From contig CAYRXT010000014.1 in NCBI GenBank assembly GCA_964428315.1, forward strand, positions 1 to 61,525: DNA of 61,525 nt, read 5' to 3'. Positions 1 to 61,525 of the stretch are shown here, piece by piece (within the stretch, counting starts at the first letter, position 1; the number at the start of each line of letters is the position of its first letter). The DNA comes from an uncultured Planctomycetales bacterium (GTDB lineage Bacteria > Omnitrophota > Gorgyraeia > Zapsychrales > CAYRXT01). The position numbers and the translations under genes were made by a program. The notes beneath the pieces were generated by a model. It was not told where the DNA came from and searched no databases. It was given only the letters and a program-made list of their open reading frames with translations.

Positions 1-177
1 ATTCAAAATAATAAATTACAAGAAACTAAATTTTCTTAACGGGACACTACTGACCCCTCATATAATCAAAAAAAGCTTAATTATAACTAATTTAATAATC
101 ACAAACTGTTCATATAAAACAACTTATGAAATACAAATAATATAAAACTTGCTTTATTAATCTAATAAAATTCTTAT

Positions 178-1815
178 TTAATCAGCTATTTTCCAAAGAC
201 TATTTCGTGTATTACCAATGGGTATAATTTTGCCAAGACGTCTTAGCTCTTGAAGAATATTAGATATATCCTGAGGGAAACATTCAGGAAAACCGCTTAA
301 TAAATCTTTTCGACTAGATGGCTTCCCGTCCCTAAGATGATTCAGAATTAACTCTTTAATTTGATCACGTGTTAATCCTTTTATCCGAGTATGTTTCCCG
401 CTCTTACCGATTTTTTCATAATAGCGGTGTGATAAAATATATCGTGTCCCTCGTCCTTTTCCAACCATTTCAACAATTCCTGCTTTAAGAAATTTATCTT
501 TAAATTCCGGGACATTCATCTTTTGCCCCTCACGGATTCTTTCAAGCTCATAAATTTCCTCAAATGACAAATTGATTTGACTCTCATCGGCAACTCGCTC
601 TAAATACAAAATAAAGTTTTCATCTTTAACTTGAGCGGGAATACTTAAGCAAACAGTATCACCATCACTTCGAGAGAGATCCGGCATACCTTTTCCATCA
701 CGAATAGATTTCTCAAAAATATCATCCAACCCCTGACTTGAACGTTCAGCAAACCCAATTTTTTCAAAAGCTTCTGCGAGCAGTCTATTACGCCATTCTT
801 TTTTGCGAAGAATATTTTCCAGTGTGATCCCCGCAGGGAATCCCCCAGGACTCTCAATAAAAAATTCCTGTGGCGAGGCCTTGATAAAAATTGACCTTCC
901 TTTTATAGAATAATCCCTGTGCATAACCGCGTTGTGAACAGCTTCCCGGATAGACTTTTCATCAAATGCCCAGACTTCCCGCTGAAAAAATCCCTCCTGA
1001 AAAGGAATCCGCAAATTACGGGCATTAATTGTATCCCAAATCTCATCATCCACATTAGCAATGGGAGCACGCCAATTCTTCCTGAAATCATAATGCGTTT
1101 GTTTGGAATCATGCCTCCACTCAAAAATAATCTCCGCATCCGGAAGATAACGCCGTATGGCTTCAGATTTACCGACGAGAATCAATCCCGCGTATGCAAT
1201 GCCATTATCTTCCGCTAACCCCGAATTCTCTAAAATTTTCTTGTGATCAAAAGAAAGATATTCACCACGTTTTGATTCTTTCGCCCATTTTTTCCTGAAA
1301 GCTTCTATCGCTGCGACATCCAGATCATCAAACGACAATCCTGGAACAATTCCAGCAGTAAAATCCGGCTGTGCTTCATTTAAAATCTCCCGCGTTTTCT
1401 GGTCATCCATCTCCCCGAGCGATTCACCACGTCTAATCGGATACACATATTTATCACCTTTGCCACCCGACTTAATCCGCCTTCCTGCCGGATGTTTCGG
1501 AATATGAAAAATCAAAATTCTTTTTCCCTGATAAGAAAATTCTTCAACATCCACATGAATATAAATACGCTGCCAAATTTCTTGAGCGAGACCATTATGG
1601 GTTCCTTGCTTAAAATAAGTTCCAACAATTGCTCGGGGTCTTTCTTGAACACCTAAGATAAGTTTCCCGCCACTGCCATTGGCAAACGCCGCACAATAAT
1701 CAAACAAAGATCCTTTGCTATTATCGAATTGATTCTTAGCCTGTTTAAATTCCAAGCTTTCATCTTCTTCAGAATTTAACCACTGTTGAAATTGTTCTTC
1801 GGATGTTTTAATCAT
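178..1815 (-). CDS. AlbA_2 (Schlafen-like) + HATPase_c_4 (RecG C-terminal-like) + C-terminal HTH protein
   Basis: N-terminal EDESLEFK...AAFANGSGGKLILGV (AlbA_2); central REAVHNAVMHRDY, ESPGGFP, RNRLLAEAF (HATPase_c_4); start overlaps the methyltransferase stop (ATGA). Confidence 0.85.
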   Translation of the reverse strand: MIKTSEEQFQQWLNSEEDESLEFKQAKNQFDNSKGSLFDYCAAFANGSGGKLILGVQERPRAIVGTYFKQGTHNGLAQEIWQRIYIHVDVEEFSYQGKRILIFHIPKHPAGRRIKSGGKGDKYVYPIRRGESLGEMDDQKTREILNEAQPDFTAGIVPGLSFDDLDVAAIEAFRKKWAKESKRGEYLSFDHKKILENSGLAEDNGIAYAGLILVGKSEAIRRYLPDAEIIFEWRHDSKQTHYDFRKNWRAPIANVDDEIWDTINARNLRIPFQEGFFQREVWAFDEKSIREAVHNAVMHRDYSIKGRSIFIKASPQEFFIESPGGFPAGITLENILRKKEWRNRLLAEAFEKIGFAERSSQGLDDIFEKSIRDGKGMPDLSRSDGDTVCLSIPAQVKDENFILYLERVADESQINLSFEEIYELERIREGQKMNVPEFKDKFLKAGIVEMVGKGRGTRYILSHRYYEKIGKSGKHTRIKGLTRDQIKELILNHLRDGKPSSRKDLLSGFPECFPQDISNILQELRRLGKIIPIGNTRNSLWKIAD

Positions 1816-4013
1816 GCGATATTAACCTCAATCATTTTTGTTGTGTCATTGCCGAAAATATCGACCACTTTCACGGCGATCTTACGTCGCCCTTTTGGCA
1901 CTTCTTTTTCGGCTGAAACAAGCTCAAGCGAGCGGTCTTTCTTTGTCCTGAATGACTGCCATTCATTTTCAAAAATATATGCCCCTGTCCAAATTTCTTC
2001 TTCAGAAGAAATTTGCCCTGAGCCTGTCGAAGGGCTTCCACTTTCATTCTTAATAATTCGCACAATCTCTTTTTTGCTTTCCATATCAAAATCTACCGAC
2101 CAATAATCCACCCAATCCGTCCATTTTTTCGTTAAAACTTCCTTACTGATTGCGTTTGTTTTCTTGTCCTTGCTGATCTTGATAACCTGACCGTTTTCAA
2201 TAACAATCTTGCTCCCGCCCGCCTTGAGTGAACCTTCTGTTTCTTCCACGCTGTCCTGATTATAAAACACACTGAAATCACACAACTCAACGGCTATTGT
2301 TTTATTATTGCCTCGACCTTTGATAATCGGCTTGATCTCAATATACGCCACGTCATAAAACTTCACATGACCCCGCTCAACCGCCCGCTTGTCAAACACT
2401 TCCCGAGGGATGATCTTGAATTGAATATCAATGCCGTGCGTTTTCTGTAATTCCTGAAAATCAATGCCCATCTCATAATCAAACCCCAGCACATCGCACT
2501 TGGTGACCTTGTTGGCTTTGGCTTCCGCAAGCACATCCTCAACAAAACCGTAAGTTACTGCCGTGCTAATCGGTCCGACTGCCACAAGCCGATCCCGCTT
2601 CTTTCCCATAAAATTATTGTATGAATCAACCGGCTGGGCTTTGTAAGCGTGAAGAATTAAATCCACAAATTCCCGTTCTTTGCGGGTCAAATAAACCTTT
2701 TGCTCCGGCTCGCTCAATTTATCATGCGTATTGACATAATATTCCCGCTCATATTTACCGAGATTAAGAATTTCAAACGCCCGAAAATCCTTCCCGTCTT
2801 TTTTCATTTCCCGTTGAACCTGAATCATCCGCTTTCGAGTTGTATGAATAGCAAATCTTCCCAAATCCGTCCCGATCCATTTACGTCCTAACTTTTCAGC
2901 AACAGCAATAGTTGTTCCCGAACCACAGAAGAAATCAGCGACAAGATCGCCTTCATTTGAAGAAGCTCTAATTATCCGTTCAAGTAAAGTTAAAGGCTTT
3001 TGAGTAGGATAACCCAACGCTTCTTTAGCTGAGTTGTTAATCTTATCTAAATCCCAGACGTCATCAACAACCACGCCTTGTTCCATAACCTCATCAAGAT
3101 AACGCTTAATTCTTTTACCACCACCAGCATCAGATAAAACATATTCTCGTCCATCTTCGTCTTTTCTTATCTTCTGTTTTCTAGCTTTAACATAATCCTC
3201 TTTTGAAGCCCACGGCTGGAAATAAGAATTAAAAATTGGAGCCTCAGATTTCGAATAAAATAAAATGTTGTCATGCCTTCTTTCATATGATCTATTCAAC
3301 TTCTTGTTCCAACCGCTGTAATGCCAAGCAATCGAGTTACTAAACATTTCTTTCCCAAAAATCTCATCCAAAACCATTCTCATATAGGAATTAACACGAT
3401 GATCACAATGAACATAAATACTGCCGTCATCCGCTAAAAGACCGTGCATAAGTTTGAGACGTTCATAGATCATGGCAATAAAACTGTCCGCACCTTTACC
3501 CCAAGTGTCACGATAAGCGACTTCTTCAATCACAGAAGGTTTCTTGGTGAAAGATTCAACTTGCCCTGAGCCTGTCGAAGGGTCCCCGATCTCAACATTC
3601 ATAGAAAAGTCCGCCCCGACATCAAATGGCGGGTCGATATAGATGAGTTTCAATCCGCCTTGCTTGTCAATTTCCCGACGCATGGGACCGTTTTTGAGCG
3701 ATGAAAGAATAAGTTTATTGTCGCCCCAGATAAGTTTGTTCGTCCAGCCCCGTATTTGCCTGCCTGAAGGATCGTAAAAATCAAAGGTTCCTTGTTCTTT
3801 TCCTTGTTTAATGCGTTCAGTGCGAGGCTCATCAATATGCTCAATTACCTGAAACGGCAGAACCAGATTGCACACCTCCTGTGTTTTACCGTTCCATAGA
3901 AGCTCAACCTCACGGTCATCATCAAACAATAAAAACCGATACTTGTCCGGCAATGGCTTGCTCTGCTGTATCAGCTTAATAGCGTCTCTTTTTTCATTAT
4001 CAGATAAATTCAT
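1812..4013 (-). CDS. Site-specific DNA amino-methyltransferase (N6A/N4C, type III Mod-like architecture)
   Basis: LIYIDPPF catalytic motif, YPTQKP, DFFCGSGTT SAM-binding motif, C-terminal IAVKVVDIFGNDT. Confidence 0.92.
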   Translation of the reverse strand: MNLSDNEKRDAIKLIQQSKPLPDKYRFLLFDDDREVELLWNGKTQEVCNLVLPFQVIEHIDEPRTERIKQGKEQGTFDFYDPSGRQIRGWTNKLIWGDNKLILSSLKNGPMRREIDKQGGLKLIYIDPPFDVGADFSMNVEIGDPSTGSGQVESFTKKPSVIEEVAYRDTWGKGADSFIAMIYERLKLMHGLLADDGSIYVHCDHRVNSYMRMVLDEIFGKEMFSNSIAWHYSGWNKKLNRSYERRHDNILFYSKSEAPIFNSYFQPWASKEDYVKARKQKIRKDEDGREYVLSDAGGGKRIKRYLDEVMEQGVVVDDVWDLDKINNSAKEALGYPTQKPLTLLERIIRASSNEGDLVADFFCGSGTTIAVAEKLGRKWIGTDLGRFAIHTTRKRMIQVQREMKKDGKDFRAFEILNLGKYEREYYVNTHDKLSEPEQKVYLTRKEREFVDLILHAYKAQPVDSYNNFMGKKRDRLVAVGPISTAVTYGFVEDVLAEAKANKVTKCDVLGFDYEMGIDFQELQKTHGIDIQFKIIPREVFDKRAVERGHVKFYDVAYIEIKPIIKGRGNNKTIAVELCDFSVFYNQDSVEETEGSLKAGGSKIVIENGQVIKISKDKKTNAISKEVLTKKWTDWVDYWSVDFDMESKKEIVRIIKNESGSPSTGSGQISSEEEIWTGAYIFENEWQSFRTKKDRSLELVSAEKEVPKGRRKIAVKVVDIFGNDTTKMIEVNIA
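2013..2034. repeat. 22-bp intragenic repeat copy 1 (ttgccctgagcctgtcgaaggg; PSTGSGQ in the MTase)
   Basis: Identical to 3561-3582. Confidence 0.9.
3561..3582. repeat. 22-bp intragenic repeat copy 2 (PSTGSGQ in the MTase)
   Basis: Identical to 2013-2034. Confidence 0.9.
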
Positions 4014-4198
4014 TATTTCCTAATTCTTCCCTTTAAAAATTTATCAATATGATACTGCTGTATCTTGTTCGGTCGTGTTTTGCCGTTCAGCCAACGGCTC
4101 ACGGTCGAGAAATTTACGCCTATCTCGTCCGCAAGTTCCTGTTGTGTGATCCTGTTTTCTAAACGGTATAATTCAAGTTGTTTGATTAAGTCATCCAT
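4013..4198 (-). CDS. XRE-family HTH protein, probable R-M controller
   Basis: ITQQELADEIGVNFSTVSRWLNGKTRP; stop overlaps the MTase start (TAATG). Confidence 0.85.
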   Translation of the reverse strand: MDDLIKQLELYRLENRITQQELADEIGVNFSTVSRWLNGKTRPNKIQQYHIDKFLKGRIRK

Positions 4199-4283
4199 AG
4201 CGATCCGTTAGCCTTTGATTAAAGGGTAGTGACAATTTGTCCCCGCCCTTGGTGTCTAAAAACTGTCCGCTTGTATATCTTGC

Positions 4284-4312
4284 ATTTTATCGCAAAAGCC
4301 CAATAATAACAA
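4284..4312 (-). promoter_or_regulatory. Candidate sigma70 promoter for the HTH-MTase operon
   Basis: Minus strand reads TTGTTA-17 bp-TAAAAT. Confidence 0.35.
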
Positions 4313-4319
4313 TAGCAAA

Positions 4320-4670
4320 GTTAATTCGCTTGAGACAGGCAAACTAAACGTTGACGACCTCGCCCCGAGGATTAAAGAGCTTAAAACACAAATTGACACG
4401 CTTGAACAAAAAAAACATGAAATACTTGAAGAAATAGACCCGCCTCAAAGCCCGCCGTTTAACGCGCAAAGCCTAAAAGCGTATGTGCAAGACCTTGCCG
4501 ATCTCCTCAGCAAAGGCTCGATTGTCGAGCAAAAGTCCTTCCTTCGCTCCTTTATCGAGCGGATTGTTGTTAACCACCCGGAAGCGGAAGTTTTCTATAA
4601 CATCCCCATAATAAACAACAAAGGCAGAACCTCAAAAAGTGAAGTTCTGCCCATGTTACAAATTGGCTCC
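4320..4670 (+). pseudogene. C-terminal remnant of a large serine recombinase
   Basis: Open frame NSLETGKLNVDDLAPRIKELK...EQKSFLRSFIERIVV...FYNIP resembles the coiled-coil/C-terminal part of large serine recombinases; no catalytic N-terminus; frame runs into the att-like sequence. Confidence 0.65.
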
Positions 4671-4680
4671 CCCGCGAGGG
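4664..4680 (-). other. tRNA 3'-end-like att scar (CCCTCGCGGGGGAGCCA on the minus strand)
   Basis: Ends in GGGGGAG-CCA like a tRNA-Asn-type 3' end; sits at the end of the recombinase remnant and near the GC shift; no full tRNA present. Confidence 0.4.
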
Positions 4681-4776
4681 CTTCCTGCTTCGCGTCAAAA
4701 CTTCCGTTTGGACGCTTCGCAGGACTTCGCGAACCTATCCTTGGGATAGGTTCTTCGTATCCTCACAAAGAAATGT

Positions 4777-4814
4777 ATTTTGATTGGACGCCCAAAAGGG
4801 CGTCCAATCAAAAT
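4777..4814. terminator. Perfect 17-bp stem hairpin, probable terminator
   Basis: attttgattggacgccc-aaaa-gggcgtccaatcaaaat, just downstream of the minus-strand operon ending at 4848. Confidence 0.7.
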
Positions 4815-4847
4815 TAACTCCCCGGTCTATACGGCTGGCTCCGGACC

Positions 4848-5408
4848 TCAGGGCGCCCGTCCGCCTTCCCCGTTGACAAACCGGAAACTCTCGACGATCT
4901 TTTCCATCAAAGGCCGGACCTGCTCCCACTGCTCCTTCGGCCGGACGGCAAACATGACCGTGTAGAGCCTCAGGTCATGAAGGACATAAAAATCGTGCAG
5001 GCGCGTATCGGGCCGGTCGCCGGCAACGCCCTTAGCCAAAACGGCATCCTTGCCGGCGAAAGAAACGCCTCGCTCGACCGTGAACCCGTCCGCGTACTGT
5101 CCTATCTCCTTTATGACCGGCCGGTTGACCTGCTGGTCAAAGAGGACGGGACTGTCGGAGGCGGCCACCGTCAGGGTGGCCAGGGGTTCACGCGTCATGA
5201 CGACGAAGATCACGCCCTCATCGGTCTCCAGCTCCCAGTCCGGATCGCAGTAAAACCGTATCCCCAGCTTCGCGTCTTCGCATTCATAAAGTTCGATTGT
5301 CTTGACCTGCTCTTGGCTTTCCTCCCGGGCGGAAGCCGCGTCCAGGGACAGGGCCAGAAGCCCGGTTATCATGACGGCTTTCAGAAAACAGTGAACGGCA
5401 TTATTCAT
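4848..5408 (-). CDS. Exported hypothetical protein (possibly PsbP-like fold)
   Basis: N-terminal signal peptide, DPDW motif and terminal KIVESFRF; overlaps pcm stop. Confidence 0.6.
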   Translation of the reverse strand: MNNAVHCFLKAVMITGLLALSLDAASAREESQEQVKTIELYECEDAKLGIRFYCDPDWELETDEGVIFVVMTREPLATLTVAASDSPVLFDQQVNRPVIKEIGQYADGFTVERGVSFAGKDAVLAKGVAGDRPDTRLHDFYVLHDLRLYTVMFAVRPKEQWEQVRPLMEKIVESFRFVNGEGGRAP

Positions 5409-6156
5409 TCTCTCCCTCCCTGATCATGGGAACGAACCGGACGGGAAAAACGCTCTCGCGTTCCAGGCCGCTCTCGGTCTTGGTGATTACAAGCAGTTCC
5501 TGATACACCGACCCCACGGGGATCACCATACGCCCGCCGGCCTTGAGCTGGTCCGCCAGCGCCTGGGGCACATCCTCCGGCGCCGCCGTGACGATAATGG
5601 CATCAAAGGGCGCGTGCTGAGGCCACCCCTTGTATCCGTCGCCGTGTTTGACATGGACATTCCCGTACCCCAGCTCCTCCAGGCGCTCTGCCGCGCTTTT
5701 GGCCAGCGGTTCGACGATTTCGATCGTGTACACCTTATCCGCTATTTCCCCCAGGATCGCGGCCTGATAACCGGAGCCGGTCCCGATCTCCAGCACTTTG
5801 TCATCCTTATCCAGCCGGGCCGCCTCGGTCATGTACGCGACGATGTACGGCTGGGAGATCGTCTGGCCGTGGCCGATGGGCAGGGGGCCGTCATTGTACG
5901 CCCACATCCGGGACGCGGCCGGGACAAACAGATGCCGCTCCACTTTCCGCATCGCTTCCAGCACCCCGGGATCCCTGACGCCGCGGTCTTCGATCTGATG
6001 TTTCACCATGGCTTCGCGCTTTTCCATAAATCCATCCCTCCCCTCGGCCAGAAGCAGGCCGGACGCAAACAGCAATCCTAAGACAACAATAACGCCGGCC
6101 CATTTCATAAAGTGTTTTTTCTCCTGCGATCTGTTTTGTTCTTTCTGGAATTTCAT
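5401..6156 (-). CDS. pcm: Protein-L-isoaspartate O-methyltransferase with N-terminal hydrophobic segment
   Basis: GQTISQPYIVAYM, VLEIGTGSGYQAA, APFDAIIVTAA, VRFVPM. Confidence 0.95.
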   Translation of the reverse strand: MKFQKEQNRSQEKKHFMKWAGVIVVLGLLFASGLLLAEGRDGFMEKREAMVKHQIEDRGVRDPGVLEAMRKVERHLFVPAASRMWAYNDGPLPIGHGQTISQPYIVAYMTEAARLDKDDKVLEIGTGSGYQAAILGEIADKVYTIEIVEPLAKSAAERLEELGYGNVHVKHGDGYKGWPQHAPFDAIIVTAAPEDVPQALADQLKAGGRMVIPVGSVYQELLVITKTESGLERESVFPVRFVPMIREGENE

Positions 6157-6168
6157 AAGCGATCTGAT

Positions 6169-7680
6169 TTATCCGAAAAGCTGGATTTGCGTTTCGGTCT
6201 TTTTGGTCTTGCGGGTCCGGGCCTTGTCGCGTTCGATGAGCTCTTCTTTGATTTTCGACAAGAACCGAGAAGGGGCGTTGCGCAGGGCCTTTCCGAAGAG
6301 AACCCGTTGCGCGGCCCTCACCAAAAATAAGCGCTCCCCGGCCCGCGTCATCCCGACATAGAACAGCCTGCGCTCCTCTTCTTCATCCGCGGCCATGTTC
6401 AATATATTCAAGGGAAGGAGGTTCTCTTCGCACCCGACGACAAAGACGACCGGGAATTCCAGCCCCTTGGCGGCGTGCAGAGTCATCAGAGTCACCTTTT
6501 CCGGTTCGACTTCGGGTTCGACGATGCCGCCGGAGGGAATGTCCGTCCGGTCTTCTGCGGAGGACATCTCCTCTTTACCCGAGACATGATAGGGGATGCC
6601 GCTTCGGTCCAAGGCCTCCTTAAGCGGCCGCGCCTGGGCCCTGAGCCGGTAGAGGACCGCGATATCCCCGAATGTCATCTCTCCCAGGTCCTCCGCGCCG
6701 ACCCGCCCGGAATCCTGCGAAAACAAGCTGGTCCCTCCGACGAGTTTTTCTATCTGATGGACGACATATTCGGCCTCGGCCTTGTCCGTCGGTGCCGCGT
6801 GCACCGTAAGGCGTCCCTGCCGGATGATTTTCGCGGTCAAAGGCGGCACCGTGAACCGGCTCCCGGCGATGACCTGTCCGGAGGCGGCCAGGAGGCCCGC
6901 GGCGGATCGGTAATTTTCCTCCAGAAAGCACCGCTCGGCCCCGGGAAAGTCATCTTCGAAACTTTCAAAATATCCGACATCCGCGCCGCGGAAGCCGTAG
7001 ACCGCCTGGTTGGGATCACCGATGGCCGTGAGCCGGTTTCCCGGCCCGGCGATCGTTCTCAACAGGGCGTGCTGGACGGGATTGATATCCTGGTATTCGT
7101 CGACAAAGATCTGTGTGTACAACGACCTCGTTTCCCGGCGGATGTCCGGCCGGTCGATCAGAAGGAACAGTGTTTCCCTCAAGATGTCGTCGAAATCAAG
7201 CCAGCTGCGCTCCCGGAGCCACGCGTTGTATCGGGCCACGGGACCGGGGCATTCTCTGTCGAGGCTGACGGCCTTCCAGCGGATGATTGCCTCTGCGGCG
7301 TCCCTGGATTCGTTTAAGGACCTGATATATCTCTGCAGGGCATCCTCGGGCGCGACGGACACCTGTTTTCCCCCGTTAAATTCCGCCGCGTGGTCCCTCA
7401 GAACCGCGAGGCAGAACTGATGGAAGGTCCCGGTAAAAATATTGTTTAACCGGGCGGGGACAAGGGCGGCCAGCCTGTCTTTCATCTCGCCGGCGGCCTT
7501 GTTAGTAAAAGTCACGGCCAGGATCTTCCGGCCCGGGGGGAGGTCTCCGGCATTGCGTGCGATCCGGCGGGTCAGGGTATGGGTCTTGCCCGTGCCGGGT
7601 CCGGCCACGATGAGCAGATGTTCCGCCGGATGGTTTACGGCCCGCCACTGGGCGTCGTTGATGTCGGGGGGGCGTTTCAT
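6169..7680 (-). CDS. UvrD/PcrA-family SF1 DNA helicase (compact)
   Basis: AGPGTGKT, VDEYQD, GDPNQAVYGFRGA, ENYRS, TLHAAKGLEF, EERRLFYVGMTRA; start taken at ATG 7680 because the longer ORF start lies inside the palindrome. Confidence 0.9.
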   Translation of the reverse strand: MKRPPDINDAQWRAVNHPAEHLLIVAGPGTGKTHTLTRRIARNAGDLPPGRKILAVTFTNKAAGEMKDRLAALVPARLNNIFTGTFHQFCLAVLRDHAAEFNGGKQVSVAPEDALQRYIRSLNESRDAAEAIIRWKAVSLDRECPGPVARYNAWLRERSWLDFDDILRETLFLLIDRPDIRRETRSLYTQIFVDEYQDINPVQHALLRTIAGPGNRLTAIGDPNQAVYGFRGADVGYFESFEDDFPGAERCFLEENYRSAAGLLAASGQVIAGSRFTVPPLTAKIIRQGRLTVHAAPTDKAEAEYVVHQIEKLVGGTSLFSQDSGRVGAEDLGEMTFGDIAVLYRLRAQARPLKEALDRSGIPYHVSGKEEMSSAEDRTDIPSGGIVEPEVEPEKVTLMTLHAAKGLEFPVVFVVGCEENLLPLNILNMAADEEEERRLFYVGMTRAGERLFLVRAAQRVLFGKALRNAPSRFLSKIKEELIERDKARTRKTKKTETQIQLFG

Positions 7681-7696
7681 TCGGTTATTAGAACGC

Positions 7697-7749
7697 ACCA
7701 GTTCCACCTCGTAGGTGGAACCTGGTTCCACCTACGAGGTGGAACTGGT
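7697..7749. repeat. Perfect 53-bp palindrome (26-1-26) whose arms are each 9-bp hairpins
   Basis: accagttccacctcgtaggtggaacc-t-ggttccacctacgaggtggaactggt. Confidence 0.95.
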
Positions 7750-7750
7750 A

Positions 7751-9037
7751 TCAGAACAGGGTCATCTGCCCTTCTTTTTTCCGGCGGTCTTCTTCGGTAA
7801 AGATCGCGACCTTGCCGTATTCCCCGTCATAGCCGGCCGCGATGTTCACCTCGCCGCTTCTCACCCGGGCGATCCCTTCGGCCGCCAGGTCTCCCGCGCA
7901 CTCCTTAATCCTGTCCAAAGGCGCCTCCCGGAGGATAAACATCTCATTGCCTAAACCGGCGAGCATCTCCCTGAACACATGCTGCACCGCCTTCGTATTC
8001 GGCCCCACACCCCGCGCGTCGGCGATGATCTCGGGCAGGGGGATCAGACTTGAGAAGGGGCGCCACCGCGGGGACTTCCGCCCCTCCGGATGGTCGGCGA
8101 GATCCTCCACCCTGGCCATGACCCCGACGGTTACCGGTTTGCCGCAGACCGGACACAGGCCCTTGTTGTCCCTCGTTTCGCGCGGACACAGGCGCGTCCG
8201 GCACTGGCGGTGCCCGTCGTAATGATATTTCCCCTCCTGCGGGTAAAATTCCACCGTCCCTTCCAGTCCTGCGTTATCGGGATCCCGGAGGGCCCCGTAA
8301 ATCCCGCGGTAAGAAAATTCCGTGTTATAGACCGTGGCCTCGCGGCCGAGCTTGCCCGGCGAGTGGGCGTCGGAATGCGAAACAAGGACATAGGGGTCGA
8401 GCTGGCTTAGACGCCAGTTCATGGGCGGATCGGACGAGAGACCGGTCTCCACCGCGAAAATATGACCGGTGAGATCCCCGAAACAGTCCTCTATCCTGTC
8501 GAAACCGCCTTTCGAGCCAAGCACCGAAAACCACGGCGTCCAGATGTGCGCGGGGACAAGGCAGCTCAAAGGATCCGATTCCAGCACGATCTCCAGCAGG
8601 TCGCGGGAATCCAGTCCGAGGATCGGCCGCCCGTCGGAGCGGATATTGCCGATCGTCTCGAGCTTTTTCTGGACTTTTTTCGCCGCGGCGAATGACGGGA
8701 AAAAAACGACGTTATGGACCTTGCGCACCCTGTCCATCCGCTTGTAGATATTGGAGATCTCGACGGTAAGCATGAAGCGCACCGTCCCCCGGCAGGAAAC
8801 GGGCAGTTCTTTTTCGAGGGGGCCGGCATATTCCGGCCTTAAGGAAAACAGGCCTTCTTCGGCTGGTTCGAGTTTGTCCTCAAGTTCTTTCAGCCAGCCG
8901 GGATGGACGCAGTCTCCGGTCCCCGCGACCTGGATGCCTTTCCTCTGGGCCCAGAGCCAGAGGTGTTCCAGGTCGAGGTCCTTGCTCGTCGCGCGGGAAA
9001 AACGGGAATGGACGTGGAGGTCGGCATAAAACCGCAT
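7751..9037 (-). CDS. Endonuclease Q-family PHP-domain protein
   Basis: ADLHVHSRFSRATS, PAHIWTPWFS, ETGLSSD, SDAHS, GKYHYDGHRQC...CPVCG Zn site, GYDGEYG; start at ATG 9037. Confidence 0.88.
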   Translation of the reverse strand: MRFYADLHVHSRFSRATSKDLDLEHLWLWAQRKGIQVAGTGDCVHPGWLKELEDKLEPAEEGLFSLRPEYAGPLEKELPVSCRGTVRFMLTVEISNIYKRMDRVRKVHNVVFFPSFAAAKKVQKKLETIGNIRSDGRPILGLDSRDLLEIVLESDPLSCLVPAHIWTPWFSVLGSKGGFDRIEDCFGDLTGHIFAVETGLSSDPPMNWRLSQLDPYVLVSHSDAHSPGKLGREATVYNTEFSYRGIYGALRDPDNAGLEGTVEFYPQEGKYHYDGHRQCRTRLCPRETRDNKGLCPVCGKPVTVGVMARVEDLADHPEGRKSPRWRPFSSLIPLPEIIADARGVGPNTKAVQHVFREMLAGLGNEMFILREAPLDRIKECAGDLAAEGIARVRSGEVNIAAGYDGEYGKVAIFTEEDRRKKEGQMTLF

Positions 9038-9220
9038 CGGGATTTCCTTTCGGCAGTACGGGACTGGCTTCAGAAATACTACCAAAAGGAAAATGGAATT
9101 GCAACCGAAAAAACCATCGGAGAGCGGATCATCAGGGCGTGACGGCCCCCGCGCCGTCGCGGGAAGAGCTTCGGACAAAGAGCGAAGCCAGGACCGGGTC
9201 AAAAGAGGCCGCCCCCCTCC

Positions 9221-9248
9221 ACTTAACACTTAACACTTAACACTTAAC
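9221..9248. repeat. Heptamer tandem repeat (acttaac)x4
   Basis: Four perfect copies followed by degenerate gcttac. Confidence 0.9.
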
Positions 9249-9256
9249 GCTTACAA

Positions 9257-9496
9257 TCAGCTCGCCTTTTCCTGGTATCCGCACTTTGCGCAGACCCAGC
9301 GGTGCTCGCTCTTGCCCCCCAGCCGGGAGGCCCAGATGATGAGCGGCACCCCGATCAGACATCCGACGACGGTCATGCACAACAGGCCCCCGATGATGAT
9401 CAGAAACACGACCAAGCCCTTGCCGTGCACCTTCACATCCTGGGTGCGCATCATCCCATCGCATTTCTTGCAGTGTAACGTGCTGGTATCGACCAT
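9257..9496 (-). CDS. Small membrane protein with CxxC-hydrophobic hairpin-CxxC (LITAF-like Zn-ribbon layout)
   Basis: CKKC, about 30 hydrophobic residues, CAKC; upstream AGGGAG RBS. Confidence 0.7.
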   Translation of the reverse strand: MVDTSTLHCKKCDGMMRTQDVKVHGKGLVVFLIIIGGLLCMTVVGCLIGVPLIIWASRLGGKSEHRWVCAKCGYQEKAS

Positions 9497-9545
9497 AGTC
9501 TCCCTTTCCTTTGTTTGACGGCCATTGTTGTTAAACGGACGCGGC

Positions 9546-9962
9546 TTATCTTTTGAGATAGTTCAGGATGCCTTCTTTAAACCGCGCAAAGTCAGTTAAC
9601 TTCGTCGTCGCCTTCTCAAACACCAGTTCATCATTAATATCCGCGTATTCATGAACGAGGATGTTCCGTAACCCCCTCATCTCTTTCAATAACCGCGCCG
9701 TCTCTTCAGGAATAACATCCTCATTGCGCAGTTTGTCAAAGAGGTCATTCTCATCCGCCGGCAGTCCGGACCTCAATCCCGAAACCATTAACTTGCAGAT
9801 GTCAATCGTGCATTCAACACTTAACTGGAGAAGGCGTTCGCAGCTTCGTTTAATTTCCGTTCTTTGATACCGGGAAAATTCCGCCGGCGTCACGCCCCTC
9901 AATTCTTTCAAATATCCGTCCAATTCATCGATCTTCGCCAGGACGCGGCTCTCATCCACCAT
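9546..9962 (-). CDS. HEPN (DUF86/HepT-like) RNase toxin
   Basis: RNILVHEY (R-x4-H motif), ERLLQLSVECTIDI; start at ATG 9962. Confidence 0.9.
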   Translation of the reverse strand: MVDESRVLAKIDELDGYLKELRGVTPAEFSRYQRTEIKRSCERLLQLSVECTIDICKLMVSGLRSGLPADENDLFDKLRNEDVIPEETARLLKEMRGLRNILVHEYADINDELVFEKATTKLTDFARFKEGILNYLKR

Positions 9963-10353
9963 TTTTGACCTCCTCCAGATACTCTCTGTAGATATGCTCA
10001 AAGTCGGAAAATTCGCGGATGACCTTGAAGGCCTCCTCATACAGGCGGTCTTCATCCCGGCAAAAAAGGACCTTGCCGTCCTTCAGGATCCTCTGGCGGA
10101 TGTAGATCGGGACCTGCTGAAAAATCCGGACATCCAGGTCCGGGCAATCGGCAAGATAATCCAGTCTCTTTTGCGACACGGCCCTGGGGGCGCGGCCGCC
10201 CGGCTCCAGGACCAGGGCCACGTCCGTATCGGAAAGAGGCCCGCCCTCGTCCCGGCCCCTGCTGCCGAACAGGAACACCGCAAGGACCTCCGGGTCCCCC
10301 CGCGCGCGCCGCAGAAGTTTATCCAATTCTGGGTTTGTATTTTTCGCGTCCAT
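9952..10353 (-). CDS. Minimal nucleotidyltransferase (MntA-like) antitoxin
   Basis: LFGSRGRDEGGPLSDTDVA (GS-x10-DxD); overlaps the HEPN gene. Confidence 0.9.
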   Translation of the reverse strand: MDAKNTNPELDKLLRRARGDPEVLAVFLFGSRGRDEGGPLSDTDVALVLEPGGRAPRAVSQKRLDYLADCPDLDVRIFQQVPIYIRQRILKDGKVLFCRDEDRLYEEAFKVIREFSDFEHIYREYLEEVKNGG

Positions 10354-10480
10354 GTGTTAATTTAAATTGTCACCGGGCCGGCGCCTCTCCGGCACGAATA
10401 ATGATATTATACCCCAATAAGCTCGTCTGACCAGAGGCAAGCACGGATTTTTTTGCGTCACACCTAAACAACAGCCGTTT

Positions 10481-11263
10481 ATGCTCAAAGGCCTCAAACA
10501 TCTTTACAGTTACCGGGATCTGTTCCTAATCCTTGTCTGGCGCGATCTCAGTGTGCGCTACCAACAGGCCGTTCTGGGCATCGCCTGGGCCGTAATCCAA
10601 CCTTTAAGCATGATGCTGTTGTTTACTTTTATTTTTACTTATATAATGCCAGTGAAGATTTCTAATATTCCAAAACCCGTCTTTTTTTATGCAGGACTTC
10701 TCCCGTGGACATTTTTTCTCTCTTCAGTAAATGATGCTATTCCCAGCCTTATCGTTAATTATAATCTAGTTAAAAAGATTTATTTTCCAAAAATTTTTCT
10801 TCCAACTACCGGGTTAGTAGTGGCCAAGGTTGATTTTTTGATATCATTAGTCCTGTTCTTTGGTCTCCTTTCTATTTTCAAAATTCCATTAACATGGTCA
10901 ATTCTGTGGATTATCCCCTTATTTATTCTTCTTATACTCTTTACTCTTTCATTAGCTCTGATCTTGTCAGCCCTCAATGTCTATTATCGGGATGTCAGCT
11001 TGGCATCTGCATTCTTGCTACGACTCCTTTTTTTTGCCTCCCCCATCCTTTACAGCATTAATGACGTGTCGGAAAGGCTAAAACTAGTTTTGATGATAAA
11101 TCCTATGACTTTCATCATTGAAAATATGCGTCGATGCATGGTGGAAGGACGAACAACCAACCCTTGGCAATATGCCATCATGCTTGCATTCTCTTCCATC
11201 CTTTTAATTATGAGTTACCAATTTTTTAGACGAACCGAGAAAAAATTTTCCGATGTTATCTAA
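10481..11263 (+). CDS. wzm: Polysaccharide ABC exporter permease
   Basis: RDLSVRYQQAVLGIAWAVIQPL, KKIYFP, YYRDV, NPMT; multiple TM segments. Confidence 0.9.
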   Translation: MLKGLKHLYSYRDLFLILVWRDLSVRYQQAVLGIAWAVIQPLSMMLLFTFIFTYIMPVKISNIPKPVFFYAGLLPWTFFLSSVNDAIPSLIVNYNLVKKIYFPKIFLPTTGLVVAKVDFLISLVLFFGLLSIFKIPLTWSILWIIPLFILLILFTLSLALILSALNVYYRDVSLASAFLLRLLFFASPILYSINDVSERLKLVLMINPMTFIIENMRRCMVEGRTTNPWQYAIMLAFSSILLIMSYQFFRRTEKKFSDVI

Positions 11264-11969
11264 TAATAGCGCCATAGAATTTAAGAATATCTGGAAAAAA
11301 TATTCTCGAAGCAGAATATTTCACCGATCATTAAGGGAGGATTTATCTAATATTTTCTGTCAGACGAAACAAGAAAACGAGTTGCATAAAGATGAGTTTT
11401 GGGCGCTTCAAAATATCAATTTTCAGATAAAAAAGGGCGAAACAGTCGGTTTTTGGGGGGGCAATGGAGCAGGAAAAAGCACCATCTTAAAAATGATTGC
11501 TAATATTACTTACCCTTCTCGCGGCTCACTCATCGCCCAGGGAAAAATCGCTCCTCTTCTCGAAATCGGAGCCGGATTTCATCAAGATTTAAGCGGACGG
11601 GAAAACATCTTTATTAACGGAGCTATCCTTGGGATGACCATTAAAGAAATTAAAGCAAAACTTGACTCCATCATTGACTTCTCTGAGGTCAAAGCGTTTA
11701 TTGACATGCCTGTCAAGAAATATTCAAGCGGCATGTACCTAAAACTTGCTTTTGCTATCGCTATCCACAGCGAAGCGGATATTTATCTGTTTGATGAAAT
11801 AATTGCCGTGGGAGATGAAGCCTTCCGTAAAAAATGTTTAGAGAAGATTTCGGATTTGCAAAAGGAGCAAAAAACAATTCTTTTTGTTTCACATAACAAA
11901 CAGTTGCTTTATGAAAAATCTCACCGTGTTTTAAACATATCAAAAGGGTCAATAATCAATCAAAATTAA
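11253..11969 (+). CDS. wzt: Polysaccharide ABC exporter ATPase (no C-terminal carbohydrate-binding domain)
   Basis: GGNGAGKST, LSGRENI, YSSGM, DEIIAVGD, VSH. Confidence 0.9.
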   Translation: MLSNNSAIEFKNIWKKYSRSRIFHRSLREDLSNIFCQTKQENELHKDEFWALQNINFQIKKGETVGFWGGNGAGKSTILKMIANITYPSRGSLIAQGKIAPLLEIGAGFHQDLSGRENIFINGAILGMTIKEIKAKLDSIIDFSEVKAFIDMPVKKYSSGMYLKLAFAIAIHSEADIYLFDEIIAVGDEAFRKKCLEKISDLQKEQKTILFVSHNKQLLYEKSHRVLNISKGSIINQN

Positions 11970-12013
11970 TAAAAGCACCACGGAGCAAGCGCATAAAACT
12001 TTGTTCATCGGTT

Positions 12014-13819
12014 TTATGTAACAAAGAAATGTTCATGCCACATAAGAAGATGAGATGCCTCAGGACACCTGTCAATATCCTCATTTAAAAAATGCTCAAT
12101 GTTCTCGATATTAAATCCCTTTCCCGAAAAAGCACCTGCTGCATCGGGAGATTTAGAAAGTAGCCTTTTGGAAGGCATTTGAGATTCTGCCTTGATCCTC
12201 TTCAGAATCTTTCCCTTAAGAATTCTTGTCGAGACATCATAAAACCGCCTTCTTATTCCCTGCAAATCGGCTGGTAAATATTGACCTCCAGATACTGTCG
12301 CCACATTGAAAAAATCAGGGTACATCCGTTTAAGAAGAGTTCGATAAAACTTATCCTGTAGTTTCATGTAAGGGGGGATAGTTAAGGCAAATTCAACAAG
12401 ATCTTTATCCATTAAAGGACAAAAGGTTTCGGCCTTTGTTAAAACTAAAAGAGGGACCAAGGAGGAATTTCGTCTTATTCTGTTTTGCAAATAGAAAAGA
12501 GACACTTTGTTAGGTGTATTTAGATCGATTAAATCTTTTTTGATAAAATCAAAAGACTTTTCGATCATGCAATCCGAATATCTATTTCGGAATAACTTTT
12601 TTACTATCTTGACCCTATCGGCTTTCTCTTTTCGCAATATATTCAATATTCCATCATTATTATTTTCAAAAGAATACCTTACATTTGTTTCAGTAAGCAT
12701 AACCCCTCTCCCGAAAAGATCTCCTCCCATTCCTTCAAAATTAACAAGCGTGCCCCGCCCCAAAGAGAATATTAAAGGCATTAACCAAAGGTGCAAGGGG
12801 CAAAGTCCATCAGTTATGTAAAACCACTTTTCTCTATGCATCTCTAAACTGTCAGGCCCGTAATAAGCAATTGTATGATTAAGTTTCAATCTTCTTGCCA
12901 CTTGTACTGCCAAAAGACAATCCATTATATTCTTATAGGCTATTTTGGGAGTTGTGTACGTTTTGAAGTCTAACGTTTGGGGCATAAGTTGAGATATGGT
13001 ATAAGCGATACACCGGCTATCATAGCCTCCGCTGAGAAAACAAATGGCCTCTTTCAGCCCTTTGATTTGGCGTTTCACTGCTTGCTCTATTAAAGTTTTC
13101 CCTTTTTCAAGGAAATAATTTTCGGATTGGTTTTCTTCGATTTTTATCTCTTTCCCCTCCCAATATTTATACAGAAAGAGCCTTCCCCCTTCGTATATTA
13201 AAGTGCTTGCGGCAGGCAGGGCAAAAATGTTCTCAAAGAAGGTTTCGTTACCATTAACTCCTTCAAAAATAAAGAAATCCCCCCATGCTTTCCAGTTTAT
13301 TTTTCTTTCTAAGCTTTTGTCTGCAAGGAGACCTTTGACTTCGGAAGCAAAAATAAATTTTTCTTTGTCAGCATAATAATATAATGGTCGCATTCCATAT
13401 CTATCATTAACAATCACAACCCGTTTATTTTCCTCGTCCCAGATAGCAAACGTAAAGAGGCCGTATAAATCCTTTATAAAACTAGTCCCTTTTTCTTCAT
13501 AGCAGTGCAAAATAAATTCAGCATCATTCTCGAGATATCGAAAGGCATGGCCTCTTTTTTCTAATTCCGTGCGCATAGTTGAGTAATCAAATATTTTTCC
13601 AGCCATGACAATACATTTCGTTCTGCACTGATTCCAAATAGGTTGCGGCTCCAAGTTGAATTTCTGAATAGACAGATGCCCCATCGCAATATATTGAAAA
13701 GACTTCTGCTCTATTTTATGCCAGCTTTCATGTCGCATAGAATAAAGCATCCGCCTTATCAAACGATTTTTATGTTCTATGTCATTTTTCCTGCTGACAA
13801 TGCCACAAATTTTACTCAT
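12014..13819 (-). CDS. Asparagine synthetase-related amidotransferase/ligase
   Basis: Ntn-like N-terminal domain (DRYGMRPLYY, FASEVK), LSGGYDSR PP-loop; N-terminus MSKICG lacks the position-2 Cys. Confidence 0.8.
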   Translation of the reverse strand: MSKICGIVSRKNDIEHKNRLIRRMLYSMRHESWHKIEQKSFQYIAMGHLSIQKFNLEPQPIWNQCRTKCIVMAGKIFDYSTMRTELEKRGHAFRYLENDAEFILHCYEEKGTSFIKDLYGLFTFAIWDEENKRVVIVNDRYGMRPLYYYADKEKFIFASEVKGLLADKSLERKINWKAWGDFFIFEGVNGNETFFENIFALPAASTLIYEGGRLFLYKYWEGKEIKIEENQSENYFLEKGKTLIEQAVKRQIKGLKEAICFLSGGYDSRCIAYTISQLMPQTLDFKTYTTPKIAYKNIMDCLLAVQVARRLKLNHTIAYYGPDSLEMHREKWFYITDGLCPLHLWLMPLIFSLGRGTLVNFEGMGGDLFGRGVMLTETNVRYSFENNNDGILNILRKEKADRVKIVKKLFRNRYSDCMIEKSFDFIKKDLIDLNTPNKVSLFYLQNRIRRNSSLVPLLVLTKAETFCPLMDKDLVEFALTIPPYMKLQDKFYRTLLKRMYPDFFNVATVSGGQYLPADLQGIRRRFYDVSTRILKGKILKRIKAESQMPSKRLLSKSPDAAGAFSGKGFNIENIEHFLNEDIDRCPEASHLLMWHEHFFVT

Positions 13820-13877
13820 TCAAAATATACCTCTTTTACTATTGATTCTCTGGCCTTCCCGGAACATTCATCTTGAT

Positions 13878-14939
13878 TTATAAAATGGTCTTTTCAACAA
13901 AATTGTTAAATTTCTCGGAAGTCTTCAATATGCCCAAATCGATCAACTGCTGGCTGTTAGTAAACTTAACGGAGTCTGGACAATATAAATTTATATCAGG
14001 TTTCCTTTTGACGACGTCCATATATAATTTATATTCTATTGCTTTATTCCAATATTCTTTTCGTTTTATTTCCTCTTTAGTCTTATCGATAAAATCATCA
14101 AAAAATTTAAAATGAAACAATGCGCCATGGACATTAGAAATAATCGCATCCTGGATTTTATGGGCTCCCCGGCTTAGAGACATGGATGGTGTTAGTTTAA
14201 ATAAAGGAAATTTTGTTAAGTTCAATCTATTCAGGCCAAAAACGCGACTTCGCATGCCACCAAAATACCGGAAATCTTGGGAAGACCGGCAACCCGGAAA
14301 ATTATACTTTTCTTTATAATGCGATCTCGCATCAAAGTATGGACATACTAATAGAGGGTTTTCGCCTTCACGGTACTTGGTAGAAACAATTGGCCTGTTT
14401 GAATACATATCCAACAAAAGACATTGCAAGGCATTAAATCCTTCCTGATCAAGATAATGACATAAATCGGCAAGAGAGACATCTTCTTTACGAGGATACA
14501 TCAGGATTTCATCTGTATCAACGACAATACACCAGTGATTTATGCCGTAGCGGTGTAGAAGAATATCCAGCCATAACTCCTTTTTTACAAAACTTTCGCC
14601 TGTTTGAAAAAGATGAACGTTTTTATGTCCTTTCAGGATTTGGATTGTGTTGTCCGTTGAATTATTATTAATAGCAATGATTCGATCAACTCCAAGATCA
14701 AAATAGTATTTGAGAAAAAACGGCAATCGAAGGGATTCATTTCTAACGACAAGAAATAATCTTATTTCGGCAGAATTGTTCGGGATATCTTGTTTATTAA
14801 GGCGTTTCATCCGAAAAGAAGACACTGTTCGCAAGAAGAATCGGAAACAATTATTAAACTCCTTAGATCTCTTTAATAGATTCTTCATAGCAGTCTTGTT
14901 GCCAAAGGTTACCTCGTGTTTTCTATTTTTCCAGGTCAT
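13878..14939 (-). CDS. GT2-like glycosyltransferase (paralog 1)
   Basis: RNESLRLPFFLKYY, NNNSTD, VDTDE, LFHFKF. Confidence 0.82.
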   Translation of the reverse strand: MTWKNRKHEVTFGNKTAMKNLLKRSKEFNNCFRFFLRTVSSFRMKRLNKQDIPNNSAEIRLFLVVRNESLRLPFFLKYYFDLGVDRIIAINNNSTDNTIQILKGHKNVHLFQTGESFVKKELWLDILLHRYGINHWCIVVDTDEILMYPRKEDVSLADLCHYLDQEGFNALQCLLLDMYSNRPIVSTKYREGENPLLVCPYFDARSHYKEKYNFPGCRSSQDFRYFGGMRSRVFGLNRLNLTKFPLFKLTPSMSLSRGAHKIQDAIISNVHGALFHFKFFDDFIDKTKEEIKRKEYWNKAIEYKLYMDVVKRKPDINLYCPDSVKFTNSQQLIDLGILKTSEKFNNFVEKTIL

Positions 14940-15008
14940 TTTAATGACATGATCATAGAATCTGTATACTTCAACATAACAGTGACACTTTAAATCTTTT
15001 GAGAATAT

Positions 15009-16046
15009 TTATTGGCAACTTTTAATGAAGGCATCGAATTTTTCTGAACTCAGCATAATCTTAAAATCAAGCAATTGCTGATTCTTGAGTAATTTTTTTG
15101 ATTTATCACAATATAATATTAGTCCCGGGTTCTTCAGGATCTTTTCCCGATACATTTTATATTGAAAAGCATCATTCCAATACTGCTTTCGAGCGGATTC
15201 CACATTAGATTGTGAGATAAAATCATCAAAATATTTGAAATGCAGCAAAGCACCCTGGATATTTGAAATAGCAGCTCCATCGACACCGTGAGTTCCCGAA
15301 TGAAGATACATTTCAGGATTAAATTTTAAAAGCGGAAATTTTGATAAAGTGACTGTATCCAGCCCAAAGACACGTTTTCTCATCCCTCCGCAGAACAAAT
15401 ATTTAGGCGCATTTTTGCAATTCCAAAAACGAGGAATAAAGGGAATATGAGTATCTGAATCAAAATGGGATGCCACAGATAAAGGATTCTCTCCTTTACG
15501 ATAGATGGTTTGGAAGATAGGTTTGTTGGAATACATATCCAACAAAAAACAATGCAAAGCGTCGCACTTTTCTTGAGCCAAGAAAGCGCATAATCGTCTC
15601 AAAGAAACAAATTCGCAGTAGGGGTAAATAAAAATCTCATCGACATCGACGACTAAACACCAATTTCCTTTTCCGTACTTATGTAAAAGCAAATCGATCC
15701 AGTTGACGTGCTGTCGGTAGTTTTCTTCCGTTTGAAAAACGTGAATCTGGCTTTGGTTTCCATTCAAAAGAAGGTCCAAAGTGCCATCCGTGGATCCGTT
15801 ATCGACGAATAACATGCGATCGACCCCGAGATCAAAATAATATTTAAGAAAATACGGTAGTCTTAAGGATTCATTCCGGACGCATACAAACAATCGTATT
15901 TCGTTCTTAGTATCCGGCACGTTGTTTGAACTTAATAGCTTCATTTGTGCTTCAGAACGAATACGTCTTCGTCGTCGTATCATCTTATTGAAATATTTAT
16001 TCTGACAAAACCATGTCAAGTTGCAGAGAAAATTTCGCAATGACAT
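15009..16046 (-). CDS. GT2-like glycosyltransferase (paralog 2)
   Basis: RNESLRLPYFLKYY, DNGSTDGT, VDVDE, LLHFKY. Confidence 0.82.
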   Translation of the reverse strand: MSLRNFLCNLTWFCQNKYFNKMIRRRRRIRSEAQMKLLSSNNVPDTKNEIRLFVCVRNESLRLPYFLKYYFDLGVDRMLFVDNGSTDGTLDLLLNGNQSQIHVFQTEENYRQHVNWIDLLLHKYGKGNWCLVVDVDEIFIYPYCEFVSLRRLCAFLAQEKCDALHCFLLDMYSNKPIFQTIYRKGENPLSVASHFDSDTHIPFIPRFWNCKNAPKYLFCGGMRKRVFGLDTVTLSKFPLLKFNPEMYLHSGTHGVDGAAISNIQGALLHFKYFDDFISQSNVESARKQYWNDAFQYKMYREKILKNPGLILYCDKSKKLLKNQQLLDFKIMLSSEKFDAFIKSCQ

Positions 16047-16072
16047 TAATTCCTTCTTCCCCCAGGAAACAA

Positions 16073-17305
16073 TCAGAGATCTGTTAACCTTTTATAAATC
16101 TTAAGCAATTCATTATTTAAGTATAGCAGATTGAACCTTTCCTCAATGACAGCTCTTCCCGCCAACCTGATGCCCGCCCAAATTTCAGGATGATTTATTA
16201 AGTAGTCAATTTTCTCAGCCAAGGCACAGATGTCTTTTTCATGGACGAGAAACCCGGAGACGCCATCCTCCACAAGCTCCGGAATTCCGCTGTGATAGGT
16301 TGACACCACGGGAACCCCTGCGGCCATGGCTTCTTTTAACACGTTTGGTATCCCCTCCTGGTCGCCATCAGAGGCTGTCATACTAGGTGCAAGCAAGATA
16401 TCATAATCCTCCAGGATTTTAGCAATCTCATCCCGCTCTCTCTCCGAGAATAAACGAACTGCTTTTTCTAAATTCAGCTGCCGAATTAGTGTCTCCAGGG
16501 ATTCTTTGAGAGGACCATTTCCATAAATATGATAGTTAATATTCTTATGGGTTTTCCATAATTGGGCGATAGCTAAGATGCTGTATTTAAACCCTTTTTT
16601 TTCAACCAGCCGGCCAATGGATATTATTCTAAACGAATTATGAGAAAAACTTTTTTGTGGAGTAAAAGGGATTTTTGGGCAGTCAATTCCGCTATGGTGA
16701 ACAGTGATCTTTCTTTCTTCACAACCCAGATGAATCAAGCGATTTTTGAAATACTCACAAACTGGCAGAAACGCGTTGCCTTTTTGAAACAAGTCAAAAT
16801 ATGGATTATAACCGTTTTCCTGCAGATAACGGGATATATCAAGCCCCCGGAATGACGTTATGATTTTTCCTCTCAGGATACCGATTTTTTCCAGTTGAAG
16901 AACAACCAGTCCTGCTTGTCCAAAATGGCAGTGAATGATATCAAAAGAACCCTTGTCTTTCAGAAGTGTCGCGAGATGAAATAATTCTCGGCGAGAAATA
17001 ACGGCTGGGTATGATTTGAAATTCTTTAACGTTTTTAAAAGGATGGGAATATTTCTTCGAAGATCAGAACAAAGTATCCTAACCATTTTTCTCAAAAAAG
17101 GGAAAAACCCCAAAGGCATTTGATAATAATATGTCATCTCGAGAAGATTATATTGTTCAACCTGCAAATGAATCTTTGATGTATCCTGTGGTTTTCTGGC
17201 AAATATCAAAACTTCATGTCCTGCATCCAACAATCCTATGATTTGATTTAAGATAAACGTTTCTGTTATGCATGGGAATTGGAAGACGAAACAAGCTATT
17301 CTCAT
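16073..17305 (-). CDS. GT4 glycosyltransferase, WcaL/AmsK-like
   Basis: FPCITETFILNQI, HCHFG, GRLVEKKG, DGDQEGIPNVLKEAMAAG. Confidence 0.88.
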   Translation of the reverse strand: MRIACFVFQFPCITETFILNQIIGLLDAGHEVLIFARKPQDTSKIHLQVEQYNLLEMTYYYQMPLGFFPFLRKMVRILCSDLRRNIPILLKTLKNFKSYPAVISRRELFHLATLLKDKGSFDIIHCHFGQAGLVVLQLEKIGILRGKIITSFRGLDISRYLQENGYNPYFDLFQKGNAFLPVCEYFKNRLIHLGCEERKITVHHSGIDCPKIPFTPQKSFSHNSFRIISIGRLVEKKGFKYSILAIAQLWKTHKNINYHIYGNGPLKESLETLIRQLNLEKAVRLFSERERDEIAKILEDYDILLAPSMTASDGDQEGIPNVLKEAMAAGVPVVSTYHSGIPELVEDGVSGFLVHEKDICALAEKIDYLINHPEIWAGIRLAGRAVIEERFNLLYLNNELLKIYKRLTDL

Positions 17306-17314
17306 AATGGAAAA

Positions 17315-19180
17315 CTACTCCTCACTTGTCAGTAAATGCTCAATGACTTTGCTGGCCAGCGTGCAATACGTATTTGCGTAGAATCTTTTATAGTTAAAAA
17401 AATGGATCATTACCTCCCTATCCTTAATATAACATTTTATTGTTTCCGGAGTTGGAAGAAACGCTTTATATCTTTCTTCCCCTAATGGCTGGAGAGGACA
17501 ATTCGTTTTTTTTGCAATCAAGTTAAAAAAACCCTGACTCCATTTCCATGTATGTCCGGGCTCATGGATTACTTTCTGAAGGGCATGTTCAATGACAGCA
17601 AAATCGATGATCTGTTTATTATAACCTGCGAAACCGATATTAATATTGCCGACTTCCTCTAATCGATATTTTCTGAATAAATCACTGTGGGGCAAAAGAG
17701 TTTCCACATGATAAATTAATGTTTGTGAATTGTTTCGGATCCAAGAAATAATCTCCGTTGGTCTCTTCAAAAAGAGTAAATCACTATCAAATGAAAAGAT
17801 CCGTTGGGTCTTGCTAAGAAGAGAATAGTCAAACAACTGCTTGGCATTGGGATATATTTTACGAAAATACCGACAGTTTGAAAATGAAGAAAGAGCCTCT
17901 AAGACTTTCGCGTCTGCTTCCTGCAAACTAATGATTGAGACATCTTTAATATGGGCCTCAAGAATAGCTTTGTCGCTATCGTTCAGTGTCCCGTCGTCAT
18001 GAACAATAACGGCGATGTCTTTAAAAAATCTCAAAAAAGATTTTATCGCAAGAAGATACATCAGACAGTCGTTATGGCTGACAAGAGAATGAAATTCGAT
18101 ATCAGCTTTTGGATGACAAGACATTTGTCTTGTCTGGAGGATTTTCCTGAACAGGAGCCTTTTAACAAAAGGAACCTTGGAAGCCAGCATATTAAACGAT
18201 GCATAAAAAAAATAATGATAGGAGTATTTGCGGCTAACAAAAGTATTGTACAAAACATGCACATTGTTCTTTTGTTGCAGAAAAAAAGAACAAACGATAG
18301 GCAACCCTCCTTTTAAACGGATATACGTATAATGGAAAGCCCCTATGATTTCCCTAATTATACAAGGCCTTTCATCGAAAGAATCCCAAAACTTTATATT
18401 ATGGAAACCGATGGTTACTCTCATCCAATAAAACAAATATAGAAATTCTCCTGAAAAAATGCGCTTTAGATAGTAGGCCCCCCGACCGTGGTCATAAAAT
18501 CTTATGACTTTCGCCAACTCAAGGCTTTTGGGTTTACGGCCATGGTGGTGATAGACCGTAAGTTCAGGAATAACTGCCCCCGTAAAACCAACCTTGGAAG
18601 CTCTTGCCAGAATATCTGTATCTGAATCCGAAAAAGGTGTTCCCACGCCAATGAAAGGATCAAAGTTTCCGACTCTTTCTAAGACTTTCCTTTTAAAAAC
18701 CATATTACAACCAGAAATTTTTCCTGAAACAACAATGCTTTTGGGAGGGATTATTTCAAAATTATTCTGAAAGTTACAGCAAAAATGGGAATCAGATGGA
18801 TCGTACGGAAGCATTCGTCCACCGCAATAATCAAACCTGTTGGAATCCATTACTTTTTTTACTTGCATTAAATAACCTTCTTCTAAATAACAATCATCAT
18901 CTGTGAAAATTATAATCTCCCCTTCGGCTTTTGCAGCTCCTGCATTTCTAGCATTAGATAATCCCACCTTCTTCTCGTCGACAATCTTGACGGGAAATAA
19001 AGCTTTTTTTTGAAATGACAAAATGACTTGTTTGGTCTTATCTGTTGATGCATTATCGACAATGATTAATTCACTCCGGGTTTCCAGCATCTCTGCCCGA
19101 GAAATTGTTTCGAGAGATTTTTCCAAAACCAACGCTCTGTTTCGAGAACATATAATTAGCGAAATAAGTGGTTTACTCAT
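17315..19180 (-). CDS. Two-domain glycosyltransferase (GT2 + second GT-A-like domain)
   Basis: N-half IIVDNASTD, FTDDDC; C-half IVHDDG and FDSDLLF DxD-type motifs. Confidence 0.78.
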   Translation of the reverse strand: MSKPLISLIICSRNRALVLEKSLETISRAEMLETRSELIIVDNASTDKTKQVILSFQKKALFPVKIVDEKKVGLSNARNAGAAKAEGEIIIFTDDDCYLEEGYLMQVKKVMDSNRFDYCGGRMLPYDPSDSHFCCNFQNNFEIIPPKSIVVSGKISGCNMVFKRKVLERVGNFDPFIGVGTPFSDSDTDILARASKVGFTGAVIPELTVYHHHGRKPKSLELAKVIRFYDHGRGAYYLKRIFSGEFLYLFYWMRVTIGFHNIKFWDSFDERPCIIREIIGAFHYTYIRLKGGLPIVCSFFLQQKNNVHVLYNTFVSRKYSYHYFFYASFNMLASKVPFVKRLLFRKILQTRQMSCHPKADIEFHSLVSHNDCLMYLLAIKSFLRFFKDIAVIVHDDGTLNDSDKAILEAHIKDVSIISLQEADAKVLEALSSFSNCRYFRKIYPNAKQLFDYSLLSKTQRIFSFDSDLLFLKRPTEIISWIRNNSQTLIYHVETLLPHSDLFRKYRLEEVGNINIGFAGYNKQIIDFAVIEHALQKVIHEPGHTWKWSQGFFNLIAKKTNCPLQPLGEERYKAFLPTPETIKCYIKDREVMIHFFNYKRFYANTYCTLASKVIEHLLTSEE

Positions 19181-19312
19181 GAGCAACCCTTGTTTTCCCT
19201 CACGGCATCCCTATGAGCAGATTATCTCCCTTTTCTTATTGTCCAATTTTAACAGGGGTCGAAAAGGATTTTATGTGGTGTTTTGTGTCTCATTTTAAAG
19301 ACTCTGGCATCC

Positions 19313-20329
19313 TCATTTTCGCTGTTGCTCCTTTAATCTCATCTTATTATTTTGCTCAACAGAATACACCTTTTGTATAAATGCCTGCGGCATAAAAAAA
19401 TACACTAAACAGCCAATACAAAAAGCTGTGTGAAGAATGAAATGCCCGGGGTACGCACAGACAGTTTGCAACCCGCTCCTTGCTTTTGCCGCACTGCCGT
19501 GATAATACGGCAAATAAAGAAATAGAACCAAGCACAGGAATACGGCCTCACCCGTAAAAGGCGCCCCTAAATATCCAATAAGCAGAAACACAAGCATAAA
19601 TATCATCAGGTAACTGCCGCATGGCAAATACGGAAAATGCCTGAATTTAACAAGCATATAAGTTGTTACATAACCATATAAAAACTGCTGCACGATGCTG
19701 CCTTTAAGCGTGTTGCGATGAGAGTGAGAAACTATTGCCTGATGGGTATAAAATACTTTATACCCGTGTCTGCGGCACTGCCAACACAGCTCTGTATCAT
19801 CGCCAGCAGCAAACTTCAAACGTTCATTATACGGATGTCGTAACACAAATTCTCGGCGGAAAGCCATATTACACCCTATGACCCTTTTGATATATCCACT
19901 GTCATGCGCAACAAAAGTATTAAAACCATTATTCACCATCTGCCAATAATTCCGAGCAGGCATATCAACCACTCTGCCACCAACAATCATTATATTTTTA
20001 TCCTGGTAAAAAGGCTTGATCAGCTCTGTGAGCCAGTCCGGGTCAGCGATACAATCCGAATCAATCATAACAACAAACTCCCCGCGACTCAATTCCACCC
20101 CCTGATTACGTGCGCAACTGACCCCTCTATTGTTTTCCTGAAAATACAGTTTTATCCTTCGGGCATATTTGTCGAGTATTTCCCGAGTTCCATCTGTCGA
20201 CCCATCGTCAACAACAATAACCTCATAATCGCTCATAGTCTGATTGAACACAGAATTCAGGCATTTTTTAAGAAATTTGTCTCTGTTAAAAACCGGAATA
20301 ACTACGGAAACAAGCATTTTCATTAACAC
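19313..20329 (-). CDS. GT2 glycosyltransferase with C-terminal TM segments
   Basis: SVVIPVFN, VVDDGSTD, ARNQG, IDSDC. Confidence 0.88.
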   Translation of the reverse strand: MLMKMLVSVVIPVFNRDKFLKKCLNSVFNQTMSDYEVIVVDDGSTDGTREILDKYARRIKLYFQENNRGVSCARNQGVELSRGEFVVMIDSDCIADPDWLTELIKPFYQDKNIMIVGGRVVDMPARNYWQMVNNGFNTFVAHDSGYIKRVIGCNMAFRREFVLRHPYNERLKFAAGDDTELCWQCRRHGYKVFYTHQAIVSHSHRNTLKGSIVQQFLYGYVTTYMLVKFRHFPYLPCGSYLMIFMLVFLLIGYLGAPFTGEAVFLCLVLFLYLPYYHGSAAKARSGLQTVCAYPGHFILHTAFCIGCLVYFFMPQAFIQKVYSVEQNNKMRLKEQQRK

Positions 20330-21238
20330 TCAATAATAGAATAACCGTTTCTTGAATGGCCCTAACAAAACACCCAAACTGATGTTACCCCACTGGCGTT
20401 TCCTGCATGTCGGAACGAAATAATAAGGAAGAAATCTCAGGGCGTTGAGATAAACTAGGATCCATACCGGCAGGGAATACTCTCTCCGAAGATTCATGAT
20501 GGACTGCCCGATGCATAAGGGCTTCCTAAGGGAGTCAAAAAATAATGGCGGGTGAAAATAGCAGGCCGCGTCCGTACTGGCGACCGTCACCCCCTTCAAA
20601 GACAGCCGGATCTCGATTTCGACATCCTCGTAAGTGGCCATGCAGTGCTTAAAACCTCTCACGCCCAAAAGGGTTTCCCGCCTGTAAACACAGCAGCGGT
20701 TGGAAAAAGAATATTCATCGAGAAAATCATATCTTTGCCGCACGAGACCGTAGAGGGGGCTTGCGCGAACCAAAAGGACATCCGGCCCCCCCTTTGAGAA
20801 TATAGACAGGACCGTCGAAAGGAAATCCCTTTGCAGAATGCGGGTATCATCATCCAGCAGGACGATATATTCGCCCCGGGCCATGGCCAGACTCATATTC
20901 CTCAAACGTCCGAGCACCCTGACCTGCGGGTCAAGACTCCGGGAAACGACGTGCATCGTGTGTGCGTAACGCCCGATAATGTCATCGACCGCCCGTCCTC
21001 CGCCGTCGTTCACGACGACGACCTCGTACCTCTCCTTTTCGAGGCTCTGGCCGGCAAGGTCTCCCAAGAGACCATCGAGTTCGGATAGACGGCGGGCCGT
21101 GCACACCAGACAGCACGAGACGAAACCCGGCCGCGCCTCCCGGATGTCTTCCGTTAAGTCTCCGCTTAAATCAAACGGGAAACGACGGTACACCCATTTA
21201 AGGAATCCTGTCCTTTTTTCTTTCATGTCATCAGCCAA
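20330..21238 (-). CDS. GT2 glycosyltransferase
   Basis: EVVVVNDG, LRNMSL, LLDDDT, YEDVE. Confidence 0.8.
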   Translation of the reverse strand: MADDMKEKRTGFLKWVYRRFPFDLSGDLTEDIREARPGFVSCCLVCTARRLSELDGLLGDLAGQSLEKERYEVVVVNDGGGRAVDDIIGRYAHTMHVVSRSLDPQVRVLGRLRNMSLAMARGEYIVLLDDDTRILQRDFLSTVLSIFSKGGPDVLLVRASPLYGLVRQRYDFLDEYSFSNRCCVYRRETLLGVRGFKHCMATYEDVEIEIRLSLKGVTVASTDAACYFHPPLFFDSLRKPLCIGQSIMNLRREYSLPVWILVYLNALRFLPYYFVPTCRKRQWGNISLGVLLGPFKKRLFYY

Positions 21239-21282
21239 AGTGTAGTTCGAATCATGCCTCTCATCTCTACGGCCGGATAAAC

Positions 21283-22203
21283 TTATGGACCATTCTTTCG
21301 CGCGAAGACCGTAATGTTATCGTTCTTCCGCAAGACCACGCCGGCCCCGATCAAAGGGAGAGTCGGTAACAATCGCATAAAAACAGGGACTTTTCGGTAA
21401 CATCTCCCCCAGAATGATCCCTCGCCTAAAAGGCGGGCGAGACTCGGCGCATACCATAAAGGCGAAGCTGTTTGGTACAGGCATTCGATCTTAAATCCTT
21501 GATTCTCCAATAGTCTCCGCAAGATTCGAGGCGTAAAAAAATGCAAGTGCCAGGGCAAGACCCATTCCCAGTTTTCACGAAATAAATGCCGTCCGACACA
21601 ATCGATGTTGGGAACGACAATGAGAAAGACCCCGTCTTTTTTTAATATTTTTTTCACCTGCATAAGAACCTTATCAGGCTGTGCGATGTGTTCCAGAACA
21701 TGGCGCATGATAACGATGTCAAAGTCCTGACCGGTTTCATACTCCTCAACAGGTTTTGTGATGACGTTTAAACCATAACGTTCTCTCGCAACGTGATATC
21801 GTGTTTCTGAAGATTCAAGACCCGTGACAACAAACCCGTTCTCCCGCCAGATGCCTGTTGTCCAACCTGTCCCGCATCCTATATCCAGAAGTCTAGGCGA
21901 AGGGGTTTTGATAATTTTTTTTACGTTGCGTATTTCTCTCATGATAACCATATTCTTGTATAACCGCTTCAATAATTTGCTGCCGAACAATTCCGCATCC
22001 TCAACACTTTCCATCCGCCGGGAAGGGAAATCTGTCAATGGAAGAGGATGCGCAAACAAGTGGCCGCAAAGATGGCAACGAACGATATCCACGGCCTTGC
22101 CCTCATAATCGTACTGATAAACGGCCTCCGCTGCCGAACTGCCACATACCGCGCAGGGGCATTCTCTTTGTGCGTCCTTTTCGATTTTTTTTAACACCGC
22201 CAT
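21283..22203 (-). CDS. Class I SAM-dependent methyltransferase with N-terminal Zn-binding CxxC pairs
   Basis: CAVC...CHLC, LLDIGCGTG, HVLEHI, WHLHFFT; start at ATG 22203. Confidence 0.87.
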   Translation of the reverse strand: MAVLKKIEKDAQRECPCAVCGSSAAEAVYQYDYEGKAVDIVRCHLCGHLFAHPLPLTDFPSRRMESVEDAELFGSKLLKRLYKNMVIMREIRNVKKIIKTPSPRLLDIGCGTGWTTGIWRENGFVVTGLESSETRYHVARERYGLNVITKPVEEYETGQDFDIVIMRHVLEHIAQPDKVLMQVKKILKKDGVFLIVVPNIDCVGRHLFRENWEWVLPWHLHFFTPRILRRLLENQGFKIECLYQTASPLWYAPSLARLLGEGSFWGRCYRKVPVFMRLLPTLPLIGAGVVLRKNDNITVFARKNGP

Positions 22204-22207
22204 CCCG

Positions 22208-23353
22208 TCACCCCGCCCACAGCTTCCGGGCAACCGCCCCCAGGACCTCGTCCATGTCCAGGTGCCGCATGCAATGGCAGTTTTCCCGGCAGGAGACGAC
22301 CGTGTAGCCGAAATACGTGCAGGGCGAACACTTTTCCTTGGTCGAGAGGATCGCGTGCATGTCGCCGCGCGGCCCCCACTTCTTCCGGTTGCCGGGGCCG
22401 AACAGTGCCACGGCGGGCTTCCCCACCGCGCAGGCCAGGTGCATGATCCCCGAATCCGCTCCGACAAACAGACGGCTGCGTTCGATCAGCGCCGCGGTCT
22501 GTGTCAATGTCGTCCTTCCCGCGTAATTGTGCGCCCGCTCATCCTTCAGCGCCCCGCAGACCGCCCCGGCCTGCGCGGCGGCCTCCCCTCCGCCGAGAAA
22601 GACCGCATGGTAACCTTTCTCCAGGACAAAGCCGGCTATCGTCTTCACCTGGTCGTCCGTCAGCCGCCTTGCCGGGACCGAGCCGCCCAGACCAAGCGTC
22701 ACGCACGTCCTGACCGGCCGGCGCAGGGCCCACTCCTGGTCCTCCTCGGGCACGTCGAAGGCGTAATTTATGTTGTCCAGCCTTTCGGTCCCCTCCAGCA
22801 GGAACGCGAACAGATTCCTGAAATTGTTCAGCTCGTATTCGTCCTGGCGGTAGCCTGCGCGATGCTCAAAAAGTTTCGCGCGGAGAGGGCGGGATTCGAA
22901 CCCCACACGGAAATCGCTTTTGAGAAAGTAGGCCGTCAGGGCGCTGGCGTAGTGCCACTGCTCGGTGTCCACGACGACATCGAACCGTTTCCTGAACAGG
23001 GTCCGCAACGCGCCCCCGTCATCCCAGCAGACGACCTCGTCGCAGAGCCCCTTCTGGGAGGCCAAGACCGCGCGGTTGCGTCTTTCGCAAAGGACGCTCA
23101 GGCGCGCGGCCGGATGGCGCCTGCGCACGGCCTTGAGGACCGGCAGGAGGAACACGGCGTCCCCGATGCCGCCGGGACGAATCACCAGGATCGAATCCGG
23201 CGCGATCAGCGGGGTCACGACGATCCTCCGGCCCCGGACCAGGCGGGCGGCCAGTCCGCCCGCCAGGTGGTCGACAAGTTTGATGAACCTGAGGCGGGCC
23301 GTCCCCTGCGAACGGATGATATCCCAAAAACCGATGCGGACGTCTTCTTTCAT
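22208..23353 (-). CDS. GT9 (heptosyltransferase-family) glycosyltransferase
   Basis: GGIGDAV, DSGIMHLACAVG, ALFGP, CSPC. Confidence 0.88.
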   Translation of the reverse strand: MKEDVRIGFWDIIRSQGTARLRFIKLVDHLAGGLAARLVRGRRIVVTPLIAPDSILVIRPGGIGDAVFLLPVLKAVRRRHPAARLSVLCERRNRAVLASQKGLCDEVVCWDDGGALRTLFRKRFDVVVDTEQWHYASALTAYFLKSDFRVGFESRPLRAKLFEHRAGYRQDEYELNNFRNLFAFLLEGTERLDNINYAFDVPEEDQEWALRRPVRTCVTLGLGGSVPARRLTDDQVKTIAGFVLEKGYHAVFLGGGEAAAQAGAVCGALKDERAHNYAGRTTLTQTAALIERSRLFVGADSGIMHLACAVGKPAVALFGPGNRKKWGPRGDMHAILSTKEKCSPCTYFGYTVVSCRENCHCMRHLDMDEVLGAVARKLWAG

Positions 23354-23365
23354 GTCGGCGTCCCG

Positions 23366-24253
23366 TTACCCTCCGAAGGGATAATAAAGCATGAACACAA
23401 TATAGATGACCCACAACGCCAGGTTGACGAGCGAGGCCCGGTCGGAAAGGATCACATCGCCGGGGTCATCGCCGGTTTTTTTGACGTTCACCAGATAAAT
23501 ATACCGGAAGATCCCGTAAATCACAAAGACCAGCGAGTACACCATGCTCTCGCGCGCCATGCCCTGCCCGTCGTCGGACGAAAAGGTGTAGAGGCTGTAA
23601 AACACGACGGTCAGCGTCGCGGTGATCATAATCAGCTGGTCAAGGACGTAGACCGGATAATGCGCCAGGGCCCCCCTGTGCCGGACGGCCCTTTCCCGCA
23701 GGATGTTCAGCTCGCTCTTGCGTTTGGCCAGCGCAAGAAAAAGGGCGATAAGGAACACGCAGGTCTGCAGCCAGACCGACGGCAGGACCCCCGCCGCCAC
23801 CGACCCCGCCCAGATCCTGAGATGGTACCCGACGGCCACAAAGATCACGTCCACGAGAACCATGCGCTTGGCGAAATAGTTGTAACCCAGATGCAGGGCG
23901 ATATAGACCACGGCCACGGACAGGACAAAAGGGCTGACCGCGGAGCATAACAGCAGGCCCAGGGCCGTGGCCAGGAACATGACGCCGCGGGCGCACCCCG
24001 CGGAACAGGCGCCCCCGGCCAGGGGCCTCGCGGCCTTCTTGGGATGGATCCGGTCCGCCTCCACGTCCATGAGGTCGTTAAGGATATAGATCCCTCCGGC
24101 GATGCCGCAAAACCCCAAAAAGGTCAGCAGGCTGTCCAGGGCCAGGTCCGGCCGGAACAGGCGTCCGGAGAAGATCAGGGGGAAAAAGACAAACAGGTTC
24201 TTCAGCCATTGTTTGACCCTCAAGAGATTCAGAAAATTCACGACATGGTTCAT
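23366..24253 (-). CDS. UbiA-family polyprenyl-phosphate phosphoribosyltransferase-like protein
   Basis: RVKQWLKNLFVF, YILNDLMDVEADRIHPKKAARPLAGG, KRKSEL, YGIFRY. Confidence 0.88.
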   Translation of the reverse strand: MNHVVNFLNLLRVKQWLKNLFVFFPLIFSGRLFRPDLALDSLLTFLGFCGIAGGIYILNDLMDVEADRIHPKKAARPLAGGACSAGCARGVMFLATALGLLLCSAVSPFVLSVAVVYIALHLGYNYFAKRMVLVDVIFVAVGYHLRIWAGSVAAGVLPSVWLQTCVFLIALFLALAKRKSELNILRERAVRHRGALAHYPVYVLDQLIMITATLTVVFYSLYTFSSDDGQGMARESMVYSLVFVIYGIFRYIYLVNVKKTGDDPGDVILSDRASLVNLALWVIYIVFMLYYPFGG

Positions 24254-26244
24254 CGCGCGTCTCCCTGTACTGTGAGCGTTAAAATGTTCTGGAAATGCTT
24301 CTGCGGGTGGAGCAGGTCCGGCTGCGAAGACTCCAGCTCCGCCATGCGGTCGCGGCTGATATTCTCCAGCCCCACGAAGAGGAGGTATTCGCCGGGCGGC
24401 GTCTCGGGAAGCTGCAGCCAGAAGTTCTCCCTGTAAAACCGGTCCGGCCTCCAGTGATCGGACTGGTACACCCCGTAACCGACGTCATGGCGAACGATCT
24501 CCACCTCCCGCCCCTTCCGGACCAGCGAAAAGACCATCCTGTATTTGTCCGCGACCTCCTCCCTCGCCTTCCAGTAGACCGAAAGAGGCTCAACGCCTTT
24601 CAGGGGCCGGAACGAGTCCGGGTTCTTGGCCACGACACATTCAATAAGCCCGTCGGCGACGATCCGCGGCGCCTGCCCGGGAACCCCGGCAAAGGGATCG
24701 GGCCTCTCTTCCCATAAAACCTCCCCCGCGCCCCGCCGTTTCCTTTCCAGCAGGACCACGTCGCCCGCCGCGCCGGTCACGGCCCAGGGGTTCTCCTCCA
24801 AAAAGGCCCGCACGCGTCGCGTCACCCTCCGGGAAACCTCTTCTCCCTTAAGATAGAGACGGTGCGTCAGCCAGCCGTCCGAGAAGTCGACCAGCGCGTA
24901 CCCGACGTGCGCAGGCAGGACGTACGCGCGCCCCTCCGAATGGAAAAAATCATCGTAGACCATATGGAGCGCGTAAAGATACCGCCGCGCGGACAACTCG
25001 GGAAGGAAGGCAAACGTGGCGGCGGCCGGCGCGTCACGGGGAATCCTCCCGACTAGCTCCCATTTGTTCCGGTTCAGGAGACCGTGCGTCTCGTAATGAC
25101 GGATCCGATGATCGATATTGTCTTCGTGCCACCAGATGTTGAAGAGGTGCAGTCCGACGAACATCAGAAGGAGGACGTAATATGCCCAGCGGCACCGCCG
25201 TTGTTTCAGCCGGCGGTCAATCCTCCGCATGACGAAGAAAAAGGCCAGAAAAAGAAACGGCATCACCGGCAGCATATAATGATAATAGATGCTGTGCTCC
25301 TGGACCTGGTTCGAAAGGAGATGCTGGAAGAGCACCGGCGCGCACAGAAGCACAACCCGCGGACAAAGAAGCGGCAGGAACAAAAAGGGCAGAAAAAGGT
25401 TCAGCAGCAGGATGCCGTTCTGCTCGAGGGCCAGCTGCCTGAAGATCGTCCCGGGCCGGGAGATCGCGCCCAAGACCATGTTGTCCGAACCCGCGCCCAG
25501 GTGGGCGTAGTGGCCCAGATACGGGTGGGCGTCCGTCCCGCTGAAGGCCGGAATGACCCTGGCCGTCAAAAGAAAAAACACGGCCAGGCTCACCCCTAAA
25601 GGGATCACGCCCCAGGCCAGACGGCTGCGGCCGCCGGACAACAGGCCGCAGACCCCGAACACGGCGACCACCAGCGGCATGTTCTCCTTCAATGTCATCA
25701 GGAGGGCCGACGTGATCCAGAAGGCGCGGATCCTCTTTTCGGAAAAAAAATAAAACAGCAGGAAAAGCATGACCGGGGACAGGCTTTCAAAATGGAATTC
25801 ATACAACACGCCGTAGATATTGGGGAGCGAGACAAGGTAGAGGAGCATGAACAGCAGGCCGGTACCCTTCCCCGTCCGTTTTTGGACGAAATAGTAGAAC
25901 ACGAAGCCAGCGGACAAATAGGCAAGGAGCTTGAGGAAGACAAGCGTCAGAGGGTGCGGGAAAACAGCGTAGAGCGGCAACAGCAGCAAGGCAAAAAAAT
26001 TGGAATGATTGGCAAAGAAAGGAATGCCGAAGAGAGAGACATGAAGACGTCCCGAGAGGAGATTCCACATGGCCTGGTTAAAAAAGGCCAGGTCCCAGTC
26101 GTAATATTGGAAGTAATAATATTTATAGAGCAGAATCCAGACCCAGAGGATCAGGAAGAAAACCCCTAGAGAAAAGGCCAAAAGATGGGCGCGGCAAAAG
26201 CGCGCCATCTTTTCGAAAACCGGTCTGGGATGAAAGATGTTCAA
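24250..26244 (-). CDS. DUF2079-like GT-C membrane glycosyltransferase
   Basis: DLAFFNQAMWN, FFANH, EFH, LKEN, YHY; multiple TM segments plus C-terminal soluble domain. Confidence 0.75.
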   Translation of the reverse strand: MNIFHPRPVFEKMARFCRAHLLAFSLGVFFLILWVWILLYKYYYFQYYDWDLAFFNQAMWNLLSGRLHVSLFGIPFFANHSNFFALLLLPLYAVFPHPLTLVFLKLLAYLSAGFVFYYFVQKRTGKGTGLLFMLLYLVSLPNIYGVLYEFHFESLSPVMLFLLFYFFSEKRIRAFWITSALLMTLKENMPLVVAVFGVCGLLSGGRSRLAWGVIPLGVSLAVFFLLTARVIPAFSGTDAHPYLGHYAHLGAGSDNMVLGAISRPGTIFRQLALEQNGILLLNLFLPFLFLPLLCPRVVLLCAPVLFQHLLSNQVQEHSIYYHYMLPVMPFLFLAFFFVMRRIDRRLKQRRCRWAYYVLLLMFVGLHLFNIWWHEDNIDHRIRHYETHGLLNRNKWELVGRIPRDAPAAATFAFLPELSARRYLYALHMVYDDFFHSEGRAYVLPAHVGYALVDFSDGWLTHRLYLKGEEVSRRVTRRVRAFLEENPWAVTGAAGDVVLLERKRRGAGEVLWEERPDPFAGVPGQAPRIVADGLIECVVAKNPDSFRPLKGVEPLSVYWKAREEVADKYRMVFSLVRKGREVEIVRHDVGYGVYQSDHWRPDRFYRENFWLQLPETPPGEYLLFVGLENISRDRMAELESSQPDLLHPQKHFQNILTLTVQGDAR

Positions 26245-26322
26245 GCGTGTCCCGGATGAGTTCTTGTTTTATGGTTCGTTTTTATTTTATCGTAAATCCG
26301 TTGTTTTTCAATACTAACATCG

Positions 26323-26378
26323 GTGGAGTTTCCCCGTTTCTTGCATTAGCCCGCGCAGACGGGGAAACCCGCCCGGCG
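26323..26378. repeat. Partial copy of dispersed intergenic repeat
   Basis: 46/56 ungapped identity to 29024-29079 by manual alignment. Confidence 0.75.
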
Positions 26379-26453
26379 GCCCGCGCAGGCAGGATAAAGT
26401 TTCCTGGGTTATGCCGCGGGTTTGTGTTATGATAAGTCAAACTTAATCGAGCC

Positions 26454-27251
26454 ATGACGCCGCCAATTGACCAAACGACACTTGTCTTCTGGACCCTGAC
26501 CACCGGAATCTTCAGCGCCCTGGCCACCGGGCTCGGCGCGATCCCCGTCCACTTTCTCCGTAACAGCTCGCGTTTCATCCGGAGTTTTTCCTCGGCGGTC
26601 GCCGCCGGCATGATGATCTCGGCCTCGGTCTTTTCTCTGGCCCAGGAAGGCATATCGCTCAAGGCGAGGTTTCCCTGGGCGCCCTATCTTGTCATCGCGG
26701 GACTGCTCCTGGGGGCGGGGTTCTTCTGGTGGACGGAAAGACGCTTTTCCGGTGAAAATGTGGATATTGCCTTTATGGGAAAAGGGGCCGGGAACCGCCG
26801 CGGCATGCTCATCCTCCTGTCGATGTTCATCCACTCTATCCCCGAAGGCATCGCGATAGGCGTCGGGTTCGCGACCGGCAACTTCCAGTTCGGCCTCATC
26901 ATGGCGCTGGCCATCTCTGTCCACAACATACCCGAGGGCATCTCCATCTCCCTGCCCTTAAAAAGCGACGGCGCATCGACCCTGCGATGCGCCATGCTCT
27001 CCATTCTGTCCAGTCTGCCTCAGCCCGTCATGGCCGTGCCCGCCGCGCTGCTGACCTGGCTGTTCCTTCCCGTTCTGCCGGTCGGGCTGGGATTCGCCGG
27101 CGGGGCCATGATCTACCTGGTCATCTCCGAGCTGATCCCCGACGCCCTGGAAGACGGCAGCCACGCCATCACGGCATGGGGCGTCATGATCGGGCTCTCC
27201 TTCATGCTCCTTATCACCAATCTCCTCAATCTCATCCCCCTGCCCGAATAA
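26454..27251 (+). CDS. ZIP-family (ZupT/GufA-like) divalent metal transporter
   Basis: HSIPEGIAIGV, HNIPEG, GFAGGAMIYLVISELIP. Confidence 0.92.
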   Translation: MTPPIDQTTLVFWTLTTGIFSALATGLGAIPVHFLRNSSRFIRSFSSAVAAGMMISASVFSLAQEGISLKARFPWAPYLVIAGLLLGAGFFWWTERRFSGENVDIAFMGKGAGNRRGMLILLSMFIHSIPEGIAIGVGFATGNFQFGLIMALAISVHNIPEGISISLPLKSDGASTLRCAMLSILSSLPQPVMAVPAALLTWLFLPVLPVGLGFAGGAMIYLVISELIPDALEDGSHAITAWGVMIGLSFMLLITNLLNLIPLPE

Positions 27252-27253
27252 GA

Positions 27254-27928
27254 TCAGAAGCTGAAAACCAGGTGCGTGCCCAGGATCTGGTTGGACGACC
27301 AATCGTCCGAACCCTTTTTCTGCTGGATCATGTAAAAAACGGCCAGGTCCGTCTTATCGTCCAAACGGAAACTTAAACCCGCCGGGACCGAACGGTTTTC
27401 ACTGAACTCGTGCTTCGCGTAATCATAAAAAAATTCGCTGTTCATATAAAAGGCCTTGAGCGAAGACGATTCCTTGATGGGAATGGTGAAGCCCACCCGG
27501 TGGCGTGATCGGGGATTATGGGACCCGTTGTCCTCGATCCAGCGGAATTCCATGCGGTTGCGCATCCCGAACTTTAACCAGTCGGTGATCTGAAAATGCG
27601 GATTGGCCTCGATTTCAACGCGGTGCTGGAATTTCCATTCGCTGCGGCTGGCGGCCGGGTTATTGGACTTGACCTGAATGTTGGTATAGCTCGTCTTGAG
27701 AGTCAAATTCTTCCAGAAATCATAGGTGACCTGCGGACTGAAGAGATAGAGTCCGAGATCTTCGGTGTCATTGAAAAAACGGGCATCCGCATAGATGCTG
27801 AAATCGATCTTTTCTGTATCCGCGATCTTGGCGGTGTACCAAGACCAGTACTGGAAATCGTCCTCGGCGAAGGCGATCCCGCAGAATAAAAAGAGGCTCA
27901 ACCAGGCTGTCAGCACGAGACGTTTCAT
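27254..27928 (-). CDS. DUF2490-like outer-membrane beta-barrel protein
   Basis: Signal peptide, DFQYW, RNRMEFR, EFFYD, ENR, terminal Phe. Confidence 0.7.
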   Translation of the reverse strand: MKRLVLTAWLSLFLFCGIAFAEDDFQYWSWYTAKIADTEKIDFSIYADARFFNDTEDLGLYLFSPQVTYDFWKNLTLKTSYTNIQVKSNNPAASRSEWKFQHRVEIEANPHFQITDWLKFGMRNRMEFRWIEDNGSHNPRSRHRVGFTIPIKESSSLKAFYMNSEFFYDYAKHEFSENRSVPAGLSFRLDDKTDLAVFYMIQQKKGSDDWSSNQILGTHLVFSF

Positions 27929-27972
27929 TTTACGGCTTCTCCTTTTGTTGTGGTTACGCTAACTTGTCAGTC

Positions 27973-29010
27973 CTAACAAATTCTCGGCAGCTGTTCGCCG
28001 CTCAGCATATCGAGTACGCGGGTGGCGCCGATCGCGCTCTTTAAGATCACCCTGCCGGGCTCATCGCGCGTGACCCGGCCGATAACGCGCGGATCGTTTC
28101 CTTGTCCAAAACGGCGCAGGAGCGAAAGAGCTCTTTCGGCCTGGTCCCCGGGGACGAAGGCAAGAAAGCGCCCCTCGCAGGCGACATAGAGCGGGTCGAA
28201 CCCCAGCATCTCGCAGGCCGCGTGGACATCGCCCCTGACCGGGACCTGCCGCTCGTCGACAAGGATACCCGCCCCGGCCGCTTCGGCGATCTCGTTCAGC
28301 GTGCTGGCCACACCGCCGCGCGTCGCGTCGCGCAGGCAACGGATCTCAATGTGTTTATGAAGGAGACATTCTACCATGCCCCACAGGGGCATACAATCAC
28401 TTTCGATCTCGCTCTCAAACTCAATGCCCTCCCGTTTGGCCATGACCGCCATGCCGTGCCGTCCGACATCGCCGTTGATAAGAACGGCGTCGCCTTCTTT
28501 GACGGAACGCGGCCCGATATCGCGGCCGGATTCCGCGACGCCAACGCCCGACGTATTAATGTAGATCCCGTCGCCCTTCCCCTTGTCCACGACCTTGGTG
28601 TCGCCGGTCACGATCCGGATGCCCGCGGACTGCGACGCCTCCTTCATCGAGAGGACGATCCGCCAGAGATCCTCCATCAACAGGCCCTCCTCGATGATGA
28701 AACCGGCCGTCAGATAAAGCGGACGGGCGCCCGCCATGCTCAGATCATTGACCGTCCCGTTAACCGCGAGCGACCCGATATCACCGCCCGGGAAAAAAAG
28801 CGGCTTGATGACATAGGAATCCGTGGTCAGGGCCAGCCTCCCGCCCGGCGGGGCAAAGACCGCGGCGTCGTGCCGCTGCTCCAACAGCGGATTCGCAAAG
28901 GCCGTCATGAACATCCTGTCGATCAGCTGGTGCATCAGACGGCCGCCTCCCCCGTGGGCCAGCATGACCCTGGGATATTCATGAATAGGAATTGGACAGG
29001 AAATATTCAC
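27973..29010 (-). CDS. hypE: Hydrogenase maturation protein HypE
   Basis: AHGGGG, TTDSYV, GDTKVV, DATRGG, terminal LPRIC. Confidence 0.96.
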
Positions 29011-29023
29011 CCTTTTTCCTTTA

Positions 29024-29190
29024 GTGGAGTTTACCCATTTTTTGCGTTAGCCGACTCGGACGGGAAACCCCGCCCGGCGAGTTCCGCAGCCGCCCGTCGA
29101 CATCCCGGGAATAAAGAACAGACGGGCGCGCGAGGACTGTCCGAGCCGGGCGGGGTTTCCCGTCCGCGTCTATCTTCTTTGATTTCTCCA
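29024..29190. mobile_element. MITE-like intergenic element with perfect 22-bp inverted repeats
   Basis: cggacgggaaaccccgcccggc (29057-29078) pairs with 29145-29166; tggag...ctcca at the ends; related copy at 26323. Confidence 0.55.
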
Positions 29191-29250
29191 TATTATTTTG
29201 GCCTCCAACGGCTTATTGCCTTTACAGCCTGAACATTAGGCAAACTCTGG

Positions 29251-30354
29251 TTATCCTTTGCTCTTCGACTTCACGCCCCGGTAACGGTAATAGGCCGCGC
29301 ACGCCCCTTCCGAGGAGACCATGGTCGCGCCCAGCGGATGCTCCGGCGTGCACCGCGTCCCGAATGCCGGACACTCGTGAGGCTTCTTCACACCCTGCAG
29401 GATCAGACCGCTGATGCATTCCGTCGATTCCTCGGCATGATAGCCGCTTAAGGCGAAACGTCTTTCCGCGTCATGACCGGCGAACTCTTCGCGAAGCGCC
29501 AGCCCGCTGTCCGGGATCTCCCCCACGCCCCTCCATTTTCGCGGGACGACGGTAAAGACCTTCTGGATGATATCCTGCGCCGGGCGGTTGCCTTCCCGCC
29601 GCACGGCGCGGGCGTACTGGTTCTCGACTTCGTGGCGGCCCTCCTCGAGCTGTTTCACGCACATGGCAATACCCTGGAGGATGTCCAGCGGTTCAAAGCC
29701 CGTGACCACGATCGGCACCTGGTATCTTTCGGCGATCGGGGGGTATTCATGGTACCCCATCACCGCGCAGACATGGCCCGCGGCGAGAAAACCTTCGACG
29801 CGGTTGTTCGGTGAAGACAGGATGGCCTCCATGGCCGGGGGGACCAGGACGTGGGATACCAGGACGAAAAAGTTCTTGATCCCCTGTCGCTTGGCCTGAT
29901 AGACGGCCATGGCGTTGGCGGGAGCGGTGGTCTCGAAACCGACCGCGAAAAAGACAACGTCTTTCCCGGGATTGTCTCCGGCGACCTTCAGGGCATCCAG
30001 CGGCGAATAGACGACGCGGACATCACCTCCCTCGGCCTTGACGGAAAAGAGATCCTTCCCGGAACCGGGGACCCTCAGCATATCGCCGAACGAACAGAAG
30101 ATCACCTCCGGGCGGGACGCGATGGCGACGGCCTCGTCGATCAACTCCAGGGAGGTGACGCATACCGGACACCCCGGACCGTGCACGAGCTCGATCATGT
30201 CGGGCAGGAACTCGTCGATCCCGAACTTGACGATGGAATGCGTCTGCCCGCCGCAGACCTCCATGATCACGTGCGGCCGGGTGACGGCCCGCCGTATCTC
30301 CCCGGCGAACTGCCGGGCCAGTTTCGGATCACGGTATTCATCGATGAATTTCAT
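29251..30354 (-). CDS. hypD: Hydrogenase maturation protein HypD
   Basis: [37 protein letters not shown]. Confidence 0.97.
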
Positions 30355-30404
30355 TTCGGTTTGCCGTTTGCCAGTTGGCCAGTTGCATTCTTGTCTAGGA
30401 AACG

Positions 30405-30484
30405 CCTGACTCTGGGAAACTTGTTATCCGGGACACTTGTCTCCGGGACGCCTGTCTCTTGGGCACTTCTCTCCGGGACGCCTG
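30405..30484. repeat. Degenerate 15-bp tandem repeat (about 5 units, consensus cttgtctccgggacg)
   Basis: ttgttatccgggaca / cttgtctccgggacg / cctgtctcttgggca / cttctctccgggacg in the hypC-hypD gap. Confidence 0.75.
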
Positions 30485-30507
30485 CGGCTGCTTGCTAAGC
30501 CAGCCGG

Positions 30508-30783
30508 TTATCGTTTGTCATCCCTCGTCCCGTCATCCCCTTCATGCAATTCCTCCAGCTCCCCCATCTCTTTCAAATACTCAAATACCTTGGCGGCCTC
30601 GTCGGGGTCGACCCTGCTCAAGGCGAAACCGACATGCACGATCACATAATCGCCCACTTTCGCCTCGGGCACGTAGGCAAGCGACACCTCCTTGACGATC
30701 CCGCCGAAATTCACCTTGCCCAGGCGGCTCAACTCTTCTTCACCGGTGATGGAGGCAATCTTTCCTGGTATAGCCAGACACAT
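30508..30783 (-). CDS. hypC: Hydrogenase chaperone HypC
   Basis: MCLAIPG, GDYVIVHVGFA. Confidence 0.97.
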   Translation of the reverse strand: MCLAIPGKIASITGEEELSRLGKVNFGGIVKEVSLAYVPEAKVGDYVIVHVGFALSRVDPDEAAKVFEYLKEMGELEELHEGDDGTRDDKR

Positions 30784-30785
30784 AT

Positions 30786-33089
30786 CTATCTTTTCCCGAT
30801 CTCTCTAGACGCGGCAGCGGCCTGTCCCAGCGCGATGCCCCCGTCATTGGGAGGTATCCGCTGAGGCCAGTACGGCTGGAAGCCTTCCCTCTCTAACGCC
30901 CTGATTACTGTTTCACTTAGGGTCCTGTTCTGGAAGCACCCGCCCGTCAGGACAACCTTCTTGCGTCCCGCGATCCGGGCGACAGAAAGTATTGCTGCGG
31001 CCAGGGTATTATGGAACTTTTTGGATATGATTTCAAGGGCTTTTCCCGTCCTGAGCTCTTTAATCATGTTTAGAATCATCGGCTGCCAGTCGACGACGAC
31101 AGGCCTGCTTTTTCCGCTGGCCTCCCGGCCTTCATCAAGGAGGCCGAAAGGATAGGCCTCATCTCCCGGCTGGTCGAGCGCGAGGTATTCCAGGGCCGCC
31201 GCCGCCTGAGCCTCAAACGAGGCCGTTTGGCAAAGCCCGGTCAGCGAGGCCGCCGCATCAAACAGCCGGCCGGCGCTGGAGGTCCTCGGGCAGTTGAGGC
31301 CGTTCTTCAGCATCCGTTTGAAAACCGAGACGTCTTTACTCTTTAGCGCCTTGAGGCACGGGAGGTCACTGTAATCGTCCATGCGCTCGCCGAACATCTC
31401 GAAAAGCACCCCCAAGGCGGAGCGCCGGGGTTCGCGGACCGCGGCATCTCCCCCGGGCAGAGAGAATGTCCGCAGATGAGCGAAACGTTCATAACCGTCA
31501 AAGTCCGCCAGGAGAAACTCCCCGCCCCAAACCGTCCCGTCGTCCCCGTAACCGGTGCCGTCCCAGGCCACGCCGAGGACTCTGTCCGAAATCCGGTTCT
31601 CGGCCAGACAGGCCAGGACATGGGCGTAGTGATGCTGAACCTTGAACACCCTGCCCTTTCTCCCCTGACTTTCGGCAAACCGGCTGGACAAATAATCCGG
31701 ATGCTTGTCGCAGATGATCCTTCCGGGTTCACAGCGGAATAACGTCTTCAGGCTTTGGACCGTGGCCTCGAAGACCTTTAAGGTTTCCTGGTTCTCCAGA
31801 TCGCCGATGTGCTGGCTGACTATAATCCTCCGGCCGGAGCCTACCGCTACGGTATTCTTAAGATGCGCCCCGACGGCCAGGGTTTCATCCATCTCCCGGT
31901 CAACCAGTACCGGCAGAGGCGCGTAGCCGCGGGCGCGCCTCATCACCGTCAAGCGTCCGTTCATTACGCGGACGATCGAATCATCCGCGTGGCGCACAAT
32001 GGGCCGGTCGTGAACAAGAAAGGCGTCGGCGACGTCCTTCAAACGGATGAAGGCCTCGTCTTCATCGGTGCACATCGGTTCCTCGGAAAGGTTGCCGCTT
32101 GTCGCAACGACCGGACGCAACAGATCCCTGAGAAGCAGGTGATGAAGCGGCGTGTAAGGGAGCATGATCCCCCAGTACGGATTGGCCGGCGCCACGGCAT
32201 CGCAGACTTCCGGTGCAGGGTCTTTTGTCTTTCTCACAAGGACGATCGGTGAGGCCGGCGATAACAGTGTCCCGGCGTCCAAAGGCGTCAGTCCCGCCGC
32301 CGCGCCGGCAGATTCCAGGTCGGGAAACATTAAAGCAAACGGCTTCTCGTCCCGCCGCTTCCTGTGCCTCAAACGCTCAACGGCCCTCCTGTTTGCCGCA
32401 TCCACGACGAGATGAAAACCGCCCAGTCCTTTCACGGCCACGATCCGGCCACCTCTGATCAAGTCCACGGCCCCGCTTAAGGCCGCCTCCCTCTCCCCGA
32501 GCAGGCCTCCGCCTCCATCCCGCAGGACCAGACGCGGACCGCAGACGGGACAGGCGTTCGGCTGCGCGTGATAGCGTCGGTCGTCGGGGTCCTCGAACTC
32601 CCGCCGGCACTCGGGGCACATCGTGAATGTCTTCATGGACGTGTTCCGCCGGTCATACGGCAGGGACTCCATGATGGTGTAACGCGGACCGCAGTGCGTG
32701 CAGTTCGTAAACGGATACCGGAAACGCCGGTTGTCCGGATCGAAGATTTCTTCCAGGCATGAAGCACACGTGGCGATGTCGGGCAGAACGACGGCGGAGT
32801 GTTCTCCCGTCCGCCGGCTTTCTCTGATATGAAATCCGCTATAAGGTGCGGGATCCAGAAAATGGTGTTCCAGGGAATAGAAAAAGGCGTGCGGGGGTTT
32901 TTCTTTGTCCAGCCGGAGAAGGAAGGCTTCAAGGTCCTCAGGCGCGCCCTCGACTTCAACGGTCACCCCCTGAGGGGAATTCATGACCCATCCTTTCAGA
33001 TCCATCGAACGCGCCAGCCGGTGGACAAACGGACGGAAGCCCACGCCCTGGACGGCCCCCTGGATGGAGACATGCATCCGCCGGACCAT
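30786..33089 (-). CDS. hypF: Carbamoyltransferase HypF
   Basis: VQGVGFRP, NCTHCGPR, KGLGGFHL, QHHYAH, PPNDGGIALGQ; start at ATG 33089. Confidence 0.96.
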   Translation of the reverse strand: MVRRMHVSIQGAVQGVGFRPFVHRLARSMDLKGWVMNSPQGVTVEVEGAPEDLEAFLLRLDKEKPPHAFFYSLEHHFLDPAPYSGFHIRESRRTGEHSAVVLPDIATCASCLEEIFDPDNRRFRYPFTNCTHCGPRYTIMESLPYDRRNTSMKTFTMCPECRREFEDPDDRRYHAQPNACPVCGPRLVLRDGGGGLLGEREAALSGAVDLIRGGRIVAVKGLGGFHLVVDAANRRAVERLRHRKRRDEKPFALMFPDLESAGAAAGLTPLDAGTLLSPASPIVLVRKTKDPAPEVCDAVAPANPYWGIMLPYTPLHHLLLRDLLRPVVATSGNLSEEPMCTDEDEAFIRLKDVADAFLVHDRPIVRHADDSIVRVMNGRLTVMRRARGYAPLPVLVDREMDETLAVGAHLKNTVAVGSGRRIIVSQHIGDLENQETLKVFEATVQSLKTLFRCEPGRIICDKHPDYLSSRFAESQGRKGRVFKVQHHYAHVLACLAENRISDRVLGVAWDGTGYGDDGTVWGGEFLLADFDGYERFAHLRTFSLPGGDAAVREPRRSALGVLFEMFGERMDDYSDLPCLKALKSKDVSVFKRMLKNGLNCPRTSSAGRLFDAAASLTGLCQTASFEAQAAAALEYLALDQPGDEAYPFGLLDEGREASGKSRPVVVDWQPMILNMIKELRTGKALEIISKKFHNTLAAAILSVARIAGRKKVVLTGGCFQNRTLSETVIRALEREGFQPYWPQRIPPNDGGIALGQAAAASREIGKR

Positions 33090-33433
33090 CAATCCACCTC
33101 GATGGACCGGATCAGGATCTCCTTCCCGCTGACAGCCTCGACGTCCTGCGACCCGCACTCCGGACAGATAAGCAGATGGTGGTCCTCGACAGCCCCGGTC
33201 TCACCGCAGACACGGCACTTAACGCGGACGGGCTCTTCTTCCAGAACCAGGGCCGCGCCCTCCAGGGGGGAACCTTTCGTCAAAAGATCGTAGTGCATCC
33301 GGACGGACTCCTTCTCCAGGTGGTAAATCTCTCCGACGACCACTTCCACCTTTTTCGGTGTTTTACCCGGATATTTTTTGAGTTCGTTGAGGATCGTCTC
33401 GACGATCTGCTCGGTGAACTGCCCCTCATGCAT
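33089..33433 (-). CDS. hypA: Nickel metallochaperone HypA
   Basis: MHE N-terminus, CRVC...CPEC. Confidence 0.95.
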   Translation of the reverse strand: MHEGQFTEQIVETILNELKKYPGKTPKKVEVVVGEIYHLEKESVRMHYDLLTKGSPLEGAALVLEEEPVRVKCRVCGETGAVEDHHLLICPECGSQDVEAVSGKEILIRSIEVD

Positions 33434-33869
33434 GACCCGCTTCTCCTTCTATCATCGCCTTCACCAAGAGGAAGGCCTCTTCGGCGCGTTCGTACGCGAT
33501 GGGACTCATGGTGTCGCCGATGTCAAAATTCTCGCCGAGGATGGAACAGACATAAAGCTCCAGATCCTTATGATACAGTGTCCTGGCCAATCCTGCAAAG
33601 GTCTCGGGCGAAAGATAATGGGAAGAAGCGGAAACGGATCGGGCCAGGGAAGAAACCTTTTTAACCGATACCTCGATCCCTTCCTGCGCCGCGTCGATCA
33701 AAAATATCTTCCGGCAATGGATGGCCTCTTCGACGAGTTCCGGCTGCAGCTGCTGGACAATCAGGACGCGCACATGGGGGATATTGAGACCGGCCAGTAA
33801 ACCGGCGACGTAAGGCCCGACCCCGTCGTCACAGCGGGTCGGGTTGCCGTAGCCGATCACCAGGATCAT
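33426..33869 (-). CDS. hoxW: Hydrogenase maturation protease (HoxW-like)
   Basis: IGYGNPTRCDDGVG, QLQPEL, SSHY; directly after hoxH. Confidence 0.85.
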   Translation of the reverse strand: MILVIGYGNPTRCDDGVGPYVAGLLAGLNIPHVRVLIVQQLQPELVEEAIHCRKIFLIDAAQEGIEVSVKKVSSLARSVSASSHYLSPETFAGLARTLYHKDLELYVCSILGENFDIGDTMSPIAYERAEEAFLLVKAMIEGEAGHA

Positions 33870-35308
33870 CAGACGTCCCGTTTTACTGTATTCAGGAGTT
33901 GTCCGTCATGGCGGCGGATCTCGATCAGGAGGGGCATCGACCCGATCGCGTGGGTTGAACAGGACAGGCAGGGATCGTAGCAGCGGATGGCCGCCTCGAC
34001 GCGGTTCAGGGCGCCCTCCCGCACACGGCTTCCCTTGACATACTGCCTGGCGACCTCCAGAATAGAACGGTTCATGGCCGGGTTGTTCTGTCCCGTTGCG
34101 ATAACAAGGTTGACAGAGGTTAGCAGGCCGTCCTCGTCGGTGGTGTAATGATGAAACAGCGTCCCGCGCGGCGCCTCGCTGCAGCCGATACCTTCGGCCT
34201 GGTTTCGCTTGGCGTAGGCATGGACATTCTCATCCAGGATACGGGTATCGTCCAGAAGCACAGCCAACTCTTCAATGGCGCCCAGGATCTCAATGAGGCG
34301 TGCATAATGGAAATAAAACGTTCCGTGGACCGGCCCCCCCTTCCCCATGTCCCGGAAATCCTCAAACTCCTTCTGGGCCTTGGGGGTCTTCATCTTTGAG
34401 GCCACATTCAGCCGCGCCAGCGGACCCACCCGGTAAAAGCCCTGCGGATAACCTGCCGGTTTATAATAGGGATATTTAAGGTACGACCAGGGGATCGGCC
34501 TCTCGGCGATATAATCAAGATAATCCGCCGGGTCAAGCTGGTCCGCCAGGACACCCCCGTCGACGCCGATAAAACGCAGCTTCCCCTCATAAAGTTCATG
34601 CGTCCCGTCCGGACCCACGGTCCCCAGATAAAGCGTCTCAAAATTGGCGAAGGACTCCGTCTCCTCTTTATGGGTATCATGATACGTCTTGATAAGGTCC
34701 AGCCCCGCGCGCACGGTCTCTTCGACTTCCGGCAGCCAGCCCCTGATGGCCTTATGGTGTTCTGCCTTTAAAGGATAGGACACCCCTCCGGGGACGATCC
34801 CCATGGCATGGATCTTTTTGCCGGTAATCCGTTCGCTGATCTCCTGGCCGAATTTTCTGAGCCTGATCCCCCGCCTGGCCAGCTCCGGATCCTTCTGGGC
34901 GACGCCGACGATATTGCGCAGAGCCGGGTCGGCGTCCCATCCGAGGAGGAAGTCCGGTGAGGAAAGATGAAAGAAGCTCAAGGCGTGGGACGATATGACC
35001 TGTCCCAGATGGATCATGCGCCTTAAAAGGTTCCCCGTATAGGCGGGCCTGACCTGCATGATCATCTCGCAGGCCTTGGCCGAGGCCACCGAATGGCTCA
35101 CCGGACAGATGCCGCAGATGCGCGGGGTAATGGCGGGCATCTCGGTGAACGGACGCCCTTCGCAGAATTTCTCGAAACCCCTGAACTCATTCACATGGAA
35201 GAGCGCGTTCTCCACTTCGTCTTTATCGTCAAGCTGAATGGTGATCTTCGCGTGTCCTTCGATGCGCGTGACGGGACTGATCACTATCTTCTTCTTTTCT
35301 TCAGCCAT
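33869..35308 (-). CDS. hoxH: Group 3d bidirectional [NiFe]-hydrogenase large subunit
   Basis: [15 protein letters not shown] (L1), DPCLSCSTH (L2) plus cleavable tail. Confidence 0.95.
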
Positions 35309-35837
35309 ACTTAATCCTTCCCTCTTCCAGGTTCGGCGCGCGGTCGTTCAGCAGTTCGTTCAACACGTAAAATATCAGATCCGCCGACGGCGGACACCCC
35401 GGGATGAAATGATCCACATGGACAACCTCATGCAGCGGCCGGACGCGGTCGATCAGCTTTTGCAGCTGGGGCGAGTCCGGGATAAGCCCCTCTTCGTTGC
35501 TCACGGCCTTTTGATAGGAATGTTCCAGGACCGTCTGTGTCGGGATAAAATTGCGCAGGGCCGAGACGTTCCCGGTCACCGCGCAGTCCCCGAAAGAGAC
35601 CAGGACTTTCGACATCCGGCGTATGTGCCGGATCTCGCGGAGGTGCTCGTCACTGGCCACCGCCCCCTCGACAAGCGTGATATCCACCTCGGGAAGCTCC
35701 TTGCCGTCAACAACAGGGCTCTTGAGGATATCGGCCAGTTTCGCCACCTCAAGGATCCGTTCGTCGATATCCAGGAGTGACATGTGGCATCCCGAACACC
35801 CGGCGAGCCAGACAGTCGCGAGCTTCTTTTTGCTCAT
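35301..35837 (-). CDS. hoxY: Group 3d hydrogenase small subunit
   Basis: WLAGCSGCHMS, GDCAVTGNV, PGCPP. Confidence 0.95.
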   Translation of the reverse strand: MSKKKLATVWLAGCSGCHMSLLDIDERILEVAKLADILKSPVVDGKELPEVDITLVEGAVASDEHLREIRHIRRMSKVLVSFGDCAVTGNVSALRNFIPTQTVLEHSYQKAVSNEEGLIPDSPQLQKLIDRVRPLHEVVHVDHFIPGCPPSADLIFYVLNELLNDRAPNLEEGRIKYG

Positions 35838-36544
35838 AGCGCCATCCTTCTTTTCTCGACCAGCTCCGTTATCGAAGCCGGGTCCTTCTCAAGTTCTCCC
35901 TGCACCGCGTCTTTTGTCCACAGCGCGCCGGTGGGGCACACCTGGACACACTTGCTGCACGACGTGCAGGTCAAAGAGTCCCCCCAGGGCAGGTTAAAAT
36001 CGGCGATGATCCTGGCCTTGTAGCCCCGGTCCATAACATCCCAGGTGTGGGCGCCCTCGACTTCGGAACAAACCCTCACGCAGCGCGTGCACATGATGCA
36101 GCGGTTATGGTCCATCACGAATTTATCGTGGGAGGCGTCGACGCGGCAGTCGGGAAAAAGATAGGGTAAGCGCACGTGTGTCATGCCGACGTTGCGCGCC
36201 ATGTCCTGCAGTTCACAGTTGTTGTTGGCGACACAAACGGAGCAGATATGGTTGCGTTCGGAAAAGAACAGTTCCACGGTCATCCGCCGGTATTTTTTCA
36301 GCTTTTCCGTCCGGGTCCTTATGACCTGATTGGCCGCCACGCGGGTAGTGCACGCCGGCAGAAGCTTTCGGGCGCCTTCAATCTCCACCAGGCAAAGACG
36401 GCAGGCGCCCACATCGCCCAGGCCGTCGAAATGGCACAAGACCGGGAGGTCGATGCCGTTATCGCGGCACGCCTCCAGAATCGTCTTGTTGGATTCAACT
36501 TCGCAGGTCTTATCGTCTATGGTTACGGTTATTTTGGAAATCAT
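35834..36544 (-). CDS. hoxU: Diaphorase Fe-S subunit
   Basis: GACRLC, ERNHICSVCVANNNCELQ, CIMCTRCVRVC, CTSCSKCVQVCP. Confidence 0.95.
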   Translation of the reverse strand: MISKITVTIDDKTCEVESNKTILEACRDNGIDLPVLCHFDGLGDVGACRLCLVEIEGARKLLPACTTRVAANQVIRTRTEKLKKYRRMTVELFFSERNHICSVCVANNNCELQDMARNVGMTHVRLPYLFPDCRVDASHDKFVMDHNRCIMCTRCVRVCSEVEGAHTWDVMDRGYKARIIADFNLPWGDSLTCTSCSKCVQVCPTGALWTKDAVQGELEKDPASITELVEKRRMAL

Positions 36545-36577
36545 CCCCGGCCTCCCGGCGAATGGCGGACAGTTCTC

Positions 36578-38233
36578 TTAATAATTCCACGCCTCGTTTT
36601 CTTTGACAATATGCCTGATATATTCGTCACGGAAATACCTCAGGGTGCTGAGCAGAGGGTTCGGCGCCGACATCCCCAGGCCGCACAGGCTGGCCTCCTG
36701 GACATACTGGGCCAGCTCTTCCAGAAGATCGATGTCATGGATCACGGCCTTGCCCGAACGGATCTTGGTTAACAGGTCATACATCTGTTTCGTCCCGACC
36801 CGGCAGGGCACGCACTTGCCGCACGACTCATCCACGCAGAACTCCATAAAGAAACGCGCGACGTCCACCATGTCGGCCGTCTCGTCCATGACGATCAGTC
36901 CGCCCGAACCCATGATGGAGCCCAATGCGGTGAGCGACTCATAATCCACCGGCGTATCCAGATGCTCTTTGGGGATACAGCCGCCCGACGGGCCTCCGGT
37001 CTGCGCGGCCTTGAATTCCTTCCCGTCGGGAACGCCCCCGCCGATGTCAAAAACGATCTCCCTGAGGGACATCCCCATCGGGACCTCGATCAGTCCCGAA
37101 TACTGGATCTTGCCGGCCAGGGCGAAGACCTTGGTCCCCGCGCTTTTGGCCGTGCCGATCTGGCTGTACCATTCGCCTCCCCGACGGATAATAGGGGCGA
37201 TGTTCGCCAGCGTCTCCACGTTATTAATCAGGGTCGGCTTGCCCCACAGTCCGTATTCCGCCGGATAGGGCGGACGCGGACGCGGGGTCCCGCGCCTGCC
37301 TTCGATAGAGGCAATCAAAGCTGTCTCCTCTCCGCAGACGAAGGCCCCGGCCCCGATACGGATCTCGATCTCAAAGCTGAATTCCGATCCCAAAATATTC
37401 TTCCCCAGGAGTTTCATCCGGCGGGCCTGCTTGATGGCCTGGTCAAACCTCTTGATGGCGATAGGATACTCTCCGCGGATGTAGGCGTAGCCTTTTTGGG
37501 CGCCGATGGCGTAACCGGCGATAATCATCCCTTCGATGACCCGATGCGGGTCTCCCTCGAGGATGCTCCGGTCCATAAACGCGCCCGGATCGCCCTCATC
37601 CGCGTTACAGACCACGTATTTTTCGTCGGAGACATAGCGGTAAACCGTCTCCCACTTGAGCCCGGCGGGATAACCGGCGCCTCCCCGCCCGCGCAGGCGG
37701 CTCTGCTTGATCTCCGATATGACATCCTCCGGGGACATGTGCAGGAGGACCTTGTTCAGCGAGAGATAACCGTCGACGGCGATATAATCCTCGATTTCTT
37801 CGGGATTGATATTGCCGCAGTTCTGAAGGACGATCTTGCGCTGTTTCCTGTAAAAGGGATCCTGCTGGGAATTCACAAAGGGCTCTTCGCGTGAATCGGC
37901 AAACAAGAGCCAATCCCGGAGGGTCTCTCCCTTCTGAAGATGCGCCTCCACCACACGTTTGATCTGGGCCGGCTGAAGCTTCTGGTACATGGTCTCTTCG
38001 GGGTGAATCTTAACCAGAGGCCCCTGGTTGCACGGCCCCATGCAGCCCGAAGGAACAACCTGGATCTCCTGTTCCAGGCCTTTATCCTTCACGTTCTGCC
38101 TGAGCTCTTTGAGCACTGCCTCGCTTCCCGAAGAGAGACATCCCGCCCCGCAGCAAACGCAGATCTTATGCTTGTATCCCTGTTCCTTTTCCTTGACCTT
38201 CTGGGAAATGGTTTTAAGTTCGCTAAGGTTCAT
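36578..38233 (-). CDS. hoxF: Diaphorase flavoprotein subunit (NuoF-like)
   Basis: [40 protein letters not shown]. Confidence 0.95.
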
Positions 38234-38742
38234 GTCTTCTCTTTGATCCTATTTTCAATCAGTTTCCGAATCTCTTCAGCCTTGACCTTGGCCACCACTT
38301 CATCGTCGATCACCACCGCCGGCGCAAGGCCGCAGGCGCCGAGACAGCGGGCGACCTGAACCCCGAGACGGTTGTCTTTGGTGGCCTCACCGGGTTTCAG
38401 GTGGTAGGCCTTTTCCAGTTCGTTCAGAATATCTTGAGCGCCCTTCACATAACAGGCCGTACCGGTGCAGACCAGACAGGTGTGATCGCCTTTGGGTTTC
38501 AGAGAGAAGAAATGGTAAAAGGTGACCACGCCGAACACACGGCTGGGCGGAAGTCGCAGCTGCTGCGCGATGTACCGGATAATGTGGCCCGGGAGATGCC
38601 CATAGAGGTTCTGCGCCGTATGCAGCACCTGGATAAGGGCGTCCGGACTGCCTTTGGATTTTTTGACCGCCGCCAGAAGGAATTTCGAACGCGGATCGTC
38701 CTTGGGCAATTCCACGGGGTTCTTATTTTTCTCTCTCGCCAT
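38230..38742 (-). CDS. hoxE: [2Fe-2S] subunit (NuoE-like)
   Basis: [20 protein letters not shown]. Confidence 0.94.
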
Positions 38743-38785
38743 ACACTATTCCTTAAGAGTGTAATTGCATCTACGGGAAAAACGA

Positions 38786-39775
38786 TCAGCGAAAACTTTT
38801 GAGTGTCTTGATGTAATTGGCGCGTTCAAAGGCCTGGGGATCTTCGCTGGATTTCTGGCTCATGCTGCCTTTCAACTGGCTGATCGAGGAGTACTCGTTG
38901 TCTTCCATCCATTCCTGGATGTCCTGCAGGATGCCCGCCACATGGGAGATCCCGTTTTTCAAAAGGCTGGAACACAGCATCGTGGCGTCGGCGCCGACCA
39001 GAAGCATCTTGATGACATCCTCTCCATAGTGGATGCCGCTGGTTGCCGCCAGGCTGAGCTTAAGGTGATCCCGCAGGATGGCGATCCAGCGCAAAGGCAG
39101 GCGCATGGCCTGGGGCGAGCTCAACAGAAGGTTCGGCGTCACTTCCAGGCTGGCCAGATCGATATCGGGCTGATAAAACCGGTTAAACAGAACGAGCCCG
39201 TCCGCGCCCGCCGTTTCCAGCCGTTTGGCCATGTTGGCCATCGCCGAGAAAAACGGGGCAAGTTTGACGGCGACGGGGATCTTCACCGTCTCTTTCACGG
39301 CATGGAGTATCTCCACATAAACATCCTCCACCTGCTGGCTCGTTATCCCGGGATCGGTGGACAAGAAATAGATGTTCAGCTCCAGGGCGTCGGCGCCGGC
39401 GCTTTCCATCTTTTTGGCGTATTCCGTCCAGCCGCCCAGCGAACGGCCGTTCAGGCTGGCGATGACCGGCACGGAAACGGCCTTTTTGGCCTTCTCGATA
39501 TGGCGCAGGTACTCCTCGGGGCCGAGTTCAAAATGTTCCGGCTCGGGCATGTATGTCAAGGCCTCGGGAAAATGTTCCTTGCCCTGGTCGAGCCGTTCAT
39601 TCATCTCGAATATGTCCCGCGTGATCTGCTCTTCAAAAAGGGAATAGTGCACGATGGCGGCGATCCCGGCATCCTCGAGCTTCCGGAAATTGTCCAGCTC
39701 TTCGGACAGCGGCGAAGCGGAGGCCACCAGGGGGTTTCGCAGTTTGAGCCCGAGATAAGTCGTGGTCAGATCCAT
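38786..39775 (-). CDS. Dihydroorotate dehydrogenase-like FMN protein
   Basis: TTYLGLKLRNPLVASASP, SLFEEQ, ELNIY, LFNRFYQPD, FERANY; start at ATG 39775. Confidence 0.85.
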   Translation of the reverse strand: MDLTTTYLGLKLRNPLVASASPLSEELDNFRKLEDAGIAAIVHYSLFEEQITRDIFEMNERLDQGKEHFPEALTYMPEPEHFELGPEEYLRHIEKAKKAVSVPVIASLNGRSLGGWTEYAKKMESAGADALELNIYFLSTDPGITSQQVEDVYVEILHAVKETVKIPVAVKLAPFFSAMANMAKRLETAGADGLVLFNRFYQPDIDLASLEVTPNLLLSSPQAMRLPLRWIAILRDHLKLSLAATSGIHYGEDVIKMLLVGADATMLCSSLLKNGISHVAGILQDIQEWMEDNEYSSISQLKGSMSQKSSEDPQAFERANYIKTLKSFR

Positions 39776-39797
39776 GGATATCTTTCCCTTTCTGAAT

Positions 39798-42700
39798 TTA
39801 TCCTTGTTCGCTTTGGGAGTCCGGCCGGACACTCATGGTCTTGTACACCGTCCAGCGCTCGTCGACGTCCTTCTGGGCCAGTTCCATCAGATTCTTGGCC
39901 AGCTCCGGCTTGCTCTTGGTGAGTATCTTAAAACGGTTTTGACGGTAGGCGTATTCCTCAAACTTCACTTTGGGATCGCCGGAATCCAGCTGAAGGGGAT
40001 TTTTCCCTTCCTTCGCCAGGTCCGGATTGAACCGGAAAAGCGGCCAGTACCCCGAGGCCACCGCCGCCTTCTGGTCCTGCATGGCCGTCGTCATATTGGT
40101 CCCGTGGGCGATACAATGACTGTAGGCGATGATGAGCGAGGGGCCGTCATAGCGCTCGGCCTCGATAAAGGCCCGGACCGTGTGTTCGTCCTTCGCGCCC
40201 ATGGCGACATTGGCCACATAGACACTGCCGTAGGTCATCGCCATGCGCGCCAGATCTTTCTTGGGGACGGGTTTGCCCGCCGCGGCGTATTTGGCCACGG
40301 CGGAACGGGGCGTCGCTTTCGACATCTGCCCGCCGGTATTGGAGTACACCTCCGTGTCAAGGACCAGGATGTTCACGTTGCGTCCCGAGGCGATCACGTG
40401 GTCAAGCCCGCCGTAACCGATGTCGTACGCCCATCCGTCTCCGCCGACGATCCAGACGCTTTTCTTGACCAGCATGTCCGCCACGCTCATCAACTGCCGG
40501 GCGTCCGCCGAGGAATCACCTTTTAACTTCTCTTTGACGCGTTCCACTCTTTTTCTCTGTTCAAAGATCTCCGCCTCATCGGCCTGACCGCTTGCGAGAA
40601 TTTCCCTCACCAGATCACCGCCAATCTTTGATTCCATCTTCTTCAGCAGTTCGGCGGCGTATTCCTTCTGCTTGTCGATAGCCAGACGGAATCCCAGCCC
40701 GAACTCAGCGTTGTCTTCAAAGAGGGAGTTCGACCATGTCGGTCCACGGCCGTCGCTGTTTGTCGTCCAGGGTGTGGTCGGCTGGTTGCCGCCGTAAATC
40801 GAAGAACAGCCCGTGGCGTTGGCCACGACGGCGCGATCGCCGAAAAGCTGCGACATCAGCTTGACGTACGGCGTTTCTCCGCAGCCGGCGCACGCGCCGG
40901 AAAATTCGAAAAGCGGCTGAAGGTACTGCGTTCCCCGCACGGTACTGTGCTTGACCTTCTGACGGTCAAGATCGGGAATCTTCAGGAAAAAATCCCAGTT
41001 GTTCATTTCCTGTTCGCGCAGGGGAAGCTGGGGACGCATGTTAATGGCCTTAAGCCGGGTTTCCTGCTTGTTTTTCGCCGGACATACATCAACGCATATC
41101 CCGCATCCCGTGCAGTCCTCGGGCGCGACCTGAATCGTGTACATCCGGTCCGAGAGATCGCGGTCTTTGGCCTTTGTCGATTTGAATGTCTCCGGCGCGT
41201 TCTCAAGCGATGCGCTTTCGTACACCTTCGCCCGGATGACCGAATGCGGGCAGACGAGCACGCACTTGCCGCACTGGATACAGACGTCCGGATCCCATTC
41301 CGGGATCTCAAGGGCGATGTTGCGCTTCTCCCAGCGGGTGGTCCCCGTGGGATACGTCCCGTCGACCGGCAGGGCGCTCACCGGGAGTCTGTCGCCCCGG
41401 CCGGCGATCATCTCGGCGGTCACACGCTGGACAAATTCCGGGGCCTCCCGCGGTACGGGCGGCCGCATCTCCAGCGTGCTCGTCACCTTGTCCGGCACCT
41501 TAACCTCGTGAAGGTTTTCCAGCGTCCGGTCAACAGCGTTATAATTCATCTGTACGATCTGGTCGCCCTTCTTGCCATAAGTCTTTTTGATGTAAGTCTT
41601 GATCTGTTCAATGGCCTCGTCTTTGGGGAGGATCCCGGAGATGGCAAAAAAGCAGGTCTGCATGATGGTATTGATGCGCTGCCCCATTCCGGTCTCTTTG
41701 GCCACCTTGTAGGCGTCGATAACAAAAAATTTCAGTTTTTTGTCGATAACCGACTGCTGGACATTGCGGGGGAGGTGGCCCCAGACTTCTTCAGGCCCAT
41801 AGGGGCTGTTCAGCAGGAAGACGCCTTCTTTGTCGATGCTTTTCAGGACATCGGTCTTCTCCAGGAAATTGAACTGGTGGCACCCGAGGAAATTCGCCCG
41901 GCTGATCAGATAGGGCGCGTGGATGGCCTCCGGCCCGAAACGAAGATGAGAAACGGTCATCGACCCCGATTTCTTGGAATCGTAAACGAAATAGCCCTGG
42001 GCATAATGGGGCGTGTTCTCGCCGATGATCTTGATACTGCTCTTGTTGGCCGAGACGGTACCGTCGGCACCGAGACCGTAAAAAACCGCCCGCACCCCCG
42101 AGGCGCTTTCTGTGGAAAACTGTTCGTCATAATCAATGCTGGTATGGCTGACATCGTCCCTGATGCCGACGGTGAAATGCCTTTTCGGTTCTTTCCCGGC
42201 GATTTCGTCCAGGACGCCTTTGACCATGGCCGGAGTAAACTCCTTCGAGGAAAGACCGTAACGTCCGCCCGATACCCTGGGCATGCTTTCAAACTTTGTC
42301 CCCTGCGTCTCCACCAGCGCGTTGACCACATCCAGGTAAAGCGGCTCTCCCGCGCTGCCCGGTTCCTTGGTCCTGTCCAGAACGGCGATGGTCCTGGTCG
42401 TCGCAGGCAAAGACTCCATGAAATGGCCCACGGAAAACGGCCGGTAGAGATGGACTCTGACGACACCGACCTTCTCGCCATTCTTGACGAGATGTTCCAC
42501 GGTTTCCTGGCACGTCTCGGCGCCGGAACCCATAATCACGATCACCCGCTCGGCATCCGGAGAACCGAAATAATCAAACAAGCGGTACTGACGTCCGGTC
42601 ATCTTCGCAAACCTGTCCATGGTCTCCTGGACAATCTGCGGACATTTCTCGTAGTACAGGTTAACCGTTTCCCTTGCCTGAAAATAGGTGTCGGGATTCT

Positions 42701-43358
42701 GAGCCGTGCCCCGAAGGACCGGCCTGTCGGGAGACATGGCCCTGGACCGGTGCGCAAGGACAAGCGTGTCATCGATCAAGGCGCGGATGTCATCATCTGT
42801 CAGTTTTTCGATCTTGGATATCTCATGTGAGGTCCGGAAACCGTCAAAGAAATGGATAAAAGGCACGCGCGTCTGCAGGGTCGCCGCGTGGGCGATCAAG
42901 GCCATATCCATCACCTCCTGGATGCTGGACGAGGCCAGCAGGGCAAAACCCGTGGCCCGGGCGGCCATCACATCGGAATGATCACCAAAAATGGAAAGGG
43001 CCTGGGCCGCCAGTGACCGCGCCGCGACGTGAAAGACAGTTGGCGTCAACTCGCCCGCGATCTTGTACATGTTGGGGATCATCAAAAGGAGCCCCTGCGA
43101 GGCCGTAAAGGTGGTGGTCAGACCGCCCCTCTGAAGGGCCCCGTGAACCGCGCCCGCGGCGCCGCCTTCAGACTGCATCTCCTGCACCAGCGGCGTGGTG
43201 CCCCAGATATTTTTACCGCCGTTGGCCGTCCATTCGTCGGCCCATTCCCCCATGGGTGAAGAAGGCGTAATAGGATAAATGGCAATCACATCGGATACTT
43301 TAAAGGCAACATGGGCGGCCGCCTCATTGCCGTCCATCATCATAGGTATGCGTTCCAT
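39798..43358 (-). CDS. nifJ: Pyruvate:ferredoxin/flavodoxin oxidoreductase
   Basis: YPITPS, QSEGGAAG, two 4Fe-4S motifs, GACAGCGETPY, GGDGWAYDIG, YSNTGGQ. Confidence 0.97.
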   Translation of the reverse strand: MERIPMMMDGNEAAAHVAFKVSDVIAIYPITPSSPMGEWADEWTANGGKNIWGTTPLVQEMQSEGGAAGAVHGALQRGGLTTTFTASQGLLLMIPNMYKIAGELTPTVFHVAARSLAAQALSIFGDHSDVMAARATGFALLASSSIQEVMDMALIAHAATLQTRVPFIHFFDGFRTSHEISKIEKLTDDDIRALIDDTLVLAHRSRAMSPDRPVLRGTAQNPDTYFQARETVNLYYEKCPQIVQETMDRFAKMTGRQYRLFDYFGSPDAERVIVIMGSGAETCQETVEHLVKNGEKVGVVRVHLYRPFSVGHFMESLPATTRTIAVLDRTKEPGSAGEPLYLDVVNALVETQGTKFESMPRVSGGRYGLSSKEFTPAMVKGVLDEIAGKEPKRHFTVGIRDDVSHTSIDYDEQFSTESASGVRAVFYGLGADGTVSANKSSIKIIGENTPHYAQGYFVYDSKKSGSMTVSHLRFGPEAIHAPYLISRANFLGCHQFNFLEKTDVLKSIDKEGVFLLNSPYGPEEVWGHLPRNVQQSVIDKKLKFFVIDAYKVAKETGMGQRINTIMQTCFFAISGILPKDEAIEQIKTYIKKTYGKKGDQIVQMNYNAVDRTLENLHEVKVPDKVTSTLEMRPPVPREAPEFVQRVTAEMIAGRGDRLPVSALPVDGTYPTGTTRWEKRNIALEIPEWDPDVCIQCGKCVLVCPHSVIRAKVYESASLENAPETFKSTKAKDRDLSDRMYTIQVAPEDCTGCGICVDVCPAKNKQETRLKAINMRPQLPLREQEMNNWDFFLKIPDLDRQKVKHSTVRGTQYLQPLFEFSGACAGCGETPYVKLMSQLFGDRAVVANATGCSSIYGGNQPTTPWTTNSDGRGPTWSNSLFEDNAEFGLGFRLAIDKQKEYAAELLKKMESKIGGDLVREILASGQADEAEIFEQRKRVERVKEKLKGDSSADARQLMSVADMLVKKSVWIVGGDGWAYDIGYGGLDHVIASGRNVNILVLDTEVYSNTGGQMSKATPRSAVAKYAAAGKPVPKKDLARMAMTYGSVYVANVAMGAKDEHTVRAFIEAERYDGPSLIIAYSHCIAHGTNMTTAMQDQKAAVASGYWPLFRFNPDLAKEGKNPLQLDSGDPKVKFEEYAYRQNRFKILTKSKPELAKNLMELAQKDVDERWTVYKTMSVRPDSQSEQG

Positions 43359-43464
43359 AAAAAACTCCTTCTCGTTAGTTTGCGGTATTGTAGTCGAAAG
43401 ATTTGTAAATGTAAATATTTATTTAAATCATACCAAGAGAATCCGGGAAATGAATTCGAATTCC

Positions 43465-43482
43465 TACGCAGTTTTCTAGGTA
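43465..43482. promoter_or_regulatory. Candidate activator site TACGCA-N6-TAGGTA upstream of the nifJ-hox operon
   Basis: 14/18 match to the reverse complement of 52077-52094; similar spacing to a TATGAT -10 (43427-43432) and to the start codon. Confidence 0.45.
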
Positions 43483-43553
43483 TTAATACGGTATTGTGTT
43501 TTTACCGAATCGGAGGATCGTTTGGCCGGCATAACATGCCCGCAGGGCATGCC

Positions 43554-43940
43554 TTATGCCACGTTGGCTTCGATGGTCTTGAGGAGGTCTTCCGGTTTAA
43601 CGGGCTTTTCCAGCACCGCCTTAACGGGCAGCCAGTCCTTGTCCGGTTGAAACCCGTAAGCCACATCCGTTTCCTTGCGGATCCCGGTGACGATAATAAC
43701 CGGGATATCCCTTGTCGAGGGCTCGTCGCGCAGGCCCCGGGCGACATCGAATCCTTCGGTCTGATGTGTCATCATCACATCCAGGAGGATCAGATCCGGC
43801 TTCCCGGATTTGGCCGCGGCAAGTCCCTCTTCCCCGCTCCCGGCGGTCAAAACCCCGTAGCCTTTGGCCTCCAGCAAGACACTCACGGCCTCCTGAAAGT
43901 CCGGATCATCATCGACAATAAGCACCGTCTTTTTTGCCAT
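43554..43940 (-). CDS. Single-domain response regulator (receiver)
   Basis: VLIVDDD, LILLDVMM, IVTG, EKP. Confidence 0.92.
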   Translation of the reverse strand: MAKKTVLIVDDDPDFQEAVSVLLEAKGYGVLTAGSGEEGLAAAKSGKPDLILLDVMMTHQTEGFDVARGLRDEPSTRDIPVIIVTGIRKETDVAYGFQPDKDWLPVKAVLEKPVKPEDLLKTIEANVA

Positions 43941-43952
43941 CCATGGCCTCCT

Positions 43953-44474
43953 TTAATTTTCCGCCTCTGTTTCGGCAACCGTGAAGACAAACGTGTTGCC
44001 GTCTCTTCCGGCCTCAACCCAAATACGCCCGCCGTGCTTCTCCACAATCTGTTTCGTGATGAAAAGCCCGAGCCCCGTCCCTTTGATCTTCTTCTTTTCG
44101 GGGGGCGCCGCCAATCGGGAAAATTTCCTGAACAATTGTCCCTGAGCCGAAGCGGGAATGGGCTCCCCGTCATTATGGAGCCCCACGGGCAAGCCCGTGG
44201 CCCCTCTCCCAATTACCCCTTGCATAAACACTTGAGCATTTCTCCGAAATTTTCTGCGTATGCTTCGGGGTTATCCGACTTCGTAAATCTTCAGGCGCAA
44301 TCCGACGAAGCCCCACGGCTTTTAGTCCGCATTCATCCACGGCTAAAAGCCGTGGTATTCTGCGAAGTCGGATAAATCTCAAAACGGCAACAATCAAGGT
44401 CCTCGACGGCGCTGATGCGCACCTTCCCGCCGGCGCGGCCGTATTTCACGGCATTACGGATAAGATTGTTCGCC
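43953..44474 (-). pseudogene. Displaced 3' fragment of the histidine kinase gene, interrupted by a 197-bp insertion
   Basis: 43974-44474 equals 45432-45735 apart from 3 substitutions and the insertion; ends VAETEAEN* right before the receiver RBS. Confidence 0.9.
44177..44373. mobile_element. Non-autonomous miniature element with IS200/IS605-like subterminal hairpins
   Basis: Absent from the paralogous empty site (TTATAA at about 45631-45636); hairpins ccacgggc-aa-gcccgtgg (44183-44200) and ccacggct-aaa-agccgtgg (44337-44355); no transposase. Confidence 0.8.
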
Positions 44475-44490
44475 GCTCGTTCTCGCCACC

Positions 44491-45276
44491 CTACTCAAAT
44501 CCCTCGACAGAACTTATCTCTTTGACTTTTCCATCCGGACCGAATGTTATAGTAAACTGCGTATGCCAAAAACCGGGACCTATGAACATTACTTTCAGTG
44601 TGATAATTTCTCTTTGACGATCCGGCATTGATGAAATTGCGGAAAAACATTCCGCATCATCTACTGAAAAATTGCTAACGTCATTATTGAAGTGGCAGGA
44701 CAAATAGCGCGTGGGGTAGCCGCGCAAAAGGTCCCGGACCTCTTCCCCGGTCATCCCAATAGCAACACCGGCATGAGCATCCTTGGCCAGTTCAGGTTGC
44801 CGCCAATCTCGCGCGGTGAAATCCGCACATTGCTTAATGAAAAAGAGAGTAGCCGCCATCAGGCCGATGACGATCCACACGCTTAGCCTTTGCGTCATTT
44901 TCTTTCCGAATGGTTTCTTTCCCTGCAAAACATGGTCCGCCTGTCTCAACAAATACAAAGGAATGAAAATCCCAAACCCGAAAGGGATAAGAAAAACCGC
45001 CATCTGCCAAAACCAGGCCTCGCTTCCTCTTGACATTTCTGAAAGCAGACGGTTAATGTCGAAGATTAAGATAAGAAACAAACAAATCGCCAATAAGATC
45101 AGGACGAGAAAAGAAATTAGGGCTAAAGACGTGAATAATTCATTTTCAGCAAGTCCTCCCGGTAAATTCGGGACGTTGGCGAGCAATAGCACTAAAAACA
45201 AAAAGGCCGCGATGATTCCCCAGAACCATAGATAGTTCCGGAGCACCTTGTTTTTAACGTGTTCTAATGCTTCCAC
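44491..45276 (-). CDS. Hypothetical membrane protein (about 4 TM + C-terminal extracytoplasmic domain), cargo between direct repeats
   Basis: Hydrophobic helices; C-terminal IGMTGEEVRDLL...FGPDGKV reminiscent of SmpA/OmlA-like domains; lower GC than flanks. Confidence 0.75.
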   Translation of the reverse strand: MEALEHVKNKVLRNYLWFWGIIAAFLFLVLLLANVPNLPGGLAENELFTSLALISFLVLILLAICLFLILIFDINRLLSEMSRGSEAWFWQMAVFLIPFGFGIFIPLYLLRQADHVLQGKKPFGKKMTQRLSVWIVIGLMAATLFFIKQCADFTARDWRQPELAKDAHAGVAIGMTGEEVRDLLRGYPTRYLSCHFNNDVSNFSVDDAECFSAISSMPDRQREIITLKVMFIGPGFWHTQFTITFGPDGKVKEISSVEGFE

Positions 45277-45362
45277 TATTGCCTTGCCTTCCGATAAGCG
45301 ATAAGAAACAACCGGTTAGGCTCTTTCAATTCAGATGAAAAACCGGTGCTTAAATCTGAACA

Positions 45363-47279
45363 TTACGTGTCCCTGTGAGTGACTTGGTCCGCTCTTCGTT
45401 CTTTGGGCCGTTCTTCAGGATGTCTTTTTTTGGCAACCGTGAAGACAAACGTGTTGCCGTCTCTTCCGGCCTCAACCCAAATACGCCCGCCGTGCTTCTC
45501 CACAATCTGTTTCGTGATGAAAAGCCCGAGCCCCGTCCCTTTGATCTTCTTCTTTTCGGGGGGCGCCGCCAATCGGGAAAATTTCCTGAACAATTGTCCC
45601 TGAGCCGAAGCGGGAATGGGCTCCCCGTCATTATAAATCTCAACACGGCAACAATCAAGGTCCTCGACGGCGCTGATGCGCACCTTCCCGCCGGCGCGGC
45701 CGTATTTAACGGCATTACGGATGAGATTGTTCGCCACGATCTTGAGAAGTTCACCGTCGGCGTTGACCGACACATGTTCGGGCACGGCATTCTCTATCTT
45801 CAGGCCCTTTTCGGCAATCTGCTCCTTGAACACCTCCAGGGATTCATCCACTATGTCCTTTTTTAGAAGGATATCCCTCCGGTCCAAATGCAGTTCGCCC
45901 TTTTCGAACCGGCTGAGGTCCAAAAAATTCCGTATCGTAAACGAAAGCTGTTCGAGATTGCGCCCGACCGAATCAAGGAGCGTCTTCTGCCGTTCATTAA
46001 CGGCCCCCAAAAATCCCCCTTTCACGGAGTGGACATTGAGAATGGCCGAGGCGATCATACCCTTCAGTTCATGCGAGACAAATCCCACCAGGTCGAGATA
46101 ATTCTTGTTCAGAGCGGCCAGCTTCTTGTTGGAATCGTCCAGGCTCTTCTCCCGGGCGGCCAGCTTTCCGCCCATCTCGTTAAAAGAAACCGCCAGTTCA
46201 TTCAATTCCGTGACAGGGGTTCTCGCTTCGACTTTGCTCTCAAGTTGTCCCTCCGACATATGCCTCGTCTTTTGGAGGAGCTCCATCAGCGGCCTCGTCA
46301 AAAAGGTGGCCAGGACGCAGGACAGGGCGACGGCGATCAAAGATACGGCCGCCGTGATCCCCAAAAACGCCAGAAAGATATTGCGCCGCATGTCGTTGAA
46401 CGGCTTCTCCAGAATGCCGACATAAAGGATCCCGATAACAGCGCCTTCGATGTTGCGGATCGGCTCGTAAGCGGTGATATACCAGTCGGTGACCACAAAG
46501 GCCCGGGCAAACCACTGGCGGCCGTTTTCCACGACCTGCTCGTAAACCTCTTCGGAGACCCTCGTTCCCACGGCGCGCTCCCCCTCACCGTCTACGACAT
46601 TGGTCGCCACCCGGACGTCGTCCTGAAAGATCGTCACGGTACCCATGGGTTTGGAATCGTAAAACTTCCTCTCAAATACCGCGTCACGGATATTATCGAC
46701 AATCTCATGGTTCCTGTTGAGGACCCTGCCGCCGAACAGGACCCGCTCCACATCCCCCTTCTCGCTGAATACCGGCCGTGCATATTCAATGCTCATGGCG
46801 CTTGTCAAGCGCGTCTTTTCGGTGGCACGGGCGCGGGGGGTATAGCGGACCGGGATAGCCGATTTCCTGTACACGTCCCGTCCGATCTTGACGAGCTCTG
46901 CCTCCTCGATGATGCGCGTGCCCGCCATGGGACGGCCCACGCGCACGGCCTCACGGACGATCAGGCTCTCCGCCGTCTCGGCCTCTTCTTTCCCGATCAG
47001 ACGCAGATAGTCCAGCCCCAGCCTGTCCCGGATGCGAAAAAGGCTGGCCCCCTCCTCCCGGGGCTGGACAATCTCCAAGGCGAAACGGATGCGCGCGCCC
47101 TGTTCATCATAAGCCATCCGGGCGGTCTTGAGATTGTTGTTGACCTCTTCCTGGGCCCGGTCCAGGATGTAGCGCCTGATCACATAAAAATTCAAGACCG
47201 ACAGCCCCAGCGCCAGAAAACAGATAACGCTCAGGAAGCATACGACCAGGACATCTCTCAGGTGAACGTGCCTTTTCAT
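45363..47279 (-). CDS. Sensor histidine kinase (TM-Cache-TM-HAMP-HisKA-HATPase)
   Basis: TIFQDDVRVATNV...WYITAYEPI Cache domain, FVSHELK, NNLIRNAVKY, GTGLGL. Confidence 0.93.
   Translation of the reverse strand: MKRHVHLRDVLVVCFLSVICFLALGLSVLNFYVIRRYILDRAQEEVNNNLKTARMAYDEQGARIRFALEIVQPREEGASLFRIRDRLGLDYLRLIGKEEAETAESLIVREAVRVGRPMAGTRIIEEAELVKIGRDVYRKSAIPVRYTPRARATEKTRLTSAMSIEYARPVFSEKGDVERVLFGGRVLNRNHEIVDNIRDAVFERKFYDSKPMGTVTIFQDDVRVATNVVDGEGERAVGTRVSEEVYEQVVENGRQWFARAFVVTDWYITAYEPIRNIEGAVIGILYVGILEKPFNDMRRNIFLAFLGITAAVSLIAVALSCVLATFLTRPLMELLQKTRHMSEGQLESKVEARTPVTELNELAVSFNEMGGKLAAREKSLDDSNKKLAALNKNYLDLVGFVSHELKGMIASAILNVHSVKGGFLGAVNERQKTLLDSVGRNLEQLSFTIRNFLDLSRFEKGELHLDRRDILLKKDIVDESLEVFKEQIAEKGLKIENAVPEHVSVNADGELLKIVANNLIRNAVKYGRAGGKVRISAVEDLDCCRVEIYNDGEPIPASAQGQLFRKFSRLAAPPEKKKIKGTGLGLFITKQIVEKHGGRIWVEAGRDGNTFVFTVAKKRHPEERPKERRADQVTHRDT
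45432..45735. repeat. 304-bp direct repeat (intact copy in the kinase 3' end)
   Basis: Matches 43974-44474 minus the insertion. Confidence 0.93.
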
Positions 47280-47306
47280 GGCGGTTGATCCGTTTTCATA
47301 AACGCT

Positions 47307-47549
47307 CTATTCGCAGTCGAAGGAGACCAGGCGCAGTTCCCGGTTGGGACTTTTCTCAATCTCGACAGCCGCCCCTTCCAACGGAGTTCCCTTGCCGTTC
47401 TCCTTAAAGAAAAAACGCAGTATTTCCTCGTTGATCTCGGTGAACTCCCCCATGCGCAGATAGACCGCGGTGATCTTTTTCGCCCCGTTATCTTCGGCTC
47501 TTTTGAGGAGGTCGTCAAAGACACTGCGGATAATGTGCATCTCGTGCAT
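47307..47549 (-). CDS. hypA: Short HypA-like protein lacking the Zn-finger
   Basis: MHE start, MGEF, GTPLEGAAVEIE, ELRLVS; no CxxC pairs. Confidence 0.75.
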   Translation of the reverse strand: MHEMHIIRSVFDDLLKRAEDNGAKKITAVYLRMGEFTEINEEILRFFFKENGKGTPLEGAAVEIEKSPNRELRLVSFDCE

Positions 47550-47561
47550 CTTGATCCCCTT

Positions 47562-48050
47562 TCAGCGTGGTTGAACTCCGTAAGATATCAGCGTATTGAT
47601 GACCACATCGGCCGCGGCCTTGACGTCTTCGGAAAGCCCTTCGCCCAGCCCGACATTCCCGACCTGGATGCCGATAAAGGCAACCCCGGTTTTCACGCTG
47701 GCCCGCACAATCCCGGTCACGACGCTCAAAGGGATTGCGTGGGTGCTCAGGGATGTCTCCGGGATCTCCCCTTCGGGAATCAACCTGGCCTCCCCGCACA
47801 GGCCACCGAAATCCGCCGCATCAACGACCATGATGTAGGAAGGATCAAGCGCGATGAGATCATCGATGATATTTTCCGGCCACTGGCCGGCGTCCATGAC
47901 CGAAAAACGCCCGCCGGATTTCAACCGCCTTGCGATGTAAGGCCCGACACCGTCGTCGCAACGAAAGGTGTTGCCCGCCGTCAACAGGACATTCATCCCC
48001 TGACGCAGTTCAAGGGCCCGTATGATGTCAGCGGTTAATAAATTTGACAT
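47562..48050 (-). CDS. Hydrogenase maturation protease (HycI-like)
   Basis: GNTFRCDDGVGP, PEN, VDAADFG, STHAIPL. Confidence 0.88.
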   Translation of the reverse strand: MSNLLTADIIRALELRQGMNVLLTAGNTFRCDDGVGPYIARRLKSGGRFSVMDAGQWPENIIDDLIALDPSYIMVVDAADFGGLCGEARLIPEGEIPETSLSTHAIPLSVVTGIVRASVKTGVAFIGIQVGNVGLGEGLSEDVKAAADVVINTLISYGVQPR

Positions 48051-49353
48051 TCAGAAAATGCGCGGAACAGGAGATGCACGGGTCATAGGCCCGGACAAGC
48101 ATCTCGAGGCGGTGGGTGATATGATCGTCTTCGAGGTCGAGGATTTCGGGCACCATTTTTTTCATGTCCTGTTCGATGTTATTGACGTTCTGATTGGTCG
48201 GAATGATGCAGTTGGCGTTGACGATCTTGCCCTTGTCGTCGACCTCGTAATTATGGAACAGGATGCCTCGGGGCACTTCCACCGCCCCTACGCCTTTGCC
48301 GGCCTTCACCGGTATCGTCGACTGCTCGTTCAATCCGACGGTAACCTCCTCGTCATAATTGATGCCCTTGGCTTGAAGCCCTTCGATGATGCGGACCGCA
48401 TCAAGCAGGCAGTGCACGCATTCGACCAGCTGCGCGGCCGTGTTCAGGTAGGGATTGGTCACCTTGGGTTTCAGCCCGATAGCCTGCGCCACGTCCCTGG
48501 CCTCGGGAAGGAGTTTTTCGTAATTGAGGTTGAAGCGCGCGAGGGCCCCGACCATGTAGGATTCACGGTTCCAGCGGGTGTGCTTGGCCGAGGAATGGGG
48601 GACGACAAATTCGTTGGTCACCCTGCGGCAATCTTGCTTTTTCATCCTTTTGCCGTCGGTCGAGCCCACGTCCCCTGCCAGCAGAGGATATTCATCCGGG
48701 TCGTTCACCAGCCCGACGAATTCCGTATCCCTCTCGAATTCGGGGAATTTCAGGGTCCTGGCCAGCTCCACCGTCGGGTCCATATCTTTCTTCAGCTGAA
48801 GAAGCAGATCATGCATGCGCTCCAGTTCCGGCGGCCTTGGCAGTTTGGTGAAACCTCCGACGATCGCCGAAATAGGATGGACGTGACGGCCGACAAGGAC
48901 ATCGCAGACATCGTTGCACAGCTTTTTCATCCGCAGGGCCCGGCGCACCACGTCGTTATGGGTGTTGATCAAAGGGACAAAGCTTTTGACACCCAAGAGA
49001 TCGGGGGCCACCAGAAGATAGATGTGCAGGAGATGGCTGTCCAGCTCTTCCATGTGGAGGAGCAGTTTGCGCAGGGCGACGGTCTGCTCACTGGGCGTGA
49101 AACCGATGGCGTCTTCGGCGGCCTGGATGGAGGCCAGCGTGTGGCCGCACGAACAGATGCCGCAGATACGGCAGGTGATATGCTGGGCCTCGAAGATGGA
49201 GCGCCCGCGGATCATGCCTTCGAAGAAACGCGGCGCCTCGACGATCTCGAGCCGGCATTCCTCCAGCCTGCCCTCTTTCACGTTGACCACGATATTGCCG
49301 TGGCCTTCCACGCGCGTGAGGTATTCGACGTTCACCGAAACGTTGCGTGCCAT
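48028..49353 (-). CDS. Group 3b [NiFe]-hydrogenase (sulfhydrogenase-type) large subunit
   Basis: TRVEGHG, EAPRFFE, RICGICSCGH, EVPRG, DPCISCSAH. Confidence 0.93.
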   Translation of the reverse strand: MARNVSVNVEYLTRVEGHGNIVVNVKEGRLEECRLEIVEAPRFFEGMIRGRSIFEAQHITCRICGICSCGHTLASIQAAEDAIGFTPSEQTVALRKLLLHMEELDSHLLHIYLLVAPDLLGVKSFVPLINTHNDVVRRALRMKKLCNDVCDVLVGRHVHPISAIVGGFTKLPRPPELERMHDLLLQLKKDMDPTVELARTLKFPEFERDTEFVGLVNDPDEYPLLAGDVGSTDGKRMKKQDCRRVTNEFVVPHSSAKHTRWNRESYMVGALARFNLNYEKLLPEARDVAQAIGLKPKVTNPYLNTAAQLVECVHCLLDAVRIIEGLQAKGINYDEEVTVGLNEQSTIPVKAGKGVGAVEVPRGILFHNYEVDDKGKIVNANCIIPTNQNVNNIEQDMKKMVPEILDLEDDHITHRLEMLVRAYDPCISCSAHFLNVKFINR

Positions 49354-50099
49354 CAGACCTTTTCCTCCAGTTCCCGCGCCTTGTTGTACATGTTCATCTT
49401 GTTCTCAACCCAGGCAAGCGGGATCTTGTATTTCTTCAGGATATCTTTGGCGCCGTTCTCCGCCGGATTGGATACCATGCCCCGGCAGCCGTAACAGATG
49501 TTGCCGTTATTGATGCACCAGGAATTACAGCCGGCGCGGGTCACCGGACCCAGGCAGGTCAGGCCGCGGTCGAACATGCAGACGTTTTCGTTAAGTTTGC
49601 ATTCGTTGCACACGGCGCAGTCGGGGACGCGGTAGGGGATCCCGCGCAGGGCGCACTTCAACACCTCGACGAATTCCGGGATATACACCGGACAGCCGTG
49701 CACAAAATAGTCCACCTTGACGACCTGGTGGACCGCGCGCGTGGGGATGGTCTCGAAATGCCTGGCCTCTTTCTGATAAACATATCGGCGGATATCATCC
49801 AGCATAAAGTTGTTTTTCATTCCGTTGACGCCCCCGATGGTGGCGCAGGAACCGTAGGCGATAACCACCTTGGCCGTCTCGCGGATCTTCTTGATACGCT
49901 CTACCGCATGAGGCGTGGTAATACTGCCTTCAACGATGGCGACATCGTATGCGTCGGACTTCTCGGACATGACCTCGCGGAATTCAACGACCTCTATCGC
50001 GTCCAGCACATCCAGCAGGGTCTCGCCCATATTGGCGACCTGCAGCTGACATCCTTCACAGCAGGCGAAATCAAAAAAGGCGACTCTTGTCTTTGCCAT
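49353..50099 (-). CDS. Group 3b hydrogenase small (delta) subunit
   Basis: FACCEGCQ, GSCATIGG, GCP, CLGPVTRAGC, CYGCRG; start at ATG 50099. Confidence 0.92.
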   Translation of the reverse strand: MAKTRVAFFDFACCEGCQLQVANMGETLLDVLDAIEVVEFREVMSEKSDAYDVAIVEGSITTPHAVERIKKIRETAKVVIAYGSCATIGGVNGMKNNFMLDDIRRYVYQKEARHFETIPTRAVHQVVKVDYFVHGCPVYIPEFVEVLKCALRGIPYRVPDCAVCNECKLNENVCMFDRGLTCLGPVTRAGCNSWCINNGNICYGCRGMVSNPAENGAKDILKKYKIPLAWVENKMNMYNKARELEEKV

Positions 50100-50101
50100 A
50101 A

Positions 50102-50938
50102 CTATAAGGCCTCTCGTTCGTGTCTGATCTGTTCGAAAGTAAAGACCGGACCGTCCTGACAGCAGTAGGATTCCCCTATCTGACAGTGGCCGCATTTGCC
50201 TACACCGCATTTCATATGCCGTTCCAGAGAAAGGATGATCTGGCCGGGCGGGATATTCTTCTTGAGCAGTTCCTGAATGACAAATTTGTACATGACCGGC
50301 GGGCCGACGACCGCCGCAAACGTGTTGTCCGGATCACATTGTATGCCGGGGATCAGCGTCGTTATAAGCCCGACATGGCCTTTCCACTTCTCATCACTTT
50401 CGTCAACGGTCTGCTTAAGGCTAACGTCCGGCCTTTTTCCCCAGTCCTCCACCTCTTCCACAAAAAGGCGCATCTGGGGGTTCTTGCACCCCAGAACGAT
50501 ATGGACCTCACCGAAATCTCTGCGGTGATCCAAAACGTAATTGATCAGCGAATGGAGCGGGATATTGCCGCAGCCTCCTCCCACGAAGATGATGTCCTTC
50601 CCCTTGAGATCGGCGACAGGAAAGCCGTTCCCGTAAGGACCGCGGATACCGACGACATCCCCGGAATCCATACGGTGCAAGGCCCCGGTCACCGCGCCCG
50701 CCCTGCGGACCACGAGTTCAAAGGAACCGGTCCGGGTGGGCGAAGAGGCAATAGAGATGGGGGCCTCCCCCACACCGTGGACCATGACCATCACGAATTG
50801 GCCCGGCAGATACTGCAGAGGGTCGTTATCCGGCAGCGCGATTTCGAAATACTTCTCGAATTCCGTCATCTGTTTCGTCCGCAGGATGGTGCCGGCCAGA
50901 GTTTTATAGGGTGATTCAACAAGGGCGGATTTGATCAT
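50102..50938 (-). CDS. Group 3b hydrogenase gamma subunit (FAD/NAD(P)-binding)
   Basis: PGQFVM, GEAPISI, RGPYGNGF, ERHMKCGVGKCGHC, CQDGPVF. Confidence 0.92.
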   Translation of the reverse strand: MIKSALVESPYKTLAGTILRTKQMTEFEKYFEIALPDNDPLQYLPGQFVMVMVHGVGEAPISIASSPTRTGSFELVVRRAGAVTGALHRMDSGDVVGIRGPYGNGFPVADLKGKDIIFVGGGCGNIPLHSLINYVLDHRRDFGEVHIVLGCKNPQMRLFVEEVEDWGKRPDVSLKQTVDESDEKWKGHVGLITTLIPGIQCDPDNTFAAVVGPPVMYKFVIQELLKKNIPPGQIILSLERHMKCGVGKCGHCQIGESYCCQDGPVFTFEQIRHEREAL

Positions 50939-51969
50939 CGCGCATCCTCAACTAAGGCGTTGATGGTTTCTTTGAGGTTGATCTCGGCCATGCAGGTCCG
51001 GGAGCAGCGCCCGCATCCCGTACAGGCAAACATCTCGTGCTGATGGACCGGATAAAGGAATTTTCGCATATAACGGTGTTTCTGCCGATGGGCCCGGGTC
51101 TCCCGGAAATTTTCCCCTCCGGCGACCTTGGCGAATTCCTCGTTCTGACAGGAATCCCACACACGATACCGCTCTCCGGTATTCAAGTCGAGATTCATCT
51201 TGTCCCGGATATCGAAACAATAACACGTCGGACATACGGCTGTGCAATTCCCGCAGGCGACACACCGGCTTCCCACGTCTTCCCAGACCTGGCTTTCAAA
51301 AGATTGGGCAAAAAGGCTGATCAGCCCTTCCTTGTCGACATTGACCTCCCGCTTAAATATTGTTTCCTTCCGGGCCCGCAGATCTTCCAGGGCCTTATGA
51401 TGGGCGGGCGTCGCATCGATGAAGACGCCGCTCTCCTCAACTATCTTTTCGCCCTGCGCCGAATTCACATGAATCATAAAAAAATCGTCCAATTCGGTGA
51501 AGAAAAGGTCGTACCCGCCGTTAGGGAGATGGTTGTTCATGACACGGCAGCTTGCGTATTCATCACAATACTCATTGCACTCTATGCCGATGAGGGTGAG
51601 ACGGGCCTTGCGGGCCAGGTAATTGGCATCCTGTGGATTGGAGGACATCACCTTGTTAAGATAGGCCACGCCCGCCAGATCGCAGGTATGCATCCCGAAA
51701 ATAACGACCTCTTCGGATTCCACAACGGGTGTCCATTCTTTGCCGGCCTTGTTGTAACGAAGGATGGTTTCCTGCTGGGGCATGAAATATTTTTTGGGAG
51801 GCAGAATGGTCGGAATGTATTTTAGAGAGACAGCCTCTACGCCGGCAATCTCCTCGAACGCGAAATTGTCATGGCCCTTCGCGACCGGGGCGACAACTTT
51901 TTTGGTTTCGGCAAGTTTTTTTATTAAATCGCCGAAGCGACTTGCGGGTAAGACGACGAATCTGTCCAC
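50935..51969 (-). CDS. Group 3b hydrogenase beta subunit (4Fe-4S)
   Basis: CVACGNCTAVCPTCYCF, WDSC, CTGCGRCSRTC. Confidence 0.92.
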   Translation of the reverse strand: MDRFVVLPASRFGDLIKKLAETKKVVAPVAKGHDNFAFEEIAGVEAVSLKYIPTILPPKKYFMPQQETILRYNKAGKEWTPVVESEEVVIFGMHTCDLAGVAYLNKVMSSNPQDANYLARKARLTLIGIECNEYCDEYASCRVMNNHLPNGGYDLFFTELDDFFMIHVNSAQGEKIVEESGVFIDATPAHHKALEDLRARKETIFKREVNVDKEGLISLFAQSFESQVWEDVGSRCVACGNCTAVCPTCYCFDIRDKMNLDLNTGERYRVWDSCQNEEFAKVAGGENFRETRAHRQKHRYMRKFLYPVHQHEMFACTGCGRCSRTCMAEINLKETINALVEDAR

Positions 51970-52076
51970 GATGCCTGCTTCTGGTAATTGTTCCCGGTAG
52001 GATTAACCCAACTCTAATAATGAAAAAGGTTAGTAAAATTGTAACGTGAAAAAACCAGAAAATATATCCGATGTAC

Positions 52077-52094
52077 TACCTAAGAAAATACGTA
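52077..52094. promoter_or_regulatory. Candidate activator site TACCTA-N6-TACGTA upstream of the group 3b operon
   Basis: Counterpart of 43465-43482; TACAAT -10 at 52038-52043 on the minus strand. Confidence 0.45.
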
Positions 52095-52113
52095 GATTCA
52101 CTGAGAAACATGC

Positions 52114-53511
52114 CTACTGGGGCAGTCCGAAAGCCCTGCTGATAATAAACTCAAATCCCAGCAAAACAATGATTAGCGAGACGAGAGAAATAAGCGCGCC
52201 GGCAATCAGCATGTCTCTGCCCCTGATCATATTGGTGGCGAAGGCAATGGCGTTGGGCGGCGTCGAGATGGGCAGGGCCATGGCAAAAGAACAGGAAAGC
52301 GCAACAGTAGTGGCGAGCATGATGTGACTCTCGCCGGAAATACTCATCACGATGGGGATAATCAAATTGGCGGTCGCCGTGTTGCTCATGAAAGTGGACA
52401 GGACCAAAGCGAGGACGCAAAAGACCGCGATCAAAAGGAAGCCGTGCTGATCGAAAAGGGGCAGGCCTACGATCCAGCTGGTTAAGCCGGAGATCTCCAT
52501 ACCCTTGCCTAAAGACAGACCGCCCCACATCAGCACCAAAACATCCCAGTCGATGGATTTGAAGTCATCCCTGTTCAAAAGACCCGTCGCGGCGAACAAT
52601 CCTGCCGCCAGCAGGGCGGTCAGGGCTGAAGGGATCTTATGGATTTCCGAACTCAGCCATAAGATAACGGTCAGCGCGCCTATGAGCATGCATAAAAGCG
52701 TCTTGCGGTCGAATTGCCGCGATGTCACGATTTCAAGCGCGAGCTTCCTTTTCCTCGGTGGAAACATCAAATACATAATCGCGCTCGCCACAAAAATCAA
52801 AGAAACGGCCAAAGGAAAAGCCATCTTCATCCAGGAGAGGAATTTCAGATGAATGCCATAGTCGGCCAGGATCCCTATGGCGATAGCATTGGGCGGGGTC
52901 CCCACAGGAGTGCCGATCCCCCCGATATTGGCCGCGAAGGGGATGGACAAGATCAGACCGGTACGAAACGGCGAATCCGGATCCAGTTGCTTCAACAAAG
53001 GAACGAGCATGGCGATCATCAGGGCCGTTGTCGCGGTGTTCGACATCCACATAGAGAGGAATCCCGTCGTAAACATGAAACCCAGCATCACAAAGTACGG
53101 CCGTTGGCCGAACAAATGGAGAAGCCGTTTGGCCAGGATCCGGTCCACATGATACTTGTGGAGAGCCGTGGCAAGGACAAAACCTCCGAAAAACAACATA
53201 ATAATAGGACTGCCGAAGGGAACCATAAAAATCTTATAGCCCCCTTCATCCATGCCCAAAACGCCGCCGGGCCTGGTCAAGAGAAAGGTTTCCCAAAGCA
53301 CGACAAGCAGCGAGGTCGCATAAAGCGGAATAATCTCAAAGGCCCAAAATAGCGCCGAAAAGACGAAGACAAAGAGCATGCGCCGGGCGGCTTCCGACAA
53401 ACCTGCGGGCGCGAAGAGATAAACCGCAAAGGCGACGGCCGTTGCACCCAGGGCCTTCCGAACATTCTTTTTTTCCCATAAACTTTTGAATATGTCGAGA
53501 GGGTGAAACAT
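52114..53511 (-). CDS. DASS/SLC13-family anion (di/tricarboxylate, phosphate or sulfate) transporter
   Basis: SMWMSNTAT, GTPVGTPPNAIA, MSNTAT, PISTPPNAIA. Confidence 0.92.
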   Translation of the reverse strand: MFHPLDIFKSLWEKKNVRKALGATAVAFAVYLFAPAGLSEAARRMLFVFVFSALFWAFEIIPLYATSLLVVLWETFLLTRPGGVLGMDEGGYKIFMVPFGSPIIMLFFGGFVLATALHKYHVDRILAKRLLHLFGQRPYFVMLGFMFTTGFLSMWMSNTATTALMIAMLVPLLKQLDPDSPFRTGLILSIPFAANIGGIGTPVGTPPNAIAIGILADYGIHLKFLSWMKMAFPLAVSLIFVASAIMYLMFPPRKRKLALEIVTSRQFDRKTLLCMLIGALTVILWLSSEIHKIPSALTALLAAGLFAATGLLNRDDFKSIDWDVLVLMWGGLSLGKGMEISGLTSWIVGLPLFDQHGFLLIAVFCVLALVLSTFMSNTATANLIIPIVMSISGESHIMLATTVALSCSFAMALPISTPPNAIAFATNMIRGRDMLIAGALISLVSLIIVLLGFEFIISRAFGLPQ

Positions 53512-53537
53512 CTTGGTGATCCTTATCTATCCATGCC

Positions 53538-53588
53538 AAAGAAAAATCCCCTGCCGACTCCGTCAGAAGACACGGGACGGGCAGGGAT
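53538..53588 (-). terminator. Probable intrinsic terminator after pckA
   Basis: Minus strand atccctgcc...ggcaggggat followed by a T-rich tract. Confidence 0.5.
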
Positions 53589-53612
53589 CCTTTGAACGGC
53601 TATCGGTATAAC

Positions 53613-55244
53613 TTAAATCTGGGGTCCAGACTTAACCAGGGCTTTGCCGTTGGGGGTATCGGTAAACTTTTCAAAATTCTTGACGAACATCCCGGCAAGT
53701 TTTCTCGCTGTCTGATCAAAATCCTCCTTGTCCGCCCAGGTGTTCCTGGGGTTCAACACCTCCGGGGGGACATTCTTCAGGGCCTTGGGTATCTGCAGAT
53801 GGAAAACGGGCATCCTTTCAAACGGGGCCTTTTCCAGACTGCCCTCGAGGATGGCGTCAATAATGGACCGGGTATCTTCCAGGTTCATCCTGTGGCCTAC
53901 ACCGTACTTCCCGGCAATCCATCCGGTATTGACCAGATAAACATGCGAGCCGTGTTTTTCGATCTTTTTTCCAAGGATATCGGCGTAAACCGTTGGATGC
54001 AACGCCAAAAAGGCCTGGCCGAAGCACGCGGAAAAGGTCGCCTTGGGTTCGGTCACGCCGATCTCCGTCCCGGCCAGTTTGGCCGTATAACCGCTCAAGA
54101 AATGATACATGGCCTGCCCCTTGTCCAGTTTGGCCACCGGAGGCAGGACGCCATAGGCGTCGCAGGTCAGGAAGATGATCTTCGAGGGGTGGCCGCCCTT
54201 GGAGACAGGTTTCACGATATTCTCGATATGATAGATCGGATAAGACACCCGGGTATTTTCGGTCTTCAGCTTGGATGAAAAATCGATGCGGCCTTTTTCG
54301 TCGACAACGACATTCTCCAGGAGTGCATCGCGTTTAATCGCATGGAAGATCCCCGGCTCCTTTTCTTCGGAAAGGTTAATGACCTTGGCGTAACATCCTC
54401 CTTCGAAATTGAAGACGCCGTCATTGTCCCATCCATGTTCGTCGTCGCCGATCAGGGCCCGATGAGGATCGGTCGACAAAGTCGTCTTGCCCGTGCCGGA
54501 CAGTCCGAAAAACAACGCTGTGTCGCCGTCCCTGCCCATATTCGCCGAGCAATGAAAGGACCCGATCCCCTGCATGGGGAGGAAATAGTTCATAATGGTA
54601 AAAATACCCTTTTTGATCTCGCCGCCGTACCAGGAGCCTCCGATCGCGGTCATCCGTTCTTTAATATTAAAGGCGGCAAAGACCTCCGAACGCATAGTGT
54701 GTTGTTCAAAATCCGGGCAGGTGGTCTTGCAGGCGTTCAGGATTGTCCAGTCCGGCTCGAAGTCTTTCAGTTCCTCTTTACCGGGACGGATGAACATATT
54801 CTTGAAAAAATGGGCCATCCAGGCGACCTCGGTTACCAGACGGACGGAAAGGCGGGTATCCTTGTTGGCGCCGCAGTAACCGTCAACGATATAAAGCCTT
54901 TTGCCGCTCAGTTGTTTCGCGGCTATGTCCCTGAGATGAGCCCAGGCCTCTTCACTCAAGGGCTTGTTGTCCGACGGTCCCGCCTCTTTGCCCGGCAGTC
55001 CCCACCATATTTTGTCCCGGGAGGTTTCTTCTTGGACAAAATATTTATCTTTGGCCGAACGGCCCGTGAAACGGCCTGTATCGACCGCGACAGCCCCCGT
55101 ACTTGTCACCACACCTTTGTCAAAGCCCTCCAGAGACGAATCAGTCTCGTGCTTGAAAAGCTCGTCATAGGAAAGATTGTAATATATCTCCTCGGCATCA
55201 CTGATACCATATGAAGATAAAGCCTTCTTTAAATCACCCATCAC
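53613..55244 (-). CDS. pckA: Phosphoenolpyruvate carboxykinase (ATP)
   Basis: [50 protein letters not shown]. Confidence 0.97.
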
Positions 55245-55418
55245 AGCCTCCCAGGCATAAGAGTCCTGTCGCGGGACAAATTTCCCGTGAACAAGCCCTG
55301 AGTTCTACAAAACATCTGTTAGATTATACATATTTGCGACGTGATTTCTAGTACTTTGTGAGATTTGTTGGGCTAAAAGAATGTGAGAAGCGCCCTTCCA
55401 GCGACCGGAGAAAGGCAG

Positions 55419-55646
55419 TTACTGCCCCGAGGGTTCGCCGTTGTGAGGTTTCAGCGCGACATATAACTCGTCTTCCTTGGTTTCAAGGTCCAGATATCCT
55501 TCCCGGACAAGCCATCCGACACTCATGAGCACCAGGGGGCCAGGCTGTTCCATCTTTTCGACAAGACTATCCACTTTCAGACAACAGTTACAGTTCTCCA
55601 GGAATGTGAGTATGTCACCGGCGATCACGCCTAATTTAATAATCAT
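55419..55646 (-). CDS. Small winged-helix protein (DUF2582-like)
   Basis: LGVIAGDI...MSVGWLVREG. Confidence 0.7.
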   Translation of the reverse strand: MIIKLGVIAGDILTFLENCNCCLKVDSLVEKMEQPGPLVLMSVGWLVREGYLDLETKEDELYVALKPHNGEPSGQ

Positions 55647-55649
55647 CCG

Positions 55650-56156
55650 TCAGCCTCCTTTCTCCTGCGCGCCCTCGCGCAGAATACGTGCGGCGAGTTT
55701 AAGGATATCAATCTGAGTCACAATGCCGCATAAAACACCCGCGCCATCGACGATCGGGATGCACCCGTATTTTCTTTCCGCCATAAGCACGACCGCCTCC
55801 GCGACAGGCGTTTCCGGCCCGAGAGTAGCCGGGTCCTTAATCATCACATGCTTGAGGATATAACCGTCCAGGGTCTCCTTGTCATAGACCCAGCTGCCGT
55901 CTATCATCCTCCGCGGGGACTGGAGTTTGAAAAGCTCTCTTTGCGTCATCAACCCGACAAGTTTCCGGCCCTCATCCGCAACGGGCAGGTGACGGATGCC
56001 CAGTGTCCGGAATTTCTCTTCAACACGGCTCAAGGCATCCTTCTCGTTCACACAGTGAATGTGAGACGTCATAACCTCCTTAAGCCGGACCTTGTTCAGG
56101 AGGACCCGGATATAATAATTTTCTGAATACTTCAGCGGCCTGTCTTCGTTCGGCAT
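55650..56156 (-). CDS. CBS-pair protein
   Basis: IRHLPV, GCIPIVD...GIVTQIDIL. Confidence 0.88.
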   Translation of the reverse strand: MPNEDRPLKYSENYYIRVLLNKVRLKEVMTSHIHCVNEKDALSRVEEKFRTLGIRHLPVADEGRKLVGLMTQRELFKLQSPRRMIDGSWVYDKETLDGYILKHVMIKDPATLGPETPVAEAVVLMAERKYGCIPIVDGAGVLCGIVTQIDILKLAARILREGAQEKGG

Positions 56157-56164
56157 AGGGCAGA

Positions 56165-56554
56165 TTATTTTTGACGGGCGACGGCTGTGCGATTGAATAT
56201 CCGCTTTATGGCTGGCACAAGCTTTTCATAAAGTTCGCTTTTTCCGATATAGTAAATGACGTCATCGCTTTTAAACACTTTCTTGAACGCCTTGGTCTCG
56301 AACATGGTGAGAACGATAATATCGCATTTGGGGAGATATTGTTTGATCCGCGTGGCGGCATCAATCCCATTAAGACCGGGTAGACGGATATCCATCAGGA
56401 TAATGTCCGGCTTTTCCCGAAGGGCTTTGACGACACCCAGTTCACCTGAAGGAGCCTCAAAAATATCGGATTCGAAATCCTGTTTCAAAAGATAGTCCCG
56501 GACGACCTGGCGGAATGCGTCATGGTCTTCAATTATAAGAATTTTTTTCCGCAT
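56165..56554 (-). CDS. Receiver-only response regulator (NarL-like receiver)
   Basis: ILIIEDH, ILMDIRLPGLNGI, VLT, IGK; start at ATG 56554. Confidence 0.88.
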   Translation of the reverse strand: MRKKILIIEDHDAFRQVVRDYLLKQDFESDIFEAPSGELGVVKALREKPDIILMDIRLPGLNGIDAATRIKQYLPKCDIIVLTMFETKAFKKVFKSDDVIYYIGKSELYEKLVPAIKRIFNRTAVARQK

Positions 56555-56581
56555 TGGGTTTAAATTTCTCCCTGTAATGGC

Positions 56582-56609
56582 AAAAATCGTTACAATAGTA
56601 ACGATTTTT
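56582..56609. promoter_or_regulatory. Perfect 12-4-12 inverted repeat, candidate operator
   Basis: aaaaatcgttac-aata-gtaacgattttt shortly upstream of the receiver/CBS/wHTH genes. Confidence 0.5.
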
Positions 56610-56733
56610 ATAATAATTCCCGTTAAAAGTATACGCCCAAAATTATTTTGACGATATGAGAACAATCACGGAACAAGCTAAGTAAAAGTACGTAATTATC
56701 TTTAAAAGCCACGCGGCATGAAGGGCCCCGCGA

Positions 56734-57378
56734 TTAGATCAACCCTTTATGAATAGCGTATTTGACCAGATTGGCGGTATTCTTTATCCCCAGCTTGTTT
56801 GTGAGGTTGGCCCGATGGGTCTCAACGGTTCGGATGCTGATATTCAGCCTGACCGCGATGTTTTTGTTCGCCAAACCACCCGCAACCATTTTCAGGACAT
56901 CCCGTTCCCGTTTGGTAAGGAGATCAAGAGACGGCCATTCGGACTCTTTGATGGACCGCACAAAACGGTCGGCGACAATGGAAGAGATTTTGGGGGAAAC
57001 ATAATGCTTGCCTTTCAAAACAAGCTTGATGGCAAGGGCAAGCTGTTCATAGGCATCCTCTTTGAGGACATAACCGGCGGCCCCGAACTGTATGGCATGT
57101 TTCAGATGCTCCTGATCTTTCTGCATCGTAAGCACAAGCACTTTGAGCTTCGGATGACGCTTTCTTATCCTTTTTAAAGCCTCGATACCGTCCATATCCG
57201 GCATGGAAATGTCCAGCACTATTAAATGGGCTTTGACCGAACCGAGAAGCTTCAATAATTCTTCTCCGCTGGCCGCCTCGGCGACAACCTTAAGCACAGG
57301 GTCTTTGTCGATCAAATTTCTCAGGCCCACCCTGAAGATTTCATGGTCGTCCACCAGGATTATGCGCCTTACCGCCAA
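56734..57378 (-). CDS. NarL/LuxR-family DNA-binding response regulator
   Basis: LVDDH, LDISMP, LTKRERDVL...SIRTVETHRANL; TTG start. Confidence 0.93.
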   Translation of the reverse strand: MAVRRIILVDDHEIFRVGLRNLIDKDPVLKVVAEAASGEELLKLLGSVKAHLIVLDISMPDMDGIEALKRIRKRHPKLKVLVLTMQKDQEHLKHAIQFGAAGYVLKEDAYEQLALAIKLVLKGKHYVSPKISSIVADRFVRSIKESEWPSLDLLTKRERDVLKMVAGGLANKNIAVRLNISIRTVETHRANLTNKLGIKNTANLVKYAIHKGLI

Positions 57379-57379
57379 A

Positions 57380-59575
57380 TCACGCCTCCTTTAAGACCGG
57401 GATGTCGATTTCGAGGAGCGTCCCTTGTCCGGGACTGGAATGTATGCGCAGGGTGCCGTCCAGCAAACGGGCTCGCTCTTCCATAGTCGAAAGGCCAAGC
57501 CCTGAACGCGACATCCTGACTTCCGGAGATCTGCCCATCATTAAACCTATACCGTTATCCTTCACCGTAATCAACAGCCGTCCCCTCCTGCGGCGCATCA
57601 CAATTTCCGCCTTGACAGCGCGGGCATGACGGACGATATTCGTCAGCGCCTCCTGAACAATGCGGTAGAGGTTGATGATCTCGCCCCGGAACTGAAGGTT
57701 CTCCAGGGACACCGGTTTATACATAATCTTCAGGCCGCCTCTTTCGCTGAAATGCTCAACCAGGGCCTCCAGGGCACTGGAAAGGCCCAGGACCTCCAGG
57801 GCCGATGGGCGCAGTCCCGCGGCCAGCGCACGGGTTTTCTCTATCACGCCGTCGACACAGGCGATGACCTTTTGGTACTCCTGCTGATTACGCCCCGGCC
57901 CGGATCCCCCTCGCGGTAAGCTCGATTGAATAAGCATTTTGAGTACGACGAGAGATTGCCCCAGATCATCATGAATTTCACGGGAAATGGATTCCCTTTC
58001 TTTTTCCTGCGCCTGGATGATCCTCTGGGGCAGCTTCTTCATGGCCTCTTCCATCATCTTGCGACGGGTGATCTCATAACGGATCGAGACATACTGGTAG
58101 GGCTTTCCTTTTTCATTCAGAAACGGGATGATGGTCGTATCGACCCAGTAAAGACGGCCGAATTTGGCATGGTTGCAGATCTCTCCTTTCCAGATCCTCC
58201 CCGAAGAAATCGTCTGCCAAAGATCACGGAAATGTTCTCTGGCATGAAGGCCCGAATTGATCAACCGGTGATCTTCTCCGATCAATTCCTCCCGCCGGTA
58301 GCCGGAAATCTCGCAAAACTTGTCGTTTACATAAATGATCCTTCCTTTGGCATCGGTGATCGCCACGATGGCCGAGGCGTCCAGGGCCCATTTGATATCC
58401 TTTAATTCCCTGAGCGTGTTCTGAAGCTCCTCATCCACCACTTTTCGCTCAATGAAGAGCCCCAGACGTTTAGCCACCGCAACGATAAAACCCCGCTCCT
58501 CTTTGGACAAGAGATCGTCCCTGCGAACCCTGCTGCTGTAAAAGATCTCAAGGTTTCCGGCTTTTTTGTTCTTAACGATAATGGGCACAGAAAAAAGGAT
58601 TTTCGATCTCCTGAATTTTTCGGAACGGAAGACCCGGCCTTCGTAAACAATACGGCAGTGTGTTTGGCCCGGATTGCGAAAACTCGGTTTCAGAAGGCGG
58701 AGGACCTCTTCCATCTGCTTATCAAGAAAAGAGCTTTCTTTACGACGTATCTGTTCGATTCCGTAAAGACAACTCAGCTCCCTGAATCTCTGGTTCAGGC
58801 GTTCTAGGAGGGTCTCCCTTTCCCGCTCGGCTTTTTTCCTTTCCGTGATATCCAGGATTGTGCCCTGATATCCGAGGATGCGTCCGTTCTCGTCCCTGCG
58901 AACGGCGGCGGACACAATGCCCTGGATGGCCGCCCCGTTCTTCTTCCTCAGCTCCAGCTCATAATTTTTGACTGAATCCTGTTTTTCAATAATCTTCTTG
59001 AATTTTAAACGCTCAGCCGAATCGGCATAGATATTGATTACGGGAGTTTTTAAGAGCTGTCGTTTATTTCTATAGCCGAACAGTTTAACGCCCGCCTCGT
59101 TGATGTCGACCCATTGGCCCTCGCGCGTCGTGATGTAAATGCAATTTTGAGAGGTCTCGAAAAGGACGCGGTAGCGGTCGCGTTCAAACCGCGTCCTGGA
59201 GGTCACATCCCGGGTAATGCCCATAATCCCGATGACCTTGCCTCTTTTATTGACCCGCGGCAGTTTGGTCGTAGACACAAAATGGGAAGTGCCGTCGGGA
59301 CGGGTGGTCTGTTCGAGGATATCCACCAGCGGCTTGCCGGTCCGCATAACCCGTCTGTCATCAGCGGTCATTTGCCGCGCTTGTTCATCGGGAAAATAAT
59401 CAAAATCCGTATTCCCCACGACGTCCTCAGGGCGCAACCCAAGGCCTCGGGCATGGGCCTGGTTGACTAAGATCAACTGTCCCTGCCTGTCCTTAAAATA
59501 GATCGCGTCCGGGATACTGTCGAATATCTGACGAACAAGACTGCCGTCAATCATTTTCTTTTTGTCCGCGTTCAT
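57380..59575 (-). CDS. Cytoplasmic multi-PAS histidine kinase (HisKA_3)
   Basis: Three PAS repeats, the last Aer/NifL-like (YVNDKFCEISGY...HRLINSG...YWV); REIHDDLGQ, QEALTN, DNGIG, GLGL. Confidence 0.93.
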   Translation of the reverse strand: MNADKKKMIDGSLVRQIFDSIPDAIYFKDRQGQLILVNQAHARGLGLRPEDVVGNTDFDYFPDEQARQMTADDRRVMRTGKPLVDILEQTTRPDGTSHFVSTTKLPRVNKRGKVIGIMGITRDVTSRTRFERDRYRVLFETSQNCIYITTREGQWVDINEAGVKLFGYRNKRQLLKTPVINIYADSAERLKFKKIIEKQDSVKNYELELRKKNGAAIQGIVSAAVRRDENGRILGYQGTILDITERKKAERERETLLERLNQRFRELSCLYGIEQIRRKESSFLDKQMEEVLRLLKPSFRNPGQTHCRIVYEGRVFRSEKFRRSKILFSVPIIVKNKKAGNLEIFYSSRVRRDDLLSKEERGFIVAVAKRLGLFIERKVVDEELQNTLRELKDIKWALDASAIVAITDAKGRIIYVNDKFCEISGYRREELIGEDHRLINSGLHAREHFRDLWQTISSGRIWKGEICNHAKFGRLYWVDTTIIPFLNEKGKPYQYVSIRYEITRRKMMEEAMKKLPQRIIQAQEKERESISREIHDDLGQSLVVLKMLIQSSLPRGGSGPGRNQQEYQKVIACVDGVIEKTRALAAGLRPSALEVLGLSSALEALVEHFSERGGLKIMYKPVSLENLQFRGEIINLYRIVQEALTNIVRHARAVKAEIVMRRRRGRLLITVKDNGIGLMMGRSPEVRMSRSGLGLSTMEERARLLDGTLRIHSSPGQGTLLEIDIPVLKEA

Positions 59576-59698
59576 GAGGATGGAGCTATTATATCATAAC
59601 TCCATAGATTGGATATCGTTAAAGAATAAAGAAGGCCTGTCTGTCTCTTAAAAAGCGGAAAACCAGCCGATCCCGGCCGGATGGAAAACCTTCCGAAA

Positions 59699-60049
59699 TC
59701 AGGGCGCGTGGTCCCTGATTTTTTGTTCGCAGAACTGCACGAAGCGGATGACCTCAGGGGAGGATGTCTCGTATAATTCCACCCCGATCCAGTATTCTTC
59801 CATGACTAAAAGCTCTCTTTCCTTGGCCCAGACAACCGTGACCATTACCTGAACTGTTTCCCCGGGGATCAATTCGACTTTCAGGCGAAGAATCTGTCCG
59901 ACAGGCAGTCTTTCGCGGGATATCAGGCATAATCCGCCGACGCTGATGTTCAAGGTCGTGGCCACGGACACGTTCTCTTCGGGGCCGATGACCTGAAAGG
60001 ACGCTGGGAGCTCTATGGATATTCGGGGGTATCGTCTTTGTTCACTCAT
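59699..60049 (-). CDS. PilZ-domain protein
   Basis: QRRYPR and NISVGG motifs. Confidence 0.88.
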   Translation of the reverse strand: MSEQRRYPRISIELPASFQVIGPEENVSVATTLNISVGGLCLISRERLPVGQILRLKVELIPGETVQVMVTVVWAKERELLVMEEYWIGVELYETSSPEVIRFVQFCEQKIRDHAP

Positions 60050-60102
60050 CCCGGGACCTCATGACGATGAAGCGTTCACCCGCAACATTAACACGCCTGC
60101 GG

Positions 60103-60579
60103 TTAAGGACGCAAGCCTTTTAATGATTTTGTAGAAATCTCCAGCGGCCAGTAACGGGATCTTACAGAGGCGTTTTCCGTTATCTTGATCTCCGTTTCGG
60201 GTGTCAAAGAGACAACCGCGTGCCAGATCTTTTTCTTTATGATTAAGGGTTTGTCCAATGAAAAACAGCGGACGCTCTTCATGTCTTTCTTCCGGCTGAC
60301 AAAAATCAAGGCCTTTCCCCTTATAGGCTCAAAGGTTTCGTCCGATCGCGGATGCATCTCCATCCGGCCGGATGATCTGTCGCGCAAAACAAGGTAAGCA
60401 ATACGCCAACCGGTCCTTGCGGATTCTGTATGGACAATCCGCCAGAGATTCCTTTTTCTGCCTTTTGAAGATTTATTTGGGTAGCTGATCAATTTTCCGA
60501 AAGGGCGAAAGTTATCACGGTTTGGTGAGATTATGGATTTCTGATAATCGTGCGTCATCGGATCTGTATATTCGCGCAA
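60103..60579 (-). CDS. Cupin, ureidoglycolate lyase-like
   Basis: NFRPFG, MEMHP.SDETFEP, IWH; start uncertain. Confidence 0.6.
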   Translation of the reverse strand: MREYTDPMTHDYQKSIISPNRDNFRPFGKLISYPNKSSKGRKRNLWRIVHTESARTGWRIAYLVLRDRSSGRMEMHPRSDETFEPIRGKALIFVSRKKDMKSVRCFSLDKPLIIKKKIWHAVVSLTPETEIKITENASVRSRYWPLEISTKSLKGLRP

Positions 60580-60585
60580 ATTCCG

Positions 60586-61062
60586 TTAGTTATATGTGAT
60601 ATTGCCATGTTTTATCCATCCACCTTGATGCCGAAAATCAGGGTCTTTGTGGGTCCAGTGAACCACACCTCCTTTAGGATTCCATTCGTACTCTCCACGA
60701 AATTGAATTTTATCCCCAACTTTAAGGGTTTCTATACGCGGGGCAATGTCTATATTATGGCTGATCAATAAGGTCTGTCCGCTTTTCATTTGCACAATAA
60801 ATTTCTGGTGCCGATCTCCTTCAAGATCGTCCGGCAGAAGCCGGATCACCGTCGCTTCGGCTTCCACCCAGAGATCCGACTGTCCCTGCCGGTAGGCCCG
60901 GTAAAGAGCTTCTTCGCCGGCGGCCCGGGCTGACAGCCGGGTAGGCGCGGTGGGAGAAAGCTGTTCACAGCCGGAAGCAATACAAAGGAACGGAATAAAT
61001 ATCCGGATAAAAAGCAGAAATCGCGTCTTATTCTTAAAGGATGGCATTGGATTCCGCATCAA
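60586..61062 (-). CDS. DUF3465-like lipoprotein
   Basis: Lipobox-like ASGC; LLPDDLEGDRHQKFI, HNIDIAPR, GEYEWN, HWTH. Confidence 0.8.
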   Translation of the reverse strand: MMRNPMPSFKNKTRFLLFIRIFIPFLCIASGCEQLSPTAPTRLSARAAGEEALYRAYRQGQSDLWVEAEATVIRLLPDDLEGDRHQKFIVQMKSGQTLLISHNIDIAPRIETLKVGDKIQFRGEYEWNPKGGVVHWTHKDPDFRHQGGWIKHGNITYN

Positions 61063-61063
61063 A

Positions 61064-61450
61064 TCAGGAAAACTTTTTTCTCAAATCTCTCATAAGTGCG
61101 CGGCTCTTATGATACAGCACAAAAACAATACCGAGATTAACAGCCGGCAAAAACATCAGCAGGACCCAAACGAAAGGGTAAAGGGTAACCCTTTCATGTT
61201 CCCGCAAGACCAGACTCAATTGCCAAACCGATACCAGAAAACATATGCCGAGGGTCCAGTAAATGATACGAATGACCATGAACACTCCGGGCTTGTGATA
61301 AGCCTGTATAAAAACCAGGAAGACGACCTGCGCGATAAAAAAAAGGATGAACAGGCCGAGGGTCCTATTGTAATTCTGATACGCGTTCCGAAGCTCGCTC
61401 CATTGCTGGCGAAGGATATCTGACTGACCCGGCTCCTGCATCCCGTTCAT
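61064..61450 (-). CDS. Hypothetical small membrane protein
   Basis: Three to four hydrophobic segments; GGAGG RBS upstream. Confidence 0.7.
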   Translation of the reverse strand: MNGMQEPGQSDILRQQWSELRNAYQNYNRTLGLFILFFIAQVVFLVFIQAYHKPGVFMVIRIIYWTLGICFLVSVWQLSLVLREHERVTLYPFVWVLLMFLPAVNLGIVFVLYHKSRALMRDLRKKFS

Positions 61451-61525
61451 TTACCCTCCCTCTCTTAAAAAACGTATTGTCAAAAATATTTATTCAATGT
61501 TTGTTTAACTGTAACAGCTACAAAG

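Follow-up and report, generated by a model that had tools for sequence, protein, structure and literature searches.

The window is the 61,525-nt contig CAYRXT010000014.1 (C14) of assembly GCA_964428315.1, taken over its whole length. It belongs to a metagenome-assembled genome (MAG) of an uncultured Omnitrophota bacterium, recovered from a microbial-mat metagenome and comprising 77 contigs and 2.28 Mb. All of the features described here are on the minus strand. The open reading frames, Pfam domains and orthologues identify a histidine kinase gene (45363..47279) that in its present form encodes 638 amino acids, with sCache_3_3, HAMP, HisKA and HATPase_c domains, and a stand-alone receiver gene (43554..43940), also found in the orthologous loci, that encodes a Response_reg protein of 128 amino acids. 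By these Pfam assignments (HisKA and HATPase_c in the kinase, Response_reg in its partner) the two genes form a two-component system, and their adjacency is now broken, with 1422 bp between the stop codon of the kinase and the receiver gene. The intervening DNA holds an inserted segment of about 0.95 kb (44475..45431), a second copy of the 3' region of the kinase gene and a 197-bp MITE-like element.

The duplicated region is made of kinase codons 515-616. The upstream copy (copy A, 45432..45735; 304 bp) is unbroken with the rest of the kinase and matches positions 43974-44176 plus 44374-44474 (copy B) with exactly three substitutions (45644, 45708 and 45723). The match is far above chance, and copy B was the sole other copy when the 2.28-Mb genome was searched. 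The preliminary description had reported a 304-bp repeat at 43974-44474 with three substitutions; the repeat and the substitutions stand, but it overlooked that copy B spans 501 bp owing to the 197-bp element (44175..44371), which splits it at kinase codon 548/549. Comparison with copy A divides copy B into a 5' part of 101 nt (44374..44474), which has the three substitutions, and an exact 3' part (43974..44174) that extends to 44176 (203 nt) when an ambiguous AT is counted. All of the substitutions are 5' of the element, and the 203 nt beyond it have none. Two are synonymous and the third is V546F, at a conserved V/I position. The 304-bp identity block is purely coding and begins mid-codon, and the direct repeats that flank the insert consist of the 3' end of the target kinase itself. 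The two copies continue differently. In translation, copy A runs into VAKKRHPEERPKERRADQVTHRDT, whereas copy B runs to VAETEAEN, a stop codon, the AGGAGG motif and the receiver ATG. The last six codons (ETEAEN) and the TAA that follows them occupy 43953..43973 and, as judged from the sequence, the reading frames and the orthologues, represent the native end of the kinase.

Kinase orthologues were identified in six related genomes (42-48% identity), all from other families of the same order, the collection searched containing no close strain of the same genus. In 6/6 of these loci the receiver is the immediate downstream neighbor of the kinase, and none carried an element or other cargo at the kinase-receiver site. 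The orthologues terminate 2-5 residues past the last strand and do not have the tail of the present kinase; the ETEAEN end does likewise. Because all six loci are adjacent and the orthologues end in this way, the insertion is evidently the derived state and the downstream copy retains the native end, as the preliminary description had proposed from the position of VAETEAEN before the receiver. Its two further claims, that the insertion separated kinase from receiver and that it altered the kinase tail, were also borne out. The Pfam match to HATPase_c is complete and extends to residue 616; it is followed by 22 new codons (KKRHPEERPKERRADQVTHRDT) and a stop (45363..45431) that are encoded by the inserted DNA and have no counterpart in the orthologues. 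The kinase probably still works, and the receiver is probably still co-transcribed with it.

The inserted segment (44475-45431) has a GC content of 45.8%, compared to 56-57% for the kinase and the receiver, and falls within the lowest 5.3% of the genome's 950-bp windows. It is single-copy in the MAG; Blast searches of the genome for partial copies returned only chance words of up to 24 nt. Its only long open reading frame (44491..45276) confirms the low-GC gene of 261 codons noted earlier between the repeat copies and, from the alignment and a fold model, encodes a membrane protein whose N-terminus is predicted to form membrane helices. Its C-terminal domain (about 110 amino acids) is conserved, with the motifs GMTG..V, FMGP.FWH and DGKVKEIS and two invariant Cys. 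The protein has no Pfam match. Only 16 nt separate the cargo stop codon from the repeat; they hold GTGGCGA(G)AAC, which resembles the kinase sequence by the junction (GTGGCGAACAA). The segment is probably of foreign origin.

Few relatives of the cargo protein exist in the collections that we searched. There were seven besides itself among 1.84 billion representatives, none in 40 genomes of the same order, two in 401 genomes of the phylum (one of them the window's own) and, in a word-indexed search of 5.8 billion clusters, itself alone. The family is, by these counts, very rare. A three-row alignment query of a genome collection recovered one relative, in an Omnitrophota MAG; the one relative with genomic context lies in ordinary chromosomal DNA and has no flanking repeats. 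Viral contigs and plasmid collections gave no match, nor did metagenome contigs when queried for the protein and the exact 33-nt native-end pattern, a set that may not include the records of the source genome itself. The metagenome, genome, viral and plasmid collections provided no donor context for the insert, which counts against the reading given below. The fold model has a pLDDT of 75 for the whole protein and 79 for the C-terminal domain. Foldseek against the PDB found no match at E <= 0.001, with BamE and BLIP chains at E 0.13-0.63, and VIA-align in its wide mode matched the N-terminal helices alone (Z up to 8.7, common for helical models). A BamE-like domain, which we had considered, is therefore unsupported.

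In agreement with the preliminary description, we identified no recombinase or integrase remnant in the insert (six-frame reading frames and Pfam). The genome-wide search, which covered the Phage_integrase family, returned no match on the whole 61.5-kb contig and three elsewhere in the genome (on contigs C6, C7 and C66). The host genome also has matches above cut-off to the RecA, ComEC and DprA families. Their presence weakly supports an insertion anchored in homology, as these genes are widespread and not specific, with matches in 10-14 of the 14 control genomes as well. Our literature search found no documentation of transformation in Omnitrophota.

Relative to copy A, the element in copy B is a clean addition of 197 bp immediately ahead of the NDG motif of the kinase. 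It has 43 matches in its own genome, eight of them near full length and about 15 shorter copies; the ends are conserved among the aligned copies, and related ends occur in 14/40 related genomes. The single-stranded DNA folds into subterminal hairpins (-50.3 kcal/mol, z = -7.3). In gene sense, TTTAT adjoins the element on its 5' side, without target duplication, and the corresponding ATAAA follows the plus-strand end in 18/23 of the right ends listed, with ATGAA or ATAAG in the others. Miniature elements derived from IS200/IS605 are defined by hairpins near their ends, a constant target sequence at the flank and the lack of target duplication. With these palindrome-associated elements it also shares multiple copies and no terminal inverted repeats, so that its features are those of an IS200/IS605-like MITE. 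In contrast to this family, no cognate Y1 (HUH) transposase was found in the genome between ends of this type: the single Y1_Tnp match is weak (24.8 bits, on C7), and no MITE ends were found around it within positions 9001-14500 of that contig. An Rfam scan of 43300-45900 (E up to 1) gave three sub-threshold chance matches and assigned neither the MITE nor the insert to a known RNA family.

Taken together, the locus has the look of a scar left by a single recombination event and not of a novel type of mobile cassette. We give somewhat better than an even chance to an insertion-duplication anchored in homology, occurring once in the kinase-receiver operon and now apparently fixed. A low-GC segment carrying one gene for a rare membrane protein would have been joined to the 3' region of the kinase, using codons 515-616 as the homologous anchor and leaving them in two copies. 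The upstream copy would complete the ATP-binding domain and continue into the new codons, and the downstream one would be a dead remnant that retains the native six-codon end, the stop codon and the ribosome-binding site ahead of the receiver gene. The MITE that now sits in this remnant would have inserted either before or after the duplication. As to the route, we infer that either a small circularized fragment entered by a single crossover (Campbell-type) or DNA from a strain variant was taken up by homology-facilitated illegitimate recombination. The Campbell-type integration proposed in the preliminary description is one formally possible route, which the data do not tell apart from homology-facilitated illegitimate recombination or template switching. 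It was also noted, and counted against the scar, that simple homologous repair would need no such odd structure.

The locus resembles Campbell-type insertion-duplication in that direct copies of a single chromosomal segment flank the insert, the first continuous with the 5' portion of the gene and the second with its native 3' end, and in being reversible in principle by homologous recombination. It differs in lacking any known circular donor, replication origin or selection marker. In addition, the repeats differ by three substitutions and the 197-bp insertion, and the kinase was not cleanly restored but has acquired a new tail. Homology-facilitated illegitimate recombination, as described for S. 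pneumoniae, Acinetobacter baylyi, Pseudomonas stutzeri and conjugation in E. coli (PMC3240628, PMC2884548), offers another parallel. Foreign DNA is captured in these cases beside a single homologous anchor without a site-specific recombinase, one junction falling within the homology and the other being illegitimate (PMC3240628, PMC2884548). In contrast to the events in these reports, the anchor is duplicated at the kinase locus, and no donor was found on which microhomology could be scored.

Other explanations begin with the assembly, which we checked against Logan contigs from two runs (X1 and X2) of one study that differ fourfold in the abundance of the genome. Both novel junctions lie on one unitig (44417-45461) and have single-copy depth, at 24.8 versus 26.7 and 27.1 for the flanks in X1 and 6.9 versus 6.0-6.7 in X2. 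The 203-bp exact repeat, with a depth of 50.5 in X1, is at about twice this level and is bridged by no Logan contig of either run, so the linear order depends on the MAG assembler. An assembly loop could thus have been resolved incorrectly, in which case the chromosome would have the intact operon while the insert, the 101 nt, the MITE and the 203 nt formed a separate circular or tandem molecule of 1.45 kb or belonged to a co-occurring strain. The unitig graph permits both resolutions, the exact repeat exceeds the usual k-mers, and the source is a 77-contig MAG from a mat metagenome. We nonetheless regard this as quite unlikely. Equal depth of insert and flanks in two runs of such different abundance is what linkage predicts, and neither a minority strain nor a free circle would be expected to show it. 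Such a circle would be without a replication gene, and the junction of the insert end with mid-kinase sequence is real in both runs, so that some molecule has a kinase fragment after the cargo gene. The same contigs bear on the proposal of the preliminary description that a minimal, integrase-less cassette serves as a reversible switch. A 1.26-kb unit of cargo and kinase end would cycle between circle and integrated form via RecA, toggling the kinase tail and the coupling of kinase to receiver. Formally the structure equals a Campbell integrant, RecA is present and could recombine direct repeats of such length (203 and 101 bp), and two more low-GC cassettes without a recombinase lie between direct repeats in this genome. 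Against this, the contigs of the two runs, from which rare variants are dropped, contain no empty allele, restored or variant junction or circle-specific form, and in both the insert reaches about 0.9-1.0 of flank depth. As the MITE splits copy B, a crossover within the 203-bp part alone would restore the native operon, and one within the 101-bp part would yield a MITE-broken kinase. A remnant in decay would account for the three substitutions, of which one falls at a conserved V/I position, and a circle of 1.26-1.45 kb would have no replication or transfer function. Nor was the single-copy cargo found beside other duplicated gene ends, as the preliminary description had suggested it might be; its scarcity in the phylum, the lack of viral and plasmid matches and the repeat-free context of its relative all argue against a mobile cassette. 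Neither a dedicated cassette nor a reversible switch is supported by our results, and we consider a cassette acting as such a switch highly improbable.

No more credible is the erosion of a larger site-specific element that integrated at the kinase 3' end with a substitute end and then lost its integrase and most of its cargo. A duplicated target 3' end, a displaced native end and low-GC cargo are the architecture of elements that integrate into gene 3' ends. The kinase locus shares with such genomic islands the target 3' end as flanking direct repeats, the low-GC cargo and the native end displaced downstream to the far side, but its insert is a single gene without an integrase or a remnant of one. 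Moreover, the repeat is long (304 bp), contains coding sequence alone and opens within a codon, the native end is not reproduced in the replacement end, the cargo stop is a mere 16 nt from the repeat, and 0/6 orthologous loci have an element at the site. Unlikely, though less so, is that the MITE came first and broke the kinase just before the G1 box, and that an intact kinase end was later captured, with the cargo hitch-hiking, and selected for restoring the kinase. The position of the MITE ahead of the NDG motif would truncate the ATP-binding domain, and the rescue supplies a selective reason for the fixation of an odd structure. The distribution of the substitutions (3/3 located 5' of the MITE and none in the 203 nt located 3' of it; (101/304)^3 = 0.037) and the two synonymous changes, as between functional alleles, also fit. 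However, three substitutions are too few to discriminate, V546F affects a conserved column and agrees with later decay, the Logan contigs of the two runs contain no MITE-only allele, and a MITE landing in a dead remnant gives the same anatomy with no extra assumption.

The two further low-GC cassettes without a recombinase lie between direct repeats of 106 bp (contig C27) and 186 bp (C65); counted against a one-off event, they hint at something more regular than accident. One could speculate that the lineage routinely captures low-GC cassettes of one or two genes without a recombinase via homology arms of 100-300 bp (304 bp on C14), the kinase capture perhaps being selected as a rescue from the MITE break and leaving a structure able to flip to the native operon or to the broken kinase depending on the crossover site. 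To this combined scenario we attach a very low probability. Taken alone, the locus is one scar in one MAG and opens no new question. If its structure holds, it would be a clean natural case of a gene trapped beside a homologous anchor without mobile-element machinery. To our knowledge, it is rare to find such an event with its two junctions and the displaced native end still preserved. Captures of this kind are thought to supply much of the small-scale diversity of genomes, as proposed in one of the reports (PMC2884548). A two-component operon would also have been rewired, gaining a new kinase tail and an extra membrane protein, with the receiver 1.4 kb downstream behind a hairpin-rich MITE. 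For the uncultured Omnitrophota, this is a hint that capture at homologous anchors and IS200/IS605-like MITEs shape operons. Scans for regulatory sites gave six promoter-like (2.7 expected) and five terminator-like (5.6 expected) sites, on none of which we could rely. A strong -35/-10 match (45658-45630) falls within copy A, at the site that the MITE occupies in copy B.

The histidine kinase of this locus (638 aa, 47279-45363, minus strand), with sCache_3_3, HAMP, HisKA and HATPase_c domains in Pfam, is separated from a stand-alone receiver (128 aa, 43940-43554, minus strand; Pfam Response_reg) by a 261-aa cargo ORF (45276-44491), which the window's ORF list places on the same strand and which has no Pfam match. 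The distance from kinase stop to receiver start is now 1422 bp, formerly about a dozen, and the operon would now run kinase, cargo, a kinase remnant carrying a MITE-like element, and receiver. By our reading of the translations, putative hydrogenase maturation genes lie upstream of the kinase locus and a putative ORF of pyruvate:ferredoxin oxidoreductase size lies downstream of the receiver. Orthologous kinases (42-48% identity) were found in six related genomes from other families of the same order. All six orthologues end 2-5 residues past the last strand, 8-40 nt from the receiver start, and in all six loci the receiver follows directly, as a preliminary description had proposed to check in relatives. 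The downstream copy of the duplicated kinase segment ends in the same pattern (...FTVAETEAEN, stop, AGGAGG and the receiver ATG), and none of the orthologues has a counterpart of the 22 residues that end the present kinase. In Pfam, HATPase_c matches the present kinase as far as residue 616 (profile position 108 of 111), and the domain is thus complete before the new tail begins. Because of the adjacency, the shared end pattern and the unmatched tail, sequence comparison indicates that the insertion is derived and that the downstream copy holds the native kinase end, as the preliminary description had inferred.

A repeat search of the window paired 45428-45634 with 43970-44176 (207 nt) and 45633-45735 with 44372-44474 (103 nt, 97%). 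Direct comparison matched the upstream copy, 45432-45735, to 43974-44176 plus 44374-44474, with exactly three differences (45644, 45708 and 45723). The 304-bp duplication, its coordinates and its three substitutions are therefore as first described; what that account passed over is that 197 bp are inserted within the downstream copy, which consequently spans 501 bp. The repeat covers kinase codons 515 (third base onward) to 616, and no further copy was found elsewhere in the 2.28-Mb genome. Two of the substitutions are synonymous third-position changes and the other is V546F in the remnant, at a residue that is V or I in all six orthologues. All three lie 5' of the inserted element and none in the 203 nt on its 3' side, a distribution with a chance of (101/304)^3 = 0.037 by our own arithmetic. 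The pattern is compatible with a diverged donor allele, decay of the remnant or homogenisation of the 203-bp part.

The 197-bp element (44175-44371) has 43 matches in its own genome (2.28 Mb, 77 contigs), eight of them near full length; about 15 copies represent a shorter form of ~133 bp without positions 33-94, and the family occupies about 23 places besides this one. A conserved AT precedes the plus-strand start in 17 of the 20 left ends listed, and the plus-strand end is followed by ATAAA in 18 of the 23 right ends listed and by ATGAA or ATAAG in the other five. On the gene strand the element runs from 44371 to 44175, immediately 3' of TTTAT, and ends in ...GGGGCTCCAT. Set against the uninterrupted upstream copy, it is a clean 197-bp addition without target duplication. 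Folded as single-stranded DNA it reaches -50.3 kcal/mol (z = -7.3 versus shuffles), with hairpins near both ends. Hairpins, a TTTAT flank, no target duplication and many copies are what we take to be the traits of IS200/IS605-type miniature elements. Within the order, related ends were found in 14 of the 40 genomes compared. The element matched no Rfam family, and no cognate transposase was found in its own genome, whose sole Y1_Tnp match, at 24.8 bits on contig C7, lacks the element on its flanks. Its insertion site is at kinase codon 548/549, immediately ahead of the NDG motif in the ATP-binding domain, so the downstream copy is a broken remnant in any case. A strong sigma-70-like match inside the kinase CDS of the upstream copy (45630-45658, minus strand; TTGATT, 17 nt, TATAAT; 10/12) coincides exactly with the insertion site in the downstream copy, its TATAAT overlapping the TTTAT target; this match may serve as an internal promoter of the downstream gene or be no more than an AT-rich target.

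Support for the assembled structure came from the Logan contigs of two runs of one microbial-mat study (X1 and X2), which contained 0.89-0.92 of the sampled words of 43400-46200 and which may include the source sample of the MAG and are thus not independent of it. Both novel junctions lie on a single unitig (44417-45461). In X1 this unitig has a depth of 24.8, and its neighbours on either side 27.1 and 26.7; the corresponding values in X2 are 6.9 for the largest piece of the insert and 6.0-6.7 for the flanks, with two 210-nt pieces at 3 and 5. The exact 203-nt repeat formed a separate unitig in X1 with a depth of 50.5, about twice that of the flanks. Neither a joint skipping the insert nor variant letters at the three substitution sites were present in the contigs of either run. 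These observations agree with about 90-100% of the population carrying one integrated copy of the insert. No contig of X1 or X2 spans the 203-bp repeat and, for this reason, the unitig graph also permits an intact kinase-receiver operon plus a separate 1.45-kb circle. Such a circle is unlikely, as it would need a depth equal to that of the chromosome in two samples and carries no replication gene. The observation is real, and the linear order of the integrated insert rests on assembly across the unspanned repeat. The reversible switch envisaged in the preliminary description is possible in principle and unsupported in fact: a crossover between the 203-bp parts would remove the cargo and the element and bring back the native operon, one between the 101-bp parts would leave a kinase broken by the element, and neither product was present in the contigs of the two runs. 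At 45553 (twin position 44095), the double-depth repeat unitig of X1 reads C where the window and X2 read T; this may be the same variant in both copies (concerted change), or bubble popping in the X1 contigs may mask a one-copy difference.

The inserted DNA (44475-45431) is single-copy, and nothing beyond chance words matches it elsewhere in its genome. Its GC content of 45.8% falls in the lowest 5.3% of the genome's 950-bp windows (kinase, 56.1%; receiver, 57.4%). The cargo is a genuine gene. Among 1.84 billion representatives, an exhaustive HMMER search returned seven proteins besides itself (E <= 0.001), six of them small proteins in which its ~110-residue C-terminal domain follows a hydrophobic N-terminus. 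In this domain GM... and two Cys are invariant, FxGP is present and the end reads G...KV..I. In the AlphaFold model (pLDDT 75 overall; 79 when the C-terminal domain was modelled by itself), long helices at the N-terminus are followed by an alpha/beta domain at the C-terminus. Structural comparison with the PDB gave no significant match. The family is very rare: it was absent from all 40 genomes of the same order and from viral contigs and plasmids, and present in two of 401 sampled genomes of the phylum (the window's own and another at E = 4e-4). Among 185,579 species genomes one relative was found, in an Omnitrophota MAG, where it sits among ordinary chromosomal genes without flanking direct repeats of at least 40 nt. 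With a single-copy insert and a relative without flanking repeats, the minimal mobile cassette originally suggested lacks support.

In our view the locus illustrates two processes already known, the homology-anchored capture of foreign DNA and the insertion of a MITE; the history first put forward was right in outline (a derived insertion with the native end downstream) and missed the MITE. As the preliminary description had noted, the insert holds no recombinase by ORF list or Pfam; nor does any tyrosine recombinase match lie on this contig, the genome's three being on others. The repeat is purely coding and starts mid-codon, and it resembles a homologous anchor, not an attachment site. One possible route of capture is a Campbell-type single crossover in which a small circularised fragment bearing the anchor recombined with the chromosome; the other is homology-facilitated illegitimate recombination. 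In the latter, the incoming DNA recombines homologously at one end and is joined illegitimately at the other (PMC3240628, PMC2884548). RecA, ComEC and DprA are present in the genome but are near-universal genes. The 16 nt between the cargo stop and the downstream copy include GTGGCGA(G)AAC, like the kinase GTGGCGAACAA beside the junction, and the first 9 nt of the insert (AAAAAAGAC; 45427-45418) equal the region of receiver codons 3-5 (43938-43927, gene sense), 36 nt past the native junction; both likenesses may be microhomology or chance. GGTTGCC also resembles the GGATGGC that precedes the AAAAAAGAC match. The duplication was possibly longer at first and later lost 36 nt, leaving this similarity behind, or the similarity is chance in an A-run. 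With one genome seen, the MITE may have landed second, in an already dead remnant, or it may have come first and broken the kinase, the capture then being selected as a rescue.

Self-comparison of the genome for local repeats revealed two further cases outside repetitive giant genes. On contig C27 (locus L030), 106-bp direct repeats with three differences (11106-11211 and 13081-13186), two-copy in the genome, bracket 1869 bp of 45.1% GC with a 278-aa ORF without assignment and a DUF5131 gene split in two ORFs, just upstream of a SNF2/ResIII helicase. On contig C65 (locus L031), identical 186-bp direct repeats (3952-4137 and 6147-6332), the second 100 bp from the contig end, bracket 2009 bp of 42.9% GC encoding a DUF6036 nucleotidyltransferase and a small NikA-like protein, a pair that by our reading is toxin-antitoxin-like. 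This repeat corresponds to the sequence upstream of a GNAT gene and has a third copy (82% identity) on contig C23. No recombinase was found among the ORFs scanned in either segment. A more regular capture mechanism stays under consideration solely because three such loci occur in 2.28 Mb. On contig C30, two adjacent genes (740 and 769 aa) that begin with identical signal-peptide-like sequences have as their 5' parts the copies of a 1615-bp direct repeat (9241-10854 and 11630-13244; 99.9% identity, 776 bp apart), so that a recent tandem gene duplication seems likely.
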